Shown here piece by piece: positions 1 to 64,000 of a stretch of DNA of 64,000 nt. Origin of the DNA: a virus; IMG/VR virus record IMGVR_UViG_3300045988_172855, one strand, 5' to 3'. Below the pieces are notes generated by a model. The model was not told where the DNA came from, did not search any database, and was given only the letters and a program-made list of their open reading frames with translations. Position numbers and translations under genes: made by a program. Numbering within the stretch: the stretch's first letter is position 1; each line of letters opens with the position of its first letter.

Positions 1-619
1 TCGAGCAACCGAGAAGATTGAGAGTGTGATCTGATTTCTGATTGTTTTTAAGTGCACTCCAAAGTCTTGTTCGTAATAATTTACCTATTCTGTAATTTTT
101 ATCTAATTTATATTTTTTATTTTGATATTCATTAAATCTTCCGTTTAATATCCTCTTCATATAAATATATTTACGAACTTTCTTACCTTTCTCTGATTGT
201 TCGTATTTTTCATTGCCTCTTTTAAGAGCTTTCTTACCTTTTTCCGATTGAATATATCTCAATCGCACTTCCCTATAAGTATTTGATTTTCGGCGTTCGA
301 GTTCATGTCGAATCCCTTGTTCTGATCTTCGGTATTTCTTCGTAGCTCTTTTATAAATCTCTTTTCCGTGTTCTGTTTTTTGAAGTTTTTGAGTAGAACG
401 TCTTTGACATTCTTTACCCTTTTCTGTTTGATAATATTTTCGTCTTGCTTCTGATGCAACCTCCTTTCCTCTAGGAGATTTTCTATACTCAGCTACACAA
501 TCTTTACATCGTGTATTTAACCCATCGGATTTCGATTTATCCTTTTGAAAATGATCAATGGGAAGTTCCCTCTTGCATTTTGAACAAATCTTCGTTCCTT
601 TTTCAAAATTTGCTTTCAT
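1..619 (-). CDS. Zn-ribbon, Lys/Arg-rich repeat protein (3' end lies beyond window start)
   Basis: Own translation. ATG at 619-617, and the frame stays open to nt 1 (no in-frame TTA/CTA/TCA on the + strand). N-terminus is MKANFEKGTKICSKCKRELPIDHF..DGLNTRCKDC (CxxC..CxxC), followed by repeated basic Y..SEKGK-type units. It is missing from the track because no stop falls inside the window. Confidence 0.55.
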   Translation of the reverse strand, partial: MKANFEKGTKICSKCKRELPIDHFQKDKSKSDGLNTRCKDCVAEYRKSPRGKEVASEARRKYYQTEKGKECQRRSTQKLQKTEHGKEIYKRATKKYRRSEQGIRHELERRKSNTYREVRLRYIQSEKGKKALKRGNEKYEQSEKGKKVRKYIYMKRILNGRFNEYQNKKYKLDKNYRIGKLLRTRLWSALKNNQKSDHTLNLLGCS

Positions 620-662
620 AATTTTTACAGATATATTATAACTATTGATTCCTATTTCTGAT

Positions 663-695
663 ATAAAAAATTATGGCAATAAAATTGCCATAATT
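663..695 (-). terminator. intrinsic terminator after tail tube gene
   Basis: Perfect 12-bp stem AATTATGGCAAT/ATTGCCATAATT (669-680 / 684-695) with a 3-nt loop, followed on the - strand by a U-run (A-run 664-668 on +). Confidence 0.7.
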
Positions 696-704
696 TATTG
701 ATTG

Positions 705-1187
705 TTAAAGTTCTAACGTTGAAATCGGATTTAAGTACAGACCTGTTATCGAATAACCTGCAATGCCACCTTCAGCCAAACTAAAGGCTTGATTGTTTAC
801 GAAACAAGGATTCAACAAACAAATTGTTTGTCCGGTCGGATCTACCTGAGTCACCATTTTTGTATTCGAATCTTGACTTTGAATCGTCTTAGAATAAATC
901 GCAAGAGCAAAACCAAGTTCACCAAGAACAAGTGTATCTACAATAGCTTTCACTGAACCAAGTCTATGCATCATTCCTTCCATAACAGGTTGTTTGAAAT
1001 CGATAAAGAATTGATCTACAGTAAAAGTACATTGATACCCAACAGGAGGCACTTCTTGTAACAGAAGATTACCTAATCCTTGTACATTTGCTCGATTCAC
1101 ATTTTCTGCAAACTGCAGGTTACGAACGTAACCTGCAACTTTGTTATCTATTTTTATATACGCTCTAGGCGCTGTAAATACTGCCAT
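705..1187 (-). CDS. putative tail tube protein
   Basis: A 160-aa ORF immediately downstream of the sheath-like gene, which is the canonical sheath-tube order. It is beta-rich and followed by a strong terminator. Confidence 0.5.
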   Translation of the reverse strand: MAVFTAPRAYIKIDNKVAGYVRNLQFAENVNRANVQGLGNLLLQEVPPVGYQCTFTVDQFFIDFKQPVMEGMMHRLGSVKAIVDTLVLGELGFALAIYSKTIQSQDSNTKMVTQVDPTGQTICLLNPCFVNNQAFSLAEGGIAGYSITGLYLNPISTLEL

Positions 1188-1205
1188 AATTATAATCTGT
1201 TACAA

Positions 1206-2849
1206 TTATCCACGAATTAAATAACCGGTAAAAAACAATTTCGTAATTTCGTTGTTTACTACAATCTTATAAGTTGTAAAATAAGCATCGTCTTTACGAG
1301 TTGTTACTACATCTCGGAATGATAATAACAAATTGTCTTGTTCAGTTGTCGCGGTTCTAGACTGAAGATATGCTACCGTCCAATCTTTAACTGCACCAGC
1401 AGATAGAGAATTTGCATTAACACCATTTTCTTGACCCAGCAAATCAATAGAAGCATTGACAATCAATTCTTTATTGATTTGAGCCACAACACGCATAAAT
1501 TGAATTGAGTAAGATTGTCCTTTTGCATTGAACAAATTAGCATTATCTTGTAATGTATTTACTCCTTGCAAAACTTCAAATTTACCCGAATAATCATTTA
1601 ACACGGTTACAAGAATACCATATTTCAAAGCCTTTTTCTTTTCAGACTCAGTTAATATGTGTTTAACCCGATCTACACCGATAGATTTAAATGTTACCGG
1701 TATATAAGGAGCTTTTCCTGAAACACGACCAACGATTGCACACGTATTATATAACGCAGGCCACCAACGAATCTTTTGAGCATCAAATGCTGATACCAAA
1801 CCAATACCACCGTGAACCAACTGAACATAACAGTTATTAAACGCTTGTGCAAAAGTAATCTCTTTAGAGAAATCTGCCGGATCATCATAACCTGTCGCAT
1901 ACAAGAAATGAGAAAATTTAGCATCCTGAGTGATGTGTTTGATAACAGCTTTTGTTGTAGTTGAATTTGCATTGGTACCAACCTGATCAGTCATAACAAT
2001 ACTATAATCCAAACCGATAATCTGATCTAATACAGCATTTAAATCATCTGCATCGAAAGATTCTGTACCACCTGATGCTAAAATATACGATTTATTATTC
2101 AAAGCGGTTGTAATATCGTCTTGAGTGACTTCTCCAGTACCTTCCGCCTTTGAAGTTGAATCTAAAACAAATAACAATCCAAAATTTGAATCATTGTTAG
2201 CCCAATCAATCAATTCTTGAATATTATTGAATTCAGGTGATTCCAATACCAATTCAGGATCAGCGTTATTCTGAGCAATGTCACCGTAAGGTAATCCATC
2301 AGTATAAGTGCCAGTATAAGTACCACGCCAAAATTGCATAATCCATTTTTCAGGATTTTCTACTCCTGCAACAAATGTAGCTCCATAACCAGTAGTTAAT
2401 AGAGTGTTACCAAACAATGTACCATTTGCAACCAATCCTTCGTCTAAAGTTTTAATTACAAATTTACCTCCTGATGTAGTTGCAAAAGCAATTGTTGCTC
2501 CTGTTGTTGTTGCAGCACGAACAAATTGAAGTTGTGATACTCCAACTGCATCGGGATTACTTGGATCAGGTGCAAATAACGCTTCTGCAACTCTCCACCA
2601 CAAACCGCCTTTCATAAAACCACGAAAATCGGAAATTGTATCGAATGTATAGATAGCATTCTGACCGCTCGTATTTTCACCATTGATACCAGCACCACCA
2701 CCAAAACCTGCAGAGTAAGCACCTGTATCGATTACAAGAACTTTTCCATAATCAAGTTGGCGAGCTGGACCAGTCTCTCCACTTACAATAGTACTATATG
2801 CACCTGGAAGAGATATCTGTTTGTTGTTCCAATAAAAAACTGATGCCAT
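1206..2849 (-). CDS. putative contractile tail sheath protein
   Basis: 547 aa, Gly/Thr/Ala-rich like sheath proteins. It sits after the neck genes and before the tube-sized ORF. The call rests on position and composition only. Confidence 0.6.
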   Translation of the reverse strand: MASVFYWNNKQISLPGAYSTIVSGETGPARQLDYGKVLVIDTGAYSAGFGGGAGINGENTSGQNAIYTFDTISDFRGFMKGGLWWRVAEALFAPDPSNPDAVGVSQLQFVRAATTTGATIAFATTSGGKFVIKTLDEGLVANGTLFGNTLLTTGYGATFVAGVENPEKWIMQFWRGTYTGTYTDGLPYGDIAQNNADPELVLESPEFNNIQELIDWANNDSNFGLLFVLDSTSKAEGTGEVTQDDITTALNNKSYILASGGTESFDADDLNAVLDQIIGLDYSIVMTDQVGTNANSTTTKAVIKHITQDAKFSHFLYATGYDDPADFSKEITFAQAFNNCYVQLVHGGIGLVSAFDAQKIRWWPALYNTCAIVGRVSGKAPYIPVTFKSIGVDRVKHILTESEKKKALKYGILVTVLNDYSGKFEVLQGVNTLQDNANLFNAKGQSYSIQFMRVVAQINKELIVNASIDLLGQENGVNANSLSAGAVKDWTVAYLQSRTATTEQDNLLLSFRDVVTTRKDDAYFTTYKIVVNNEITKLFFTGYLIRG

Positions 2850-2883
2850 TTTATTATTATCAATTAATTTTCACGAATTCTAA

Positions 2884-2935
2884 AAATCACATAAATATAC
2901 ATCTTATTTTTCTTCTCGCAAAATAAATCACATAA
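2884..2935. repeat. 11-nt direct repeat aaatcacataa x2 upstream of sheath gene
   Basis: Copies at 2884-2894 and 2925-2935, inside the 91-nt gap between 2941..3636 and the sheath start. Confidence 0.6.
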
Positions 2936-2940
2936 TTTTG

Positions 2941-3636
2941 TTAAATTATTTCAGACTCTACACCAGGAAGACCTAAATTCGAACAATTTCCTCTAGGATT
3001 TATCGCTGCTTTACCCGCATCTTCAAAAATAAGTTTGTTGAGTAAACCTTCATCTACAAGAGTAGGAATTAATTCATCTGACGCTAAATCAATTCTTAAT
3101 GATCTAAAGAAAATTGGTAGAGGCATCAAATCCTGCTCTGCTATCAATTCAGTCATATTAAAATCGATCTTGTAAAACATTGTCGATAATACATTATAAG
3201 CTCCTAACATAAGAGCATACAATATTTCAGACATTAAAATCGACTCTAAAATATTATCAGCTAAACACATAACATCGAAATTATATGCTCGACTATCTCT
3301 GACTTCAAACCCTCCATTAGGCGTCATCATTCCTGTTAATTTACCAATACTCTGCGCCATACCTGAATTTTTACCTGGCTCTCTAATTACGTAACAAGGT
3401 AAATTAGTCTTATCTTTAGGAAACTCAATTCTTACTTGAATTTTACGAGGATCTTCACTTGTTCGTAAAAACATTTTCTTCGCTTGTTCGTAAAAGTCAA
3501 AACTACCGTCTTTTGTACCGTATAAAATTTGATACAAAAAAGTCTTCGTTTCGTCATCTTTGTAATTCTCATAATCTGTCGGAATATATTCCAACAACTG
3601 ATTGAGAATATCTTTCATTCGCACGATCTGTAACAT
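2941..3636 (-). CDS. hypothetical virion protein (neck/tail-terminator region by position)
   Basis: Track ORF with an ATG start, tightly packed between the capsid and sheath genes. Confidence 0.4.
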   Translation of the reverse strand: MLQIVRMKDILNQLLEYIPTDYENYKDDETKTFLYQILYGTKDGSFDFYEQAKKMFLRTSEDPRKIQVRIEFPKDKTNLPCYVIREPGKNSGMAQSIGKLTGMMTPNGGFEVRDSRAYNFDVMCLADNILESILMSEILYALMLGAYNVLSTMFYKIDFNMTELIAEQDLMPLPIFFRSLRIDLASDELIPTLVDEGLLNKLIFEDAGKAAINPRGNCSNLGLPGVESEII

Positions 3637-3638
3637 CT

Positions 3639-4421
3639 TTATCTATTTAATAGTTGTTCTAATGTTTCATCTATAGCCATACTAGCTACTTTATCTATCT
3701 CTGCGGCCTCCAAAGCTCTATCCATGAGACGTTTGGCAGTAATACCACCATTCCACCAACTGTTTGGATCTGAAGTGTCACTTACTCGTCTAAATGTAAA
3801 ATAATTTCCTCTTTTTTCTATTTCTGAACTTTCAGCTTTAACTCTCACAAGACCTTCATATTTTGCAGCCTTATGTACGTATTCAGGAACTTTCAATCCT
3901 GGAATATTAATTTCTTTTCTTACACCTAATATTTGATGTTCAGAAGGTAAATCGCTTCGTTTTAACGGTTTAGGTGAATTCTTTGCTAAATCGTAAATAC
4001 TTTGTGGCATTATAGATTTAAAAATTTCTGACTCTGCAATAGCTTGTGGTGTCGCATGTCTAAATGGCACTGTCAAATACCAACCGAGACCGTTTTTCTT
4101 TTGTTTGGCTTTACTAGATTTTTGAAATCCCGGTTTTTCATCAAATGGACTTGCACCTTCTTCAACCATTAATGCTAAAGGAGATTCTCTTACAGATAAA
4201 CCAAACACAACTTCTAAAGAAGACGGTCGTTCGATATAAACTGCACGTAAATATTCTTCTCTAGATTGTTTTAATTCTTTATTTATCAAATTCTGCCATT
4301 TAGACGAATACTCTTGAACCACTCTATCAATAATAGCGGCTCCTAACATATTGGCAGAATTTTCATCAAGATTAAATTCTGTCACTACATCACTTAAATC
4401 TATTCTAATTGGCAAACTCAT
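3639..4421 (-). CDS. hypothetical virion protein (head-tail joining region by position)
   Basis: Track ORF whose start overlaps the upstream gene's stop by 4 nt. Confidence 0.4.
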   Translation of the reverse strand: MSLPIRIDLSDVVTEFNLDENSANMLGAAIIDRVVQEYSSKWQNLINKELKQSREEYLRAVYIERPSSLEVVFGLSVRESPLALMVEEGASPFDEKPGFQKSSKAKQKKNGLGWYLTVPFRHATPQAIAESEIFKSIMPQSIYDLAKNSPKPLKRSDLPSEHQILGVRKEINIPGLKVPEYVHKAAKYEGLVRVKAESSEIEKRGNYFTFRRVSDTSDPNSWWNGGITAKRLMDRALEAAEIDKVASMAIDETLEQLLNR

Positions 4422-5194
4422 ACATCGTCATTTCTCATTAATCCCGATCCATCAAACATTGGTTTTGACACATCAATAAGGTGACTTCTTCTCGCAATCG
4501 CTTGAATAGGGAGTTGAATTTTTTCTTGTTTTCCTGTCGTTCTTTCCATCTTCCATGAAGCACGTATTTCGTGAGGCAAATCAATTACATGATATTCCGG
4601 GCAATGTTTGTAATAAACACTTAAACATCCGTTTTCAGGAGGCTCTTCATCTAAAATCAAACAATACGGATTATCAGGATTTATGTGATATGCCATCGTT
4701 TTATTCAGTTTCTGATTAGAATTAACGAAGGTATATATTGCTAACACTTGAACAGGCTTATACGTTGTAAAAACAAAATAAACCCCTTGTGATCCTTTTC
4801 TTATAATAAGGTTCTCGCTATAATAAGAATACTCTGTTTCAAATGTAACTCTATCGTACCAAGATAAATTAGCTTTATTTACATCCATCACTGTAATAGC
4901 TATTGTTCCAAGTAACGTTTCTGACCAATTCTTATATTGATTATTCTGATTTACACCTGTAATAAGAGCTTTTGTTCGTACTGAATTTACATAAAAATAA
5001 CCTGTTCCATAACAGTTTTGACAATCAAGTAAAGAAGCTTCGACTCCATTACAAGGACATCTCAACGCACGTTCTAATTGGACCCAATATCCTTTATTCC
5101 ACGTCGCCGCATCAAAATCTTCTTTAACAAATTCGGGACTCGGTCTACCTACAAGATTAGGCGCTGATTGTGTTAAGATATTTTTCGCTTCCAT
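4418..5194 (-). CDS. hypothetical virion protein with Cys cluster
   Basis: Track ORF containing a CPC..(10)..CQNC cluster near the N-terminus. Translationally coupled to its neighbours. Confidence 0.4.
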   Translation of the reverse strand: MEAKNILTQSAPNLVGRPSPEFVKEDFDAATWNKGYWVQLERALRCPCNGVEASLLDCQNCYGTGYFYVNSVRTKALITGVNQNNQYKNWSETLLGTIAITVMDVNKANLSWYDRVTFETEYSYYSENLIIRKGSQGVYFVFTTYKPVQVLAIYTFVNSNQKLNKTMAYHINPDNPYCLILDEEPPENGCLSVYYKHCPEYHVIDLPHEIRASWKMERTTGKQEKIQLPIQAIARRSHLIDVSKPMFDGSGLMRNDDV

Positions 5195-5994
5195 TACATT
5201 ACCATAAATTTAGGTTGATCGTAAACTAATTTTAATCTACCTGTCGTTTCCTTGATTTGTTTTTCGTATTGTATCAATCTTGCGCCATAACCCGCATTTG
5301 TTGCTGATGCAGTGGTAGAAATACTTTGACTAAGACCGTCTATACTTAACGATTGACTTGCAATACCTGCAGAACCTAAAATTAAATCACCGGCAATTCC
5401 TAACGGTCCAAATGATGCAACCATACCAACTACATTAATAAGATCCATCGGCATTTGATCTATATCCCAACCTGTTATATATTGAATTCTCCAATAATCA
5501 GGTATCATATTAAATCTTTGCATTCCGACTTGAGAAGTGATACCTGTTAAAATAATTTCAGCATTTCCTCGTGTAGATGAGCCAGTTGGAACAACACTTA
5601 TTCTTCGTTTACCTTGTCCCATCAAAGTATCGTATTCGCAGAATAACCAACCTTGAGGATAAACAATTTGCTCCATTTTATTCAACATACCTATCATTGA
5701 CAACGGTTCTCTTACAGGATAATTCGTCTGTAAAATAGGAAATGTTTGCCAATAATCTGTTCTGTAGTAAGTGATTGTTTGGTCAGCTAACTGTTTAATA
5801 AATTTCAAGTTGTAATAATTTTCGATTTCTCGCTGAGCTGCAACCAAATAAAATCGCATTGATTCGTCAGAGAAATTAGATCCTTCTCCTCCTTGAATTT
5901 TGATTCCGTACAAAAACAATTCCCATAATTCAGCTACGGAAATAACTAAACCGGTATTTTTACGATACTTGATATTAAAAGTTAGCTGAGCCAT
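5194..5994 (-). CDS. hypothetical virion protein (connector region by position)
   Basis: Track ORF with a 1-nt overlap with the downstream gene. Confidence 0.4.
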   Translation of the reverse strand: MAQLTFNIKYRKNTGLVISVAELWELFLYGIKIQGGEGSNFSDESMRFYLVAAQREIENYYNLKFIKQLADQTITYYRTDYWQTFPILQTNYPVREPLSMIGMLNKMEQIVYPQGWLFCEYDTLMGQGKRRISVVPTGSSTRGNAEIILTGITSQVGMQRFNMIPDYWRIQYITGWDIDQMPMDLINVVGMVASFGPLGIAGDLILGSAGIASQSLSIDGLSQSISTTASATNAGYGARLIQYEKQIKETTGRLKLVYDQPKFMVM

Positions 5995-6006
5995 AATAAC
6001 ACTGTT

Positions 6007-6570
6007 TTATGATTTTGACATGATCATTTTAATGATCTCATCTTTCTTTTTATTTTTTAAATCTTTTTCTTCGAAACCACCGCCTTCTTCTGTCATTCCC
6101 ATTTCAATTAATTGTTTGACAGTCAAAGTATTGAGTTCGTTGAACAACTCATCGTCAATATCTTCATCACCTTTTTCTGCTTTTTCGGTTTCTATTTCTT
6201 TATCATCTTTCTTTTCTTCTTTAGAAGGAGAAATACCTTTTTGTAAATCTTCAACAGCTTTTTTCCAAGATTTAATTTCTTCATCTTTTTTGTCAAGCTC
6301 GACTTTTTGAGATTCAATGATATTCTTCAAACGATTGATCTCGTTTTTAAACTCTTCATTACCTTCAGAAACCTCTTGTCTCAATTTACTTTCAAGAGAA
6401 GTTTTGTATTCAGGTTCATCGCCTTCTTTATAAATATTAGGGAGTTTGCGATCAACGAGCTCTTGATACAATTCTTCAGAAATATCTGCATTTCCATTTA
6501 TAAAATGAATTACTCCACCATTTAATTTAATTTTTTGAGAGCTATACACTCTACTTCTTACTTTTACCAT
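6007..6570 (-). CDS. acidic coiled-coil protein downstream of capsid gene
   Basis: The track start at 6576 is TTG; the first ATG is at 6570. Central Glu/Lys-rich coiled coil. The C-terminal LTVKQLIEMG...KDEIIKMI resembles a SAP/Rho_N-like helix pair. Confidence 0.4.
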   Translation of the reverse strand: MVKVRSRVYSSQKIKLNGGVIHFINGNADISEELYQELVDRKLPNIYKEGDEPEYKTSLESKLRQEVSEGNEEFKNEINRLKNIIESQKVELDKKDEEIKSWKKAVEDLQKGISPSKEEKKDDKEIETEKAEKGDEDIDDELFNELNTLTVKQLIEMGMTEEGGGFEEKDLKNKKKDEIIKMIMSKS

Positions 6571-6596
6571 AATCAATTTGTTTTAGGTTTTCAAAA

Positions 6597-6636
6597 AGAG
6601 AAAGGAGAGGAGTTTATGATCTCTCCTCCCCTTTCT
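6597..6636 (-). terminator. hairpin after major capsid gene
   Basis: Purine/pyrimidine arms AGAGAAAGGAGAGGAG / CTCTCCTCCCCTTTCT give about 12 bp of pairing with one mismatch. On the - strand it is followed by CTTTTTG. Confidence 0.55.
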
Positions 6637-6656
6637 TTAGTTGTTTTTATTTGTTT

Positions 6657-8177
6657 TTAAACAAGACCTTCTTCACCGATATTCACGATACGAACAATCT
6701 TAGCAGGCTGATACAATACCGGAGTACCGTAATTCAAAATTGCAAATCTACGAGAAGGAGCTGTAATAGCAAAATCCATCTTCATAGTATCAGCAAACTG
6801 CAAATATTCGTTAATCTGATTATCATTGTAGTAAATCAATGCAGATTTTGTACCTGCAATGATACGATTGCGGTCACGAACACAATTAGCAGCAGCACCA
6901 TCCCATCCACTAGCCATTTGAGAAGCAGGAACTTCAAAGATAGGATAATATTCTGTTGTATTGTTAAGCGCAGCATCTTTCTTTGTACGATAAATTACGA
7001 AGCAAGTAGCTGCATAAGCACCACCAACACCGGCAGTAAATCCAAATTCAACTGAATCAGTTGCTGCAACAGCTTGAGCACCTCCTGAAGTAATATTCAA
7101 AGGAGCAGATTCACCGTAACGGTTCTTAGCAGTAACCAAATAACCGTAAGTACCTGCATGACGACCGAAGTTTGTCTTAGTGTCATTATTGTTTACTTTA
7201 ATAGCAGTTCCGACAACTGGAATAACCGGAGCTTTAGGTGAAGTTGCTTGTTTTCCTACAGTGATCGGTTTACGTTCATCAAAGAAACGGTCGTTTTTGA
7301 TATTGATCTTACCAAACTGAGTAGTAACATCATTTACACTCTGACCCATTGTTGCACCGGTTACAGAAGCAGCCAAACCTACAATAACACGTTTTGATTC
7401 GTGGAACAATTTAACGTAATTGTTAAATACAATCGGGTTAGAAATGATGCGATCAATATAACCGTTATACACGTTAACAACAACGTTAGCTGCATCCTGA
7501 ATCAAATTGTCATTCAAAACCTGATTCTGAGCATCAATAACAGCCGGAGAATTGAAATAATTATCAAGTAACTGTTCTGAAGTCTTACCTTCTGCAGTAC
7601 CTCCATCCATTTCGTTTACACCAAGCATGTGTTGACGGAATACGCCATCAAACTGTTCAGGGACACAAGTAGAGTCTGCATCAACCAAACGAGCATCCAA
7701 AATAGTTTGTAACAAAATAGTCTTATTCTCAACTTCTTTGGTGTACATATTCATACCACCAGCCAATCTAGCGAGCATTGCAGGATGAGTAACCTGACCT
7801 GTAACACCCATAAATTTGGTGATGATTGACTTACGTCTGTACTGAGAATCGGTTTCTTCCGGAGTTTCACCTTCAGTATTAAAGATACCAACTTCTTCAC
7901 CATACTTATACAACTGATTATACTGATGTACTGTATTGTCGATCTTATGTTTCGGCATTTCCATCAAGTAAACCAACTGATTTAAGCGGTTACCCAAGAT
8001 CTTTAATGTAGAGTCGAGTGATTCAACTTTCAGACCACCACCATTGTTGATCTGATTGTTATATTGCATACCGGTCTGAAGACCAGCTTCCATTGCTTTC
8101 AAAATGTCTTTTGCGGAAATTTCATCCAACAAGTTCGCTCCTGAAGCATCGTTAGTATTGTAATTATACAGATCCAT
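6657..8177 (-). CDS. putative major capsid protein
   Basis: 506 aa, directly after the protease- and scaffold-like genes and followed by an attenuator hairpin. The call rests on position and size. Confidence 0.6.
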   Translation of the reverse strand: MDLYNYNTNDASGANLLDEISAKDILKAMEAGLQTGMQYNNQINNGGGLKVESLDSTLKILGNRLNQLVYLMEMPKHKIDNTVHQYNQLYKYGEEVGIFNTEGETPEETDSQYRRKSIITKFMGVTGQVTHPAMLARLAGGMNMYTKEVENKTILLQTILDARLVDADSTCVPEQFDGVFRQHMLGVNEMDGGTAEGKTSEQLLDNYFNSPAVIDAQNQVLNDNLIQDAANVVVNVYNGYIDRIISNPIVFNNYVKLFHESKRVIVGLAASVTGATMGQSVNDVTTQFGKINIKNDRFFDERKPITVGKQATSPKAPVIPVVGTAIKVNNNDTKTNFGRHAGTYGYLVTAKNRYGESAPLNITSGGAQAVAATDSVEFGFTAGVGGAYAATCFVIYRTKKDAALNNTTEYYPIFEVPASQMASGWDGAAANCVRDRNRIIAGTKSALIYYNDNQINEYLQFADTMKMDFAITAPSRRFAILNYGTPVLYQPAKIVRIVNIGEEGLV

Positions 8178-8212
8178 AATTTATTTAGTTTTTAGTTTTC
8201 TCCGAATTCTTA

Positions 8213-8875
8213 TTATTTGCACAATTTAATATCGCATTTATCATACATATATTGAGCGAGTTCTTGACCAACGGTTTCAGCTTCCGGATTTGTCAAATAC
8301 GCCAACATATCACCTTCCATTGATTTCTGTAAAGTTTCAGACATCTGATCGTAAGCCTTTTCAATTGCCTTTACAACCAACGGACGTTGAGAAATAATAT
8401 TCATCTCATATTTATTATTCTCGTCTTTAGCGATCTGCATTGATTTCTGAATAGCATTTACATTTTCCAATCCAGCAGAACGGAAACTCGGCGTCTGTCC
8501 GCCAATTTTATCAATCTTATCACTCAATACATCCAAAGTTTCAGCCATCTTCTCCATAATAGGAGCAAATACGCCCATAGATTTAGCAAAGGTTTCTTCT
8601 ACAGCTTTTTTGATGCCTTCAGCATCACGATCTTCTGCAGTATCTTTTTCATCGTCCTTTACTTTTTCTTCTTTCTTAACAGCTTCTTTTTCGAGTTTAT
8701 CGATATCTTTTTCCTGCTTTGTTTCAGATTCGTGATCACCTGCAGCGGCAGCGTCTTCACTCTTCTCGATTTTGATATCGCCTTTTTCAATACTTTTTGC
8801 GATATAATCTTCAGTGAAACCCATAGCTAACATGGATTTAACTATCGCGTTGTCTTTGTAGTCTTCAAACTTCAT
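8213..8875 (-). CDS. putative scaffolding protein
   Basis: 220 aa, strongly acidic and Lys-rich helical sequence (EKEAVKKEEKVKDDEKD...), located between the protease-like and capsid genes. Confidence 0.55.
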   Translation of the reverse strand: MKFEDYKDNAIVKSMLAMGFTEDYIAKSIEKGDIKIEKSEDAAAAGDHESETKQEKDIDKLEKEAVKKEEKVKDDEKDTAEDRDAEGIKKAVEETFAKSMGVFAPIMEKMAETLDVLSDKIDKIGGQTPSFRSAGLENVNAIQKSMQIAKDENNKYEMNIISQRPLVVKAIEKAYDQMSETLQKSMEGDMLAYLTNPEAETVGQELAQYMYDKCDIKLCK

Positions 8876-8935
8876 AATTACTGAATTTTATTTGTTTATG
8901 TAAAAATAGAACCAAAATTTTACTTATCAAATTAA

Positions 8936-9715
8936 TTAACGAAAATTTTGCAAGTAGTCCCATAAAATTTTCGAAGAAATGTGACCCTCCATATAACTTT
9001 TATACAATTCTTTAAAGTCGTCACTCTCTACTCCTTCTGTCGGAAATGCTTTCAAAACAAAATTTTTATCAATAGAAAGAAGATATCCATTCTTTTCCAT
9101 TTCTAAAAGAATATTAGTTTGTTTAAAACTAACGCTATCGCTTTCAGAACAATCAATATAATCCTGTTTCTGAATACCCTTAACTATATCAGCATAAGTA
9201 TTTGCATTAACAGGAGTCATTGTCATTGCTACATTTGTAATTAATGCTTTTGTAATTTTTTTCGGATTCTTTTTATCTCTTTCTAATGCCTTACCTTCAA
9301 TACTAAAACCAGGTTTACGATTTGTTCCCGATTCTTGCATTTCTAACGCTTTATCATAAAAAGCTCTAGCTTCAGGAGATTTTTTCCACAATTGACACTT
9401 GACAAAAAATTTATTGTCTTTGACTTTAGCATCTAAAGGGGCTCCTATCCAAAATCGAGACTTGTTTATCGGACTACGCGAAGTAAGATGATCTAGATTT
9501 ATCAATCCGTGTTTCAAAAAACGATCAATAATAAAACCATTTGGTTCCATTGATTCTTCTTCTGAATCTTCGGACGCATCGGAAGCCAAACCCTCAAAAA
9601 TCATTCTTTCGTACCGCTTATCGTCTCCTACTGGATAATCAAGCGGATTGAATTTAGAAGATTTTTCAAGATTGGCTTCTGTGAAAAAATTAAACTTAGC
9701 ATCTATATCAAACAT
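8936..9715 (-). CDS. putative prohead maturation protease
   Basis: 259 aa upstream of the scaffold and capsid genes. Segments GFSIEGK...NVAMTMTPVN resemble prohead protease families. Not verified by any search. Confidence 0.45.
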   Translation of the reverse strand: MFDIDAKFNFFTEANLEKSSKFNPLDYPVGDDKRYERMIFEGLASDASEDSEEESMEPNGFIIDRFLKHGLINLDHLTSRSPINKSRFWIGAPLDAKVKDNKFFVKCQLWKKSPEARAFYDKALEMQESGTNRKPGFSIEGKALERDKKNPKKITKALITNVAMTMTPVNANTYADIVKGIQKQDYIDCSESDSVSFKQTNILLEMEKNGYLLSIDKNFVLKAFPTEGVESDDFKELYKSYMEGHISSKILWDYLQNFR

Positions 9716-10565
9716 CCTTTATATGTTCCATTGTCAACGAATTTACGAAATTATCAATCAATTTATCTATTTCTCGATACTTTCTGACTTGCTTCCAATC
9801 TTCAATATCGACTTCCTTATGAATCCCCATTAATGCTCCAAATAAAGCTGCATTTGTATCCGTATCAAATCCTAAATTCACTACGTCACAAAGGTCTTCT
9901 TTTAAGGTAGAACTCTTTGTTCTCAATTTCAAATAATTATCTAAAATCAAGTTATATGTATTAATAACATCTCCTCGATTTTGATAACTATCAACCGAAA
10001 AATCGAACTTGATATTTTCTTGCGGTAAAGCTCTCAACAATTTTTCAAGTAAGCAACAATAATTACCACCAAACTTAAAACAATTAGGATTATTATGAGT
10101 GAATAAGCTAAAAAAGTTGAATAAACTCATAGTCTCTGAAGCTACGAACTCCTTTTTCGTAGATCTATAAATTGCAACAGGAAGAGCATAAAACATTGCA
10201 CCGTTTCCCATCGAATCTGTTCTCGGACAACCATTCCTCATAATAGAAGATGATGTTTGCGATCCTATATCGAATAATCCTTCTCCTGCATTGAAACCTT
10301 TATTATGATACCAATCCTTTAGATTATCTCTCATTTTATTAAAAACATCCATCATATTATTCGTCTTAATAGAAAGTGCATCTATAAGACATAACAGAAT
10401 AGATGTATCGTCAGACCAAGTGCCAATCGGTTGATTATGATATCCTCCTTTTGAAAATCCGACGCAATTAAATTTGGTCGGATTTTGAAATTCAAAAGGA
10501 ACTCCTAAAGCATCGCCAATTATATAAGCTCTGATACTATTCTTTATCTTTTCTATCGTTTTCAT
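9708..10565 (-). CDS. ADP-ribosylglycohydrolase (ARH/DraG family)
   Basis: N-terminal IIGDALGVPFEF, WSDDTS, and C-terminal GFDTDTNAALFGALMG are the hallmark ARH metal-binding motifs. Confidence 0.85.
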   Translation of the reverse strand: MKTIEKIKNSIRAYIIGDALGVPFEFQNPTKFNCVGFSKGGYHNQPIGTWSDDTSILLCLIDALSIKTNNMMDVFNKMRDNLKDWYHNKGFNAGEGLFDIGSQTSSSIMRNGCPRTDSMGNGAMFYALPVAIYRSTKKEFVASETMSLFNFFSLFTHNNPNCFKFGGNYCCLLEKLLRALPQENIKFDFSVDSYQNRGDVINTYNLILDNYLKLRTKSSTLKEDLCDVVNLGFDTDTNAALFGALMGIHKEVDIEDWKQVRKYREIDKLIDNFVNSLTMEHIKDV

Positions 10566-10710
10566 CCGTTTCCGAATTTAAGCTGTTTAAAATTAGTCTT
10601 ACAGACTCTGTTTTTAACTTCTCTACTTCTTCTTTAGAAGGTTCACTAACAACTATTGATATTGATTCTCCATCTTCTTCCCATCTAGGATGTACTTTTT
10701 TCTTTGCCAT
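10537..10710 (-). CDS. small ORF (57 aa) overlapping ARH start
   Basis: Own translation: MAKKKVHPRWEEDGESISIVV.... It starts at the first ATG downstream of promoter 10746-10777 and overlaps the ARH start by 29 nt. Just below the track size cut-off. Confidence 0.3.
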   Translation of the reverse strand: MAKKKVHPRWEEDGESISIVVSEPSKEEVEKLKTESVRLILNSLNSETDENDRKDKE

Positions 10711-10745
10711 AATTTTAATTTTTTAATTACTATTCTTTTGAATGC

Positions 10746-10777
10746 CTAAAGATACACCTTTTATTTCATTCGGACAA
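10746..10777 (-). promoter_or_regulatory. Bacteroidota-type promoter (TTG-N20-TATCTTTAG)
   Basis: The - strand reads TTGTCCGAATGAAATAAAAGGTGTATCTTTAGGCAT. Same consensus as about 17 other copies in the window. Confidence 0.6.
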
Positions 10778-10783
10778 CAATTA

Positions 10784-13300
10784 TTAAACAATTTCGACAA
10801 CAATAGAATTTGTTCCTCTTGCAAGTACTTTATACTTTAATCCAGCTTGAGCTAAATATTCACTTTCGACAATATTATCTACATTCATAACCGGATCTCC
10901 TTTCTTAGCTAACAAAGTTAAATGAAGATCTGATCCAAAATCAGTTTCATGTTTCATTCCAAACGATACAAAAGATTTATCTTCAATTACTTGACCTACT
11001 TTTGCATTAAGCCATGTACTAAGATTATCTCCATTCCCTCTAATTTCCAATCTTCTGTTTAATACCATATTTCGCTTCAGAGGATTTTGTTCAATAGCTT
11101 CTTTAATAAGACCTATTCTCGTTTTAGTACTCTCTATTTTTTCTTCTGAAAAGACCTTTGATTTTGGTGATTCTGTTAGAATATCTCTTATTGCCATATA
11201 ACCTGAACCTGTATAATTTTTTATCGCTTTACGTTGATCATCTGTCCATTTGGTCGACGTTTCTTTGGCGTCTTTTTGATATATCTCGAAAAACTTTTCT
11301 TTATCTTCAAATGAATTATTCTTATTAATATACAAATAATCTTCTTTATTGTAATTATGATAAACCAATCCATTTACAACCGGAGCATATCCTCGTGTAA
11401 TTAACATTGCGTTAATTGCTTTTTTATTTTTATCATTAGAAAGACCATATTGCTCTATTATTTCACCAAAATTATAATCATCGATAAAGCCAAATATCTT
11501 TGATTTTAAATCGGAAGTTTTAGAAGACAAATCCTTAGTAAGATATTTATCTGCATCGGATTTCATTTTCTCAACCTCTTCTTTAGCGTAAAGGTTAGAT
11601 AATTCCGATCTCTTTTCATTCCAATCATAAAATTGCTTTACTGTTTCAAAATTCTTACCTTCAGCAAAAGATAATTTCTCTTCTTTCTTTTCTGTTTTCG
11701 TAGATTGTTGTTTATTCAACTCTTCTTTAATGCGTTTCTTAAAATCAACCAACGATTCATAAGGCTTCGACTCTAATTTAAATCCAGGAGAAGTTGCTTT
11801 ATACTGATTATCGCCTTTCATTTTAATAACGACAGTCTTACCGTCTTGTTTAACATAGGTTTGAGTGATTTTCTTAAACCCAGTCATATCGCTTATTTTT
11901 TTATCAATTTCGCCGGTTATTTCTTGTTTTAACTTATCTAATTTATTATCTATAGATTCTTTCTCACTCTCTTTCTTTTTCTTAAATTCTTGAAGCTTTT
12001 CCTGAATTTTATCCAAAACATCCTGATCTAATTCGAGTTCACCTTTTTCTTGAGCTTCAAGAAGATTTTTATAAGCATCTTCTACAGTAAATTGTTTATT
12101 CGATTTATCGTCAGAATCTTGTTGCTCATTTCTTTTATTTAATTCTTCTTGAGCAACTTTCTTTAATTCGGAGTTGGCTTCAGGATCTTTTATAGCCGCT
12201 TTCAATTGTTCGTCTGTTGCAGATGTAGCTTGTTTAGCCAAAATTTCTGTAGAAGATTGTTTTGAAGTCGACTCTTCTTCATTCTTCTTTCCTCCCTTAG
12301 CTTTTGGCTTCCAACCCTTTTCAGTTTTAATATATAATTTACCGCCCCACGTCTTTTCTGTCCCAATAGGTGAACCTTTCTTCGCTTTTTCTATAATTTC
12401 CATAGATTTTGTAATCGTCTGATTATAAATTTTCCACGAATTCAATTTCGCATACTTCATCGCCTCTTTTCTATCTTCTTTCCACTTTTTAACTTCTTCT
12501 GCAGTTCCTTGAGGCTTTTCTTTATTGTAAACGTATTCCCAATCAAAAGATTTCTTATCTTTTTGAGGATATACTGTGACATCTCCGATTGTAAAAGATT
12601 GTTTCTGAACCTCTTTATTCTTCTGTGCTTTTTCTTGTCTTTTATTTTCTAAATAGGATTTGTATTCACTTTTAGTGCGATTAAAATCCATCCACTTTTC
12701 TACAAAAGAATAAAGTAACGCATATTCACTTTCTTCTATCCCTATTTGTTCCAATACTTTTAATATACCCTCTCTTTTAGGTAAATCCAATAGTTCAAAA
12801 TTATTAGACTCTTTTATAATTGTCTCATAATTTTTCTTAGACGAAAGTCTTTCGACATCAGAAATAATCTTTTTTAAATCTTCGGTTTTATAACCGTAAG
12901 CTGTGTTAATTGATATATCTGAAGAACCGTCTCCGTAAAGATTAAAATCAATGCCTAAATCAGTTTCTTTATCCTGATTCTTCTTTGTATGATTCGAAAT
13001 TCTTATATCAAAGTCGCTATTTTTCTTTTTAAATTTAAAATAAGAAGAAGCTGTTGATTTACTTTCAATATATTCATATCTTATCCCCTCATTCTCTAAC
13101 CACTTCTTAAACGACTTAGCGATTTGCTTTGGATTGACATTAGTCATTTCTATAACATCCTGCTTCTTATTGATGATTTTGGAACGACTTTCTATCTCCT
13201 TTTCTTCATAAACGTATCGAAAACCACCTTTCCCATCCGGCTCTTTTCTAATGTATTTATGAAAAATAGCTTTCTCTAAAAGATCTTTGATTTTCTCCAT
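10784..13300 (-). CDS. large virion-module protein with C-terminal ADP-ribosyltransferase (Alt/C3-like R-S-ExE) domain
   Basis: The C-terminus has KNYTGSGYMAIRDIL, NRRLEIRG, KSFVSFG (S-x-S) and VESEYL (ExE, codons 10859-10867). The track start at 13399 runs through the upstream hairpin, so ATG 13300 (MEKIKDLLEK) was used. Confidence 0.75.
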   Translation of the reverse strand: MEKIKDLLEKAIFHKYIRKEPDGKGGFRYVYEEKEIESRSKIINKKQDVIEMTNVNPKQIAKSFKKWLENEGIRYEYIESKSTASSYFKFKKKNSDFDIRISNHTKKNQDKETDLGIDFNLYGDGSSDISINTAYGYKTEDLKKIISDVERLSSKKNYETIIKESNNFELLDLPKREGILKVLEQIGIEESEYALLYSFVEKWMDFNRTKSEYKSYLENKRQEKAQKNKEVQKQSFTIGDVTVYPQKDKKSFDWEYVYNKEKPQGTAEEVKKWKEDRKEAMKYAKLNSWKIYNQTITKSMEIIEKAKKGSPIGTEKTWGGKLYIKTEKGWKPKAKGGKKNEEESTSKQSSTEILAKQATSATDEQLKAAIKDPEANSELKKVAQEELNKRNEQQDSDDKSNKQFTVEDAYKNLLEAQEKGELELDQDVLDKIQEKLQEFKKKKESEKESIDNKLDKLKQEITGEIDKKISDMTGFKKITQTYVKQDGKTVVIKMKGDNQYKATSPGFKLESKPYESLVDFKKRIKEELNKQQSTKTEKKEEKLSFAEGKNFETVKQFYDWNEKRSELSNLYAKEEVEKMKSDADKYLTKDLSSKTSDLKSKIFGFIDDYNFGEIIEQYGLSNDKNKKAINAMLITRGYAPVVNGLVYHNYNKEDYLYINKNNSFEDKEKFFEIYQKDAKETSTKWTDDQRKAIKNYTGSGYMAIRDILTESPKSKVFSEEKIESTKTRIGLIKEAIEQNPLKRNMVLNRRLEIRGNGDNLSTWLNAKVGQVIEDKSFVSFGMKHETDFGSDLHLTLLAKKGDPVMNVDNIVESEYLAQAGLKYKVLARGTNSIVVEIV

Positions 13301-13314
13301 AATAATATAAAATA

Positions 13315-13333
13315 GGAGGAGGATATCTCCTCC
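13315..13333 (-). terminator. short hairpin after Nudix-protein gene
   Basis: GGAGGA..TCCTCC 6-bp stem, followed on the - strand by TATTTTATATTATT. Confidence 0.35.
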
Positions 13334-13338
13334 ATTAA

Positions 13339-15483
13339 TTAATGTAACTGTAAACGATATTTGGTTTGTTTCAATGTAGCAAGGAAATCTTCTGTCCAAG
13401 ACTTTTCACCAACATAATCAGTATGATCATCAATTTTACCATAGAACTTCTTGGTACGATCTATGATCAAATCAATCAAACCAATAGGATCGTTGACTTC
13501 AATTTCTTCACCATTTACAGAACCGTCTTCAAATCGACCAAATTCACTTTGACCTGCTTCCATGATCTTGTCTTCGTAATCAGAAAGTTCCTCAATCAAA
13601 TCATCGAGATAAACGTGTTTGGAATTATCTAACTCTCCCCAATGTACATTTTTTGATCTTGTTTTCGCACCTTCAAGAAAATTAGCATAATCAACGAAAA
13701 CGTTATACATAGCATCTTTAGCTTTTTGAACACCATCGTCTAAAGACGGATCTCTATGAATCTCGTCGTGTATCTCGTCAATACCCCATGCTTTTTCAAT
13801 CTCCTCGTTCTTAGTTTCAATCGAAGCAATATCTAATTTACCTGAATCTTTCATTTCATCAACCAATGACTTAAACATCTCTGCTTGATCTAAATCATTA
13901 AAATTGATTAATATATTGAAACCTTGTACATCGTCTTCAACTTTCTGAGATTTTTCAATATTCTCAGTCTTCTGAAGACTATACATGCGAATATTGCCCT
14001 TAAAATCCCAAGTTTGCTCACCATTTTCTTCTGTAGACAATGTTATAGAAAATTTCCTTCCTAAGTTAGATACCTTTTGTAACGTTCCTAAGAAATCAAA
14101 TAATTTATCACCATTACCACCGTCATTATCGCTATAACCAAAACTTGCATTTCCGTATGTATATTTTTTAGGATTTTCAGTAGCATCGACAACTCTCTCT
14201 ACATACTCAACCTTTTTAAAAGTAATTGCCTTTTCGATACCATCTCCGTCAGGTTTCTTTGTCTCACCCTCAAGACTTTCCTTACAAATTGCATTCACGT
14301 CATTACAATCCATAGTTTTTTCAACCTCGTTCCATGATTCAGGTAATTCGTTTGTTGCACCAAGATCTTTTGCTCTGCGTTTCAAATAAGCAATTACATC
14401 TGATTTAGGAAGGTCTGAATTACCAACCAACTTGATTGCGTTTTTCAGATCAGAACGATTGCGAACAGGAAAACGACCGCCTACCATAGCTTTTCCTTCT
14501 TTCTCAAGTTTTGCACGCTCTTTCTCAGAAATATAAGATTTTGCTATACAAGATAATTCAGGCTTATTGACTTCTTTTTCAATTTCCTCTTTATGTTTTT
14601 TACAAAAATCTTCAAAAATCTTTTCATTGATCTCACCTCGAGCAAATGCCTTTGTTATAATCTGAATAGGTCCTTCCGGACACTCTCTACCAAGAATCTT
14701 TTTGATATTTTCTTTCATATCAAAAATAAAATCGTAGTCATCTAACTCTGTTCTAGTATCGATCCAAGTACTTCCAACTTCTTCTTCGCTATCGACAATA
14801 ATCTGTATAGGCGATTCATCGTCAACGTGACCTAAGAAATAATGAATCTCGTAATCTTTGCCTTTTGCAACACCTGCTTCAATCAAAAGATCTTCGGGGA
14901 TCTCAATACCTGTTTCTTCAAACAATTCTCTTGCGGCTGCTTCGAGAAAACTTTCTCCTGGATCAACGTGACCGCCAGGTATACACCATTGTTGTGTACT
15001 TGCTCCGTATTCACCAGCTCTTTGTAAAATCAAAAGTTTATCACCTCTAAACAACAATACATCGGCATAGCGTACTTTACCAGTCTTAGCCTTGATTATA
15101 TCATTATAAACTGATTTCGAAATATTCCCTTTCTTTAATTCGTTCTTTGCTGAATAGATGTTATAAATATCATTCAAAGTATCACTTATCTCTTTATCGG
15201 CAGATAATTTTGATAACGATTTAAAAATCTGTTCTCTTTTTCTTTGAACAATAGCAATATTTTTAGCATGTTCTTCTAAAAATTCATTATAACGTTTTTC
15301 TGCATCTACTCGCTCCTTCTCATCTAAAGTTGAAAAACTTTTAGCGATTGAACTTTTTTCAGCAAAAAGAGTTGATAAATCACTTATTTCGTTCGCAATC
15401 TCGAAAGATTTCTTCAACAAACTTCTATATTCAGCAACTTTCTCTGAATTAGATTGTAAATTAAATAATTTCTTAATATTCAT
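13339..15483 (-). CDS. 714-aa Nudix-domain protein (virion module)
   Basis: Perfect Nudix box GHVDPGESFLEAAARELFEETGI (14905-14976 also covers the Gly residue before it; fits GX5EX7REUXEEXGU). N-terminal coiled coil. The C-terminal KNVHWGELDN..LDDLIEEL..D.IMEAG is weakly Dps/ferritin-like. Confidence 0.8.
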   Translation of the reverse strand: MNIKKLFNLQSNSEKVAEYRSLLKKSFEIANEISDLSTLFAEKSSIAKSFSTLDEKERVDAEKRYNEFLEEHAKNIAIVQRKREQIFKSLSKLSADKEISDTLNDIYNIYSAKNELKKGNISKSVYNDIIKAKTGKVRYADVLLFRGDKLLILQRAGEYGASTQQWCIPGGHVDPGESFLEAAARELFEETGIEIPEDLLIEAGVAKGKDYEIHYFLGHVDDESPIQIIVDSEEEVGSTWIDTRTELDDYDFIFDMKENIKKILGRECPEGPIQIITKAFARGEINEKIFEDFCKKHKEEIEKEVNKPELSCIAKSYISEKERAKLEKEGKAMVGGRFPVRNRSDLKNAIKLVGNSDLPKSDVIAYLKRRAKDLGATNELPESWNEVEKTMDCNDVNAICKESLEGETKKPDGDGIEKAITFKKVEYVERVVDATENPKKYTYGNASFGYSDNDGGNGDKLFDFLGTLQKVSNLGRKFSITLSTEENGEQTWDFKGNIRMYSLQKTENIEKSQKVEDDVQGFNILINFNDLDQAEMFKSLVDEMKDSGKLDIASIETKNEEIEKAWGIDEIHDEIHRDPSLDDGVQKAKDAMYNVFVDYANFLEGAKTRSKNVHWGELDNSKHVYLDDLIEELSDYEDKIMEAGQSEFGRFEDGSVNGEEIEVNDPIGLIDLIIDRTKKFYGKIDDHTDYVGEKSWTEDFLATLKQTKYRLQLH

Positions 15484-15514
15484 AGCTATTCATATTTTGG
15501 CCTAAATATACGGA

Positions 15515-15961
15515 TTAATTTTTACATCTTATACTTTTAATACAGATATTGTCTGCATAAAAACATCCACCATCAATATCTATATTATAAAAAAATCTAT
15601 TTACAGTCTCCATTCGTTCAATTTGATCGATAACAACATCACCTTCTTTAGACGATAGTATTTGTCCTAATTTTAAGTCCTTTACTTGAGTATCAACTAA
15701 ATATTTCTCACCTTGTCGTTTTACAAGTATAACTTGATCTCCTGAAATACGATCTAAAACTCCTTCTCTATCTTTGTTGTGATAATAGATGTTGAACACT
15801 TTTTCATCAAATCTCGCTGTTCTTTGAAAAATACCTTTTACTTTAGAATAACCCAATGTAGACAATACAATGTCACCAACCTTGAGATCTCTGATAAATT
15901 TATCACCTTCTAATGTTCGAATCTCAATAAAACTAGAATTAAATCCACCCTTCATGTTCAT
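15515..15961 (-). CDS. free-standing Hint (intein/hedgehog-like) domain protein
   Basis: SFIEIRTLEGDKFIRDLKVGDIVL matches Hint block A. FFYNIDIDGGCFYADNICIKS matches blocks F/G. The TxxH position reads SGDQ and there is no terminal HN. Confidence 0.5.
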   Translation of the reverse strand: MNMKGGFNSSFIEIRTLEGDKFIRDLKVGDIVLSTLGYSKVKGIFQRTARFDEKVFNIYYHNKDREGVLDRISGDQVILVKRQGEKYLVDTQVKDLKLGQILSSKEGDVVIDQIERMETVNRFFYNIDIDGGCFYADNICIKSIRCKN

Positions 15962-16511
15962 GATTTGTTGTTACAATAATATCGTTATCTATAAGTAATG
16001 CATATTCAATAGGAAGATCGAGATTATAGATACGACCTTCATAAAATTGCTCCCTATTGTCCATAATCTCAAGTTTTTTTAAATCAAAACTCGTCTCCAT
16101 ACATTTTTCGACACGTTCAACATAATTGTCAATAGATTCATTTTCTTCAGCACATATCAAACATAAACAAGTTGCTTTAGCTAATACATTGTCTTCTGTT
16201 AATTGATCAAAAGTTTTCTCATCTATTATAGGTAAACAATCAGGATGAAAGTAAGTACACGTCAAAAGGTTTTGATCTTTACAACAAATCAAATGTTGAT
16301 CGTCAGATAATGTAATAAAATTAACTGAACCATTATAATCACTTGACGACAAACATCCTTTGATGTAAGTGATACTTCTATTAGGTAAATAAACTATACG
16401 AACATAATCTTCGTCTGTTACTTCGCTGATTTTGATCTTTGGAAAATTCATTTGTCCAAATTCATCTAATCTCAATACAGTTACTAATACATCTCCTCTA
16501 TATCCTGTCAT
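15939..16511 (-). CDS. Hint-like domain protein
   Basis: YRGDVLVTVLRLDEFG..KIKISEV is block A-like. TLSDDQHLI is block B-like. GRIYNLDLPIEYALLIDNDIIVTTN is F/G-like. It overlaps MuF by 4 nt and the next Hint ORF by 23 nt. Confidence 0.4.
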   Translation of the reverse strand: MTGYRGDVLVTVLRLDEFGQMNFPKIKISEVTDEDYVRIVYLPNRSITYIKGCLSSSDYNGSVNFITLSDDQHLICCKDQNLLTCTYFHPDCLPIIDEKTFDQLTEDNVLAKATCLCLICAEENESIDNYVERVEKCMETSFDLKKLEIMDNREQFYEGRIYNLDLPIEYALLIDNDIIVTTNHEHEGWI

Positions 16512-17458
16512 ACTTCAAAAGTTTTATCTCCTACATAAATCTTAACCTTACTTCTTCTTTCGATCTTTGGCTTGTAATCTTTAGGTGGTGCAAAAATCTG
16601 TCTTTCTTCATCCCACACATAACCTTTCGGTAAGTATCGTAATTGGCATCTACAAAACGGATGAATTCCTTGTAGTGTGGGTGCCCAATCTTTCGCTTTT
16701 CTTCCTATATTATCACCATTAGCTATCAAATCAACTAATTTAAACAATCTAGGTTTTGAACCTGAACCATTGGTAGTATAGAGTCTCAAACAGTGTTTGC
16801 ATGCGCCTGGAAAAACTTCCTTGTAAACTAAAGCATCTAACCCATGTTCACTCATTATCGTTTCAGCAATACCGATTTGATAAATGCCTTGCATTTCTGT
16901 CTCGACTATTCTTCCCCAATCTCTGTTCCAATCATTAAGAGAATGTCCTATATTACTTATAATTGATTGAACTGATCTTCTTTTTAAAACACCTTCTGTA
17001 ATTTCTTTCTTTATCGTTCCTAATTCAAGTTGTCTTTGTTGTTCAGTCAATAGCTTTACATCTTCTTGAGAAATTGCATTAGAAAGTATATCTCTCATTC
17101 TTTGACCCATCGTCTTGATATAAGAATACGTTCTTGTTGCTGCAGCATTATAAACAGCCTTTTCTCTCGTAGAAAGTGCTTTAAATTGGTTTCTTTCTAC
17201 AAACAATAAGAAGTCTCTATAATCAACTGATCTCAATTGAGCAGGAGTTAAAACGCCGGATAACCTACCAAAAAGAAATGATTGATAATAAGGTGGAATT
17301 TTTTTCAATTCTTTAGCCCAATCATAACCATTTCTTTTTAACAATTCCTTATCCTCAGGTTTTAATGCATCGCCACCTAATACATCAGCAACTATCCTAG
17401 CTAAACGATAATCAATGATGTCGAATAATCTTTGTATTTCTTCAGGAGTAAAAATCAT
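16508..17458 (-). CDS. head morphogenesis protein, MuF / SPP1 gp7 family
   Basis: The PGACKHC....HPFCRCQLRYLP Cys/His motif is typical of this family, and the gene sits directly after the portal region. Confidence 0.7.
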   Translation of the reverse strand: MIFTPEEIQRLFDIIDYRLARIVADVLGGDALKPEDKELLKRNGYDWAKELKKIPPYYQSFLFGRLSGVLTPAQLRSVDYRDFLLFVERNQFKALSTREKAVYNAAATRTYSYIKTMGQRMRDILSNAISQEDVKLLTEQQRQLELGTIKKEITEGVLKRRSVQSIISNIGHSLNDWNRDWGRIVETEMQGIYQIGIAETIMSEHGLDALVYKEVFPGACKHCLRLYTTNGSGSKPRLFKLVDLIANGDNIGRKAKDWAPTLQGIHPFCRCQLRYLPKGYVWDEERQIFAPPKDYKPKIERRSKVKIYVGDKTFEV

Positions 17459-17658
17459 TGTTTTGATATATTAAGCATTTCTTTTGTCAAGTCGGCCATC
17501 ATATTGTTTGTTTGAGTAGAAAAAATAACTTGCGCTAAGCCTTCATACCCACACTGAACCTTAGGATATCTTATAGGATCCTTTGTATGATATATTATAT
17601 TAGATGTTTTAGCCATCTGCTTTACATCTATACCATTTATGTGTTTTATAGGAGGCAT
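17455..17658 (-). CDS. hypothetical protein
   Basis: Track ORF with an ATG start, coupled between the portal and MuF genes. Confidence 0.5.
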   Translation of the reverse strand: MPPIKHINGIDVKQMAKTSNIIYHTKDPIRYPKVQCGYEGLAQVIFSTQTNNMMADLTKEMLNISKQ

Positions 17659-19364
17659 TACTTATACAAATTTTTTCTATAATAATCAATTGCCGGTCCC
17701 ATTATAGGATCGTTTGAAAATGACTTGTATTTGTCAAAAGGATTCTCTTCCATTTCTTCATCCATTGGAACACCTTCTTCCTCACTTTCTCCTGGAACAG
17801 AAGCTCCGTACATCTCTTGTTGTTGTTTTGTTGCCTGTGCCGTTTGATAAACCTGATTCAAAATAATGTCGTTCTCAGGATCAAACTCTCTACCTGAATA
17901 TTTCTTAAAGATATCTTGCATAGCAACCATACCCATTTCTAATTTATCTTTATCGAGTTTTACTTGAGCTTCTTCGTCTTCTACTTCAATACCCGTAAAA
18001 ACAAACTCGAAATCTTCATTTAATTCACTTACAAGATATTCAGTGATAATATTCTGCAAAAAAATCAATAATGGTTTTAAACCCTTTTCTCTACTATGTT
18101 GCAAACGTTGTTTTTGGCCATCTTGTCCAAAAATTTGAGCTTGGTCTTTAAATTGAAAACCTAACTCTGTAGGATCCATTCGATAAACAGCACAACTAAT
18201 AATAATCAAAAATTTCAACCACTCATTGAATTCCATATCTCTATTGTTCTTTTGCAGATCAATCCACTCAAGATCAATTCCGTTGATTACAGGAACCCTA
18301 TGACTATTCTGAACACCTTTCATTGTTTGTGACCAGGCTTGTCTAAACTCGTTAAGTGTAGAATTTGAAATATTTGCATTTTTTACATTGATAAATCCTT
18401 TAGGTTGTGAACCTTGACTAAAGAAGTTACCATTATATTGCATGCCCCATAAAATCCAAGTTATTATCTCAACCAAAGTTTCGAGTTCAGATGTTCCATA
18501 ACCATTTCTTCGAATATTAGACGATTTATTTCGAATACCGAAACCCAATTCCCATGGATAATATAATATAGGTTCTTTTGTTATAGGATTTTTCAAAATC
18601 AATTCATCCCACACCATACAATAACGAGGAAGATATCCTCTATAACGATAATCTTCTAACGATTCTCTTTGTCTAGGATCAACACTATCTAAAAAACGAA
18701 TCATCGAAGCGTCTACAGCTCTGAATTTATTTAACTCCCAATTACGATTTCGTACAATTTCAAATGCAAGTTGATCGAGTGTAAGACTATCGAATGTTAT
18801 CTTACGAACAAATGTTTGCAGATCATCAACGTTATCCCACTTTTCTGTCCATCCACCTCGTTCTAAAAACTTAACAATATTTTCTATCTTTTTCTTATCT
18901 TCTTCGCTTAATTCTTCTTCATCTCGATCTTTAAAAAGACCTTTCTTTCTACGAATCGTAAATCCTTCTTTTTGTTCATCTTCTGAGAAGTGAAGAAAAT
19001 TTTGAATTTGCTCAATACGAGTATTGACGATAGCACGAATAATCCATAAGTCACCCATCTTTCGAAGAGTTTCGAAAGACAAAATCCCCCTAGAATCTTT
19101 AAAACCCTTTCCATTACCTGATAAATCGTTAGGATCAAAGAATACAGAGGTGATCTTACCTGAATTTGGATTCAATTCACCTAAATATAAATTCGCTTTC
19201 ATCAACTCATTAGGATCATTTGAATTTAATGACGCTTGTAGTTTGCTTTGAAATGCATAAGGAATTGCTTTCTGCAACTTATTGAGATCGTCTAAAGAGA
19301 GATCAGTCAGGTTTTCAAAACCTGACTGTTGACTCTTATAATTAGTTTTTCTTTTTCTTCCCAT
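17658..19364 (-). CDS. putative portal protein
   Basis: 568 aa, immediately upstream of MuF, with an acidic C-terminus. The call rests on position and size. Confidence 0.6.
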   Translation of the reverse strand: MGRKRKTNYKSQQSGFENLTDLSLDDLNKLQKAIPYAFQSKLQASLNSNDPNELMKANLYLGELNPNSGKITSVFFDPNDLSGNGKGFKDSRGILSFETLRKMGDLWIIRAIVNTRIEQIQNFLHFSEDEQKEGFTIRRKKGLFKDRDEEELSEEDKKKIENIVKFLERGGWTEKWDNVDDLQTFVRKITFDSLTLDQLAFEIVRNRNWELNKFRAVDASMIRFLDSVDPRQRESLEDYRYRGYLPRYCMVWDELILKNPITKEPILYYPWELGFGIRNKSSNIRRNGYGTSELETLVEIITWILWGMQYNGNFFSQGSQPKGFINVKNANISNSTLNEFRQAWSQTMKGVQNSHRVPVINGIDLEWIDLQKNNRDMEFNEWLKFLIIISCAVYRMDPTELGFQFKDQAQIFGQDGQKQRLQHSREKGLKPLLIFLQNIITEYLVSELNEDFEFVFTGIEVEDEEAQVKLDKDKLEMGMVAMQDIFKKYSGREFDPENDIILNQVYQTAQATKQQQEMYGASVPGESEEEGVPMDEEMEENPFDKYKSFSNDPIMGPAIDYYRKNLYK

Positions 19365-19383
19365 CTTAACTCTTCTTTAGATG

Positions 19384-20868
19384 TTATACACCTGCTTGTG
19401 TTAAAGTAACTGTAATAGTTTTACCTCCTTCACTTGCAGCAACCTTCGCTTGTCCTGTTCTTTGAGAACCTGTGTTATTTGCAGCAATTACAGAATATTC
19501 AGAATCTCCTTTAGAAAAACCTTCTCCTGTAACAGTTGTAGTATAATTCACAGCAGAAGCTGGACCACTAATTTTACCATTTGCTTTCTTTTGTTTCTTA
19601 CTTGAAACGCTAAAAATTTTCGTTTCACCTGCTGCGATAAATGAAAGTGAATCAGGATCTACATCTAAAGTATATTCATAAGTTACAACAGCAGCAGCTT
19701 GTGTAAGAGTAATTTCAGCAGTCTTTCCACCTTCAACAGCAGAGATAGTCACCTTACCTGTTCTTTGTGATTCAGCAGTATTTTCAGCCGCTACAACTGT
19801 TGTATCATTACTACCTTTCGTAAATCCTGCTCCTGAAACAGTAGTCGTGTAACCTACATTAACAGGAGAACCTGAATCGTTACCATTCAATTTTTTCTGT
19901 TTTACAGAAACAACATTAAACGATTTAGATTCACCTGCTGCAGCGAATGAAATATTTGTAGGAGTAGGAAGTAAGGAGTATTCATACGTAATAACTGATG
20001 CAGCTTGTGTAAGATTAACTGTCGCACTCTTACCACCTTCATCCATAGTAATCGTGATTTCCCCAGTTCTCTGTGTATTACCTGGATTTTCTTCTGCTTT
20101 GATATTAAATCCATCTGAAATAGCACTATAAGAAAATCCTACACCAGCAACTTCAATATGTGTTCCAATATTCGTAGGATTTCCGGAAGGTTTTCCGTTT
20201 ATTATAACTTGTTTTGTTGATGTAACAGTAATCTTTTTTGTTTCACCTGTATTTACAAACGAAAGTGAATTAGGATCTATTGTTAAGTTATATGTATAAC
20301 TTACTGTAGAAGCTTCTTGTGTAAGATTGATAGTAATCTTCTTATTACTTTCATGTTGTGTTACAGTTAAAACACCGTTTCTTACAGAAGTAGTCGGATT
20401 TTCAGCAATAGTTACTGTACCACCTTTACTTACTGTGTAAGGAGATTTTGTTTCAAAGTCAACTTCCAACGGTGTTTGTACACCTGTCGGCTTTCCGTTT
20501 ACATAAAGTTGCTTATAGGAAGTAACAACAGCCTCTATGCTGTCACCTTCCTTGGGAAACGCCATTGTCTTATCTTGCGGAATAAGAAAATAACGCATCT
20601 CTTCAACTATATCAACGAGAATCTGCTCCTTTCCTTCATATTCTTCAGGATAAGCAATGAGACGTAATATATTATTCATTGCCCATTCTTTAAATTGACC
20701 TATATTATAGGTGAGACCTGCTCGAATAACTATTCCGAGACTTTCAAAGTAATCCACATCTCCCACTGTATTCTCTGTAACAAATACATTCAACTGACTG
20801 TCGATACCGTCAGTAATAACAGTCAGTTGATGGAGATTATCTTTTGTTGTAAATAATAATCTATACAT
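19384..20868 (-). CDS. virion-module protein with 3-4 tandem BACON/Ig-like repeats
   Basis: Repeats of about 101 aa each end ..N(T/P)..QRTG.(V/I)T....GGK....(L/V)TQA(A/G). The N-terminal ~100 aa is paralogous to 20874..21455. Confidence 0.5.
   Translation of the reverse strand: MYRLLFTTKDNLHQLTVITDGIDSQLNVFVTENTVGDVDYFESLGIVIRAGLTYNIGQFKEWAMNNILRLIAYPEEYEGKEQILVDIVEEMRYFLIPQDKTMAFPKEGDSIEAVVTSYKQLYVNGKPTGVQTPLEVDFETKSPYTVSKGGTVTIAENPTTSVRNGVLTVTQHESNKKITINLTQEASTVSYTYNLTIDPNSLSFVNTGETKKITVTSTKQVIINGKPSGNPTNIGTHIEVAGVGFSYSAISDGFNIKAEENPGNTQRTGEITITMDEGGKSATVNLTQAASVITYEYSLLPTPTNISFAAAGESKSFNVVSVKQKKLNGNDSGSPVNVGYTTTVSGAGFTKGSNDTTVVAAENTAESQRTGKVTISAVEGGKTAEITLTQAAAVVTYEYTLDVDPDSLSFIAAGETKIFSVSSKKQKKANGKISGPASAVNYTTTVTGEGFSKGDSEYSVIAANNTGSQRTGQAKVAASEGGKTITVTLTQAGV
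19387..20304 (-). repeat. three full ~303-nt tandem coding repeats (a degenerate fourth copy extends to ~20556)
   Basis: The protein repeats span aa 189-289, 291-391 and 393-494, as aligned by eye. Confidence 0.6.
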
Positions 20869-20873
20869 GATAT

Positions 20874-21455
20874 TTATGCATTGTTAGCTGTAAGCTCGAA
20901 TTTTTGTGTTTCGCCATTAGCAAAAACAACAACATTCAAATCCTCTTTTGCATCTAATCCAAGATCTTCAAGTGTAAACGCCATTGGATGATTAGAAAGA
21001 ACTTTCGAAGCTAATGTCTTGCGATCACCTCTAATTACACCGTAACGTCCAGCAGATTCATTTAAATTGACGCTATTAGGGAAATATATTTCAACATCCT
21101 TCTTTGCTGGAATTGTAGTTGTAATATTGATTACACAAGCATCTTCGTCATTCCATTCAGCAGTTACAGCAACAATCTCATTTAAACCTTGAGGATCAAG
21201 TTGCAATTCTAATCCATTATTTTCTGCAAATGCAATTAATTCTTCGTGCATAACAGATTGACCGACAACCCAATTAAATCCCAATTTCTTCAACGCATCA
21301 CTTCCTTCAATCTCGTCTTCTGTAGCATTTACATTGCCTGGAGCAACAATATTTCTCAGTTCTGTAATAAACACTCTTTTTTGATCGCAACTACCATCTG
21401 TTACAACAATCGCATCAATTTTCTTATCTGTATCAATAAATCTATATAGTCTCAT
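20874..21455 (-). CDS. hypothetical protein, N-terminal paralog of 19384..20868
   Basis: Both proteins begin M(Y)RLYRF.DT....(L/A).V(I/V)TDG.....VF(V/I)TE. Confidence 0.5.
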   Translation of the reverse strand: MRLYRFIDTDKKIDAIVVTDGSCDQKRVFITELRNIVAPGNVNATEDEIEGSDALKKLGFNWVVGQSVMHEELIAFAENNGLELQLDPQGLNEIVAVTAEWNDEDACVINITTTIPAKKDVEIYFPNSVNLNESAGRYGVIRGDRKTLASKVLSNHPMAFTLEDLGLDAKEDLNVVVFANGETQKFELTANNA

Positions 21456-21484
21456 GTTCTTTTTCTTTTAATTGTTTATAATTG

Positions 21485-22396
21485 TTATTTTTTGTTAAAT
21501 CCAATCAATTTACTCCGATCTCTAGGATCATCGCTTCCGATTTTTTGACCACTTGCAACACGTTGTTCATGTTCTTTTCGAAGTTGTTCGCCTATTTTGC
21601 GAGCTTCCTCGATTTCTCTAGCGAATTTATTTTTCTTTGGTTGTTTTTCTGAATATGTATATTTTTTATCACCGAATTCCTTAAGAAGCTCATAATATTT
21701 TTCATTCCCCTTTTTATTGACATCTCCGGAATTTTTAAGATATCCCTCCTTAGCAAGTTTAGGAGAAGTTCCTCTTTTCATTCTTGCGGCATATAAATCT
21801 CTGAAAAGACGATATCTTTCGAATTTATCTTTATCATGAGTAACAGTAACTAATTCACCGTCCTCATCCAACTCTTCTTTTTCAGACTCCTTCTTACCTT
21901 CATCTTTCTTCGTCGAAGAACCTTTGGCTTTTAATCTCCAACCTTTTCCGGTTTTAACGTAAAGTTTGCCGCCATAAGTCTTTTCTGTTCCGATAGGAAG
22001 AGCTTTTGCTTTTTCAATTGCATCTTCGTCAGCACAATTGATACCAGCGATTCCTTTCAATATATTCAAAGAAGTCTCTTTAAACTTACGACACATTTTA
22101 TCGTTAATAGATTTGAAGATACCATCAGGTATTTCTACTTCTTCAGTTTGATTTTCTCTATAATAAACAGTTCTTTTGACTAAATCGTTACCAACAATAA
22201 TAGCAGGTGTTAATGATGCAAAATCGGCTGCAGCACACGATTTCTCAAATTCGTCAATTTCATTCTTTTCAGACTTTTCTAAGAGATCCTTACAAAAGGC
22301 ATTTACAGTTTCTGCAGAAAATACCTCGTAATTATGCTTTTCAACAAAAGCATTGAATTCATCTTGCGTATATTCCAATGGAGTATTTTTAATCAT
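21485..22396 (-). CDS. hypothetical Lys/Glu-rich protein sharing a ~30-aa motif with the ART protein
   Basis: EKAKALPIGTEKTYGGKLYVKTGKGWRLKAKG (the core from PIG to KAKG maps to 21920-21997), compared with EKAKKGSPIGTEKTWGGKLYIKTEKGWKPKAKG in 10784..13300. Confidence 0.5.
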   Translation of the reverse strand: MIKNTPLEYTQDEFNAFVEKHNYEVFSAETVNAFCKDLLEKSEKNEIDEFEKSCAAADFASLTPAIIVGNDLVKRTVYYRENQTEEVEIPDGIFKSINDKMCRKFKETSLNILKGIAGINCADEDAIEKAKALPIGTEKTYGGKLYVKTGKGWRLKAKGSSTKKDEGKKESEKEELDEDGELVTVTHDKDKFERYRLFRDLYAARMKRGTSPKLAKEGYLKNSGDVNKKGNEKYYELLKEFGDKKYTYSEKQPKKNKFAREIEEARKIGEQLRKEHEQRVASGQKIGSDDPRDRSKLIGFNKK

Positions 22397-22425
22397 AACT
22401 TTTTAATTTGAATTAATTCATTGCC

Positions 22426-22457
22426 TAAAAGTATAAATAAATTTCATTATCTCCAAA
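22426..22457 (-). promoter_or_regulatory. Bacteroidota-type promoter (TTTG-N20-TACTTTTA)
   Basis: The - strand reads TTTGGAGATAATGAAATTTATTTATACTTTTAGGCAAT, 30 nt upstream of ATG 22396. Confidence 0.5.
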
Positions 22458-22474
22458 AAGTTTCTTATTTATTT

Positions 22475-22834
22475 TCATTTTCTCCTTGATCCTCTGAGTT
22501 GATCTTTTCTCATTTTACCCAAATCTATGCCTGTAGACTCTTTTAAAGCATCGTAAGAAACTACTACCCAACCATCTTTATAAGGGTAACATAAATTGTT
22601 ACACATCTCTTTTCTTGTTGGCTTTTCTTCTCTAAAAAACTTCAAAGGGAACTCGGATTCTAATCTCTTCTTTGCTTGTGATTTTGTATCACCCATCAAT
22701 TCAGCTAAAGCCTCTCTTCTTTCAACCATAGATGTTTTTACGGAAAACAACTGCATGATATCTAATCCTTCAAATAAACCTTCAAATATATCAGGATTTT
22801 TAATCTCCATTGGGAAAATCGAATTCTTTTTCAT
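22475..22834 (-). CDS. hypothetical protein
   Basis: Track ORF with an ATG start. Confidence 0.5.
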   Translation of the reverse strand: MKKNSIFPMEIKNPDIFEGLFEGLDIMQLFSVKTSMVERREALAELMGDTKSQAKKRLESEFPLKFFREEKPTRKEMCNNLCYPYKDGWVVVSYDALKESTGIDLGKMRKDQLRGSRRK

Positions 22835-22845
22835 ATTCTTAAATT

Positions 22846-23625
22846 TTAAATTGCATTATTATATATTTCAGGTAGTACAAAATCTTCTTCACAATCTATT
22901 TCGTAACACTTAATTCTTTCTTTAGACTTGATCTTTATACATTTTTCTTTTTCAAAAACTTCCATCACTTTCTTTAACTCTCTTTTTCTAGGGATATCGA
23001 GTGTATATGTCATTGAATAGGGATGCTTTCTGAAAAACTTCTCGCTTTGCATTGCTCTTCTAAAACATCTCTTTCCAAATAAGCGTTTAAACTTGTTTAT
23101 TACATTAACAACTTCAGCTCTTGTCAATCCAAACTTTTCAGCTATACTATCGATTTTTTGGTAGAAAATACTCTTGATTTTCAATAACATTTCATTCTCT
23201 GAACATCTGCAATCATAAACACCTCTTACAGCATCAACGTAATTAAATATCATTTGATCTAAGATCGTCCAAGTGACCTTACTTCCATCTTGTAAATAGA
23301 AGGTCTTTTTCATATATAGAGGAATTCTTGTATAAAAATACGCACTATGAATATCATTCATGCGTTTATTGATGACGATATATTCTTTCTCTTTATTGTA
23401 AGAGAAATATCCTTTCAATTTAAGCCTTAAAAGAGATCTTCTAATAACTTCCTGACTATAATTAAGATTGGAGCTTATATATTCGATTAATTGAGTCTCA
23501 CTTGAAACGAGAATATATTTTTTATTTTTAACTATCAAACCTTTTTCAGTTCGAGTAAACATTGCTATTTTGGTTAATTCTGCAAAGACAAATTTGTCTT
23601 TATATGATATATTTATTGTTTTCAT
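22846..23625 (-). CDS. putative DNA-binding protein (two HTH-like segments); first gene of the morphogenesis-side operon
   Basis: LIEYISSNLNYSQEVIRRSLLRLKLKGYF and IDSIAEKFGLTRAEVVNVINKF look like wHTH/HTH. It could be a regulator or a small terminase. Position-based speculation. Confidence 0.35.
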   Translation of the reverse strand: MKTINISYKDKFVFAELTKIAMFTRTEKGLIVKNKKYILVSSETQLIEYISSNLNYSQEVIRRSLLRLKLKGYFSYNKEKEYIVINKRMNDIHSAYFYTRIPLYMKKTFYLQDGSKVTWTILDQMIFNYVDAVRGVYDCRCSENEMLLKIKSIFYQKIDSIAEKFGLTRAEVVNVINKFKRLFGKRCFRRAMQSEKFFRKHPYSMTYTLDIPRKRELKKVMEVFEKEKCIKIKSKERIKCYEIDCEEDFVLPEIYNNAI

Positions 23626-23649
23626 TTTATCCTTTCTCTTAAATTTGAT

Positions 23650-23681
23650 GTAAAGATAGACTTTATCTCTTTCAATTGCAA
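23650..23681 (-). promoter_or_regulatory. Bacteroidota-type promoter (TTG-N20-TATCTTTAC)
   Basis: The - strand reads TTGCAATTGAAAGAGATAAAGTCTATCTTTAC, 25 nt upstream of ATG 23625. Confidence 0.6.
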
Positions 23682-23682
23682 A

Positions 23683-23798
23683 AATAAAAAAAAAGAAAGA
23701 TACGCTTATCTTTCTTTTAAAATTTTAAGAAAAAAATAAATATGAAAAATTTAAACATATCTTAAGTCAACAACTATCTTCGCAGACCGTTTCTGTTT
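23683..23798 (-). ncRNA. candidate ~115-nt small RNA (promoter-to-terminator unit without a credible ORF)
   Basis: Bounded by the consensus promoter at 23805-23838 and the terminator at 23692-23717 plus its U9 tract. It contains only 8- and 13-codon ORFs. Confidence 0.3.
23692..23717. terminator. bidirectional-looking intrinsic terminator
   Basis: Perfect 11-bp stem AAAGAAAGATA/TATCTTTCTTT with loop CGCT, flanked by an A-run (23681-23691) and a T-rich tract (23718-23730). Confidence 0.6.
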
Positions 23799-23804
23799 GA
23801 CATT

Positions 23805-23838
23805 GTAAAGATACGATCTTTCTGTTAATCCAACACAA
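23805..23838 (-). promoter_or_regulatory. Bacteroidota-type promoter (-7 box TATCTTTAC)
   Basis: The - strand reads TTTGTGTTGGATTAACAGAAAGATCGTATCTTTACAATG. The -33 spacing is 17 or 22 nt, slightly off consensus. Confidence 0.45.
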
Positions 23839-23875
23839 ATTAGGGTCTCAACTTTGATTATATTTTTCTTTTCAT

Positions 23876-24048
23876 CTGATTATCAGTATTTTATCGACTT
23901 TTGATTATATAATATATTATACATTGTATAATGAGCTTTCTTTTTCTCTTTATATTCCTAATTCATAATAACAATAATAATGATATCATTAAACTTCAGT
24001 TTAATTACTTACTTAATCAAAAGTCGATAACTGTCTGATTATCAGTAT
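23876..24048. repeat. nested direct and inverted repeat cluster in the control region
   Basis: Direct repeat ctgattatcagtat at 23876-23889 and 24035-24048; its core CTGAT-T-ATCAG is itself palindromic. Perfect 16-bp inverted repeat tatcgacttttgatta (23892-23907) / taatcaaaagtcgata (24014-24029). Central 17-nt palindrome attatacattgtataat at 23916-23932. Confidence 0.75.
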
Positions 24049-24083
24049 ATGTTTTTGATATAAATTTAATGTATTTGGACAAC

Positions 24084-24113
24084 TTGTTTAATCGTATTTT
24101 TGTTTATCTTTAT
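24084..24113 (+). promoter_or_regulatory. candidate + strand promoter (TTG-N18-TATCTTTAT)
   Basis: The same -7 box as the - strand promoters, here on the + strand, 25 nt upstream of ATG 24139. Confidence 0.45.
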
Positions 24114-24138
24114 GATCGTAATTTAAAATTGATGTATT

Positions 24139-24594
24139 ATGAAAATTATTTACAATTCAAAATTGGCACGACTTTTGTTGCCAAATTTCAAAATGATCCT
24201 AATTACGTTTATCTTATTATGTAAAAAGGACAAAAGTTATTATGACGAAGAAGATCTTGAACATGAACGTACTCACGCTTATCAATGGACAACTTTATGT
24301 CTATCTAGTTTGATTATGTTCTATATTTTAGGATTGATATTTGACAATTATTGGCTGATATTGATTTCACCTTTTACTTTTTATATTTGGTACCTAATCG
24401 ATTGGTTCTTTAGATTTGTTTACAGGTTCGTTAAAAATCCTCCTTCTTTTAAATTGGGGTTTAAGAACTACTTTAAAGCTGTAGGTGAGATAAATCACGA
24501 AGCATATCGTGCAATCGTATTTGAAAAAGAGGCTTATGCAGTTGAAAAAGGGATGACGTCTTACGCATTATTTTCATTCCTTCTTTATTATTGA
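24139..24594 (+). CDS. multi-pass membrane protein with HExxH motif (putative membrane metalloprotease-like)
   Basis: The only credible + strand gene. HERTH lies at aa 42-46 (24262-24276). A later FEKEAY could supply a third ligand. There are 3-4 hydrophobic segments, and the gene has its own promoter and terminator. Confidence 0.55.
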   Translation: MKIIYNSKLARLLLPNFKMILITFILLCKKDKSYYDEEDLEHERTHAYQWTTLCLSSLIMFYILGLIFDNYWLILISPFTFYIWYLIDWFFRFVYRFVKNPPSFKLGFKNYFKAVGEINHEAYRAIVFEKEAYAVEKGMTSYALFSFLLYY

Positions 24595-24702
24595 TAACCC
24601 TTTATTAGATTTGTATAAAAATAAAAACTATCTTTAACATGTTTTATCAACAACGGGTTAATGGATAATTTTCTTTACGTGTGATTAAGTATTTGCCATA
24701 GA

Positions 24703-24740
24703 AGGCCGATAACTTGTGAAAGCTGTCGGCCTCTTTATTT
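24703..24740 (+). terminator. intrinsic terminator with GUGA tetraloop
   Basis: AGGCCGA..CTT-GTGA-AAG..TCGGCCT (loop at 24716-24719) followed by CTTTATTT. Confidence 0.65.
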
Positions 24741-24744
24741 ACAC

Positions 24745-24930
24745 TTATTTTAAGTCTGAATTATAAACGAAACATATTTCAACTGTATTACCCATAACAG
24801 AAAATACCATAACACAAGGATATTCTAAAGGTCGATTAAATTCACCATTAACGTCTGTTATTCCGTAAGTTTTCCAAATATCCTTTTGAATATCAAAGTC
24901 TTTAGGATTGTTCAATGAGATCTTAGTCAT
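24745..24930 (-). CDS. hypothetical protein
   Basis: Track ORF with an ATG start. Confidence 0.5.
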   Translation of the reverse strand: MTKISLNNPKDFDIQKDIWKTYGITDVNGEFNRPLEYPCVMVFSVMGNTVEICFVYNSDLK

Positions 24931-25067
24931 AATTCGCTAATTTTTAGCTCTGCATATTTTTCCATTGCTCTGATAATAGCTTGGAATGTTTCTTCATAAA
25001 GTTCTACTTTATGGTCAGGAAGTTCCTTTAATTCATTTTTAAGAATTTCTTCAGCATCGTAATTCAT
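24927..25067 (-). CDS. small hypothetical protein (46 aa)
   Basis: Own translation: MNYDAEEILKNELKELPDHKVELYEETFQAIIRAMEKYAELKISEL. It fills the gap exactly and makes an ATGA-type overlap with the downstream start. Confidence 0.4.
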   Translation of the reverse strand: MNYDAEEILKNELKELPDHKVELYEETFQAIIRAMEKYAELKISEL

Positions 25068-25069
25068 AA

Positions 25070-25279
25070 TCATTCGTTTTTAAAATTTTCACTATTTCCT
25101 AAACAATGTAACATAATTGCTGTAACAAAAGGTGTAAAGCAAATTGTAGCAAAAGTCCAAAAGAATTGATTTCTTTGTAGTCTTCCAGCATATTTAACAC
25201 ACATACCACAAAACGTTACATAAATTGCGCCATATATAAGCGAAGTAAAATAAGATATTAAAAGTACTGTTTCTTCCAT
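25070..25279 (-). CDS. small membrane protein (2 predicted TM)
   Basis: Track ORF with two hydrophobic stretches. Confidence 0.5.
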   Translation of the reverse strand: MEETVLLISYFTSLIYGAIYVTFCGMCVKYAGRLQRNQFFWTFATICFTPFVTAIMLHCLGNSENFKNE

Positions 25280-25281
25280 AA

Positions 25282-25530
25282 TTATTCAGTTCTATACATT
25301 GACAATAATTCTATCTCTAATTCTCTCGATCCTGTCATTTTAGCCAATTCTTTTAAAGCGTGTCTATAATGACAGGATGTACTAGTTAATGAATCGTTAT
25401 GATAATCCTTATTCCATTCAGTTGTTTCATAAGGAATGTTCACAATAGTATCTTCAGTATTAGAAGGAGTCTCTTTATAACAACTCACTTTCGGTCGCCA
25501 CTGACATAAGAAATTATCTACTTGTAACAT
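25282..25530 (-). CDS. hypothetical protein
   Basis: Track ORF with an ATG start. Confidence 0.5.
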   Translation of the reverse strand: MLQVDNFLCQWRPKVSCYKETPSNTEDTIVNIPYETTEWNKDYHNDSLTSTSCHYRHALKELAKMTGSRELEIELLSMYRTE

Positions 25531-25533
25531 GAT

Positions 25534-25767
25534 TTATTCATTAAAATAGTCGGTCAATAAATTAGCTAACTTCTTAGACTCTTGATTTTGAACGAATACT
25601 CTTGTAATAGAAACATCTCCTTCATCATCTACACGATAACTAATTGATGCTGAACTATTTTCAACAGTTGACGAAATTTCTTGTCCGTAAAATTGAGAAG
25701 TAATTTCTTTTTGAATTTCTATTGCCAAAGCAACGATATCTACGCATTGTTCACATGATAACGTCAT
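25534..25767 (-). CDS. hypothetical acidic protein
   Basis: Track ORF with an ATG start. Confidence 0.5.
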   Translation of the reverse strand: MTLSCEQCVDIVALAIEIQKEITSQFYGQEISSTVENSSASISYRVDDEGDVSITRVFVQNQESKKLANLLTDYFNE

Positions 25768-25769
25768 AA

Positions 25770-25886
25770 TTACATTCCTCCGTAAATTACTTCAGGGTTA
25801 CACAATGTACAAAGAATACTGCATATTGCAAATACAATTGATCCAAAGATCAAATAGTTTATCACTTTTCTTTCTGTTGCTGTCAT
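25770..25886 (-). CDS. small membrane peptide (38 aa)
   Basis: Own translation: MTATERKVINYLIFGSIVFAICSILCTLCNPEVIYGGM. It fills a gap and overlaps the upstream ORF's stop by 4 nt. Confidence 0.35.
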   Translation of the reverse strand: MTATERKVINYLIFGSIVFAICSILCTLCNPEVIYGGM

Positions 25887-26041
25887 ACTCGTTGATTTTT
25901 AATTAAACATTCGTATGCTTCATTAGCACTGTTATAAACTCTAGTCCACTTCTTAGATAGGATCATTAATTTTCCATTGAATAGATAAGTCACCTTATAA
26001 CCCATCTTTTCAAGTCTTTTAACCACATCATCTCTTCTCAT
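25883..26041 (-). CDS. small hypothetical protein (52 aa)
   Basis: Own translation: MRRDDVVKRLEKMGYKVTYLFNGKLMILSKKWTRVYNSANEAYECLIKNQRV. Confidence 0.4.
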   Translation of the reverse strand: MRRDDVVKRLEKMGYKVTYLFNGKLMILSKKWTRVYNSANEAYECLIKNQRV

Positions 26042-26065
26042 AATACTGATAATTAATATAATTAG

Positions 26066-26212
26066 TTATTTTTGGTTTTTCCACATCTTATAATCGGTTG
26101 TAGACTCAAAGCACATAAAGCCACCATACACCTTAGCTACATTAGACGGAGTAAAAGGACATTCTTTAATTGCTTTATATCTCGTTTCTACTTGTGCAAA
26201 ATACGTCTTCAT
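26066..26212 (-). CDS. small hypothetical protein (48 aa)
   Basis: Own translation: MKTYFAQVETRYKAIKECPFTPSNVAKVYGGFMCFESTTDYKMWKNQK. It replaces the antisense track ORF 26072..26335. Confidence 0.4.
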   Translation of the reverse strand: MKTYFAQVETRYKAIKECPFTPSNVAKVYGGFMCFESTTDYKMWKNQK

Positions 26213-26262
26213 AATACTGTAAATTTATATGTTAAACTTCGTTTTATCGAAGATTCGGTCTA

Positions 26263-26556
26263 TCAACGACCGAATCTATTGAAATCATTTAATACTGTTA
26301 AATACTCATCGTTTTCGAATGACCAACCGTTATAGAGATCATTCATAAATGATTTAATCATTCTCTTGATAACACCTTGTGCACGATTAACTTTTGTAGC
26401 TATTTTAAGATATTTGTCTACTGCATCGAAATTATAAGTTCCGTCATTTTTGACAGTTTTAAGTTCCCATGAACTTCTTTCTTCCTTCAATTCACTCAAA
26501 TTACGGATCTTACTGATTATCTCATTTCTTCTTGTTGTTAAATTTTTTGTTGCCAT
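26263..26556 (-). CDS. hypothetical protein (97 aa)
   Basis: The track start at 26634 is the TTG of the -33 promoter element. The first ATG downstream of the promoter (MATKNLTTRR) is at 26556. Confidence 0.5.
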   Translation of the reverse strand: MATKNLTTRRNEIISKIRNLSELKEERSSWELKTVKNDGTYNFDAVDKYLKIATKVNRAQGVIKRMIKSFMNDLYNGWSFENDEYLTVLNDFNRFGR

Positions 26557-26602
26557 ATCTTCTGTTGTTTTAATCATTAATACTCTTGTTCCTTTTGGAT
26601 GC

Positions 26603-26634
26603 CTAAAGATACACCTATTAATAAAACGGACCAA
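26603..26634 (-). promoter_or_regulatory. Bacteroidota-type promoter (TTG-N20-TATCTTTAG)
   Basis: The - strand reads TTGGTCCGTTTTATTAATAGGTGTATCTTTAGGCATCCAAAAGG. The leader is nearly identical to that of the 32153 copy. Confidence 0.65.
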
Positions 26635-26677
26635 CAGATACTAAAAGTTTATCTCTCATTTTAATATTTATTAAGAA

Positions 26678-26708
26678 AGCCGATCTATTCATCACGAACA
26701 AACCGGCT
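26678..26708 (-). terminator. GUGA-capped hairpin
   Basis: AGCCG/CGGCT outer stem with inner wobble-rich pairing. The loop reads GTGA on the - strand (tcac at 26692-26695). Confidence 0.4.
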
Positions 26709-26747
26709 CAAACAACAATTTAAATATTATTATAATAATAAAGGAAA

Positions 26748-27149
26748 TTACTTAGTTTGTAATGGATCCATCAATGCAACAATATCGATATCATCAAGAA
26801 GTTCGATAAGACGTTGCCAAGGTAGGATCATAGCAGGACAATCGTAAATAACTTGTCCTTTATCAACTAAAAAAGCTGCTGACGAGAGATCATCTAATCT
26901 TACATCACTAACAGGAACTGCTGATTCGTTATCAATTCTTTCTATCAATTTTTTAAGACCTATACTAGAAATATTAAGACCTGGAAATAAAACAAGAACA
27001 TCTTTAGCAGGAAACTGAAGAACATCTTCATACAAAGGTTTCAATTTCTCGGCAATAATTTTTGTATCACTAAGAAGCACTAGTTTGTTAGAGTCACAAA
27101 GAAAATCTATATATTTTGATTTTCCTCTTGTGTAAGAGAATTGTTCCAT
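26748..27149 (-). CDS. hypothetical protein
   Basis: Track ORF with an ATG start. Confidence 0.5.
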   Translation of the reverse strand: MEQFSYTRGKSKYIDFLCDSNKLVLLSDTKIIAEKLKPLYEDVLQFPAKDVLVLFPGLNISSIGLKKLIERIDNESAVPVSDVRLDDLSSAAFLVDKGQVIYDCPAMILPWQRLIELLDDIDIVALMDPLQTK

Positions 27150-27343
27150 ACTTCGCTGTTTAAAATTTCACTTAACTCATTGCTGTCGTAAAGATAGGAA
27201 GAAATCTCTTCATCTCCCAATACGGGTGCGACAAAATCCTCGTGTAACAGGATCATTGTTCCGTCAACACTTCTTCTTGCGTGGATGGGCGGAACAATTC
27301 CATGTTCCATACACCATTCTATTGTTACTATAACGTATCTCAT
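27107..27343 (-). CDS. hypothetical protein
   Basis: Track ORF with an ATG start. Its 43-nt overlap with the downstream ORF leaves the 3' end or the neighbour's start uncertain. Confidence 0.45.
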   Translation of the reverse strand: MRYVIVTIEWCMEHGIVPPIHARRSVDGTMILLHEDFVAPVLGDEEISSYLYDSNELSEILNSEVWNNSLTQEENQNI

Positions 27344-28770
27344 TTTGTTATCAAATTTTCAAGTACATAATTAATCAAATCCTGTTCGGTGAATCCGTCA
27401 TTCTGTTTGGTGGGAACGGAATCGAAACCGATGGAACCGTAGAAAGCCATATTCATATAAGATGAACCATAGCTACTAAAAAACATTATGCTGTTATTAC
27501 CACCATCAGTAGGATTAACGATTGTTACTATTTGCTTTTTATTTAGCAAATTATTTGGAACCTCAGCTTCATTTAATATACCATCCAAATAAGTTACACC
27601 ACCTGTATTTCTAAAATTGTAGGCTGTAATGTTAGGTTGTATGTATATAGAAAAGCTGTCTTGAGCATACCAAGTCTTATATAACCTCAATGGATTTGCT
27701 GTCATAAACAACACCTTAACGCCCTGTTGCAAGTTCTGCACCTGCCCGTAATCATCCACTCCATCAGTTACTAGGGCGTTGGGGTAGGATAGGATTTGCT
27801 CAATTGTGATATTACAGGTATGAGGATAGGAGTTTACTAAAATAGCCCATCCCATATTAAAATTACCTTCTATGGTATTATTTGACGGTAATTCATATTC
27901 ACCATCTTCCTTTATATCAAAACTTACTAGTGTTCCGCTTGCGTTTATATATTTATAAGCTACCGTTTCATCAACTATACCATCTATTCTAACTTTGAAT
28001 TTTTTAGCATACGAAGGCACTTTAGTTTCCATGATATTATAAGAACCTAACGCAGAAGTAACAGTCAGTTTATGCGGTTCTATGGCTCCATTAAATCTAC
28101 TTCCTAAAAACCTAGCCCATATACTTTGGTCAGTCCAATTTAATTCATACCCTCCCACACCGCTCATTGCGGCAAATAGGAAGTTATTCAATTTAAGCGG
28201 TCTGTTGTTCCCACTGAAATCCTGCAAATAAGGATTAGCTTTTAGTATTTCGTTTGTGGGAACGGATTGTTTTGTAGGTATTTCTTCTACCACAATATTA
28301 CAATCCACATCATTCACATTATCACCTGCCAAATAAAATCCGGGATATGACGTATTTGTTGTACTACTGTTAGTATATGAATTTACATCATACTCCCCAT
28401 CAGAAGTTATCTGAATACTATCATACCCTAATCGTCCTTTCATAGTAAATCCCTCGGGCAATCCTGTCACCCGTATTTTATAGGATTCAACAGTCTGTAA
28501 CGGTTTTACAATTATTTGCCAAAATGCAATATTATTGTTATTTGTAGGTGTATGGGTTATTATACACTTATTTATAGTCTTATCATAAGTTATTTTTCCA
28601 CCACCATTAACAAAAGGATTTGCATAGGTAACGCCAGGAATATATGTATCCACAGGCTTTGACATATCATACCAAAACACCATGTGTTCTTTCACCCATT
28701 TCGCATAATCAGGCGGAAGCGGTCCACCGCTTCCTGCCCTTCGTCTGAAAATAGTTCCGATTCCAATCAT
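27340..28770 (-). CDS. LamG/concanavalin-like jelly-roll protein (possible receptor-binding or glycan-binding)
   Basis: 476 aa and beta-rich. LQDFSGNNRPLKLNN resembles the D.SGNGN..L motif of LamG-fold proteins. The C-terminal half is about 42-48% G+C in counted 100-nt samples, against about 27-30% nearby. Confidence 0.4.
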   Translation of the reverse strand: MIGIGTIFRRRAGSGGPLPPDYAKWVKEHMVFWYDMSKPVDTYIPGVTYANPFVNGGGKITYDKTINKCIITHTPTNNNNIAFWQIIVKPLQTVESYKIRVTGLPEGFTMKGRLGYDSIQITSDGEYDVNSYTNSSTTNTSYPGFYLAGDNVNDVDCNIVVEEIPTKQSVPTNEILKANPYLQDFSGNNRPLKLNNFLFAAMSGVGGYELNWTDQSIWARFLGSRFNGAIEPHKLTVTSALGSYNIMETKVPSYAKKFKVRIDGIVDETVAYKYINASGTLVSFDIKEDGEYELPSNNTIEGNFNMGWAILVNSYPHTCNITIEQILSYPNALVTDGVDDYGQVQNLQQGVKVLFMTANPLRLYKTWYAQDSFSIYIQPNITAYNFRNTGGVTYLDGILNEAEVPNNLLNKKQIVTIVNPTDGGNNSIMFFSSYGSSYMNMAFYGSIGFDSVPTKQNDGFTEQDLINYVLENLITK

Positions 28771-28773
28771 AGA

Positions 28774-29094
28774 TCAATAACCAATATTAAATTGTGCTGT
28801 AGTACCGTCTTTAAACACTTTATCAACCAAATAAGGTAGAGGATAACCGAGAGAAGCATTAACTTCAACTTCAGAAATAACATAATCTTCGAGTGAAGAT
28901 GCTTGTACGAAGTGAACTTTGATAACGCCACTAGTAAGAGGAATTATTAAAAACGGTTCATTTTCATTATCACTCGAAGTGAACTTTGATAACGCCACGT
29001 CTTCTTGTGGTGTACCTATTGTTATTGCTCTTGATATGCTGACAATTGAAACGTCTCCTTGTCTATTAGCTATACATTGTCTTGTTGGATACAT
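28774..29094 (-). CDS. hypothetical beta-rich protein
   Basis: Track ORF immediately upstream of the LamG-like gene. Confidence 0.5.
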   Translation of the reverse strand: MYPTRQCIANRQGDVSIVSISRAITIGTPQEDVALSKFTSSDNENEPFLIIPLTSGVIKVHFVQASSLEDYVISEVEVNASLGYPLPYLVDKVFKDGTTAQFNIGY

Positions 29095-29128
29095 AATATT
29101 TCTTATTTAGAGTTCTCGAATTTTTGTT

Positions 29129-29160
29129 GTAAAGATACTAATTAAATTTAAGAACCGTAT
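29129..29160 (-). promoter_or_regulatory. -7 box TATCTTTAC without a clear -33 TTG
   Basis: The - strand reads TATCTTTACAACAAAAATTCG, 35 nt upstream of ATG 29094. The -33 position lacks TTG. Confidence 0.3.
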
Positions 29161-29456
29161 ATTTCATTTAGTTCATTATTTTCTTTTTTAATGACTTCTC
29201 TCAACTTTTCAGCACCTTCATAATCCTCAGCTTTAATACATTCTGCATATATTGCTTTAAGCATTTCGATGTGTCTTATACGCAATCTCATGTCCATACT
29301 AGATTGTATATCTGTTTGAGTTCCAATTTCATCATATAGATCTGCAATAGTCTTTAAAACATCTTGAATGCTTCCATGGATTTTAAAGATAATTAAACAC
29401 GCAACTATTACGCTTACCAATATCATGCCGATCAATAGAGTTATCAGGTTAATCAT
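29148..29456 (-). CDS. single-pass membrane protein with coiled-coil/UVR-like tail
   Basis: N-terminal TM segment LITLLIGMILVSVIVACLIIF. The C-terminal KAEDYEGAEKLREVIKK is UVR-motif-like. Confidence 0.5.
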   Translation of the reverse strand: MINLITLLIGMILVSVIVACLIIFKIHGSIQDVLKTIADLYDEIGTQTDIQSSMDMRLRIRHIEMLKAIYAECIKAEDYEGAEKLREVIKKENNELNEIYGS

Positions 29457-29647
29457 AATCTAATCATTTTTAATGTTGTTTTTAAACTTTGATAGTCATT
29501 TTCTGTAAGTGACCATATACGAACAATATCGCAGTCAACAACGCACATGAGATTCTTCGCAACACACCATTTTTCTATAGACTCAATCTCTTCTTTAGAT
29601 AGATGATATAATTCTACATCCATCGATATTTGTATTTCTTTCTTCAT
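29453..29647 (-). CDS. hypothetical protein
   Basis: The track start at 29683 is TTG. The first ATG (MKKEIQISMD) is at 29647. Confidence 0.45.
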   Translation of the reverse strand: MKKEIQISMDVELYHLSKEEIESIEKWCVAKNLMCVVDCDIVRIWSLTENDYQSLKTTLKMIRL

Positions 29648-29736
29648 AACTATTTTCTTTAATAGGATTACTGTTTGAACCAAAAATCATTGAAATGATT
29701 ATAAACGCAATTATAACAATAACGATCAATTTAAAT

Positions 29737-29961
29737 CTAAACCAAAGATGTTTCATAATATAAACTATTTCTCAAAATTTGACCTATAAAAATGATAGCA
29801 ATTAATGATATAATTAGAATGAGACTGATCAAAAGATTTTCATTTAAACTAAATTCTGAAAAATCTTTTACAAACTTTGCAAGTGCAATTATCCATAATC
29901 CATAGCAAAGCACAGAAATAAGTACAGCAATAAATGCTTTAGCATATACTATTGATTCCAT
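29737..29961 (-). CDS. small membrane protein (2 predicted TM)
   Basis: Track ORF, hydrophobic throughout. Confidence 0.5.
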   Translation of the reverse strand: MESIVYAKAFIAVLISVLCYGLWIIALAKFVKDFSEFSLNENLLISLILIISLIAIIFIGQILRNSLYYETSLV

Positions 29962-30443
29962 TAGTTCTTATATCTATTCTCTTTTACAAATTGTTTTAAA
30001 CCTTCAATTAACTCATCCCGCTCTTTAACATACACGGAAAGTGTTTCTTGTACATCTTCAATTGCTTCAGATTCAAATAGACAAGCAATCATACTAGAAA
30101 GATGAATAAGTCTACTACAAAACTCTTTATAACGATTCAAAATACCTGCTCTACGAGCCATTCGTGATATAGGTGGAAGAATGATCCCTTGATCTCTGAA
30201 GTATTGAGGATTGTCACGTTCAATGTTTTTCAATCTTCGAGCTTGTTCTATATACTCGTGTTTGAGTTTTCTCTGCATAGCAGCACGTTCCTCTTTGTGT
30301 TCTTTATTGTAAAGAGCTCTACATGATTTACATCGCGATACCAAATAAGGTCTATTTTCACTATTATTTCTTCGATAAAACTCAGTGCGCGGCAGAAATC
30401 TACCGCAACCACTGCAGTACTTTGGTTTATCATCTTTTATCAT
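29961..30443 (-). CDS. Zn-ribbon protein, paralog of the N-terminus of 1..619
   Basis: KYCSGCGRFLPRTEF....LVSRCKSCRALYNKEHKEE, compared with KICSKCKRELPIDHF....LNTRCKDCVAEYRK. Confidence 0.5.
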   Translation of the reverse strand: MIKDDKPKYCSGCGRFLPRTEFYRRNNSENRPYLVSRCKSCRALYNKEHKEERAAMQRKLKHEYIEQARRLKNIERDNPQYFRDQGIILPPISRMARRAGILNRYKEFCSRLIHLSSMIACLFESEAIEDVQETLSVYVKERDELIEGLKQFVKENRYKN

Positions 30444-31326
30444 ATTCTGTACCTTTAATATATTTTAAATAAACTCTACGAACATTTGTATAAGTGCAAT
30501 TAAGCAATGACTTAATTTTATAGTGAGTCCAAGTCGGATGCTCGATCATCATATTGTAAATTGCAAGTGACTGAGGTCCATTAGGAATATCGCTTTCAGT
30601 GCGTTTTTTACGTTCAACAGATTTCTTAGGATAGAGAATGATTGAATGTAAAGCATTGTCAAAGCAATAGAAATTAGTCTTAAACTTTTTGCTATCCTTA
30701 TATTCTTGAACAGCGGCTTTATAACTCTCTTTAGAGAAATTGATCGAAATCTTTGTAGAGTCTTCTTTAGTCTCGATAACAATTGTACCGTTATGCTTTT
30801 CTACGAATTCGTAGAAAGAAGGTTCTTCTGTAATCATAGGATTGATCTCAATTGATTTAGCAGACTCTTCGACCTCAACGACCGGTTCTTCGGCTTTAGG
30901 TTGTGTTTTACCTTTCTTTGACTTTATCCACAATACATGAGAATTTTTATTTTCAATTCTAAAGCAGTCTCCGTATCTTTCTTTCAACTCGCGAAGATTG
31001 CTTTCCATTTCTTCTTCTTCGACCTTTCTGAAATCGTTTCCGTCTTTTGCCCAATGCTGTTTTGATAGTCTTATACTTTCTTCTCCTGTCTCTCGGTCAG
31101 TAAAGATTGTAGGATCATAAAGCCAATTTTTCTCACCTATAAAATCGCTATTCTTCAATTCGTTTAGGATCCCTTGAATATCTTTTGCAGATACAGATTC
31201 TTTGATTAAGATTTCTTTGATCAAATTTTCCTTAACATACGTCTTAACGTTTTTGATACCAAGTTCTTTAGCATAAGATCTAAGATCAACTACTTTCATG
31301 TTCTGCAATTCTTCTGATGTTTTCAT
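30430..31326 (-). CDS. protein with N-terminal Rho_N/SAP-like motif and C-terminal HTH-like segment
   Basis: MKVVDLRSYAKELGIKNVKTYVKENLIKEIL fits the Rho_N/SAP pattern. Confidence 0.4.
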   Translation of the reverse strand: MKTSEELQNMKVVDLRSYAKELGIKNVKTYVKENLIKEILIKESVSAKDIQGILNELKNSDFIGEKNWLYDPTIFTDRETGEESIRLSKQHWAKDGNDFRKVEEEEMESNLRELKERYGDCFRIENKNSHVLWIKSKKGKTQPKAEEPVVEVEESAKSIEINPMITEEPSFYEFVEKHNGTIVIETKEDSTKISINFSKESYKAAVQEYKDSKKFKTNFYCFDNALHSIILYPKKSVERKKRTESDIPNGPQSLAIYNMMIEHPTWTHYKIKSLLNCTYTNVRRVYLKYIKGTEYDKR

Positions 31327-31367
31327 ATCGCTTTAAATTTAAATTGTTGTTGAATTATTTTAACGCT

Positions 31368-31399
31368 GTAAAGATACTACTTTGTTATGTCACAGGCAA
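31368..31399 (-). promoter_or_regulatory. Bacteroidota-type promoter (TTG-N20-TATCTTTAC)
   Basis: The - strand reads TTGCCTGTGACATAACAAAGTAGTATCTTTACAGC. Confidence 0.65.
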
Positions 31400-31423
31400 C
31401 ACTTTTGCGAAATTTATTTTTGA

Positions 31424-31660
31424 TTAAAATTCAACTATTATTGATCTTTTCGAGTCACCTGATTTCTTCACCCATAAATGATGAGATCCATAACCAAACA
31501 CATAACTTCTAGAATTTCTAATTCTTTTAAAGAGTGCGTTTATATTCTCTCTTAATGATTCTTCATCATAAGAACGTGTGATAGTTTCAAGTAAAATGAT
31601 GAAAAAGAATTGTTCTTCTATCGTTTCAAACACTGGCGTATATTCTATAATTGCTTTCAT
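31424..31660 (-). CDS. hypothetical protein
   Basis: Track ORF with an ATG start. Confidence 0.5.
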   Translation of the reverse strand: MKAIIEYTPVFETIEEQFFFIILLETITRSYDEESLRENINALFKRIRNSRSYVFGYGSHHLWVKKSGDSKRSIIVEF

Positions 31661-31675
31661 ATTCTTCTATATTGC

Positions 31676-31693
31676 GCAGGGCTTTCGCCCTGC
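31676..31693 (-). other. GC-rich hairpin with GAAA tetraloop
   Basis: The - strand reads GCAGGGC-GAAA-GCCCTGC (7 bp, all but one G:C) in an AT-rich intergenic gap. No U-tract follows. Confidence 0.6.
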
Positions 31694-31702
31694 CGATTTA
31701 TG

Positions 31703-31912
31703 TTAATGCGTTTTATCCTCATGTAATAACTCGCAGTAAACTGGTGTTGTGGCATCTGTGTGCTTATTGGCTATAAGAACCTCATTACTATCCCAGTTAA
31801 TATATACCTGTGTAGCAAATGCACCGAAAAACTGAATTTCTTTCGTGCCAAACAATACCACCGCGTCATCATTTACATTTGCAAGTGCTGCAATTAATTC
31901 TTTCTTGGTCAT
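31703..31912 (-). CDS. hypothetical protein
   Basis: Track ORF with an ATG start. Confidence 0.5.
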   Translation of the reverse strand: MTKKELIAALANVNDDAVVLFGTKEIQFFGAFATQVYINWDSNEVLIANKHTDATTPVYCELLHEDKTH

Positions 31913-31934
31913 ATCTTATATGTTTTAATTGTTA

Positions 31935-32105
31935 TTACTTATTTACTTTTCTACAAACATCTTCAACTTTAACGTGCAATACTTTCCAAGTACCTATTGC
32001 CAAATCAAGTGTTCCATTAGGATTGATTTTCTCAATCGTAAACTTTTTCATTGGATAAAAATTGTAGGTTACCATACGTCCTAATTTTGCGTTAAACTTT
32101 TTCAT
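31935..32105 (-). CDS. small hypothetical protein (56 aa)
   Basis: Own translation: MKKFNAKLGRMVTYNFYPMKKFTIEKINPNGTLDLAIGTWKVLHVKVEDVCRKVNK. It starts at the first ATG after promoter 32153-32184. The antisense track ORF 31819..32058 was rejected. Confidence 0.45.
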   Translation of the reverse strand: MKKFNAKLGRMVTYNFYPMKKFTIEKINPNGTLDLAIGTWKVLHVKVEDVCRKVNK

Positions 32106-32152
32106 TGTCTTTATTTTTAATCGTTAATACTCTTGTTGTTCCTTTTGGATGC

Positions 32153-32184
32153 CTAAAGATACACCTTTGTGACATGTGTAGCAA
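32153..32184 (-). promoter_or_regulatory. Bacteroidota-type promoter (TTG-N20-TATCTTTAG)
   Basis: The - strand reads TTGCTACACATGTCACAAAGGTGTATCTTTAGGCATCCAAAAGGAAC. Confidence 0.65.
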
Positions 32185-32277
32185 CACATTCATCAACTTT
32201 ATGGTCTAAATTAAGATCTATTAATATTTGACCACGAGTTTAAACACATTTTAATCATTGAGATATAGGAATGTAAA

Positions 32278-32323
32278 GAGATCGTAGCGAAACTTGAATT
32301 AAACAAGAATCAACTACGATCTC
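32278..32323 (-). terminator. 10-bp hairpin after lysis-cassette genes
   Basis: GAGATCGTAG (32278-32287) / CTACGATCTC (32314-32323) with a 26-nt loop. The large loop and weak U-tract lower confidence. Confidence 0.35.
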
Positions 32324-32353
32324 AACCTGAAAACAAATGATAGATAAAGAAGC

Positions 32354-32968
32354 CTAACTATTGAGTTCCAATGTAAATTCTGCTTTTATTTCATCAATGC
32401 CTGTTTTAATGTTTGCATACGCACGAGCATTGTTCTCACCTGTAGGTGAATAAATTTCATTTTCAATGATTTCAACAAACTTTTTAACCCACTCTATTTT
32501 CATGTAGTCGCTTAATCTTCGTCCTCTCAACATAAAATTACTATATTCAATACTACGATTCTTAAAGATCGCTCCTACACGTGTTTCAATCTTCTTACGA
32601 GTAGCTTCTCGGTCATCGATATTGTTTTCGGCACGCACAGTTTTAACAAGCCGACACAATTTTTCGCAATCGAGATCAAAAAAGTTGCTACATATTGAAC
32701 TGATCTGCATTTGTGAAATCGGTCTTAGTCCTTCGTTAATGTCAGCTAAGACGCTGTTTTGTTGTTTAGTCTCATTAAGTAGAGTCTGCATTGTTTCTTC
32801 TTGTCGAGTAACAATACCTTCAATCAAATGTCTAAACCATTTGAAAACAAAAAACCACATCATTCCCGTTATTACGAGAAATAGAGCACATATCATAATT
32901 GTGATGCCATAATTACTGACACCTTCTGCAGTTTCAAGTACTGCCTTTGTTCCAGTAGGTAAATCCAT
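32354..32968 (-). CDS. membrane protein downstream of endolysin (holin/spanin candidate)
   Basis: N-terminal hydrophobic segment GITIMICALFLVITGMMWFFVF, located directly after the M15 peptidase gene. Confidence 0.4.
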   Translation of the reverse strand: MDLPTGTKAVLETAEGVSNYGITIMICALFLVITGMMWFFVFKWFRHLIEGIVTRQEETMQTLLNETKQQNSVLADINEGLRPISQMQISSICSNFFDLDCEKLCRLVKTVRAENNIDDREATRKKIETRVGAIFKNRSIEYSNFMLRGRRLSDYMKIEWVKKFVEIIENEIYSPTGENNARAYANIKTGIDEIKAEFTLELNS

Positions 32969-32991
32969 GTTATACTATATTTTATGTTAGA

Positions 32992-33465
32992 TCATGCTTT
33001 AAAATAAGTTATTTTATCCCAAGTTCCCATATCATAAACGTCAAAGTGTAACCAAGTAACATCTTTCTCAAGACGAATAGGATATGGAAGTTTATGTTTA
33101 TTGAGATCAATCAACTTTCGTGCTTCTTCAGCACTCATACCGACAACAGTAATATCGAACGCATTTCCTGTACAATGAGCACTCATATAGACTTTTTCGA
33201 GTCTTGTCTTTTCTTTAGGGATTTGACAGAGATTACAACGCAGTCCTCTTTGAGTATAATTCCCTGATGGCGATTTCCAGTTATTAATTATAAACGGTTT
33301 CTTAATAATATCACGTCTCAAAACGAGTAAGGTCTCCAATGCTTGTGTAGAGAAGAATGACCATATCTGTGTTTCGTTATATTTATTCATAACGTGTTTA
33401 CAGACAAGTTCTTCGAGTTTGAAAAACTTTTTAATCTCACTTATAAGTTCAACTCTATTCATCAT
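32992..33465 (-). CDS. peptidase M15 family endolysin (VanY/L-Ala-D-Glu peptidase-like)
   Basis: SAHCTGNAFD fits the SxHxxGxAxD zinc-site motif. The C-terminal WLHFDV supplies the second His. Confidence 0.7.
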   Translation of the reverse strand: MMNRVELISEIKKFFKLEELVCKHVMNKYNETQIWSFFSTQALETLLVLRRDIIKKPFIINNWKSPSGNYTQRGLRCNLCQIPKEKTRLEKVYMSAHCTGNAFDITVVGMSAEEARKLIDLNKHKLPYPIRLEKDVTWLHFDVYDMGTWDKITYFKA

Positions 33466-33488
33466 AATTGTTTTGGTTTAATAAAGAA

Positions 33489-33520
33489 GAGTTCGCTAAC
33501 ATTTTACTGCCAACGAACTC
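33489..33520 (-). terminator. hairpin upstream of endolysin gene
   Basis: GAGTTCG/CGAACTC 7-bp stem with an 18-nt loop, followed on the - strand by TTCTTTATT. Confidence 0.35.
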
Positions 33521-33603
33521 TCTTCAACTTTTACTAATAATTTATATAACTTCTACTCTGTAAAAGTACTCAATTCAATTTAGTTATGAATAGAAAAAGG
33601 TTC

Positions 33604-34074
33604 TCATCCTTCTTTAATCTCTTCTACTTTTGGTTCAAATGACGTTTTCTTCCATTGATCAATAAAGTGTTCGATCAATCTCCTGCCTTCAATTGCGACT
33701 TTTTCGAGTCGTTCATCCGGTTCCATAAACTCTTCTGCCATTACAGATGCGATACGTTTGACCTTACCAACATATTCGATAAGGTCATCTTTCTTATCCA
33801 ACTCGTCTACAGACTTCTTTGTAATGATATTGAAAGCAATCGCTTCGACAACATTTTTATACTTATTGACACTAGAAACAGCTTTTTGTGCCTGTTGAAC
33901 GTAATCGTTGACAGATTGTGCATTTTGAAAATCTTCTTCAGACCAACCTTCAAGTTTACGTGCTGCCTGATAAATTGTTCTCAACTCCTGCATATTCAAT
34001 GCAATACCTGCCTGTGCGACTTCTAAGCAAAATAATGAAAAACGTACATCGTTTGTTGTTTGATTGTTGTTCAT
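33604..34074 (-). CDS. hypothetical protein
   Basis: The track start at 34086 is TTG. The first ATG (MNNNQTTND) is at 34074. Confidence 0.5.
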   Translation of the reverse strand: MNNNQTTNDVRFSLFCLEVAQAGIALNMQELRTIYQAARKLEGWSEEDFQNAQSVNDYVQQAQKAVSSVNKYKNVVEAIAFNIITKKSVDELDKKDDLIEYVGKVKRIASVMAEEFMEPDERLEKVAIEGRRLIEHFIDQWKKTSFEPKVEEIKEG

Positions 34075-34078
34075 AATT

Positions 34079-34333
34079 TTATCCAATAAATTCTTTATAA
34101 TCTACGTCATTAATATCTTTGATTTTCCAACACTTATTTTGATTCTCGTCTAACGAGACAACAAATCGACATTTTAGAACAAGAGATTCGACTAAAATCT
34201 CTTCATCTACTTTACCCTCCCATGATCGTGAAGGTGTACAGACTGTGTAATATGTTCCAATGTCAAAAAGTGCTACTTTAGGACACTTAGTCTGTAGCAC
34301 TTTTTCTAATTCACTCAAAACTTCTGTCGTCAT
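34079..34333 (-). CDS. hypothetical protein
   Basis: Track ORF with an ATG start. Confidence 0.5.
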   Translation of the reverse strand: MTTEVLSELEKVLQTKCPKVALFDIGTYYTVCTPSRSWEGKVDEEILVESLVLKCRFVVSLDENQNKCWKIKDINDVDYKEFIG

Positions 34334-35064
34334 TCGTTTTTAGAGTTCAAATCAACGAATTCAGTGACCTCACCTTGTTTGTTGACAATAAGAAGTTTGT
34401 TACGATCCTTACTCAAGAAAACATAACGGTCTTCGTCAACAAGAACAGCAAAATCGAACTCTTCACCTTTATATCGATACTTGACCTCAGTCGTCATCTT
34501 AGCATCATCAGTAGAAATCTTTTTTTTGTCCCATTTTGATTTATAGACAATTGATTTAAGTTCTTCATCTGATAAATATACAGTGAAAAGAATTTTCGGA
34601 TAACTTTCGGGCACGATTGAAGTACTTCCGTCTTCTTCAATTGAAAGTCCAAAATTAATAGGTGAATTTTCGAGATGTGAAATGGTTTCTTTAATAAGTT
34701 CTTCATCATCTCCTAATTCAAACAATACTCCGTCTTTTAATGCTTCAACGAGTTCTTTAAGGTCATTTGGTTTCGCCCAACTTTCAACTAACATTTCGAA
34801 GTCACAATATTCCATAGACTCGACCTGATGTAGAGACGATTCACTTTCAACGTTAATTTTGATTGCCTTTTGACCGTTCTTAGTACGAAATGCTGTTAGA
34901 TGAAATGCGAAACCACATTCTTCTAGAATCGCAATTGTTTTATAAACAGCATCATCAACAGCATCTTCATCGTTCTTTTCAATAAATTGATTGAAATCAA
35001 TCGTAAGCTCTTTGTTTGAAAGAAGTTTTTTTAATTCTCTTCTAATTTTCTCCTTTGTTTTCAT
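34330..35064 (-). CDS. hypothetical acidic protein
   Basis: Track ORF with an ATG start, preceded by a ~125-nt structured leader. Confidence 0.5.
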   Translation of the reverse strand: MKTKEKIRRELKKLLSNKELTIDFNQFIEKNDEDAVDDAVYKTIAILEECGFAFHLTAFRTKNGQKAIKINVESESSLHQVESMEYCDFEMLVESWAKPNDLKELVEALKDGVLFELGDDEELIKETISHLENSPINFGLSIEEDGSTSIVPESYPKILFTVYLSDEELKSIVYKSKWDKKKISTDDAKMTTEVKYRYKGEEFDFAVLVDEDRYVFLSKDRNKLLIVNKQGEVTEFVDLNSKNE

Positions 35065-35194
35065 TGTTTTTAACTGTTTAATTTAATATTCGATAGAGGA
35101 AAGAAGAACGATTCGTCTGTGTGATATAATTAAAAGTATAACATGGATTAATAATAAATTGTTTATCAAACTCTTTCGTTCTCCTTTCAATGCT

Positions 35195-35226
35195 GTAAAG
35201 ATACTACTTTGTTATCTCTTCAACAA
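35195..35226 (-). promoter_or_regulatory. Bacteroidota-type promoter (TTG-N20-TATCTTTAC)
   Basis: The - strand reads TTGTTGAAGAGATAACAAAGTAGTATCTTTACAGC. It overlaps the 3' end of 35204..35521. Confidence 0.6.
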
Positions 35227-35521
35227 CACTGTCGTTATTTTCGGTCCTCTTTTCCATTGAATTGTAGATATTAAGAATTGTATCTACAGTATTAAGTTCT
35301 ATAATTTCCGATTTATCTTTCGCTATATATAAGTTATCAATCAGCTGGATATACAACATTCCTTTATAATTAAAAACTTGTTTACGAACTATTTGTTTAT
35401 ATTTCTGTGAAAGATCTGTACAACGAAAACCTTCACCGACAACACTGTAAATACAAAGAACTGTTTTTACGTCATTGTTATTATTAATATAAAAAAGTCT
35501 TTTTTTGATCTTTTGATACAA
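35204..35521 (-). CDS. hypothetical protein (start uncertain)
   Basis: The track start is TTG and overlaps the upstream ORF by 38 nt. There is no nearby ATG. Confidence 0.35.
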   Translation of the reverse strand: MYQKIKKRLFYINNNNDVKTVLCIYSVVGEGFRCTDLSQKYKQIVRKQVFNYKGMLYIQLIDNLYIAKDKSEIIELNTVDTILNIYNSMEKRTENNDSVVEEITK

Positions 35522-36107
35522 AGATATTGTTACAACGATCGCTCGGTGTCACTTCTTCATCTTCAAAAAGAAATGCTGAATATACAATCACCTTAAAATT
35601 CTTTCCGTCATTAAACCAATTATAAATGTATTGCCAACGATACATTTTCTTCAGATCCATAATAAAATCGATCAACGGAATTGTAGGATAGGGATATGAT
35701 AGATTTACATCTTCTTTTACCGATTTATCTGATATAAAAACATTACCGGTGACACGTTTACTTTCTGTTAAATTCATGTTCGAAATCACGTTCTCACAAT
35801 CAAATTCAATAGCAATTTCGTCTAATGTCATACTTAAACTTCTGATACTTTCACATATCGGCATGTTTATACAAAATCCACTGTAATACTTGTTCATCCA
35901 AGACTTCTTTGTGACAAAATCAGTATCTTCTATACTTAGAAAGTCTTTTGCAATTGCCGTAGGTTTTGGTCTCATACACTTTTTCGAATCATAAAAGACC
36001 TTTGCCCCTGTAATCCAATTGATCGCTTCTACAATCTTTATATCAATTGGACCGTCTACGTAAATAATGATGTTTCTCCACTTCTCATTGAATTCTTCTC
36101 TTGTCAT
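35484..36107 (-). CDS. hypothetical protein
   Basis: Track ORF with an ATG start. Confidence 0.5.
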   Translation of the reverse strand: MTREEFNEKWRNIIIYVDGPIDIKIVEAINWITGAKVFYDSKKCMRPKPTAIAKDFLSIEDTDFVTKKSWMNKYYSGFCINMPICESIRSLSMTLDEIAIEFDCENVISNMNLTESKRVTGNVFISDKSVKEDVNLSYPYPTIPLIDFIMDLKKMYRWQYIYNWFNDGKNFKVIVYSAFLFEDEEVTPSDRCNNIFVSKDQKKTFLY

Positions 36108-36110
36108 AGC

Positions 36111-36629
36111 TTAGGATAATTTAAATGTTTCTATTCTGTTTACAATCTTCGATAACTTATAATCAAATGCGTCAAGAATAATCTCCTTGTTAGTTTCGAC
36201 CTCTATTCTCTTTAGCAACACAGTTCCATCACGCTCGTTCTTTGATACTGAATAAGTATACTCATCAGTGTTTCTATAAACACTATCACTCGATACACCA
36301 ATTGATGCATATTGTTCACTTATCTCTAATTTATCTTTAGAGATCACAATGTGTACGTAATCGTTAATCTTCTCCTTAATCTTTTCCATTGTTTCGGGAT
36401 TTATTAATTCAATACGTTCGTCTCTCATAATTTCTAGGAACTTGTTCAACTTCTCTTCGTCATTGAACTTTATCTGTAAAACGGTAATATTATCCTTACC
36501 GTCTACTCTTCTTTTGATGTATCTTCGTGAATGATCGTATAGATACATTGCTTTGTGTAGGGTAGTTTGTTGTTCCCAAGAACAGACTTTAATAAGTTCT
36601 GTGTAATTTATATAAATCTTTCGTTCCAT
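36111..36629 (-). CDS. hypothetical protein
   Basis: Track ORF with an ATG start. Confidence 0.5.
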   Translation of the reverse strand: MERKIYINYTELIKVCSWEQQTTLHKAMYLYDHSRRYIKRRVDGKDNITVLQIKFNDEEKLNKFLEIMRDERIELINPETMEKIKEKINDYVHIVISKDKLEISEQYASIGVSSDSVYRNTDEYTYSVSKNERDGTVLLKRIEVETNKEIILDAFDYKLSKIVNRIETFKLS

Positions 36630-36631
36630 TG

Positions 36632-36808
36632 TTACTTTATTTTTATCGTTAAACTATTCTCATTTGCATAAGCGACTGCTTTCTCTAGTTCATCGAATCG
36701 TTGTGATGAACTATTGTAATACATTCCTGTTCTTACATTGATAAAATTGACCTGATAGCAAGTTCTGCCATACATTCTAACTCGTACTATTTCTGCTATA
36801 TCTTTCAT
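36632..36808 (-). CDS. small hypothetical protein (58 aa), possibly leaderless
   Basis: Own translation: MKDIAEIVRVRMYGRTCYQVNFINVRTGMYYNSSSQRFDELEKAVAYANENSLTIKIK. The ATG lies 3 nt after a -7-like box, TACCTTTAG. Confidence 0.4.
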   Translation of the reverse strand: MKDIAEIVRVRMYGRTCYQVNFINVRTGMYYNSSSQRFDELEKAVAYANENSLTIKIK

Positions 36809-36811
36809 GTC

Positions 36812-36820
36812 CTAAAGGTA
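36812..36820 (-). promoter_or_regulatory. -7-like box TACCTTTAG abutting an ATG
   Basis: The - strand reads TACCTTTAGGACATG. There is no clear -33 TTG, because that region is occupied by the terminator hairpin. Confidence 0.3.
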
Positions 36821-36824
36821 CTAA

Positions 36825-36858
36825 ATTATTAGAAAGAGTGGAACTTAATGTTCCACTC
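36825..36858 (-). terminator. intrinsic terminator after acidic-protein gene
   Basis: Perfect 9-bp stem GAGTGGAAC/GTTCCACTC (36836-36844 / 36850-36858) with a 5-nt loop, then TTTCTAATAAT on the - strand. Confidence 0.65.
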
Positions 36859-36869
36859 AATCATTGTTA

Positions 36870-37292
36870 TTAGAGACTCAATATGAAATTATAAACTTCT
36901 GCAAGACCATCGTAGTCTAATGATTGTAAATCTTCAAAAATCTTTTCTTCACAATATTCACGTTCATCATCTTCATCGTCTTCATCGTCTAAGATAGAAC
37001 GATATTCGTTACCGTTGATCTTTTCGTATACCTTTTTAAGTTGTTCGAGATCAAGCTCACTTATTCTATCAGCCACTTCATCGTACAGATCTGAGTAACA
37101 ACTTTCGAGATCAAAATCACATCCGGCTGGATATGCATCTTCGTCATTTGATTCGAACAATTCGTAACCTTTGTAAAAGTACTCTTTTCCTTGTTCATCT
37201 ACTAGAATTGTAGGATTTACTTGTTTAACTGTCAGTTCAACTCTTCTGCGATTTGAGTAAAACATCACTTCAATTTTGTCATTTGTTGTCAT
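36870..37292 (-). CDS. highly acidic 140-aa protein (DNA-mimic/anti-restriction candidate)
   Basis: By my count about 40 Asp+Glu against 14 Lys+Arg, including a DDEDDEDDERE run. It is a monocistronic unit with its own promoter and terminator. Confidence 0.45.
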   Translation of the reverse strand: MTTNDKIEVMFYSNRRRVELTVKQVNPTILVDEQGKEYFYKGYELFESNDEDAYPAGCDFDLESCYSDLYDEVADRISELDLEQLKKVYEKINGNEYRSILDDEDDEDDEREYCEEKIFEDLQSLDYDGLAEVYNFILSL

Positions 37293-37345
37293 AGTTGTTA
37301 AAATTTTAATTGTTAATACTAATGTGTCTCATTTCTTTCGACGCT

Positions 37346-37377
37346 GTAAAGATACACCTTTTTGATACACTGGACAA
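37346..37377 (-). promoter_or_regulatory. Bacteroidota-type promoter (TTG-N20-TATCTTTAC)
   Basis: The - strand reads TTGTCCAGTGTATCAAAAAGGTGTATCTTTACAGC. Confidence 0.65.
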
Positions 37378-37427
37378 CAATTTCGACCATAAATTTCTAA
37401 AATATTTTTATGTGCTACATTATTATT

Positions 37428-37547
37428 TTTCCATTTATATTGATCTTTCTATATCTCAGTAAATTAGTCGATACACTGCCTAGACATTAATCTCGCTGCA
37501 CAAAACACCAATATTTGCTGTCCAAATTCGATTTCCATTTATATTGA
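37428..37547. repeat. 16-nt perfect direct repeat tttccatttatattga x2
   Basis: Copies at 37428-37443 and 37532-37547, inside a ~180-nt non-coding stretch between a terminator and the next promoter. Confidence 0.7.
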
Positions 37548-37588
37548 AAATAAAATAGGATCAAACAGTCTCACGACTCCTTGATCCT
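37542..37588 (-). terminator. intrinsic terminator with GUGA tetraloop
   Basis: The - strand reads AGGATCAA-GG-AGTC-GTGA-GACT-GT-TTGATCCT (37557-37588), then ATTTTATTTTC. Confidence 0.65.
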
Positions 37589-37622
37589 TCTATAGAATAA
37601 TTAAACTAACTAAACAGAACAC

Positions 37623-37814
37623 TTATGGTTGCCATGTAATTGAGTCAATACTTACCGGAATGTAATCCGGATATTCTTTCTCTAGTCTTTCGAAAATCAT
37701 TGTTTCTTCTTTATCGCTTAGAGGGAGTTTTGTTATTTCTACGTCATTCAATGGAACGTGCATTTGTACTTTTACTCCTTCTTTTTGTTCAAATGTTACT
37801 AATATAACTATCAT
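37623..37814 (-). CDS. 63-aa hypothetical protein with canonical Shine-Dalgarno
   Basis: The track start at 37820 is GTG. The ATG at 37814 is preceded by AAAGGAGGTGAAT (GGAGG 5 nt upstream). The gene is bounded by two terminators. Confidence 0.5.
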   Translation of the reverse strand: MIVILVTFEQKEGVKVQMHVPLNDVEITKLPLSDKEETMIFERLEKEYPDYIPVSIDSITWQP

Positions 37815-37920
37815 ATTCACCTCCTTTCTTCTTTTATTGGTAGTTAAACTTTGTTTTAATTCACTATTTGATAAATATTGCGTTCATTTATTATCTTATA
37901 TGTTGTTTCTTTAATTAAAC

Positions 37921-37959
37921 TTATTTAAACGAATGGACCTATTCTCACGAACCGGTCCA
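37921..37959 (-). terminator. GUGA-capped hairpin terminator
   Basis: The - strand reads TGGACC-GG-TTC-GTGA-GAA-TA-GGTCCA (37934-37959), then TTCGTTTAAATAA. Confidence 0.5.
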
Positions 37960-37992
37960 GTTCTAACAATTAAATTAACTATATGACAACAT

Positions 37993-39105
37993 TCAAATTC
38001 TTTTCATTTGTTTTAATCTTTGTAGCAATTCTTTCTTCTTTTCTTGTCCTACTTTTTCTTCAATCACCTGAGCATCAGTTATTTCTATAGGATTCATTTC
38101 GTGTAGGAATGTTGAATTTGCTACTTGAAGTTCGCCCCAATCGTATGCTTTGATCATGTCTCCGGGCAACTGTATCTTTTCCTGTCCTAATATGTTCTTA
38201 TTGAATCCGTTGAAATCTTTGTACCAACTTGTTGCCAATTGATGTATCAGTATCTCAGGCCTGATGCCCGACTTAGCCGCTACCAATCCTATAATTATGC
38301 TATTTATAGGGATTTCTCGCATGATTCTTGTTACGTTCTCTCCTCCATGTATAGTTGCATTTATATCTATTTTTCCATCAACAGTCAACTTGAGTTCATT
38401 ACCTTTTACTTCTTTTCTCGCTTGTTCGAGTAAATTACGGACTTCTCGTGACATATTCAGAGCTTTTGTCTCTTGGTCGTTATTGATATAGTATTCGTAT
38501 TTTAAGTAGAGATCTGTCAACATATCATTTATGATCTCTAATCGTCCGGATTCTGTTGCGACTTTATATTTATCACTCTTTAACAGATATTTAGCTTGTC
38601 TTGATTCGATTACGTTCTTGTTCTCATTATAGAATTTCGTCAACTCATCATCGTTGAGATCGTAACCTTCTTTTGACTTAATTATCTTTTTTACATCCTT
38701 AGCTGAACACATTGAACCAAATAGGTCAATTAACTGAGGAGTCAACTTTGCTAACGCTTTACTTCTGTCGTTATAGAGATCAAACGTATTATAATATCTT
38801 TGTTTTGCATGATTATATTCTGCGATCAAAGGAAGTATTATTTCTTTCCTAATTTCCTGAGCATCAGCAATATCCTCGTCTCTTGCTCCTCTTGATTTCA
38901 TAATACCTTTTACGTTGACGTACTTTAGATCAATGACATGCGTTTCGTTGTTCTTTCCTATGTATGTCAAAAAACGGTCCGAACTCTCGTCTAAAGCCCG
39001 TCTCTTGAGCTCGTAATCAATATACGAATTCTGCATGTGTGCCGAAGCAATTTGTACGAAATCCGGTGCTTCTTTTAATATCTCACTTCTATCAATTTGT
39101 TTCAT
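37993..39105 (-). CDS. hypothetical 370-aa protein (monocistronic unit)
   Basis: Track ORF with an ATG start, its own promoter (39132-39163) and its own terminator. No motif recognised. Confidence 0.5.
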   Translation of the reverse strand: MKQIDRSEILKEAPDFVQIASAHMQNSYIDYELKRRALDESSDRFLTYIGKNNETHVIDLKYVNVKGIMKSRGARDEDIADAQEIRKEIILPLIAEYNHAKQRYYNTFDLYNDRSKALAKLTPQLIDLFGSMCSAKDVKKIIKSKEGYDLNDDELTKFYNENKNVIESRQAKYLLKSDKYKVATESGRLEIINDMLTDLYLKYEYYINNDQETKALNMSREVRNLLEQARKEVKGNELKLTVDGKIDINATIHGGENVTRIMREIPINSIIIGLVAAKSGIRPEILIHQLATSWYKDFNGFNKNILGQEKIQLPGDMIKAYDWGELQVANSTFLHEMNPIEITDAQVIEEKVGQEKKKELLQRLKQMKRI

Positions 39106-39131
39106 TTCTACTATCGTTTACTATTTTATGC

Positions 39132-39163
39132 GTAAAGATATAGATAATAGTTTGATCTCGCAA
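39132..39163 (-). promoter_or_regulatory. Bacteroidota-type promoter (TTG-N20-TATCTTTAC)
   Basis: The - strand reads TTGCGAGATCAAACTATTATCTATATCTTTACGCAT. Confidence 0.6.
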
Positions 39164-39252
39164 TAGTAAAATTCAAATTAGTACCATATATTGTTTACCA
39201 ATTGTGAATCTTCATTTGTTTCTGTTTTGATTTCTTGTTGTTCCATGTGTCT

Positions 39253-39444
39253 TTAATTTATAGGTTCAAAATCTAATCTTTTTATTTTGCACTTTTCTCG
39301 TGCCTTTAATTTAGGAGATTCAAGTATTCGATATCCGTCATTGTGTTCTAAACGAAATGACTTTCCTCTGATATAATAAAGGCAATTCAAACATTCGTAT
39401 CGAGATTTGTTTCCTCTACAATACAGTTTATACTTTTTATCCAT
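39253..39444 (-). CDS. small Cys-rich protein
   Basis: The track start at 39456 is TTG; the ATG (MDKKYKLYCRG) is at 39444. Contains a C..(9)..CLNC pattern. Confidence 0.45.
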   Translation of the reverse strand: MDKKYKLYCRGNKSRYECLNCLYYIRGKSFRLEHNDGYRILESPKLKAREKCKIKRLDFEPIN

Positions 39445-39715
39445 CTTTTTCAACAATATTCTTTTTGTTCACTCTTAAATCAGTCATAGATGCCTCTTTA
39501 TATGGATAATCTGCAACTACATTTTGTTGAACAAGTTGATCTTTGACTTCTTCATCGTTTTTAACAAGCCATATCTTTATTCTTGTACCTTCACCAAAAC
39601 CACAAATACCGACAATGTGACGATATCTGTCGTTGTTCTTTAAAGTCGTTCCTTTTTTCAAATCATTTGTATAGTAGATTTGAATCTCTTCATCGAAAAT
39701 TAAAATTGTTATCAT
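39437..39715 (-). CDS. hypothetical protein
   Basis: Track ORF with an ATG start. Confidence 0.5.
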   Translation of the reverse strand: MITILIFDEEIQIYYTNDLKKGTTLKNNDRYRHIVGICGFGEGTRIKIWLVKNDEEVKDQLVQQNVVADYPYKEASMTDLRVNKKNIVEKDG

Positions 39716-39915
39716 AATGTTGCAGTTTTAAGTACAGTATCCAATCCAAGTAATATGTTATCTTTCTCTTCTTCTGTATCAAAATAGAAGTGTTCCCAAA
39801 CATTCGAGATTTTGATCGCAATTACAAACTTCTTCGTTGACGAAGTCTTACCGAGATCTTTGTATCGTCCAATTGACGTAATTTTGATTCGTTGATCGTT
39901 AATTCTTATAAACAT
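39712..39915 (-). CDS. hypothetical protein
   Basis: Track ORF with an ATG start. Confidence 0.5.
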   Translation of the reverse strand: MFIRINDQRIKITSIGRYKDLGKTSSTKKFVIAIKISNVWEHFYFDTEEEKDNILLGLDTVLKTATL

Positions 39916-40261
39916 AAGGCAATTTATTTAAATCTTTATACCATTGATTAACTGTCTCTTGTGCTCCCATTACTTCTAGATTGCCAGTAAGTTCTTGTAC
40001 TGAAAAGACTCTTATTTTAGGAGTATATGCTTTACCGTTATTAATAGTTGTATTCGGTATCGAATATACTTCTAATTCAAACAAATAACCCATAACTAAC
40101 GGTCCAAAGTGCGGTTCGATATTCATAGTATAAACTGACATTTTACGATCTTTATCATCTACGCCTTTATATTCGATAATAAACGTACATACAAAGTGAC
40201 CTTCATTGTCATAGATCTTCGTTACTTGATTCTTGTGTATCGTTCCAATTATCTTCTGCAT
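39899..40261 (-). CDS. hypothetical protein
   Basis: Track ORF with an ATG start. Confidence 0.5.
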   Translation of the reverse strand: MQKIIGTIHKNQVTKIYDNEGHFVCTFIIEYKGVDDKDRKMSVYTMNIEPHFGPLVMGYLFELEVYSIPNTTINNGKAYTPKIRVFSVQELTGNLEVMGAQETVNQWYKDLNKLPYVYKN

Positions 40262-40719
40262 AAATATTGATTAGTATTTATATTTATATTTAGAAAGGCT
40301 TCTATTGAAGCTCGTTCTATCAACTCTTCCTCAGATTTAGTTCGATCATAAAAAGCGGCGTTTAGATCGATAGATGTGAAAATATATTGATTTGGAATAT
40401 CAAAGTCTTTATTATAAATCCGACCAAATTCAAACACTGTATTACAAATTACGATTTGATTCTTTTCGTTTATGGCAAAATCAATATCATTGTTAATGCA
40501 CTCTTGAGAAAGAAGTTCAATTAGTCGTAATATAACAATTTCAGGTCTTTCATAAGGTATCCAAACGCGATTCTTAATCTTTAAAAATGAGAAGCAATTG
40601 AGTTGAGCAATTCCAATCAACGTCCATACAAATAAAAGATTTCTTTCATCGTTTTCACAAGACTCTTTATTGAAAATTTGATGTAACTTTTCAACATCTA
40701 CTTGTTGTTTTGTTGTCAT
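40249..40719 (-). CDS. hypothetical protein
   Basis: Track ORF with an ATG start. Confidence 0.5.
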   Translation of the reverse strand: MTTKQQVDVEKLHQIFNKESCENDERNLLFVWTLIGIAQLNCFSFLKIKNRVWIPYERPEIVILRLIELLSQECINNDIDFAINEKNQIVICNTVFEFGRIYNKDFDIPNQYIFTSIDLNAAFYDRTKSEEELIERASIEAFLNININTNQYLCRR

Positions 40720-40892
40720 AAATCTTCATTATTTAATTTCTGTATATCGTTTCTATCGATATCTGTATCGTAACCTGAACTTTTTACATCAATACATTGT
40801 GACTTATCATCGTAAGGACAATTTGTCGCATATTGACAACTTAAACATGCGTTCGATAGACTTTTATTTATGTCTTTAACTTCACTTGCCAT
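40716..40892 (-). CDS. small Cys-containing acidic protein
   Basis: The track start at 40928 is TTG. The ATG (MASEVKDINK) is at 40892, just after the upstream stop. Confidence 0.45.
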   Translation of the reverse strand: MASEVKDINKSLSNACLSCQYATNCPYDDKSQCIDVKSSGYDTDIDRNDIQKLNNEDL

Positions 40893-40896
40893 AATT

Positions 40897-41100
40897 TTAC
40901 TTTTTGGGTTGATTATTTGCTTTTTCAATTAATTGTAAATTTTGAGGCCAAAATGCTCTTTGCTCACCATCAATCTTCAAATGATAATATTTAGAAGATC
41001 CTTTCCCACACACACTTGCAATTGTGCTTATTTGACCTTTCAGAGCTAAATTAGAAGAGTGTAATATCTTTACTCTATCACCTACACCAAATGTTGCCAT
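40897..41100 (-). CDS. small SH3/KOW-like protein
   Basis: The track start at 41145 is TTG. The ATG at 41100 gives MATFGVGDRVKILHSSNLALKGQI.... Confidence 0.45.
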   Translation of the reverse strand: MATFGVGDRVKILHSSNLALKGQISTIASVCGKGSSKYYHLKIDGEQRAFWPQNLQLIEKANNQPKK

Positions 41101-41102
41101 TC

Positions 41103-41246
41103 TTATTTTCTTTTTGAGATTATAAATTGCATTTGCGACATCCAAAGTGTTATGAACATGATCGTTAAGAAATACGGCTCTAAATAATTTTTTACGATCA
41201 CTAATCCCACTGGGAATAAATTCATTAAATCAATAAATTCTTTCAT
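41103..41246 (-). CDS. small hydrophobic ORF (47 aa)
   Basis: Own translation: MKEFIDLMNLFPVGLVIVKNYLEPYFLTIMFITLWMSQMQFIISKRK. It starts at the first ATG after promoter 41270-41301. Confidence 0.3.
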   Translation of the reverse strand: MKEFIDLMNLFPVGLVIVKNYLEPYFLTIMFITLWMSQMQFIISKRK

Positions 41247-41269
41247 ATCGTTTTTATTTTAATTGTTAT

Positions 41270-41301
41270 CTAAAGATACTACTTTGTTATCGAAGGATCA
41301 A
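41270..41301 (-). promoter_or_regulatory. Bacteroidota-type promoter (TTG-N20-TATCTTTAG)
   Basis: The - strand reads TTGATCCTTCGATAACAAAGTAGTATCTTTAGATAAC. Confidence 0.6.
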
Positions 41302-41530
41302 CTTTCAATTGATAATTTTTCACCAATTTGTATCCCATTTCTTTTAGGAAAACCTGCACAACCATATAGTTAATGATCTCTTTCCCATTGTGTTTATAAG
41401 ATCCTATGAGATTGTTGTTATAAGACCATTTTTGAAATTTATTTGATCCAATAAACTTCCACAATAAATCATCGTATTCTTTATCTGAAAGAATCTTTGA
41501 TTCTCCTTGAGGATTTGTCAACTTTACCAT
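41279..41530 (-). CDS. hypothetical protein
   Basis: The track start at 41533 is GTG. The ATG is at 41530, in a TGATG overlap with the upstream stop. Confidence 0.5.
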   Translation of the reverse strand: MVKLTNPQGESKILSDKEYDDLLWKFIGSNKFQKWSYNNNLIGSYKHNGKEIINYMVVQVFLKEMGYKLVKNYQLKVDPSITK

Positions 41531-42066
41531 CACTCTAATTGTTTATGATACGAAACTTCTTCTAATTGCGACATCATAAGCATTGCTTTTTTCAGTTCTT
41601 CCCATTTTTCAAAAGTCATTTCACTTTTAGTTGCTGTTTCTTTATCATCTGAAAAAATATTATGTTTATTAACAAATGAAATTGCTAATGTATCTAGAAT
41701 TTTAGCACGTTCTTTTTTTAATTGTTTCCAATAAAAATCAAACATACTTCTAAGATCAATTTCTTGTGTCTTAGTCAGTGAAAAGTAGATTATATTCGAG
41801 TATTTATTGTGTTGATAACTAATTTCTTTTCTGTTAGTTATCTTACAATAACATTGAAAAAGAAGTCTTCTTGCTAATTTATCATTATAAGGTAATTTAA
41901 AAGAAACCCATTCCTCTTTTTCGTCAAAAAGAGTATCAATATCAATGTTATATTGAGCACATAAATCATCCAATGCTCTTTTGGCAGCTAAAACCTCGCC
42001 TCTTTCACCTCGATCAACAAGAGCTTGTAATTTTTTGACTTTGTCAATTACTTTTTCGTATTCCAT
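41530..42066 (-). CDS. hypothetical protein, N-terminus DUF2786-like
   Basis: The track start at 42075 is TTG; the ATG is at 42066. VIDKVKKLQALVDRGERGEVLAAKRALDDLCAQYNI resembles the DUF2786 helix pair. From memory only. Confidence 0.35.
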   Translation of the reverse strand: MEYEKVIDKVKKLQALVDRGERGEVLAAKRALDDLCAQYNIDIDTLFDEKEEWVSFKLPYNDKLARRLLFQCYCKITNRKEISYQHNKYSNIIYFSLTKTQEIDLRSMFDFYWKQLKKERAKILDTLAISFVNKHNIFSDDKETATKSEMTFEKWEELKKAMLMMSQLEEVSYHKQLE

Positions 42067-42075
42067 ATTAATCAA

Positions 42076-42348
42076 TTATTTTAAATCCAAAAATTTAGCT
42101 ACTTTATTTGCAACACCTGTAGGAGTTGAACAATTAGAAGCAGTTTCGATAGCATGATCTATACCGTCTTGCCAATAAGTAATTTGAATCGTAATTTTAT
42201 TTCCAGTGAAATAATAATGCAAACAAGCGCATTTGTCTCCTTTACGAATATCGCCTTTGAAATAATTGTAACTACGTCCATCAAGTTTACTTGTTAAAGC
42301 GTCTTTAATTTCTTTTTTGCTTGTCGGTGTAAGAATTTGTCTTGTCAT
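42076..42348 (-). CDS. hypothetical protein
   Basis: Track ORF with an ATG start. It is the first gene after promoter 42395-42425. Confidence 0.5.
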   Translation of the reverse strand: MTRQILTPTSKKEIKDALTSKLDGRSYNYFKGDIRKGDKCACLHYYFTGNKITIQITYWQDGIDHAIETASNCSTPTGVANKVAKFLDLK

Positions 42349-42394
42349 AATCGTTCTTTTTTAATTGTTAATACTGTTCGTTTCTTTTGGTGTT

Positions 42395-42425
42395 GTAAAG
42401 ATACACCTTTTATCTCAGATACCAA
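42395..42425 (-). promoter_or_regulatory. Bacteroidota-type promoter (TTTG-N19-TATCTTTAC)
   Basis: The - strand reads TTTTGGTATCTGAGATAAAAGGTGTATCTTTACAAC. Confidence 0.6.
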
Positions 42426-42461
42426 AAGTTTATCTCAAAATTGTGGTCTTATTAAGATTTA

Positions 42462-42501
42462 TTAAGAAAAAGGACAACTCGTTTCACAACGAATCGTCCT
42501 T
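42462..42501 (-). terminator. intrinsic terminator with GUGA tetraloop
   Basis: The - strand reads AAGGACGATTCGTT-GTGA-AACGAGTTGTCCTT (14 bp with 2 mismatches), then TTTTCT. Confidence 0.65.
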
Positions 42502-42517
42502 AAAATCAAAAAGTAAA

Positions 42518-42946
42518 TTAGCATGAAATAAATTCTTTTATCTTGGTCTCTGAGATTTGAACGACACGAGACTCATTTATAATCTCCTCTTTTAATATTT
42601 TAGAGGTTATTATTCCGGCTTCAGTATTGTTCGCAGCCTCAACTAAATACGAGATCTTATTTTCTTTAACTTTATCATTCGTGTCATTTACAGTTAAGAA
42701 AATGCACTTACACAAAAACCAAAATCCCTTTTCTTTATTCGGATGAACTTCACTTACACCTATCTCTTTTATAGGTGAAATTACGTAATCGACATCAAGA
42801 TTTTCGTTAGCCCATTGTGTCGCTTGAGCTTCAGCATCTGTATAATTCTCAGCTTTACACGCGATTACATCTGAAAACTTCTTCATTTTGGGATAACGAG
42901 AATCAGTATCGTCATCCCAATAAGTTATCGTTATTTCAAAGAACAT
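42518..42946 (-). CDS. hypothetical protein
   Basis: Track ORF with an ATG start. It overlaps the DpdA-like gene by 11 nt. Confidence 0.5.
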   Translation of the reverse strand: MFFEITITYWDDDTDSRYPKMKKFSDVIACKAENYTDAEAQATQWANENLDVDYVISPIKEIGVSEVHPNKEKGFWFLCKCIFLTVNDTNDKVKENKISYLVEAANNTEAGIITSKILKEEIINESRVVQISETKIKEFISC

Positions 42947-43721
42947 CGTTACAACATTCTCTTAAAAAGTTAACATTCTTTTTTATAAGATCCATTATAT
43001 TAGGATCGATTTCACGATCAAAGTAATCTGCAGGAGTTGGAACTCTTACGAATTTTTCACTGTCACTCAAATCAATACCGTTCATTGCAGCGAGAATAGG
43101 ATAACAACTGTCTGTCGATCTAAACCTCATACCTGTGTACGGAATGAACTCTCTCGGATCACCTTGACCTAAGAAATGTAACTGTTTGCGTAACAAATTC
43201 ATACTCTTCAAACGTGACACAACTACTGATCGAGAATAAGCTATATTATCACTCTCCATAATATGCGGAATCGCCTTCTTACTCATACCAATACAAGTCA
43301 CGTATCTACTCATCAAAAAGAATCTGTAGCAATCAAGCCATTCATCCCAATTCTTACCTTGAGGACAAGCAAGTAGACTTGTAAACATTAAGTTACTCTT
43401 TGCTCTTTCGATTTTCAACCACTCAACAAATTGATTAAAATTTCTCATCGTCTCATTGCGATTGTATAGAACATCTAAAGGAATGACCTCATTCGGTTGA
43501 ATCTCTTTCGTCAGCTTAAACAACTCTTCGTTAGTCAACACTTCGCCTTCATCACCAACACCCGAATCCAATATTGTGAAACGACCGTCTGCAATTGCTT
43601 TTTTAGTATATTCTCGATACTCAGAACTCTTCTTATACAATTGTCCTAAGATATAAAAATTCTTATCGCCTAGTTCACTTAACTCTAAATGACTCATAGG
43701 AGGTGTTACAAATACTCTCAT
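42936..43721 (-). CDS. dpdA: tRNA-guanine-transglycosylase-fold protein, DpdA-like DNA transglycosylase
   Basis: ILDSGVG matches TGT DSGGFQ. LLACPQGKNWDEW matches GIVQGG. LHFLGQGDPREF...FRSTDSCYPILAAMNG matches YLMGVGxPxD...MFDCVxPTRxARNG. At 261 aa it is the size of phage DpdA proteins. Confidence 0.6.
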   Translation of the reverse strand: MRVFVTPPMSHLELSELGDKNFYILGQLYKKSSEYREYTKKAIADGRFTILDSGVGDEGEVLTNEELFKLTKEIQPNEVIPLDVLYNRNETMRNFNQFVEWLKIERAKSNLMFTSLLACPQGKNWDEWLDCYRFFLMSRYVTCIGMSKKAIPHIMESDNIAYSRSVVVSRLKSMNLLRKQLHFLGQGDPREFIPYTGMRFRSTDSCYPILAAMNGIDLSDSEKFVRVPTPADYFDREIDPNIMDLIKKNVNFLRECCNDVL

Positions 43722-44635
43722 TCTTCAACGTTTTTTATTATAGTTAAATTATCATATTCTTCGTTTATAAGATATTCAATAAAATCATCGAAACCAATTG
43801 ATTTCTCGCCACTCAAAACATCTTCGAATGATTTATCTTTATCTTTCGAAAACAATCTCTTTTCAAATCGAAGTCTTCTTTTAGATTTAGGTACAGAAAG
43901 ATATATTACATGATAATCTTTTTGATCTAAACCTAATGTAACCCCTTTAAACACTTCAATCTGTCGACAACCTGTAACAATAATGTTCTCACAACCTTCA
44001 GAAATAGCTGATTTTATCAAATCGTTAAGCATCTCAACAATACTTTCATTAAGACACTTATTAAAAATTCTATCTTGTGTGTTTGTCAAATGACGAACAA
44101 TATCACCTACTTCAAATATAACATGTTTTTCACCTACATTTTTCTTCTTGTCTGATAACTTTTGAGTAAAATAAGTTTTACCCGAACAACAACCGCCTAC
44201 AACGAAAAGTATATTCACATTCTGTTTAGAATTACATTCACTTTGTTGTTCTTTTTCACCATCTTCAGGAACTTTTTTTACAACAGCATAGTTTTCACCA
44301 TCTTCACTTACTTCCACCTCTTCGAAATCAAATTGCTTTAACACTTTCTTAGCAATCTGTTCGCAAGATTGACTTCCGAAATCATATATTGCTGTACCTG
44401 CAATGATGGGTGTATTGTGTTTTATATAACTTTCAACTCTATTCTTGAGTAATATAAACTCTTCATCACGATTATCGTGATTAACCCGTTTTTTACAATT
44501 AAATTTGAAAAGATGACGGTGCGGTTGCTCAAGAAACTTAACACCATCACCGTGATTTGCTGAAGCATTTGGATAACAATGCATACCTTCGATTTCGAAT
44601 TTAATCCCAACCAATGTTTCTAATTTTGTTCTCAT
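43718..44635 (-). CDS. fusion of QueD/PTPS-like T-fold domain and P-loop NTPase/kinase domain
   Basis: The N-terminal half has a His triad GMHCYP...EQPHRHLF, compared with QueD AAHRLP...RLHGHSF. The C-terminal half has a Walker A motif, VVGGCCSGKTYF. Confidence 0.45.
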   Translation of the reverse strand: MRTKLETLVGIKFEIEGMHCYPNASANHGDGVKFLEQPHRHLFKFNCKKRVNHDNRDEEFILLKNRVESYIKHNTPIIAGTAIYDFGSQSCEQIAKKVLKQFDFEEVEVSEDGENYAVVKKVPEDGEKEQQSECNSKQNVNILFVVGGCCSGKTYFTQKLSDKKKNVGEKHVIFEVGDIVRHLTNTQDRIFNKCLNESIVEMLNDLIKSAISEGCENIIVTGCRQIEVFKGVTLGLDQKDYHVIYLSVPKSKRRLRFEKRLFSKDKDKSFEDVLSGEKSIGFDDFIEYLINEEYDNLTIIKNVEE

Positions 44636-44636
44636 A

Positions 44637-44891
44637 TCAATAAGTTATGTTAAATCTTTCTTTCGCTTTCTCAGGTCCTATACCGTAAGTCTTACATAGA
44701 CATCTCTTCTTATATTGACATAAATTAACAGGACCTCTATAAATCACTTTTCCATCAAATACCAATCTCATTATCTTTTCGCCGTTGATATTTTTATTTC
44801 TACTTTTACGAAAATTTTTTCGTTCTTCATCAGTCATTGATTTCGACCAACCATTTTTATGATAAATGAAATTTTTTAATGTTTCGTCCAT
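44637..44891 (-). CDS. hypothetical basic protein
   Basis: The track start at 44897 is TTG. The ATG is at 44891. Confidence 0.5.
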   Translation of the reverse strand: MDETLKNFIYHKNGWSKSMTDEERKNFRKSRNKNINGEKIMRLVFDGKVIYRGPVNLCQYKKRCLCKTYGIGPEKAKERFNITY

Positions 44892-44893
44892 AA

Positions 44894-45223
44894 TCAATCT
44901 CCCGGCTCAATTATACATATCGGTATCGCTGGATATTGTAGAACTAAAGGAATACACCTCGAATCGACTTTAGTATTCTTTCTCTTTAGATCTGCCATTA
45001 CTTGTGTAAATTTCTCTCTTTCTATTTTAATACACAATGGCTTAGGTCTATACTTCGAATCTTTCTGAGTCTCAATTCGTTCCATCTGCATGTGAATTTC
45101 AAGTGCTTCTTTACAAGGTAGGAATTTTTCAAGACTAGGAATCTTATTCGCACTAATTAACATTACTTTATCACCGCGTACCGTTTCATTAATGACAGGT
45201 ACAAACATCTTTTCTTTTTTCAT
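44894..45223 (-). CDS. hypothetical protein
   Basis: The track start at 45232 is GTG. The ATG (MKKEKMF) is at 45223. Confidence 0.5.
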   Translation of the reverse strand: MKKEKMFVPVINETVRGDKVMLISANKIPSLEKFLPCKEALEIHMQMERIETQKDSKYRPKPLCIKIEREKFTQVMADLKRKNTKVDSRCIPLVLQYPAIPICIIEPGD

Positions 45224-45233
45224 ATTTTTCACT

Positions 45234-45323
45234 TTAATTTATATAATCATATTCATCGTCATCTTCGAGATCAAACTCTTCAAAGTCACTTTGCGTAGTA
45301 ATTTCGTAATCACTCATATTCAT
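45234..45323 (-). CDS. 29-aa very acidic peptide
   Basis: Own translation: MNMSDYEITTQSDFEEFDLEDDDEYDYIN. It fills the gap after the helicase gene. Confidence 0.3.
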   Translation of the reverse strand: MNMSDYEITTQSDFEEFDLEDDDEYDYIN

Positions 45324-45329
45324 TTGATT

Positions 45330-46787
45330 TTAAATTGAACAATATATTAACTCACGTTTTGCTCTTGTAATTGCTACGAACTTGAGACAATATTCACTAT
45401 ACAGAGCTTCTTGTGTTCTGACCTTATCGCTAGGGATCAAACCAGGATTTAAAAAGAATACTCTATCACTTTCAAGACCCTTTGACTTATGTATTGTACT
45501 TAATACAATACCTTCAACATCTTCTGTGTAAATCCTTTTAATATTTTCCTCCATTATAGAAATATTGTTCCATATACTTGATAATCTATCTATAATGGAA
45601 CATTTCTCAACAAGATTTTCATAAGATGGTTGTTGAATTGCTGATGCGCGACTCATACCTTTATCCATCAATTCTTGTATCTTCTGTTTTTTAAGAATTT
45701 CAAGATCTTGAAAATTAGTGATCTTATCTAAAATCGCACACAGTGCATTGCCGAAGTCTTTATCTTTAATTGTAGCCTTTTTGCTGTTTTGCAAAAGATT
45801 TATAAATGCCTCTACAAGTGGTAAATTATTTCTACATAAAACAAAATCACCTGAATTAGCCTCTTTTAATTCACCTAATCTTACACAACCTTGAATTGCA
45901 TTCTCTGAAGCTTCGATACCATTTGAAAAAACAGTTTTAGCTTCATTTACAATTGACTTAGCGCATCTATATGTTATATCAAGAGGCAATGTCACTGTAT
46001 TAGCAAGATTTTGTAAAAGTTTAAAATTTGATACACTCGCGCCCTGAAATGTGTAGATGTTTTGCCTTGGATCACCAACAGCTATAAATCTGCCTCCAAT
46101 AGGTTTGATATATCTTAATAGAAGTTCTCTCTGAATTGTATTCATATCTTGAACTTCATCTGCAACAACAAGATCGTATTTAGGAAAATCGTCTTCGTCA
46201 ACGAGAATGTATGGAAGATACAACATATCTGTAAAATCCATCTCAAAATCACGATTACTATTGATCTTACGAGTTCGCTTTATCCATTCCTGCTCAATAT
46301 CTACGATATCTTGAACCATTCGATCACGAAATTCAATATCCTTATCAACGCATATATTGTTTATATCATTTTGATAATCAACGAGTAAATTCATACGAAT
46401 AGCATTCCATATATCTTGTAATTCAAATAGATATCTCAATTGCTGCTTTTCAGGTACGTCTTCTAAATTCAATATCTGTCGTCCTATTTTAAAGCATTTG
46501 TTTTCACTTAATTTTAATTTGAAATTAAAATTACGAAGCAATACTTTAAGTCCTTTAGAATGAAATGTACTTACTTCAACTCTTTCAGGCAATCTAGTTT
46601 TCAGTTCTTCAGCAATGCTCTTATTAAACGCTGAAAAGAAACACTTCTTATAAGGTGCAGTTCTTCGACAACACTCTACAATCGTTGTCGTTTTTCCGGA
46701 CCCTGCTGTAGCCTCTATTACTATATTTTGACTCGTTTTTGCATACGTATCAAAAACTGCATTTTGACGATCACTCCAATTTTTCAT
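45330..46787 (-). CDS. UvrD/Rep/PcrA-type SF1 DNA helicase
   Basis: Walker A ATAGSGKTTT, DExx VVADEVQDMN, TIHKSKGLE and VAITRAKREL motifs. Confidence 0.85.
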   Translation of the reverse strand: MKNWSDRQNAVFDTYAKTSQNIVIEATAGSGKTTTIVECCRRTAPYKKCFFSAFNKSIAEELKTRLPERVEVSTFHSKGLKVLLRNFNFKLKLSENKCFKIGRQILNLEDVPEKQQLRYLFELQDIWNAIRMNLLVDYQNDINNICVDKDIEFRDRMVQDIVDIEQEWIKRTRKINSNRDFEMDFTDMLYLPYILVDEDDFPKYDLVVADEVQDMNTIQRELLLRYIKPIGGRFIAVGDPRQNIYTFQGASVSNFKLLQNLANTVTLPLDITYRCAKSIVNEAKTVFSNGIEASENAIQGCVRLGELKEANSGDFVLCRNNLPLVEAFINLLQNSKKATIKDKDFGNALCAILDKITNFQDLEILKKQKIQELMDKGMSRASAIQQPSYENLVEKCSIIDRLSSIWNNISIMEENIKRIYTEDVEGIVLSTIHKSKGLESDRVFFLNPGLIPSDKVRTQEALYSEYCLKFVAITRAKRELIYCSI

Positions 46788-47254
46788 TTCAAATGATTTT
46801 CGTTACCAACTAAAGAAATTATTTGTTGAGAATATTTGAAAATACTTACATAATCCTTCTGTCTTTTCAAAGCAATCTTTTTCTTTAAAACACTCATTAT
46901 ATCGGCATAACGAATATCATCTTGACATAAGAATCTATTGTAATCAAATTCCTTAACAACCCAAACATCAAATATGATTTGATTAAAACAAAATCTAAAA
47001 TGATTTTCTATTGTTGGATAACGACAGCTATCATCGTGACCTTGATATGTTGAATTTAGCAATTTCAATATCTTGATTATGTTAGGATCATCTGTTCTCA
47101 ATTCCAAATCGATATCGTTCGGCTGACAATCAAATCCATGTTGGTAAAGTGCCAAACTTCCACCAACAATAAAGTCTTTGCTAATTTCTTTTTCAAATTT
47201 TTTTAACGCATCAATCATTATCGATACATTAACTGCAATTTCAAAATCTTTCAT
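46784..47254 (-). CDS. putative Pol-beta-superfamily nucleotidyltransferase
   Basis: GGSLALYQHGF....NDIDLEL fits the G(G/S)...h...D.D minimal NTase motif. Confidence 0.4.
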   Translation of the reverse strand: MKDFEIAVNVSIMIDALKKFEKEISKDFIVGGSLALYQHGFDCQPNDIDLELRTDDPNIIKILKLLNSTYQGHDDSCRYPTIENHFRFCFNQIIFDVWVVKEFDYNRFLCQDDIRYADIMSVLKKKIALKRQKDYVSIFKYSQQIISLVGNENHLK

Positions 47255-47733
47255 TCTGCTTCAATTTTATCTAGTTCGTATTCAGTAAAATTCTTATAAT
47301 TAGCTAATATATCAGCTACTGCATTACCATAAACAATTGGATCGTTTATATTCTTTTTGTGACCTGGATGCCATATTAATCTTAATCTAAGTTTCTTACG
47401 ATCTTTGAGTTCCTTTAATATAGCTTTCCACAGATCAACATTCATACATCCTTTCCAATCATTATCAACCCATTCTTTAATGTTTTTAACAAGACCATCG
47501 ACAACATATTGACTATCACTATAAACCGTAGCACTTATAGGAATATCTTTTCTTAGAGATTGAATTGCTGTCAATAATGCTCTCATTTCACATCTACCAA
47601 TTGTAGTTTTCTTATAACCTTTTGAAATGAAAGTTTCTTCACCGTCACAAATCATATAGACGCCAATTCCTCCCTTTTTGATTTTCCAATAACAGCTTCC
47701 GTCTGTAAAAATTGTTATCTCTTTTCTTTCCAT
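47251..47733 (-). CDS. rnhA: ribonuclease HI
   Basis: IFTDGSC...GGIGV, GRCEMRALLTAI, VYSDSQYVV, W.PGH...GN..AD.LA: the RNase H1 catalytic D-E-D-D framework. Confidence 0.85.
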   Translation of the reverse strand: MERKEITIFTDGSCYWKIKKGGIGVYMICDGEETFISKGYKKTTIGRCEMRALLTAIQSLRKDIPISATVYSDSQYVVDGLVKNIKEWVDNDWKGCMNVDLWKAILKELKDRKKLRLRLIWHPGHKKNINDPIVYGNAVADILANYKNFTEYELDKIEAE

Positions 47734-47735
47734 GC

Positions 47736-47767
47736 CTAAAGATACTACTTTGTTATCGATAAATCAA
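47736..47767 (-). promoter_or_regulatory. Bacteroidota-type promoter abutting the RNase H ATG
   Basis: The - strand reads TTGATTTATCGATAACAAAGTAGTATCTTTAGGCATGG. The ATG begins 2 nt after the 9-mer box. Confidence 0.55.
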
Positions 47768-49452
47768 GACTTCGTGTTCTTATTCTTTGACTTTAACCTC
47801 TTAATTAAGGCCCAATCTGTCGATTCGTCGTTATTAGAAACTGTATCGTGACCTTTAATTACTGCATTCGTTATCACAGTCTTTTCATCAATAACTTCCT
47901 TTAAATCTGCATCAATAGTTTCGCTCGATAATATATAATATATATTCATCTCCTGTTTTTGACCCATTCTATCTATACGAGCTTTAGCTTGATCAAGATC
48001 TGAAGGTCTAGGAGGCAATTCTAAAAACAACATATTACTACAATGTTCTTGTAATCCATCTACACCTGTAGAAAGTGTTGCAATATTAGCAAAAACAAAC
48101 TGTTTATCTCTTTTAAATTCTTCAACTCTCCTCATCTTCTCATCTGTTGTTTGTTCACCGATCACCAATACACTATCTTTTGCAAATTCTTTTTGCAATT
48201 GTTTTAGAGGCTCGGTTCTTACACCAAAAACGATTAATTTTTCATCTTCTGCAATCTCTTTCCATTCTTTTAAAAATGCGGTAATGAATTTCATCTTACC
48301 TTTAATGGATAGATCTTTCAAATTCGCTAATTTAACTAAATGTTCAGCTCGTCTCGCTCTCTCTGCAGCCTCAAGGTCTATATCTTCAAGATACTCAATG
48401 AAATTTTCTTCGGCTTTTTGATACTCTTTCTTATTCGTTATCTCGCATTCGATTGTTTGTTCTATAACATTAGGAAGCTCTTTCAAAACATCGTTTCTTT
48501 CTTTTCGATAGTAACAGTAATGTTTCAATATATTGTGTAACTCTAATGTGTATGTAGCTCCTGAGCAATCTAATCCAAATCTCGTTATTTTTGCATTACA
48601 ATATCTATTTAAAAAATATTTCATATTCGGAAATATTTCGTCAAATCGTCCTAATATCCTTAGAATATTTATAAGCTCTTGAGGTCTGTTCTGAATAATC
48701 GTTCCGCTCAATGCAAAGACTTTATGTGCTTTTTTCACAATTTTTTCAACAGCCTTCGACCTCATTGTTTTGGGATTTTTACATAAGTGTATCTCATCGA
48801 GAATAACACATCCCCATTTTTTAGACAAACTTCTGCTATACCTTAATTTTAACTCTTCGCCCCTTTTTGTTTTTTTAAACAAGTAATCGTAGTTTATAAT
48901 AGTAACGTCTACTTTCCAATCTAAATCATCACCATCTTTAGAGTCTATAATATGTATTGTCCTATTAGGATTACACCTTTTCCATTCTCTCTCCCAAGAT
49001 GTCTTGACTGTAGACGGACATATAACTAAACACGGGAAAAGATCAAGTAATTCAACTGTTGCAATTGATTGGCGTGATTTACCTAATCCCATAGAGCAAC
49101 CGTTGATACAATTATCGTGATTTATCATATAAGTTACTCCCTCAATTTGATAATCTCTCAAATTAAGAGGTAACTTAAGAAAGTCAATTAATTGTTTCAC
49201 TTCACTTTCTTCAACATAATTGTGTATAGGATTTAATTTGATTTCTTGAGGCCGATAAATTCGTTTATTTTCAAAATTATTTTCCTCAAGAAATCCCTTT
49301 AATCTAGACGATATCTCTAAATTAAGTTGTAAATACCATTCTTTAGTTGCATTATTATATTTAGCTTTGAATCTCTTCATAGCTTCAACTAAATGCGGTC
49401 TATAATCAAAACCTATATATATCCAATCTTTTTCTCTATAGTAATATCTCAT
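47764..49452 (-). CDS. SNF2-family helicase/translocase
   Basis: DYQIEGV...MGLGKSRQ, ILDEIHLCKN, LSGTIIQNRPQEL, TGVDGLQ and DQAKARIDRMGQK motifs. The track start at 49476 (TTG) lies in a hairpin, so the ATG at 49452 was used. Confidence 0.85.
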   Translation of the reverse strand: MRYYYREKDWIYIGFDYRPHLVEAMKRFKAKYNNATKEWYLQLNLEISSRLKGFLEENNFENKRIYRPQEIKLNPIHNYVEESEVKQLIDFLKLPLNLRDYQIEGVTYMINHDNCINGCSMGLGKSRQSIATVELLDLFPCLVICPSTVKTSWEREWKRCNPNRTIHIIDSKDGDDLDWKVDVTIINYDYLFKKTKRGEELKLRYSRSLSKKWGCVILDEIHLCKNPKTMRSKAVEKIVKKAHKVFALSGTIIQNRPQELINILRILGRFDEIFPNMKYFLNRYCNAKITRFGLDCSGATYTLELHNILKHYCYYRKERNDVLKELPNVIEQTIECEITNKKEYQKAEENFIEYLEDIDLEAAERARRAEHLVKLANLKDLSIKGKMKFITAFLKEWKEIAEDEKLIVFGVRTEPLKQLQKEFAKDSVLVIGEQTTDEKMRRVEEFKRDKQFVFANIATLSTGVDGLQEHCSNMLFLELPPRPSDLDQAKARIDRMGQKQEMNIYYILSSETIDADLKEVIDEKTVITNAVIKGHDTVSNNDESTDWALIKRLKSKNKNTKS

Positions 49453-49475
49453 CACATCAATTTTTATATAAAGCA

Positions 49476-49507
49476 AAGTGGATCTTATTTCACAACAAAA
49501 TCCACTT
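49476..49507 (-). terminator. GUGA-capped hairpin after ligase gene
   Basis: The - strand reads AAGTGGAT-TTTGTT-GTGA-AATAAG-ATCCACTT (14 bp including wobbles), then TGCTTTATAT. Confidence 0.55.
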
Positions 49508-49545
49508 CAATACTCAATTTATAAATTTAAAGCAAAATGTTAAAG

Positions 49546-51486
49546 TCAGCAGAGGAATTTCTCTTTGAACTCCGTGGCTGTAAAGATCGGAATTCCTAGA
49601 CTCTCTGCCTTCAATTCCTTTGTCGAATTGCTTCCCTTTTCTTTTACCACCACGCACGTTGTTTTCTTACTCACCGAAGATCCTATCTTATGACCCATTT
49701 CAGTAAGTTTTCTCTCCCAATCTTTATTTCTGAATCCGGTAAAAACAATTGTCATCTGACCATCAAACGATTTCTCTTCAAGACCGTAATATGTAATAGG
49801 AATTGTAAACAAATCTGATGTCCATGACATCCACCAATCCATAATCCCCATGATGAAAGCGTAAGCTGTATTAAAACCCACTCCTTCTACACATCCTTCA
49901 ATCTCAGATGCCCAATTCTCATTACACTCCTTGGCAAAAGAAGATATGTCTTCGTAAGTATATAGTTTCAATCCATTGAGAATCTTTTGACACGTTTTCT
50001 CAGCTATAACTCCTTTAAAAAAATTATAAGCTGTCATCATTTTTGCAAAATTAGTACCTTTCTTTCTCAGCTCTTCAAATTGTTTCGAAAGTACTTTTGC
50101 CGCAACATTACCAAGACCTTCAATGTTTTTGAGTTCATTTTCATTCAATCTAATAATGGATGTAGGATCTTTATATCCTGCATTAAAAATCTTCTTGATA
50201 GTTGGTTCTCGAAACTCTTTAAAGTCAAGTATAGAGAAAAAATAAACACATCTAGATAATAATACGCCTTCACATTGCGAATTCGTACACATCAAGTCTA
50301 CATTATTCGAATCCCACACTAATTCTTTACCACATATTGGACAAACTGTAGGAGTCTTTGAATATGTATTTGTATACGAAACTGTTTTAAGATGTTTTGG
50401 AATAACGTCTCCTGAACGACATATCACTACTCTTGCTCCCGGAACAATATTGTTCTCAACGATATAACGAGCATTATATGCAGTACATTTTGATACAGTC
50501 GCGCCACACAATTCAATCGGTTCAATCTCAACAACAGGAGCTAATCTTCCGTCCTTAGAAATTTGCCAACGAACCTCTTTTACAACAGTTTCTTCTCTTT
50601 CTGACCATTCAGGATTTTTATAAGCAATAGCATATCTAGGATTATTATTCGCAAGTCGTCCTAATTCTCTTCTTTTCTTTGCATTGTTTACATCAATCAC
50701 AAGACCGTCACATTTATAACCTTTTGTCAATTTTTCAAATAAACTATTCATAAGATTGACAAAACCGTCTTCGTCTTCAAGTGATTTTACTGTAATTGTT
50801 GAGAAATTAACTCTACTTTGTTCGCAACTACACTCGTTTAAAATTTCGAGTTGCTTCTTCTTATCCCAATCCTCATTGTCACATCCATATCTTACATAAT
50901 TAACGTATTTTACAAACTCACTAACATTTGGTGAGTTGAGAAGACCTGCAACAGCATTTCTTGCAGATTTATATCCTGCTTCATCTTTGATTTTCAAAAA
51001 ATCTGCTGTTTTAAAAATCGCTTCACCGAATGAGAAAATCGGAAGTTCGTTGTCAAGAGATTGTGTATAAATTGCATTGTTTATACATTTTTCAAAATGT
51101 TCAGTACAATTTTGTCCAAATTCTCCATCACCACGAGTCCAAGCATTTCCAACTGTCTCTAATACACATAATGAAATCCCGTCATATTTAGGTGTAACAA
51201 TCAATTCATCTGTAGATTTTAAATCAATAGATTTGATCCATCTCAAAATCTCTTCGTGCGACTTCACCTTCTCAAGTGAGAACATAGGAATCGGAAGTTT
51301 CTCCTTTCTATCTTCAGACACTTTGTCTTGTACACCTTTCTTAAACCATTCAGAATCCGGATTTAATTCTTGTAATTGATCAACAAGTTGATCAAATTCT
51401 TGATCCGTTACTAATGGATTACCTTTTCGATACGCATCATTATATCTACGTATCAAACATTCTAATTCTAAAACTTCTTTATCCAT
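49546..51486 (-). CDS. ligA: NAD-dependent DNA ligase
   Basis: Adenylation motif VTPKYDGISL, Zn finger CPICGKELVWDSNNVDLMCTNSQC, HhH region, and C-terminal BRCT-like FTGFRNKDWE... Confidence 0.9.
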   Translation of the reverse strand: MDKEVLELECLIRRYNDAYRKGNPLVTDQEFDQLVDQLQELNPDSEWFKKGVQDKVSEDRKEKLPIPMFSLEKVKSHEEILRWIKSIDLKSTDELIVTPKYDGISLCVLETVGNAWTRGDGEFGQNCTEHFEKCINNAIYTQSLDNELPIFSFGEAIFKTADFLKIKDEAGYKSARNAVAGLLNSPNVSEFVKYVNYVRYGCDNEDWDKKKQLEILNECSCEQSRVNFSTITVKSLEDEDGFVNLMNSLFEKLTKGYKCDGLVIDVNNAKKRRELGRLANNNPRYAIAYKNPEWSEREETVVKEVRWQISKDGRLAPVVEIEPIELCGATVSKCTAYNARYIVENNIVPGARVVICRSGDVIPKHLKTVSYTNTYSKTPTVCPICGKELVWDSNNVDLMCTNSQCEGVLLSRCVYFFSILDFKEFREPTIKKIFNAGYKDPTSIIRLNENELKNIEGLGNVAAKVLSKQFEELRKKGTNFAKMMTAYNFFKGVIAEKTCQKILNGLKLYTYEDISSFAKECNENWASEIEGCVEGVGFNTAYAFIMGIMDWWMSWTSDLFTIPITYYGLEEKSFDGQMTIVFTGFRNKDWERKLTEMGHKIGSSVSKKTTCVVVKEKGSNSTKELKAESLGIPIFTATEFKEKFLC

Positions 51487-51487
51487 A

Positions 51488-51595
51488 TCATTTCATTATT
51501 TGAGACAATTCTGCTTTTGAATTTTCTTTGATGGGATTTGTGATATTCTTTACGATAAAATCACGATCTGAATTTGTTAATTTTTGACTTGCCAT
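51488..51595 (-). CDS. small ORF (35 aa) coupled to ligase start
   Basis: Own translation: MASQKLTNSDRDFIVKNITNPIKENSKAELSQIMK. Its stop lies 1 nt before the ligase ATG. Confidence 0.3.
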   Translation of the reverse strand: MASQKLTNSDRDFIVKNITNPIKENSKAELSQIMK

Positions 51596-51606
51596 AATTA
51601 TATGTA

Positions 51607-51927
51607 TTAATAAACATTTTCTTTATTCGAAATCATCCATATATAATTCTCATGTCCAAATTTGAAATCCTTTTTTGGTCTACTTTGAACACGATCTTCA
51701 AGAGTTATAGGATTTAATTCTGCCATCTGAAATGGTAAATGAATTGAAAAATCTGTAATATCTTGAGCTCCTCGAACTTCGTTAAAGAAAACATCTCTCA
51801 CTTTAGGTGAGAAGCTCTCGACAATATAAGCTCTCAAGTCTCCAAAAAAATCTATAACGATTACTTGCTTCTGTGTCGCAGCAACAAGTGTCCATAGATT
51901 GTCTAATGCTTTTTGACTTATTTCCAT
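51607..51927 (-). CDS. hypothetical protein
   Basis: Track ORF. Its ATG lies 17 nt after the promoter -7 box. Confidence 0.5.
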   Translation of the reverse strand: MEISQKALDNLWTLVAATQKQVIVIDFFGDLRAYIVESFSPKVRDVFFNEVRGAQDITDFSIHLPFQMAELNPITLEDRVQSRPKKDFKFGHENYIWMISNKENVY

Positions 51928-51943
51928 CTCTTTTATTTTTGTT

Positions 51944-51975
51944 GTAAAGATACTATTTTATTATGTCAATTGCAA
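51944..51975 (-). promoter_or_regulatory. Bacteroidota-type promoter (TTG-N20-TATCTTTAC)
   Basis: The - strand reads TTGCAATTGACATAATAAAATAGTATCTTTACAAC. Confidence 0.6.
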
Positions 51976-51976
51976 C

Positions 51977-52309
51977 TTAATCGAGACCAAAAAATTGTTT
52001 AGTTACTTGTTCTCGCTTATGTTTGATGACCTCTGAAATATTTTCCTTTTTTAAATTATCTCGATAACGCTTTTTAAGCATACTTGCTTTATCTTCATTA
52101 CTCTTTGAATTAAACGAAGTAAAACTAACATTTATACCATTTCCTTTTCGCAATTCTTCTCTATAAGACATCTCTTTTCCACATATAGGACATCTTGGTA
52201 TATTAGAGAGAACTGTTTCACCATTCTCATACTTAAATTCTGCTTTAACTAGAATATCTTCTTTAGCATGATTTGAACATGCTTCGTTATTACACCATAC
52301 GTATATCAT
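51977..52309 (-). CDS. Zn-ribbon protein
   Basis: CNNEACSNH...CPICGKEM Cys pairs. Confidence 0.45.
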   Translation of the reverse strand: MIYVWCNNEACSNHAKEDILVKAEFKYENGETVLSNIPRCPICGKEMSYREELRKGNGINVSFTSFNSKSNEDKASMLKKRYRDNLKKENISEVIKHKREQVTKQFFGLD

Positions 52310-52312
52310 ATC

Positions 52313-52801
52313 TTATAAATTTTTTCTACGACCATATTCTGCAATTAACAACGAATCTGCAAAATTATCGTCTTCATTTTTACATCTTTCTGTTCTTCTT
52401 AAATCTACAGTTGGAAATAACTTGTGACAAGCCATAAAACTCATTACCTTTTTATCGTCATTCTTAGCAATACCTTGGTGCATCACCTTTTGCCATGTTT
52501 TAGGTGCAACCTTTGTATATGGTAATCCTAATGTTGATAAAGTACCTTCTATCACTCCTACGATCCAACCGAAATTAAAATTTGATTTCGCAGATGAACC
52601 AAAAATCGAATGTACGTCCTCGAGTACAACATGACACCTTCCTTCGTAAATGCTCAAGTCGAATAAGTTTTGACTTATTTCAACAACGTCAACGACTTTT
52701 GAATTTTTCAATAAAGGGAAAGATTTAATCACTTTCCCATCTACGTTTACAATCGATACAAATCCTTTTTGACCAGGATCGATCCCTATATACACTTTCA
52801 T
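52313..52801 (-). CDS. RuvC-like Holliday junction resolvase
   Basis: N-terminal KVYIGIDPGQKG (catalytic Asp), VLEDV, and C-terminal DNFADSLLIAEYG. Confidence 0.65.
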   Translation of the reverse strand: MKVYIGIDPGQKGFVSIVNVDGKVIKSFPLLKNSKVVDVVEISQNLFDLSIYEGRCHVVLEDVHSIFGSSAKSNFNFGWIVGVIEGTLSTLGLPYTKVAPKTWQKVMHQGIAKNDDKKVMSFMACHKLFPTVDLRRTERCKNEDDNFADSLLIAEYGRRKNL

Positions 52802-54804
52802 TCTTCTAGTCTACTTATTCCGTTTTCTTTTATAATTCGAATTTGACTTATCTCTTCATTAATTTTAGGTACATGCGTAACAATTATAGACGATTGTTTC
52901 AAAAATTTAATTGAAGAGATGATGTTTTCAATTCCCAACGAGTCAGCACTCTCAAGTATTTCGTCAACTAACAAAAATTGCATTCCACCATATTGCTTCG
53001 TCGCATTGATCATTTGTTGGATTGCTAATATTAATGCAATTTCTGTTCTCGCCTGTTCTCCTCCTGAGTAATAGAAAAAAGACTCCATCTCATCGCGAAA
53101 TACATAAGGAGTTATTTCTTCTTTAACTTTTCCTTTTGCATCAACTTTAAAACCTTCAATCATTAATCTAAGATCACTTCCCATTGATTTAAGTATCTCG
53201 TTAGCACGAGATTGGATATTTTTTAATTGCTCCATAGCGAGATACATTTTAAAATCTTTAAATCGTTGTGTCCACCTTTGAATTTTAAAGATTTCATCAT
53301 TTTTGTTTGTAATCTTCTTACATTGATCATCAATAAGATGTTCGGTTTCTTTGATGGTGTTTTCAATCTCATCAGTACTTTTCTTTACCACCTTAGTGTT
53401 TTTCAGATCCTTAATGTAAGCTAATTTCAAAGAAATTAAATTCTCACCATTTTCAATCTCATTTTGCAGTGTCTTTACAAGATTTTCTTTTGATTTTATC
53501 TGTTGATCTAAACCTCCTATATTGTGTTCGAGTTCAAGGATCTTCTTTTTCAAACTTCTCTGTTGATTTGCAACTTCATCAAACTCTTTATCAGTCTGAG
53601 ATTTCAAAGACATATATTCATCTAAAACGGAATCAAGCTCTTCAATTGATTTTTCTGCAATCTTCTTTTCTTCAGACTCTTTATTTAACTCAATTTCAGC
53701 AGCTTCCTTTTGTTTTTTAATCTCTTGAACCGTTTTATCTGTTTTAAGAAAAAACTCGTGTTGACAATTAGGGCAAACTATAATTCCCGAAAGTAAAACT
53801 TCTATTTTATTAAGAGTTCTCTTAATGTCAACAATTCTATTTTGAATAACATTTAGAGAGTTCTCTTTAGTCCGCTTTTCTTGTCTACACACATCTACAT
53901 CTTCGTCAATTTCTTTGTAAATTGTATCAAAATTAGAAGTATCTATGTTCGAGAGTTCCTCTGAAACCTTTGTACGTAATTTTTCCAATTCACTTAAAGA
54001 ATGCTTTAAACCTAAAGCAGATTGTTGCTCTTTTGAAATACGAAGTTCGTTTGATTCAATAGCCTTTTTAACATCTTCAATGTAATCTTCAGCTTTTTTG
54101 ATTTCTTGAAGCTGCTCCTCTTCAGGATTACTATCAAGAATTTCTTGAAGCTGTTCCTGATATACCGAAAGTTTCCCTTCATAAGACGCTTTTGATCGAT
54201 CCAATGCCTGTTTTTCTTCGTTTAAAACCAAAACCTTATCATCTATAATGGATTTTGTTTTATCTAACATAGAGAAGTTTATAAACCGACTTATTAAAGC
54301 TAACTTTTCTGTGTTAGATGATCTAAAAAACGAATTATAATTACCTTTTGAGACAATATAATATGACTTTGCATCTTCGGCCGAAATTTCAACCCAATTA
54401 GCAATATATCTATTACCATCGAGAACTGTTGCAAATTGAACTTTCTCGATCTCAATCTCATCACCGTCATGGATCAAATATATTGCTAACACAGAAGATC
54501 CTTTTGCTCTTAGCTCTCTTTCGATTTTTAGAGTTTGTCTGCGAATTGGACAATAAATAAACACGCAGATATATGCCGTATCAAATCCCTTGCGTATTAA
54601 CTTCTTATCTTGTTTATCACGAAGATTTACTCCATAAATTCCGTAAAATAATCCTTGTTCTAAGAACGATTTACCTGATCCATTTGACAACTGATCGTCT
54701 TGAGTACGATTTTCACCAATGACAGCGATCGCCTCTTGTTGAAAATCGTACTCAATAGATTCAAATGGACCGAAATTTTTCAATACTATTCTTGTTGGGT
54801 ACAT
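52798..54804 (-). CDS. sbcC: SbcC/Rad50-like ATPase (T4 gp46-like)
   Basis: N-terminal LKNFGPF...NGSGKS Walker A, long coiled coil with a central CPNC hook-like motif, C-terminal YSGGEQ signature and LLVDEILES Walker B. Confidence 0.85.
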   Translation of the reverse strand: MYPTRIVLKNFGPFESIEYDFQQEAIAVIGENRTQDDQLSNGSGKSFLEQGLFYGIYGVNLRDKQDKKLIRKGFDTAYICVFIYCPIRRQTLKIERELRAKGSSVLAIYLIHDGDEIEIEKVQFATVLDGNRYIANWVEISAEDAKSYYIVSKGNYNSFFRSSNTEKLALISRFINFSMLDKTKSIIDDKVLVLNEEKQALDRSKASYEGKLSVYQEQLQEILDSNPEEEQLQEIKKAEDYIEDVKKAIESNELRISKEQQSALGLKHSLSELEKLRTKVSEELSNIDTSNFDTIYKEIDEDVDVCRQEKRTKENSLNVIQNRIVDIKRTLNKIEVLLSGIIVCPNCQHEFFLKTDKTVQEIKKQKEAAEIELNKESEEKKIAEKSIEELDSVLDEYMSLKSQTDKEFDEVANQQRSLKKKILELEHNIGGLDQQIKSKENLVKTLQNEIENGENLISLKLAYIKDLKNTKVVKKSTDEIENTIKETEHLIDDQCKKITNKNDEIFKIQRWTQRFKDFKMYLAMEQLKNIQSRANEILKSMGSDLRLMIEGFKVDAKGKVKEEITPYVFRDEMESFFYYSGGEQARTEIALILAIQQMINATKQYGGMQFLLVDEILESADSLGIENIISSIKFLKQSSIIVTHVPKINEEISQIRIIKENGISRLEE

Positions 54805-55772
54805 AACTCTTTCTTTACGGTTTCATATATTTCATTAAATAACTCTTGATCCTCAATAAGCGATTCGCGAACAGAATCCATACCTTGACCTAATTTATAA
54901 TCGTCTCCATAATAAAACCACGAACCTCTTTTTTGACAGATACCTAATTTTACAGCTAACTCAACTGCTTCTTGAATTGTATCGAATCCTATTCCGAAAC
55001 GCAACATCACTTCACAGTTTCTAAATGGAGGAGCTATTTTATTTTTAACAACTTTGATTTTTGTTTTATTTGCAACAGCAATGTCACCATCTTTATCCGT
55101 TCCGATTCGAGCAAATTCAACTCTTTGCGTTGAATAGAATTTCAATGCCTTGCCTCCAGGTGTCATTGTTGTTGCTCCTCCAAAACCAAAACCTCCACCA
55201 ACCTTATCTCTTAATTGGTTAATACAGAATAGTATATTATTGTTCTTTTTACATACATTTTTCAAGATACTTAATTGAGCTGACAATAGTCGAGCAACAA
55301 GTGCTACCTTTGCATCACCACTTTCTCCTTGTAGAGTTGCTTGTGGTACAAGACCTGCAACAGAATCAAGAACAACTAAACCTATTTCAGGACACATTAA
55401 CATTTCGCGAATAATTTCCATCGCTTCTTCTGCTGAGTTTGGCTGCGATAAAATCCAATTATCATTAGAAATATCTACACCAAGTTTTCTCGCATAATCC
55501 AAATCTAATGCCTGTTCAACATCAACATATCCTACAGCTTTCTTCTGTGTTTTTTGTACAGATGCACAAAGATGTAATGCACACGTACTCTTTCCACTAC
55601 TTTCATTCCCAAAACACTCATGAATTCGGCCTAAAGCCCATCCTCCACCAAGAACATTATCTAACGCTAGAGATCCTGACGATACAGTCTCGACTTCTAC
55701 ATTAGTTCCCACAATCGCTTCTTTTCCAAATCTCTTTTCAATTCTACCGAATAAATCGTCCAATCTACCCAT
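54786..55772 (-). CDS. recA: RecA recombinase
   Basis: FGKEAI...SSGSLALDNVLGGGWALGRIHECFGNESSGKSTCALH is collinear with the bacterial RecA N-terminus and Walker A. Confidence 0.9.
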   Translation of the reverse strand: MGRLDDLFGRIEKRFGKEAIVGTNVEVETVSSGSLALDNVLGGGWALGRIHECFGNESSGKSTCALHLCASVQKTQKKAVGYVDVEQALDLDYARKLGVDISNDNWILSQPNSAEEAMEIIREMLMCPEIGLVVLDSVAGLVPQATLQGESGDAKVALVARLLSAQLSILKNVCKKNNNILFCINQLRDKVGGGFGFGGATTMTPGGKALKFYSTQRVEFARIGTDKDGDIAVANKTKIKVVKNKIAPPFRNCEVMLRFGIGFDTIQEAVELAVKLGICQKRGSWFYYGDDYKLGQGMDSVRESLIEDQELFNEIYETVKKELCTQQE

Positions 55773-56806
55773 TATAATACTTGCTTTAAAATGTTATAAC
55801 CTTCTTCGTAATTGTAATCGTTTTCTTTGCACCAATCTTTAAATTTAACAGCAATATCACTATTAGAGAGAGCTTTCACTTCTTCAGCAACTTCAATTTC
55901 TGCAACTTCAAGTTCCTTTGCCTTCAATTTAACATCAATACCAAGTTCTTGATAAACCTTCTTATCGATTGATTTTAATTGATCTTGACTACCAACTATT
56001 TCGACACGAACATAATCATCGGGATTATTTTCTTTCAGTGCTTTAATAACCTTATCTACTTGTTTGAAAGTCATTTCATCTAAGTTCACGACCTCCTTTT
56101 TATATCTCTTACCATCAGAAGGTATTAAATTATACGAAAGATCTTCGTATAATATCCAAAATCCCTTTCTGTCATCCTCACCAAAATTATTTTGAGTAAT
56201 AGATCCCAAATGGATAACGTTTTTAGTCAACTCTTGATGATCATGATAATGACCAAGAAATACTTTACCCCAATCTTTAAATAGAGAAGGTTTAATTTCA
56301 CTTTCCACTTTAGAACCATCGTTGTTTCTACTACCTTGCATTGCAATATGAGAAAACAGTACACTATGACCTGGCCTTTCAATTGATTGATTAGAGATTT
56401 CATCTAACCATATTTCGTTATCAAAAAACGGTAAAAAATAACAGTGTACACCATTTACTTCACGAAAATCAAACATATCGATAAGATCAAAATTCGGATG
56501 ATATTTATATACATCGAGAAAAGATTTTTCGCTATCGTAACTTGTTTTATCGTGATTACCTGGAATACAGATTATTTTTTGTCCTTCTTCTTCATACATC
56601 TCAATTATTTCAGTCAAAGCATCGAGCGTTTCTTGTCTTTGACTAATACGCGAATCAAATATATCGCCGAGCCATATATGAGTATCGATACCCATATCTT
56701 TAGCTATCCATATCTCTTGACGAGTCAATTCTTTAATGTCTTCAAGGTTAGAAGGTTTAAGATGCCAATCGGTACTCATTACCGCTATAGGTTTTATTTC
56801 TGCCAT
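55772..56806 (-). CDS. sbcD: SbcD/Mre11-like nuclease (T4 gp47-like)
   Basis: Calcineurin-fold motifs STDWHL, LGDIFD, PGNHD and LGHYH. Confidence 0.85.
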   Translation of the reverse strand: MAEIKPIAVMSTDWHLKPSNLEDIKELTRQEIWIAKDMGIDTHIWLGDIFDSRISQRQETLDALTEIIEMYEEEGQKIICIPGNHDKTSYDSEKSFLDVYKYHPNFDLIDMFDFREVNGVHCYFLPFFDNEIWLDEISNQSIERPGHSVLFSHIAMQGSRNNDGSKVESEIKPSLFKDWGKVFLGHYHDHQELTKNVIHLGSITQNNFGEDDRKGFWILYEDLSYNLIPSDGKRYKKEVVNLDEMTFKQVDKVIKALKENNPDDYVRVEIVGSQDQLKSIDKKVYQELGIDVKLKAKELEVAEIEVAEEVKALSNSDIAVKFKDWCKENDYNYEEGYNILKQVL

Positions 56807-57426
56807 AAATTATAAGTTAAAGTTGCTCCTACAAATAAATCGATTTTTTTAGAAAACATTCCGTAACCAACACCAATAGAAGGTCCAATAGAAAATCTAG
56901 GTTTTTTCTGTCTTTCGTTCCAGGTAATTACGTTTTCAATCTTTCCAGGAAGGTACGAATTTATTTCCAAACGATTATTATCACCAACTTGTTGACGGGT
57001 TATAGTAAATTCATTTGTAAGATTAAATATAAGTTTATATTTCCACAAATGAGAAGACCATATTTTAAGATCATATCCTATTGTATCGGTTTGAATGTTA
57101 AAATGATAGAGAGAGTCTTTTTCAATTTGTTTGTCAATAACTTCTTCCTTACCTTCGTATTTATATTTATATTCAAATCGAATCGCTTCAACCAAAGCCT
57201 CCTTATCTTTCAGTTGCTTATAAAGCTCCTCATTCTTCTTTTTCAATTCAGAAAATTTAGACGAAGGATATAATTTGGTATATCGATTCAAAGAATCTGT
57301 ATAAAATTCAATCTCATTTTGCAATGCTTTAATATCTCGATCCTTTTTGTTCGATCTGATATTAAAAAACAACAAACCAACGAATAATCCGACTATCAAA
57401 ATAATAAAAATCCACTTATCTTTCAT
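56794..57426 (-). CDS. N-terminally anchored membrane protein inside the recombination module
   Basis: The track start at 57474 is GTG and runs through a palindrome. The ATG at 57426 gives MKDKWIFIILIVGLFVGLLFF. The C-terminal part is beta-rich. Confidence 0.45.
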   Translation of the reverse strand: MKDKWIFIILIVGLFVGLLFFNIRSNKKDRDIKALQNEIEFYTDSLNRYTKLYPSSKFSELKKKNEELYKQLKDKEALVEAIRFEYKYKYEGKEEVIDKQIEKDSLYHFNIQTDTIGYDLKIWSSHLWKYKLIFNLTNEFTITRQQVGDNNRLEINSYLPGKIENVITWNERQKKPRFSIGPSIGVGYGMFSKKIDLFVGATLTYNLWQK

Positions 57427-57441
57427 ATAAATCGAATTTAT

Positions 57442-57461
57442 GGGGAAGAAATTTCTTCCCC
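57442..57461 (-). terminator. perfect 20-nt palindrome after SSB gene
   Basis: GGGGAAGAAATTTCTTCCCC is self-complementary and lies 10 nt after the SSB stop. The downstream U-tract is poor. Confidence 0.45.
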
Positions 57462-57470
57462 ATGATTTTA

Positions 57471-58844
57471 TCACTTCTTACCTCTCTCAGCACGCAATCT
57501 TGCTAATTTATCTTTAACAGATTCAGAAACAGCTCTAGATGCCTTTGTTGCTGCTTTTTCTACAGGCGACTCATCTGCAGCGGCGGCTTCTTGTGAATCA
57601 CCCTCATCAAAAGGGAGGTCTTCAACAACTTTTTCTTTATAGTCGTCAAACGGAAGCATCATCCCTTGTTTCATCAAATCGTACCACTTACGCATTTCTA
57701 CGATAGGTAGATCAGGTAATACTTCAGTTCCTTCGTATTCTGTTTCGATATATTGTTTCAATTCCGCCTTCATTTTGATCAATGGAGGATAACCTGAAGT
57801 TGTTGATTTTGAAGCTGTTTGTGTTGGCTTTGCAGAAGGTTCGCGTTTGACAGAAACTCTAACTTCGTCCTCTTGCTCATCTTCTTCATCATCATTAGAA
57901 GAAACTGTAGTTTTCTTAACGTCTTCAACTTCCGGAACAAGTGCTTCCAATTGTTCCAAACGATCTAAAAATTCATCGTTTTCAAAAACATCAAAACCAT
58001 ACTTTTCATCAATTCTTTTAAGACCTTCAAGCTGCATATCCCAATCCTTGCGCGAAAAGACGTCTACATATTGATCTTCTAATGAAGGTAATTGATCTAA
58101 TACTTCAAGAACTGAATCAGGCACTCTATTAGATTCGAAAAACTCATCCCAAGTCTCACCTACTTCAGGCAAACCACAAGAAAGATCGTAAACATTTTTC
58201 TTCTTTTCATCCTTGTAATAGTTGATAATCAACGGATACCCTGTTTCGTGATCAGAAAATACGTCCAAACTCACTGCCTTCTTTGATCTCTCAATAGAGA
58301 TTGACTTCATAGCCTTCCACCATTGAGGACGAATATCCATGCGGTGAATTTCCTTGTCATATAAAACATAAGCTACGTAATTCAATGTAGGAGCTATTCC
58401 CCATACCCATTCACCGTTTGTTTTACGAAATCCAGTAATAGGAGCTCTAAATTTCTTACGCTCATCAGAATCCTGAATTTCTGCAGCCATTTTATCTATA
58501 TATTCAATATATATCGCAACAGCATCTTGACCTTGCATTCGATCACTGTGTACATCTGATGTAAAGACGTCTTTCATTCGAATCTCTTTTTTACCAGTAT
58601 CTTTACCATCTTTGTCAAAAACAGTACACTCGATAGGTAATTTTGCACACTTGCGAGGAATATACGGTCTTTGAGTTTCAGAAGGTAAAATTCGAATCTC
58701 ATAACGACCTTCTTTTGCAAGGGATAAAAAACTTGCTCGACCGCCTTGTTTGCCGAACTGACTCATTGTTTCTTGAGCTTTATTCAAGTTTTCATCTACT
58801 TCTTCAATGTTAGCTTTTTTAAATTTCGAACGATCAAATGCCAT
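57471..58844 (-). CDS. gp32-like single-stranded DNA-binding protein
   Basis: GRYEIRILPSE parallels T4 gp32 GQAVIRFLPSK. It has an acidic, Ala-rich C-terminal tail and sits next to the recombination genes. Confidence 0.5.
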   Translation of the reverse strand: MAFDRSKFKKANIEEVDENLNKAQETMSQFGKQGGRASFLSLAKEGRYEIRILPSETQRPYIPRKCAKLPIECTVFDKDGKDTGKKEIRMKDVFTSDVHSDRMQGQDAVAIYIEYIDKMAAEIQDSDERKKFRAPITGFRKTNGEWVWGIAPTLNYVAYVLYDKEIHRMDIRPQWWKAMKSISIERSKKAVSLDVFSDHETGYPLIINYYKDEKKKNVYDLSCGLPEVGETWDEFFESNRVPDSVLEVLDQLPSLEDQYVDVFSRKDWDMQLEGLKRIDEKYGFDVFENDEFLDRLEQLEALVPEVEDVKKTTVSSNDDEEDEQEDEVRVSVKREPSAKPTQTASKSTTSGYPPLIKMKAELKQYIETEYEGTEVLPDLPIVEMRKWYDLMKQGMMLPFDDYKEKVVEDLPFDEGDSQEAAAADESPVEKAATKASRAVSESVKDKLARLRAERGKK

Positions 58845-58848
58845 AATT

Positions 58849-59136
58849 TTAATTTTTTAATTTGTTAATAATTTTATTTACTACTTCGTTACTGATTTCT
58901 TTATACTGATTAATATACTCTTGAAATGTTTTAAAATCTTCCTCTTTTTCAAAAATTTCAAAGTCTGCAATCTTTTTAGAAAGATGTTCAAGCGAAAGAC
59001 CATAAGCAATTGCAGTTTCAACTCTCACATTCTCCTTTCCTCCTCGATTACCGTAAGAGACTTTAATCAAATCCCAATTAAAGGGTGCATGTAAACATTG
59101 TTCTATGAAAAATGTTTCAGTTAATTTTATCCTCAT
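58849..59136 (-). CDS. hypothetical protein
   Basis: Track ORF. Confidence 0.5.
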   Translation of the reverse strand: MRIKLTETFFIEQCLHAPFNWDLIKVSYGNRGGKENVRVETAIAYGLSLEHLSKKIADFEIFEKEEDFKTFQEYINQYKEISNEVVNKIINKLKN

Positions 59137-59663
59137 TGTTTCGGTTTATGTATTATAAATGAATTAATTTTGCCTTCAACCAATTCTTGAAAAAATTCCT
59201 TTGGTACAACTTTAGGGAGTAAATTATTCAACTTTTGATCTTTACTTCTGATTGCCCAAAATAAAGAATCGAGTTTATCTCTCTTAGATTCAAGTTCAAT
59301 CTGATCTAGTACCGCTTTTTGATACTCCTCATTCAAAAGAATGATTTCATCAAGACCTTTTTCTGTCAACTTTACAGCTTCACCATCAACAGAAACTTGT
59401 CCGTGATTTTTCAGAGCTTCTCTACGATACTTTTTCTTTAATTGAGATACAAAAACGTCACAATAAAGTTTAGCTTCTTTAGCTTTTCGCTCATACTCAG
59501 CTTTCCACATTCCAACCTTATTTAGCAAAGCTGAAATCGTTACAGCTTCACCATATAAGTTTGAATAGTTAATCGTTGTTACTTCATCTAATTCAATATC
59601 TTCATCTGCATCAGGTGAATGTAAAACGATTGTTTTATCTCCTTCTTCTACTATGATATTCAT
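59133..59663 (-). CDS. hypothetical coiled-coil protein
   Basis: Track ORF with an ATG start, 22 nt after the promoter box. Confidence 0.5.
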   Translation of the reverse strand: MNIIVEEGDKTIVLHSPDADEDIELDEVTTINYSNLYGEAVTISALLNKVGMWKAEYERKAKEAKLYCDVFVSQLKKKYRREALKNHGQVSVDGEAVKLTEKGLDEIILLNEEYQKAVLDQIELESKRDKLDSLFWAIRSKDQKLNNLLPKVVPKEFFQELVEGKINSFIIHKPKQ

Positions 59664-59684
59664 ATCTATCTTTGTTTTATATAG

Positions 59685-59716
59685 GTAAAATTACTGTTTA
59701 TTTTAGTTTAATCCAA
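59685..59716 (-). promoter_or_regulatory. Bacteroidota-type promoter (TTG-N20-TAATTTTAC)
   Basis: The - strand reads TTGGATTAAACTAAAATAAACAGTAATTTTACC. Confidence 0.5.
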
Positions 59717-59759
59717 CAAACTTTTCTTGAATGAGTCATTGTTTGTTTTGAATTTTTCA

Positions 59760-62700
59760 TCAACTTAAAACAGTAAATGACGTATTCAAATTTGTTTGTA
59801 GAACATATTCTTGTCTCCACTTGTCAAATTGAATATATCCATCTACCAATAGAAGATTGTTTTTACTTTCTCTCAAAAAGTCGGCATATTCAGCGAACAA
59901 ATCAGGGAAAACAATTACATTTATAAATTCGTAATTACTTTCTAAAACTATTGTTGCGAACAATCCTTTCTTCGATTTACGCTCGATAATATCAATAACA
60001 AAACCTCCGATAATCGCACACTTAGAGCGATCGTTGCCATCCCAATATTTCAACTCACTTACATCAAAATATTCTGCATCTGAAAATGCATCGTCTGAAT
60101 GATACTCCTCAATTAGACGTTTATAATCAAAAGACGCAAATCCGGATAACTTCTTCTGTTGTAACGTCCACCACCAATCGTTTTTCTCCTTTCTTGCTTT
60201 TATAATGTTAGTTAAAAGATCCTTATCTTCAAGAATTTTTACTCTCTTATTCTCACGATAAGACTCTATTAATCTCAATCGTTCGTGTGGTGCAGTGATG
60301 TTTTCAAGTTTATCGAACGCTCCACTATAAATGAGATTTTCAATAACTGACTTATTGACTGGCGAACCTTTTACAACACAACGATCAATAAATTCATCTA
60401 ATGAGAAAAATTCACCATGTTTTTCTCGTTCATTGTGAATAAACTCTTGAGCTTTATCTCCACATTGCTTCACTGAATTCAAAGCCCAATACATACTACT
60501 TGTTTTGACATCAGAAACAATGTTTATATCACTTTTATTTATATCAACAGATTTAATTGTAATATTACCTAACTTCTGAATTTCATTGATGTAAAACGGA
60601 TAATCCTCAATCTTCGCATGTGAGAATGTTACAGACCAAAACTCAATGGGATAATGAGCTTTCAGCCAAATGCAGTTATATCCATTTCTCGAGTACGCAA
60701 TTGCATGACTAAAATTAAAAGCATACTTACCAAACTCCTCCATCTGTTTCCAAAGATCTTGAGCATACTTTTCTTCAACTCCAAAACGCTCAACATAACC
60801 TTTTACAAATTTATCGCCAAAACTCTTTAATTTAGATGTAATTTTTTTACCCATGCAATTATGAGCTAAAATTCCACCTACAAAAGCGTACGGGCTTCTA
60901 TCAGATGTCATTGTAAAATCATAAACAGGAAGTTTACCAACCCTATCGTAAGATTCTACTTTCAAAAAACAGAATTCTCTTTTTAAAATGTTTTCAAGAT
61001 ATTTACTTCTTCCACATCTTTTCAATATTTTTTCAGCTCTCCTATAAGTCAAGTCAAAAGGACGATTGATTCCGTAATTCAAAATATTCTTTCCTAACAA
61101 CTCATTGCAATTATATCCGGAATGATCAATGAGATTTTTAATAATAGGTTGCCAAATTTCAAAAGGTATTTTGTATTGACTATAAGAATCTAGATCAAAA
61201 TCCTCTAACTTAAAATTAAATCGTTCTTTAATTTTTGTCGAATATGGTTCGAGCATTGCTTTGATCTTCAAAGCGTCTTCAATAGAAGAAATTCCTATAT
61301 CATAATATTTCTCAGGATATTCTGCAAAACTTCTTGAATTTGTTGTAGTTAAAACTCCAAGACAACTAAAAAGAATATTTATCTGATCAATCAATTCCTT
61401 TGATTTAGAAGAATAACCTATTAATAACCCTCCCTTTTTAGAAGCAACATAGCCATCAAAATCAATTAATTTCCCAAGAACAAATAATTGACATTCTTCA
61501 TTTAAAGAAAAAATGTAGTCAGGTAACCTTTTTTCATCTGATTTAACAAATTCAAGACCTAAATCTGTAACAACAGAGTCTTTTATCTTTAAGCTCGTAC
61601 ATCCTGTATATTGATTATAATATTCTTTAGGCTCTTCTCGAACAAATTCTTTATAACATCTTTTAAATTCACTCAATTCTGACTCATCTTTATTAACAAA
61701 ATTACACGAACCAATAGTTCCTATAGATCCTTCTGTCAATAAAGCTATCATTAAATAAAGTTCTTCTTTAGATTTAGATAGTGTTCCAAATCTTCTACTA
61801 AGATCTTTGTAAACATAGTGTCCTACACAATCCTTAGCTTCTAACCAACCAACTTCTGTTAATAATTTATGATCCGGAGTGCATGTAAAGTGATTGTCTC
61901 CTTGCATATTCAATTTAATACACTCCTTTTCTTTTTTATAAACTCTTCTATAAACCTTATTCCATTTGAAACAACACTCTTTTTCATTATACGTAGTAAC
62001 GGAAGTAAATGGTTTTATATTTTTAATTTTAACAGCTCCATCAGGAGTCCAAAACAATTCTTCACCCCAAATACATTTTCTCACTGAATCTGTCGTTTCT
62101 AGGTCAAATCCTGCCAAATGCTGACATAATCTCATTATATCCTCCTGAGTAATCAATAATCCTAAATGTGGACGAAGAATATCTTCTGCTCCTATAGGAT
62201 ATTCGATTTCACTTTCACCTCTCTTTCTCAAGATATATTCATTGTGATAATTATTTTCAATTGGACCAGGACGATATAATGCTGCACATAATCCCATTTC
62301 ATCGAGACTGTGTGGTTTCATCTGTACACAATACGAAGAAAGTCCTTTTGCGCCAAAATGAAAAACGTCACCTAAATAACCTTTTTCAATGTACTCAAAA
62401 ACAATTGGATCGTCTAAAGGAACGTCATTATAAAGATCTAATTTGATACCACGATTTTTCTCAATCAATTTTAAAATATCAGCTAATTTATCAAGCTGAG
62501 CAATTCCTAAAATATCTTCTTTCAAAAAACCAGCTTCTTCAATTTCTGCACCTTCCCATTCTGTCACTACCAGTCCATTAGACTCTCTAACTGGCACCCA
62601 TTGTGCTGACGATTTCTCATCAGGATATACGACTGTACCACATGCGTGAATTGATGCTGATTTAGGAGAATTCAAACAAACCATAACGTCATTGATTAAT

Positions 62701-63044
62701 TCTGTATGACTTTTAACAAACTCTCTTAACTCTGTATCACTGCAGATAACTCTGAAAAAATCTTCAATACTTTTCATACCCTCCTCGTCTCTCAATTTAG
62801 AAGTAATTCTTCTAACTGTTCCTATCGAAATACCTTCACAACGAGCAAGATCTGTAATTGCAGCTTTTAATTGCATTGTCGTATATGTTCCAAGTGACGT
62901 CACTTGCGTTATACCAAATCTTTTTTCCATATACTCTTTAACTCGAGGGCGTTGTTGGCCTTCAAAGTCTGTATCAATATCAGGCATCGATCCGAGTTGT
63001 CTTATTTCTTGAACTTCTTTTTTAAGACTTTTAATCGTTATCAT
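59760..63044 (-). CDS. dnaE: DNA polymerase III alpha (DnaE-type), C-terminal 4/5, intein-containing
   Basis: It starts just before the catalytic PDIDTDF. It also has GTVVYP and FLKEDILG, the RK-[intein]-CMGKK motif (E. coli RRAMGKKK), FNFSHAIAY, and a C-terminal OB-like region. Confidence 0.85.
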   Translation of the reverse strand: MITIKSLKKEVQEIRQLGSMPDIDTDFEGQQRPRVKEYMEKRFGITQVTSLGTYTTMQLKAAITDLARCEGISIGTVRRITSKLRDEEGMKSIEDFFRVICSDTELREFVKSHTELINDVMVCLNSPKSASIHACGTVVYPDEKSSAQWVPVRESNGLVVTEWEGAEIEEAGFLKEDILGIAQLDKLADILKLIEKNRGIKLDLYNDVPLDDPIVFEYIEKGYLGDVFHFGAKGLSSYCVQMKPHSLDEMGLCAALYRPGPIENNYHNEYILRKRGESEIEYPIGAEDILRPHLGLLITQEDIMRLCQHLAGFDLETTDSVRKCIWGEELFWTPDGAVKIKNIKPFTSVTTYNEKECCFKWNKVYRRVYKKEKECIKLNMQGDNHFTCTPDHKLLTEVGWLEAKDCVGHYVYKDLSRRFGTLSKSKEELYLMIALLTEGSIGTIGSCNFVNKDESELSEFKRCYKEFVREEPKEYYNQYTGCTSLKIKDSVVTDLGLEFVKSDEKRLPDYIFSLNEECQLFVLGKLIDFDGYVASKKGGLLIGYSSKSKELIDQINILFSCLGVLTTTNSRSFAEYPEKYYDIGISSIEDALKIKAMLEPYSTKIKERFNFKLEDFDLDSYSQYKIPFEIWQPIIKNLIDHSGYNCNELLGKNILNYGINRPFDLTYRRAEKILKRCGRSKYLENILKREFCFLKVESYDRVGKLPVYDFTMTSDRSPYAFVGGILAHNCMGKKITSKLKSFGDKFVKGYVERFGVEEKYAQDLWKQMEEFGKYAFNFSHAIAYSRNGYNCIWLKAHYPIEFWSVTFSHAKIEDYPFYINEIQKLGNITIKSVDINKSDINIVSDVKTSSMYWALNSVKQCGDKAQEFIHNEREKHGEFFSLDEFIDRCVVKGSPVNKSVIENLIYSGAFDKLENITAPHERLRLIESYRENKRVKILEDKDLLTNIIKARKEKNDWWWTLQQKKLSGFASFDYKRLIEEYHSDDAFSDAEYFDVSELKYWDGNDRSKCAIIGGFVIDIIERKSKKGLFATIVLESNYEFINVIVFPDLFAEYADFLRESKNNLLLVDGYIQFDKWRQEYVLQTNLNTSFTVLS
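60858..62075 (-). mobile_element. 406-aa intein with LAGLIDADG homing endonuclease, inserted in the DnaE RRAMGKK motif
   Basis: Starts CIWGEELFWTPDG (Cys1 codon 62075-62073). Block B is TCTPDH. Two LAGLIDADG motifs: LMIALLTEGSIG and VLGKLIDFDGY. Ends VYDF...FVGGILAHN (Asn codon 60860-60858), with a +1 Cys. Confidence 0.8.
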
Positions 63045-64000
63045 AATCTAATAATATATCTCCTTCTTTTAATTCACCTGCTTTAACTATCATCTTTTCT
63101 TCGTTTCTAAAGATACGAACAAAACTTGTACAAGGTATAATAATAGGTGATGAACTTTCTTCGTTAATGATAACCTCTTCAATCTTATCGTGACGTATCA
63201 AACGACCTGTTGTTAAGAATCTTTCAAATAGTAGATCGTAATCAAGAGGATTAATATAATTCAATCCTAGTAAATACGAAATCAAACATCCACAAGCTGA
63301 ACCACGACCAGACCCAATTAGAATGTCTTCTTTCTTACACCACTTTACAATGTCTCTAAGCATTAAAAAATAGTCGACTACTTCACCATCTTCGATTACC
63401 TTCATCTCTTTTTCAAGTCTCTCAACAACTTCATCTTCAGAATAATTTTCAAGTATCTCAGGATGTTCTTCGAGTCCTTTGATTATGAGATCTTCAAACA
63501 TAGCAATATTATCTTCATATTGTAAAGCCTCTTCGTCAGTCATGTAATATACAGGCATGTGTCTATTTTGAGTCTCTATTACAAAGTTACATTCAAAAGA
63601 AATTTCTTTCAAATTTTGAACAGCTTTTTCAAATGTATCAAAAAACGCCTCATCGTCTCCGAACAACTTACCAAGCTCTTCAAAATATTCTTGATAATTT
63701 TTCATATATTGATTATCACTTTCATAAGTAACGACCTTCGCTAAGGTATTCATTTTTCTCTTAATAGGAGACCATTCTTTTTCAACATAATACGCATCAC
63801 ACATTGCAACCGGATTCATTTTACTGTCAAAAAACTTTTTCAAATTTTTCAAGTAAAATTCATCACGATCATCTTTTTCGTATTCAACTGTATCTAATTG
63901 ATAAAATGAAATAATTTTCTTGAGTTCTCTTGGAATCTTCGTATAATCAATTGTTTTAGGATCCCATATAAAAATCAAACCCTCTTCACTCTCAAGAATA
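63031..64000 (-). CDS. dnaE: DNA polymerase III alpha (DnaE-type), N-terminal part (5' end beyond window)
   Basis: GSGRGSACGCLISYLLGL..INPL.YDLLFERFL matches E. coli GPGRGSGAGSLVAYALKI..LDPL.FDLLFERFL. The frame stays open to nt 64000 (the track 'start' at 63978 is an internal TTG). It ends in a 56-aa non-DnaE tail and overlaps the next ORF by 14 nt. Confidence 0.8.
   Translation of the reverse strand, partial: ILESEEGLIFIWDPKTIDYTKIPRELKKIISFYQLDTVEYEKDDRDEFYLKNLKKFFDSKMNPVAMCDAYYVEKEWSPIKRKMNTLAKVVTYESDNQYMKNYQEYFEELGKLFGDDEAFFDTFEKAVQNLKEISFECNFVIETQNRHMPVYYMTDEEALQYEDNIAMFEDLIIKGLEEHPEILENYSEDEVVERLEKEMKVIEDGEVVDYFLMLRDIVKWCKKEDILIGSGRGSACGCLISYLLGLNYINPLDYDLLFERFLTTGRLIRHDKIEEVIINEESSSPIIIPCTSFVRIFRNEEKMIVKAGELKEGDILLDYDND

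Follow-up and report, generated by a model that had tools for sequence, protein, structure and literature searches.

The window, which is the whole analysed 64-kb stretch of phage DNA, very probably encodes two proteins of a 7-deazaguanine DNA system: DpdA3, and DpdL fused to a P-loop kinase. Comparison of DpdA3 loci shows that the kinase is an overlooked, almost universal third partner and a predicted core component of the DpdA3 pathway. The assignment of the locus to a 7-deazaguanine DNA pathway, made in a preliminary description of the sequence, is supported by the homology of three modules to proteins of phage phiST and by precursor genes on an overlapping contig, L095. In the DNA of phiST, 2'-deoxy-7-deazaguanosine (dDG) replaces all dG (PMC10516641).

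Organization of the operon and its proteins

The open reading frames of DpdA3 and of the fusion protein have the extents and lengths given in the preliminary description. The locus contains the following features:

43718..44635, minus strand: DpdL::adenylate-kinase-like fusion, 305 aa; two folded domains in the AF2 model
44270..44635, minus strand: DpdL domain, aa 1-122; T-fold paralogue of QueD, from phiST homology and signature
44219..44269, minus strand: interdomain linker, aa 123-139; acidic, variable, and disordered, from AF2 pLDDT and homologues
43718..44218, minus strand: adenylate-kinase-like P-loop domain, aa 140-305; homologue of CGPG_00066 and XQU63046
42936..43721, minus strand: predicted DpdA3-family TGT-fold guanine/7-deazaguanine exchange enzyme, 261 aa; from homology, AF2/Foldseek, and motifs
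42518..42946, minus strand: DUF4494 protein, 142 aa; Pfam PF14902, E 4e-16
44637..45232, minus strand: two small ORFs of 86 and 112 aa, directly upstream of the fusion gene

The fusion ORF overlaps the DpdA3 ORF by 4 nt (ATGA), and the DpdA3 ORF overlaps the downstream ORF 42518..42946 by 11 nt. Therefore, the fusion gene, dpdA3, and the DUF4494 gene constitute a tight operon. The DUF4494 gene directly follows that of DpdA3 in 32 of 32 loci of the window's clade, the window included, and a DUF4494 ORF is also located within the DpdA3 cluster of Flavobacterium phage immuto_2-6A. It is possible that the DUF4494 protein is an accessory component of the system, translationally coupled to DpdA3. 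The 86-aa and 112-aa ORFs, which adjoin the fusion gene at a spacing of 1-4 nt, are positioned between a gene for a UvrD-type helicase and the fusion gene, and have counterparts in the related contigs L003 and L004. Neither has a match in Pfam or PHROG, and their membership in the 7-deazaguanine system is uncertain.

The 261-residue-long DpdA3 shares 38% identity with CGPG_00065 of phiST (E 7e-56), 41% with its homologue from Chryseobacterium phage MA9V-3, and 24% with CP21_069 from a Campylobacter phage (E 1e-4; all tblastn). CGPG_00065 and the CP220/CP21 protein of Campylobacter phages are the founding members of the DpdA3 subfamily. The DpdA3 of the window is matched by PHROG 20335 at 2e-53, and the DpdA3 family profile built here recovers gp206 of immuto, annotated as DpdA, at 2.9e-39 and BSTP10_071 at 7e-27. 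The AF2 model has a pLDDT of 95.5, and its best approximately 50 Foldseek matches in the PDB are TGT, ArcTGT, or the bacterial DpdA 7ui4 (E 1e-5 to 3e-4, TMq 0.52-0.66, probability 1.0); HpaI aldolase barrels appear among the matches from E 1.3e-4. The motifs D52-S-G, P-Q121-G, L184-G-Q-G-D-P, and T-D204-S-C-Y-P-ILAAM-N-G are collinear with those of Escherichia coli TGT that include D89 (DSGG), Q187 (QGS), G245 (GVGKP), and D264 (FDCVMP), which places D52 and D204 in register with the catalytic aspartates D89 and D264. Residues D52, Q121, L184, G185, D204, and S205 are invariant across 71 DpdA3 homologues, and a weak hhalign alignment with E. coli TGT puts TDSC on FDCV. The TGT core motifs named in the preliminary description are thus present; however, its last pattern is one residue off, with five residues, not four, between P and NG in DpdA3 and likewise in TGT.

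Searches of Pfam and NCBIfam with DpdA3 gave zero matches, PF01702 included; phmmer and HMM searches against PDB sequences returned nothing, and the family HMM picks up no TGT. The hhalign comparisons with E. coli TGT (probability 0.2-10%) and with the classical DpdA of phage ACP17 are below significance. The Zn-binding CxCxxC...H subdomain of TGT was not found in DpdA3, the C-terminus of which is 57 residues past D204; a DpdA3 without this subdomain is counted in favor of the nucleotide-level route discussed below. The placement of DpdA3 in the TGT superfamily is based on the predicted fold, the collinearity of motifs, homology to phiST, and the HHpred assignment of CGPG_00065 to PF01702 (98.8%) reported in 2023 (PMC10516641). 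The preliminary identification of the ORF as a DpdA relative of the TGT superfamily is borne out, and phiST homology and the Foldseek matches specify the DpdA3 subfamily.

The fusion of a T-fold domain to a P-loop domain was correctly recognized from H19, H39-R-H41, and the Walker A motif 146-GGCCSGKT-153. By contrast, the T-fold half, previously described as QueD-like, is DpdL. It is 44% identical to the phiST DpdL, CGPG_00067, over 114 aa (E 2e-24), is matched by PHROG 17812 at 1e-29, and contains L35-EQP-H39-R-H41-L-F43, which is the published DpdL signature LxxxHRHxF, in place of CxxxHGH. Leucine stands for the catalytic cysteine of QueD and HRH for HGH, residues H39, R40, H41, and F43 are invariant in 36 of 36 fusions, and the fusion protein has no match to PF01242 (PTPS) at E<=0.1. 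The AF2 topology of the domain, beta-beta-alpha-alpha-beta-beta with strands 6-19, 39-52, 106-111, and 114-120 and helices 53-73 and 91-101, is that of a T-fold, and local hhalign aligns it to phage QueD at E 1.5e-4. The genome has a separate gene for a true QueD (PTPS, E 3e-19). DpdL, a paralogue of QueD, was proposed in 2023 to be a 7-carboxy-7-deazaguanine decarboxylase (PMC10516641).

Residues 124-136 of the linker have a pLDDT below 50 in the AF2 model, and the length and sequence of the linker differ among 36 fusion homologues. At least 67 protein clusters, with lengths of 292-315 aa, share this fusion architecture, as do 36 of 83 loci scanned; therefore, it is not an assembly artefact. 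Among the best 150 DpdL representatives, 34 are DpdL::kinase fusions; a DpdL::MazG fusion (P0188) also exists. In ten DpdL proteins with unexplained extensions, Pfam finds LAGLIDADG only. The fusion in the window is a Rosetta stone that links the small P-loop gene between dpdL and dpdA3 of phiST to the pathway.

The P-loop domain, which is adenylate-kinase-like, shares 29% identity with CGPG_00066 of phiST (E 1e-13) and 35% with XQU63046 of MA9V-3 (E 7e-27). The generic Pfam model AAA_18 is the only one that passes (31.9 bits, with a cut-off of 29.4), none of the curated nucleoside monophosphate (NMP) kinase models (ADK, thymidylate, cytidylate, and guanylate kinase) does, and NCBIfam adk reaches E 0.01, far under its cut-off. 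The best Foldseek matches are UMP kinase 1uky, UMP/CMP kinase, and AK1, with 1uky, 1uke, and AK1 at E 7e-7 to 3e-6 (TMt ~0.6) and nearly equal E-values for the polynucleotide kinase of C. thermocellum and APS kinase. The kinase family profile aligns over its full length to the AMP-bound "adenylate kinase related protein" of S. solfataricus (3lw7/3h0k) at E 3e-10, and to AK1s at E 0.03-0.1. The invariant residues are G152, K153, R189, G222, R224, Q225, and R256; a further arginine, R253, is shared by 59 of 64 sequences, and xxGDxxR-like and GxRQ motifs occur. Across the 64 sequences, no acidic residue is invariant after strand 2, and positions 175 and 178 are not conserved as acidic (position 178: D39, N12, E9, Q2, S1). 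This set of arginines without a catalytic base would fit a phosphate acceptor rather than a hydroxyl acceptor, and we slightly favor a nucleoside monophosphate as the substrate. Of the two roles suggested in the preliminary description for this domain, the novel kinase step is the better one, according to Foldseek and the profile match. The DpdB-like energy partner is without homology support because DpdB, an ATPase characterized by a DGQQR motif, adopts a ParB fold (PMC10164549), and the domain described here has a P-loop kinase fold.

Precursor genes and the expected base

The precursor genes are located outside the window. Searches of its 64 kb by tblastn with phage proteins, by local HMMs at E<=10, and by Pfam on 52 ORFs detected no FolE, QueD, QueE, or MazG; the tblastn, HMM, and Pfam scans agree with the earlier statement that FolE, QueE, and QueC are missing from it. 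However, contig L095 overlaps the window by 6 kb at 100% identity and continues past the window end; 1.3 to 4.5 kb beyond this end, it encodes QueD, QueE, FolE, a MazG-like NTP pyrophosphohydrolase, and an AAA_28 kinase. The search for folE, queE, and queC in the rest of the genome, recommended in the preliminary description, thus yielded the first two, together with queD, just past position 64000, and no queC. QueC was not found in the approximately 83 kb examined, with approximately 24 kb of the genome outside that. The genes for DpdL::kinase, DpdA3, and DUF4494 are approximately 20 kb downstream of the precursor genes on the same strand. A clade devoid of folE, queD, and queE had been considered, because in 36 loci the 10 kb around DpdA3 contain none of them, nor does the rest of the window; L095 overturns this idea, and in approximately 11 other clusters, where the 10-kb surroundings are also free of precursor genes, these may be located elsewhere in the genome.

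The preQ0-type base suggested initially is not the expected product: FolE, QueD, QueE, and DpdL with no QueC detected match the gene set of phiST. With this gene content, the phage probably makes dDG DNA. A fully G-substituted genome would alter how well the phage is sequenced and restricted.

The window phage occurs very commonly in metagenomes of the human gut; in the assembly collection, 655 blocks are indexed for one of its proteins. A megablast search of 4 kb against GenBank phages gave no match, and INPHARED contains no isolate of the phage. Scans of the window for tRNAs and for Rfam families gave no hits. Stop-codon recoding was suspected from a seemingly ORF-free segment of 2.1 kb (13400-15500); however, the segment contains a normal 714-aa ORF.

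The kinase next to DpdA3 and the route of guanine replacement

DpdL and the P-loop kinase are the only families that accompany DpdA3 in 80 of 82 loci, and in the 82 loci they are always upstream of DpdA3 on the same strand. When the loci are collapsed at 70% DpdA3 identity to 25 clusters, DpdL is present in 24 and the kinase in 21, and a MazG-like or dCTP-deaminase-like gene is located within 10 kb in 12. Non-orthologous P-loop kinases occur in the DpdA3 clusters of Campylobacter phage CP21, Flavobacterium phage immuto_2-6A, and Bacillus phage BSTP10. The kinases of CP21, the cluster of which carries an HD domain, are an AAA_28 protein and an HD+AAA_33 protein whose kinase domain matches the family from the window (hhalign 84%, E 8e-6); the cluster of immuto_2-6A contains an AAA_28 kinase and a PRA-PH protein. 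DpdL was not seen in the examined regions of the Campylobacter, Flavobacterium immuto, and Bacillus phages, where the kinase adjoins DpdA3. In phage ACP17, DpdL accompanies a classical DpdA and a kinase is missing from the adjacent genes, which counts against the explanation favored below. In the study of phiST, CGPG_00066 was set aside as irrelevant because no homologues were found in other deazaguanine phages (PMC10516641). A literature search, sparse for subscription journals, found no paper after 2023 describing the kinase.

The explanation towards which we lean, by a small degree, is that a phiST-type pathway puts 7-deazaguanine (dDG) in place of guanine in the DNA of the phage, partly via free nucleotides, and that the locus encodes its downstream half. 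FolE, QueD, and QueE would convert GTP to 7-carboxy-7-deazaguanine (CDG); DpdL would then strip off the 7-carboxyl group, a role put forward for it in published work. The aspartate pair D52/D204 of DpdA3 would exchange guanine for the 7-deazaguanine base on deoxyribose. The fused kinase would phosphorylate 7-deaza-(d)GMP, a host NDP kinase would produce the triphosphate, and MazG would remove the competing dGTP. The kinases and MazG lead us to infer that part of the pathway operates on free nucleotides before replication, against the published post-replicative model.

That DpdA3 acts on a free nucleotide or nucleoside, and not on DNA, appears somewhat less likely than not. Still more tentatively, DpdA3 may be a small-molecule exchange enzyme acting on dGMP or deoxyguanosine, with kinases making a pool of 7-deaza-dGTP and hydrolases clearing dGTP, so that G replacement would be pre-replicative and polymerase-mediated. 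The pool-building kinases would be the Adk-like domain fused to DpdL and, in some lineages, AAA_28 nucleoside-kinase-like enzymes; the hydrolases would be MazG, dCTP-deaminase-like, or HD proteins. In isoelectric point and net charge, DpdA3 is like TGT and DpdA, so that neither property discriminates between the substrates. To our knowledge, TGT-family enzymes act on macromolecules (tRNA, DNA, and the protein N-terminus in Cap10) and none acts on a mononucleotide. DpdA3 would therefore be, if this small-molecule reading is true, the first TGT-fold enzyme that works on a free nucleotide; the reading would also account for the failed reconstitution of DpdA3 without the kinase, and open the way to enzymatic synthesis of 7-deaza-dGTP, a common reagent in sequencing and PCR. 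DpdA3 phages are the sole phages that replace every guanine with a 7-deazaguanine. Replacement is complete in all three chemically tested groups of DpdA3 phages, and the ADG nucleoside was detected in infected cells (PMC10516641); both observations are counted in favor of a nucleotide-level route.

A less probable alternative, which we consider rather unlikely, leaves the published model unchanged: DpdL yields free 7-deazaguanine, DpdA3 inserts it after replication, and the kinase would be a dNMP kinase of general function, placed by chance in the nucleotide-metabolism module, or else would use ATP to assist DpdA3 on DNA, analogous in function but not homologous to DpdB. Genes for dNMP kinases are frequent in phages, where they serve nucleotide supply in general; DpdA3 has a predicted TGT fold, and among the solved structures closest to it is that of DpdA 7ui4, which inserts preQ0 into DNA. 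Insertion after replication was proposed by those who defined DpdA3, who took the presence of DpdA in every modified phage to indicate it (PMC10516641), and bacterial DpdA requires an ATPase partner (PMC10164549). However, the kinase is adenylate-kinase-like and not ParB-like, and unrelated kinase subfamilies interchange next to DpdA3, which speaks for conservation of a catalytic function and not of a dedicated protein-DNA machine. DpdL is fused to a kinase here and to MazG elsewhere, and NTP pyrophosphohydrolases co-cluster with the system. We know of no other complete base replacement in phage DNA that does not run through the dNTP pool, which also counts against post-replicative insertion. 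Expression of DpdA3 in E. coli, with or without DpdL, failed, and DpdA3 together with DpdL left the DNA unmodified (PMC10516641).

It is improbable that the kinase serves the chemistry of DpdL by phosphorylating or adenylating a 7-deazaguanine intermediate (a nucleoside or the carboxylate), in which case the substrate of DpdL may be phosphorylated or ribosylated and DpdL may not be a simple free-base decarboxylase. The two domains are repeatedly fused, and QueD, the paralogue of DpdL, takes a triphosphate-bearing substrate; the decarboxylase role is a proposal, and co-expression of DpdL with DpdA3 failed (PMC10516641). However, decarboxylation needs no ATP, and the kinase beside DpdA3 in the Campylobacter, Flavobacterium immuto, and Bacillus phages, with no DpdL in the regions examined, indicates that the kinase tracks DpdA3 rather than DpdL.

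It is slightly more improbable still that the P-loop domain is a 5'-OH polynucleotide kinase that heals ends at nicks from base exchange or host-nuclease damage: the C. thermocellum enzyme is among the best Foldseek matches (E 2.5e-6) and the related CP21_070 combines HD and a P-loop kinase, which we take to be the architecture of HD-Pnk end-healing enzymes, but the aspartate of the D-x-x-R motif, essential in polynucleotide kinases, corresponds to the non-conserved position 178, the only significant profile match to a solved structure is the AMP-bound adenylate-kinase-related protein, and a DNA-end kinase would have no obvious reason to be fused to a T-fold enzyme that handles small molecules.

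Comparison with known systems

The dDG system of phiST comprises FolE, QueD, QueE, the MazG-like CGPG_00068, DpdL CGPG_00067, CGPG_00066, and DpdA3 CGPG_00065 (Cui, Hutinet et al., NAR 2023, PMC10516641). The window phage has a homologue for every module, keeps the order MazG-DpdL-P-loop-DpdA3, and shares the DpdL signature, the size and motifs of DpdA3, and the gene set with no QueC detected. Unlike in phiST, DpdL and the homologue of CGPG_00066 form one polypeptide, approximately 20 kb of replication genes separate QueD, QueE, FolE, and MazG from DpdL-DpdA3, and an AAA_28 kinase and the DUF4494 gene are additional. The host of the window phage is a gut Bacteroidales-type bacterium, whereas phiST infects marine Cellulophaga.

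The Campylobacter Firehammervirus phages (CP220 and CP21), with dADG, and the Flavobacterium Immutovirus, with fdPreQ1, also have DpdA3 and a P-loop kinase in one cluster, together with a nucleotide phosphohydrolase domain (HD, or PRA-PH/MazG-like), as the window phage has a MazG-like protein. Their G replacement is complete (PMC10516641). By contrast, their final bases differ and no DpdL is present in the regions examined. The AAA_28 kinases of the two groups are 33% identical to each other, CP21 has the HD::AAA_33 protein as well, and immuto contains a phosphoribosyltransferase-domain protein, DpdN, and QueF in addition.

DpdA/DpdB/DpdC of Salmonella Montevideo resemble the system in the TGT-fold exchange of guanine for 7-deazaguanine and in an NTP-using partner; however, that partner, DpdB, is a ParB-fold ATPase (DGQQR) and not a P-loop kinase (PMC10164549). 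Furthermore, Salmonella DpdA is approximately 400 aa long and uses preQ0, and less than 0.1% of G is modified.

Base replacement in phage T4 employs the dCTPase gp56, the dCMP hydroxymethylase gp42, and the dNMP kinase gp1, and that in cyanophage S-2L employs MazZ, PurZ, and DatZ. The modifying enzymes of these phages are non-homologous to DpdA3, the action of which on a nucleotide is putative. However, the system described here resembles those of T4 and S-2L in its combination of an NTP pyrophosphohydrolase, a base-modifying enzyme, and an NMP kinase, and in the predicted replacement of one base throughout the genome.

A DpdA3 gene and a fused DpdL::P-loop gene

The two ORFs singled out in the preliminary description are both present in the window, on the minus strand, where every window gene is located:

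42936..43721, minus strand, 261 aa: DpdA3-family TGT-fold protein
43718..44635, minus strand, 305 aa: fusion of DpdL to a P-loop domain

The genes overlap by 4 nt. The downstream neighbor, a DUF4494 (PF14902) gene (42518..42946, minus strand), has an 11-nt overlap with the end of dpdA3, stop codon included. It directly follows DpdA3 in 32/32 loci of the window's clade, and Flavobacterium phage immuto_2-6A likewise has a short DUF4494 ORF in its DpdA3 cluster. The DUF4494 protein could be a fourth component of the DpdA3 system.

The TGT-like motifs reported for the 261-residue protein are genuine: D52, Q121, L184, G185, D204, and S205 are invariant among 71 homologues, and the motifs are collinear with D89, Q187, G245, and D264 of E. 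coli TGT. The CxCxxC zinc motif is absent. The protein has no match in Pfam or NCBIfam, and its only PHROG match is PHROG 20335, a family without assigned function. A tblastn search of GenBank phages identified three groups of homologues: Chryseobacterium phage MA9V-3 (41% identity), Cellulophaga phages phiST, phi13:1, and phi19:2 (38%, E 4e-51), and Campylobacter phages of the CP21/CP220 type (24%). The DpdA3 subfamily, defined in 2023, was founded on the phiST protein CGPG_00065, whose HHpred comparison with TGT (PF01702) gave 98.8% (PMC10516641). Sequence-profile tests of the family against TGT in this analysis were below significance. The AF2 model of the protein (pLDDT 95.5) is matched best in the PDB by TGT, archaeosine TGT, and bacterial DpdA, the enzyme that inserts preQ0 into DNA (Foldseek, E 1e-5 to 3e-4); no unrelated aldolase barrel in the list scores better than E 1.3e-4.

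A DpdA3-family gene is also present in ~55-kb Bacillus subtilis phages (BSTP10_071 and relatives; 3896-4684 in locus L094), where its annotation varies between 'polynucleotide kinase', 'NadR', and 'integrase'. It is preceded by genes for QueD, a radical-SAM protein, FolE, and a P-loop kinase, and followed by DNA polymerase I. Their DNA probably bears a 7-deazaguanine modification that has so far gone unrecognised.

The 305-residue protein contains both elements originally noted, a His-rich T-fold half (H19, H39-R-H41) and the Walker A motif GGCCSGKT. Its AF2 model has two folded domains, separated by an acidic disordered linker (residues 124-136). Over its first 122 residues the protein shares 44% identity with phiST CGPG_00067 (E 2e-24), which is DpdL, a QueD paralogue and putative decarboxylase of 7-carboxy-7-deazaguanine (CDG), an activity that has only been proposed (PMC10516641). 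The published DpdL signature LxxxHRHxF stands where QueD has CxxxHGH (PMC10516641), and L-EQP-HRH-L-F of the fusion protein fits it exactly. The T-fold half is therefore DpdL, and its earlier assignment as QueD-like is corrected on the basis of the homology and the signature.

The same DpdL::P-loop architecture is found in 67 protein clusters, many of which come from contigs of ~100-107 kb. The DpdL family comprises 1,722 representatives at E<=1e-3; the best 150 of these include 94 stand-alone proteins, 34 DpdL::P-loop fusions, and at least one DpdL::MazG fusion. Homing-endonuclease domains are repeatedly joined to dpdL genes, as an HNH-like N-terminus in MA9V-3 XQU63047 (18647-19528 in locus L002) and the representative P0262, and as a LAGLIDADG domain in P0279, which suggests that dpdL is a target of mobile endonucleases. 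In further DpdL representatives (P0286, P0303, P0306, and P0321; P0263 and P0284), DpdL is followed by one of two recurrent fused domains of ~150-200 aa that have no match in Pfam; one of the two contains the motif CF.G.E.EGP..G..LF.PG...Y.GAGN. In Vibrio phage Bakedbeans gp176, DpdL is preceded by a 260-aa N-terminal extension.

The P-loop domain and its kinship to kinases

The C-terminal 166 residues of the fusion protein are related to phiST CGPG_00066 (29% identity, E 1e-13) and MA9V-3 XQU63046 (35%, E 7e-27), small genes that each lie between dpdL and dpdA3 of their own phage. CGPG_00066 was left out of the pathway in the 2023 study because no homologues were found there in other deazaguanine phages (PMC10516641).

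The suggestion that the P-loop domain is a DpdB-like partner lacks homology support, since DpdB, which serves bacterial DpdA as its ATPase partner, has a ParB fold (PMC10164549). Foldseek matches the domain best to yeast UMP kinase, UMP/CMP kinase, and adenylate kinase 1 (E 7e-7 to 3e-6), with the polynucleotide kinase of C. thermocellum and APS kinase close behind. A family profile built from 20 diverse members and searched against solved proteins gave one significant, full-length match, the AMP-bound 'adenylate kinase related protein' SSO1041 (3lw7/3h0k; E 3e-10), followed by fish AK1s (E 0.03-0.1). In 64 distinct sequences, G152, K153, R189, G222, R224, Q225, and R256 do not vary, and R253 is nearly constant. 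No conserved acidic residue occupies the general-base positions of hydroxyl kinases in these sequences: position 175 is E in 41/64, and position 178 varies (D39/N12/E9/Q2/S1). We infer, with a slight preference, that the domain is a phosphate-acceptor (NMP) kinase.

The kinase as a component of DpdA3 loci

Locally built HMMs were used to scan 80 IMG/VR DpdA3 loci, the window, phiST, MA9V-3, and CP21. DpdL was detected in 79/83 loci and the P-loop protein in 77/83, without exception upstream of DpdA3 and on the same strand. The commonest order is (QueD/QueE/FolE)-(MazG-like or dCTP-deaminase-like)-DpdL-P-loop-(FolE)-DpdA3. Unsupervised clustering of neighboring ORFs identified DpdL + P-loop as the sole near-universal family besides DpdA3 (80/82 loci), with FolE second at 33 loci. 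When DpdA3 is clustered at 70% identity, DpdL is present in 24 and the kinase in 21 of the 25 clusters; about ten contain the fusion, some with and some without a nearby FolE. The kinase is a core, near-universal third component of the DpdA3 system.

Clusters of divergent DpdA3 lineages keep other P-loop kinase subfamilies. DpdA3 of Campylobacter CP21 is flanked by CP21_068 (AAA_28) and CP21_070 (HD + AAA_33), and the kinase domain of the latter aligns with the window's P-loop family in hhalign (84% probability, E 8e-6). The DNA of immuto_2-6A contains 100% fdPreQ1 (PMC10516641), and its cluster encodes an AAA_28 kinase, a PRA-PH (MazG-like) hydrolase, a phosphoribosyltransferase-domain protein, and the DUF4494 ORF. 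In Bacillus phage BSTP10, a P-loop 'thymidylate kinase' gene overlaps the start of the DpdA3 homologue by 4 nt. The comparison phage ACP17 has classical DpdA and DpdL without an adjacent kinase.

FolE, QueE, and QueC are absent from the window, as first noted; tblastn, local HMMs (E<=10), and Pfam searches of 52 ORFs confirmed this and found no QueD, MazG, or dUTPase-like genes there. The sole NTP-pyrophosphohydrolase-type domain in the window is a NUDIX domain (E 3e-18), which with a C-terminal DUF5856 belongs to a 714-aa protein (13339..15483, minus strand). Its gene belongs to the structural region, where an ADP-ribosyl glycohydrolase gene (9708..10565) is close by, and shares 61 nt, in a different frame, with the next ORF (10784..13399).

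A contig from the human gut (L095; 107,349 bp) has the window's 1094-aa DNA polymerase III alpha piece, is 100% identical to window positions 58001..64000, and extends beyond the window end. Directly upstream of the polymerase gene, 1.3 to 4.5 kb past position 64000 (4558-7737 of the contig, window-equivalent ~65.3-68.5 kb), it carries a precursor block:

Past window end, same strand: QueD (PTPS, E 3e-19)
Past window end, same strand: QueE (radical SAM)
Past window end, same strand: FolE (E 4e-46)
Past window end, same strand: MazG-like, phiST CGPG_00068 family (local HMM, 4e-36)
Past window end, same strand: AAA_28 kinase (31% identical to immuto gp203)

With QueD, QueE, FolE, and the MazG-like protein past the window end, the genome holds a complete phiST-type set, divided into two blocks ~20 kb apart. 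Of the genes to be sought outside the window, folE and queE were thus located, and queC was not found in the ~83 kb examined (the other ~24 kb are largely tail genes). The AAA_28 kinase is NadR ribosylnicotinamide-kinase-like; Campylobacter and Flavobacterium phages also have AAA_28 kinases in their DpdA3 clusters, and further ones are found in ~130-kb Streptomyces phages and in Bacteroides phages DAC19 and DAC22.

In the window, polymerase III alpha is split over two overlapping minus-strand ORFs (59760..63044 and 63031..64000), and a LAGLIDADG_3 domain at residues 522-579 of the downstream piece suggests an intein or homing-endonuclease insertion. A GIY-YIG ORF in a close relative (L006, 5314-5994) is missing at the equivalent site of the window (~5194) and two other related contigs, and looks like a homing endonuclease presence/absence polymorphism. 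A protein that combines a BACON and an fn3 domain (19384..20868, minus strand), its gene adjoining the portal gene (17658..19364), points to a Bacteroidales host, in agreement with the human-gut origin of identical contigs.

A possible nucleotide-level step

FolE, QueD, and QueE produce CDG; in phiST DNA, dG is fully replaced by 2'-deoxy-7-deazaguanosine, and ADG was detected as a nucleoside in CP220-infected cells (PMC10516641). The activity of DpdL and DpdA3 has never been reconstituted (PMC10516641). As to the mechanism, what is shown directly is the homology of the parts, the order in which they lie, and that they occur together. DpdL would provide the 7-deazaguanine moiety, DpdA3 would swap guanine for it, the kinase domain would phosphorylate 7-deaza-(d)GMP, and MazG would remove dGTP. 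Because an NTP pyrophosphohydrolase, a base-exchange enzyme, and an NMP kinase recur together, non-orthologous kinases replace one another, and replacement of G is complete, the most economical reading is that the pathway includes a nucleotide-level, pre-replicative step. Phages T4 and S-2L provide parallels for such a route. That DpdA3 itself acts on nucleotides is a tentative proposal, to which we give rather less than an even chance; we know of no TGT-fold enzyme with a mononucleotide substrate. The nucleotide-level reading is at odds with the published inference of post-replicative insertion (PMC10516641).

DpdA3 and DpdL were first described in 2023 (PMC10516641), and the system itself is therefore of a known type. 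Unmentioned in the literature searched, and new here, are the fused DpdL::kinase architecture, the demonstration of the kinase as a near-universal third component, and the association of the system with MazG and further kinases.
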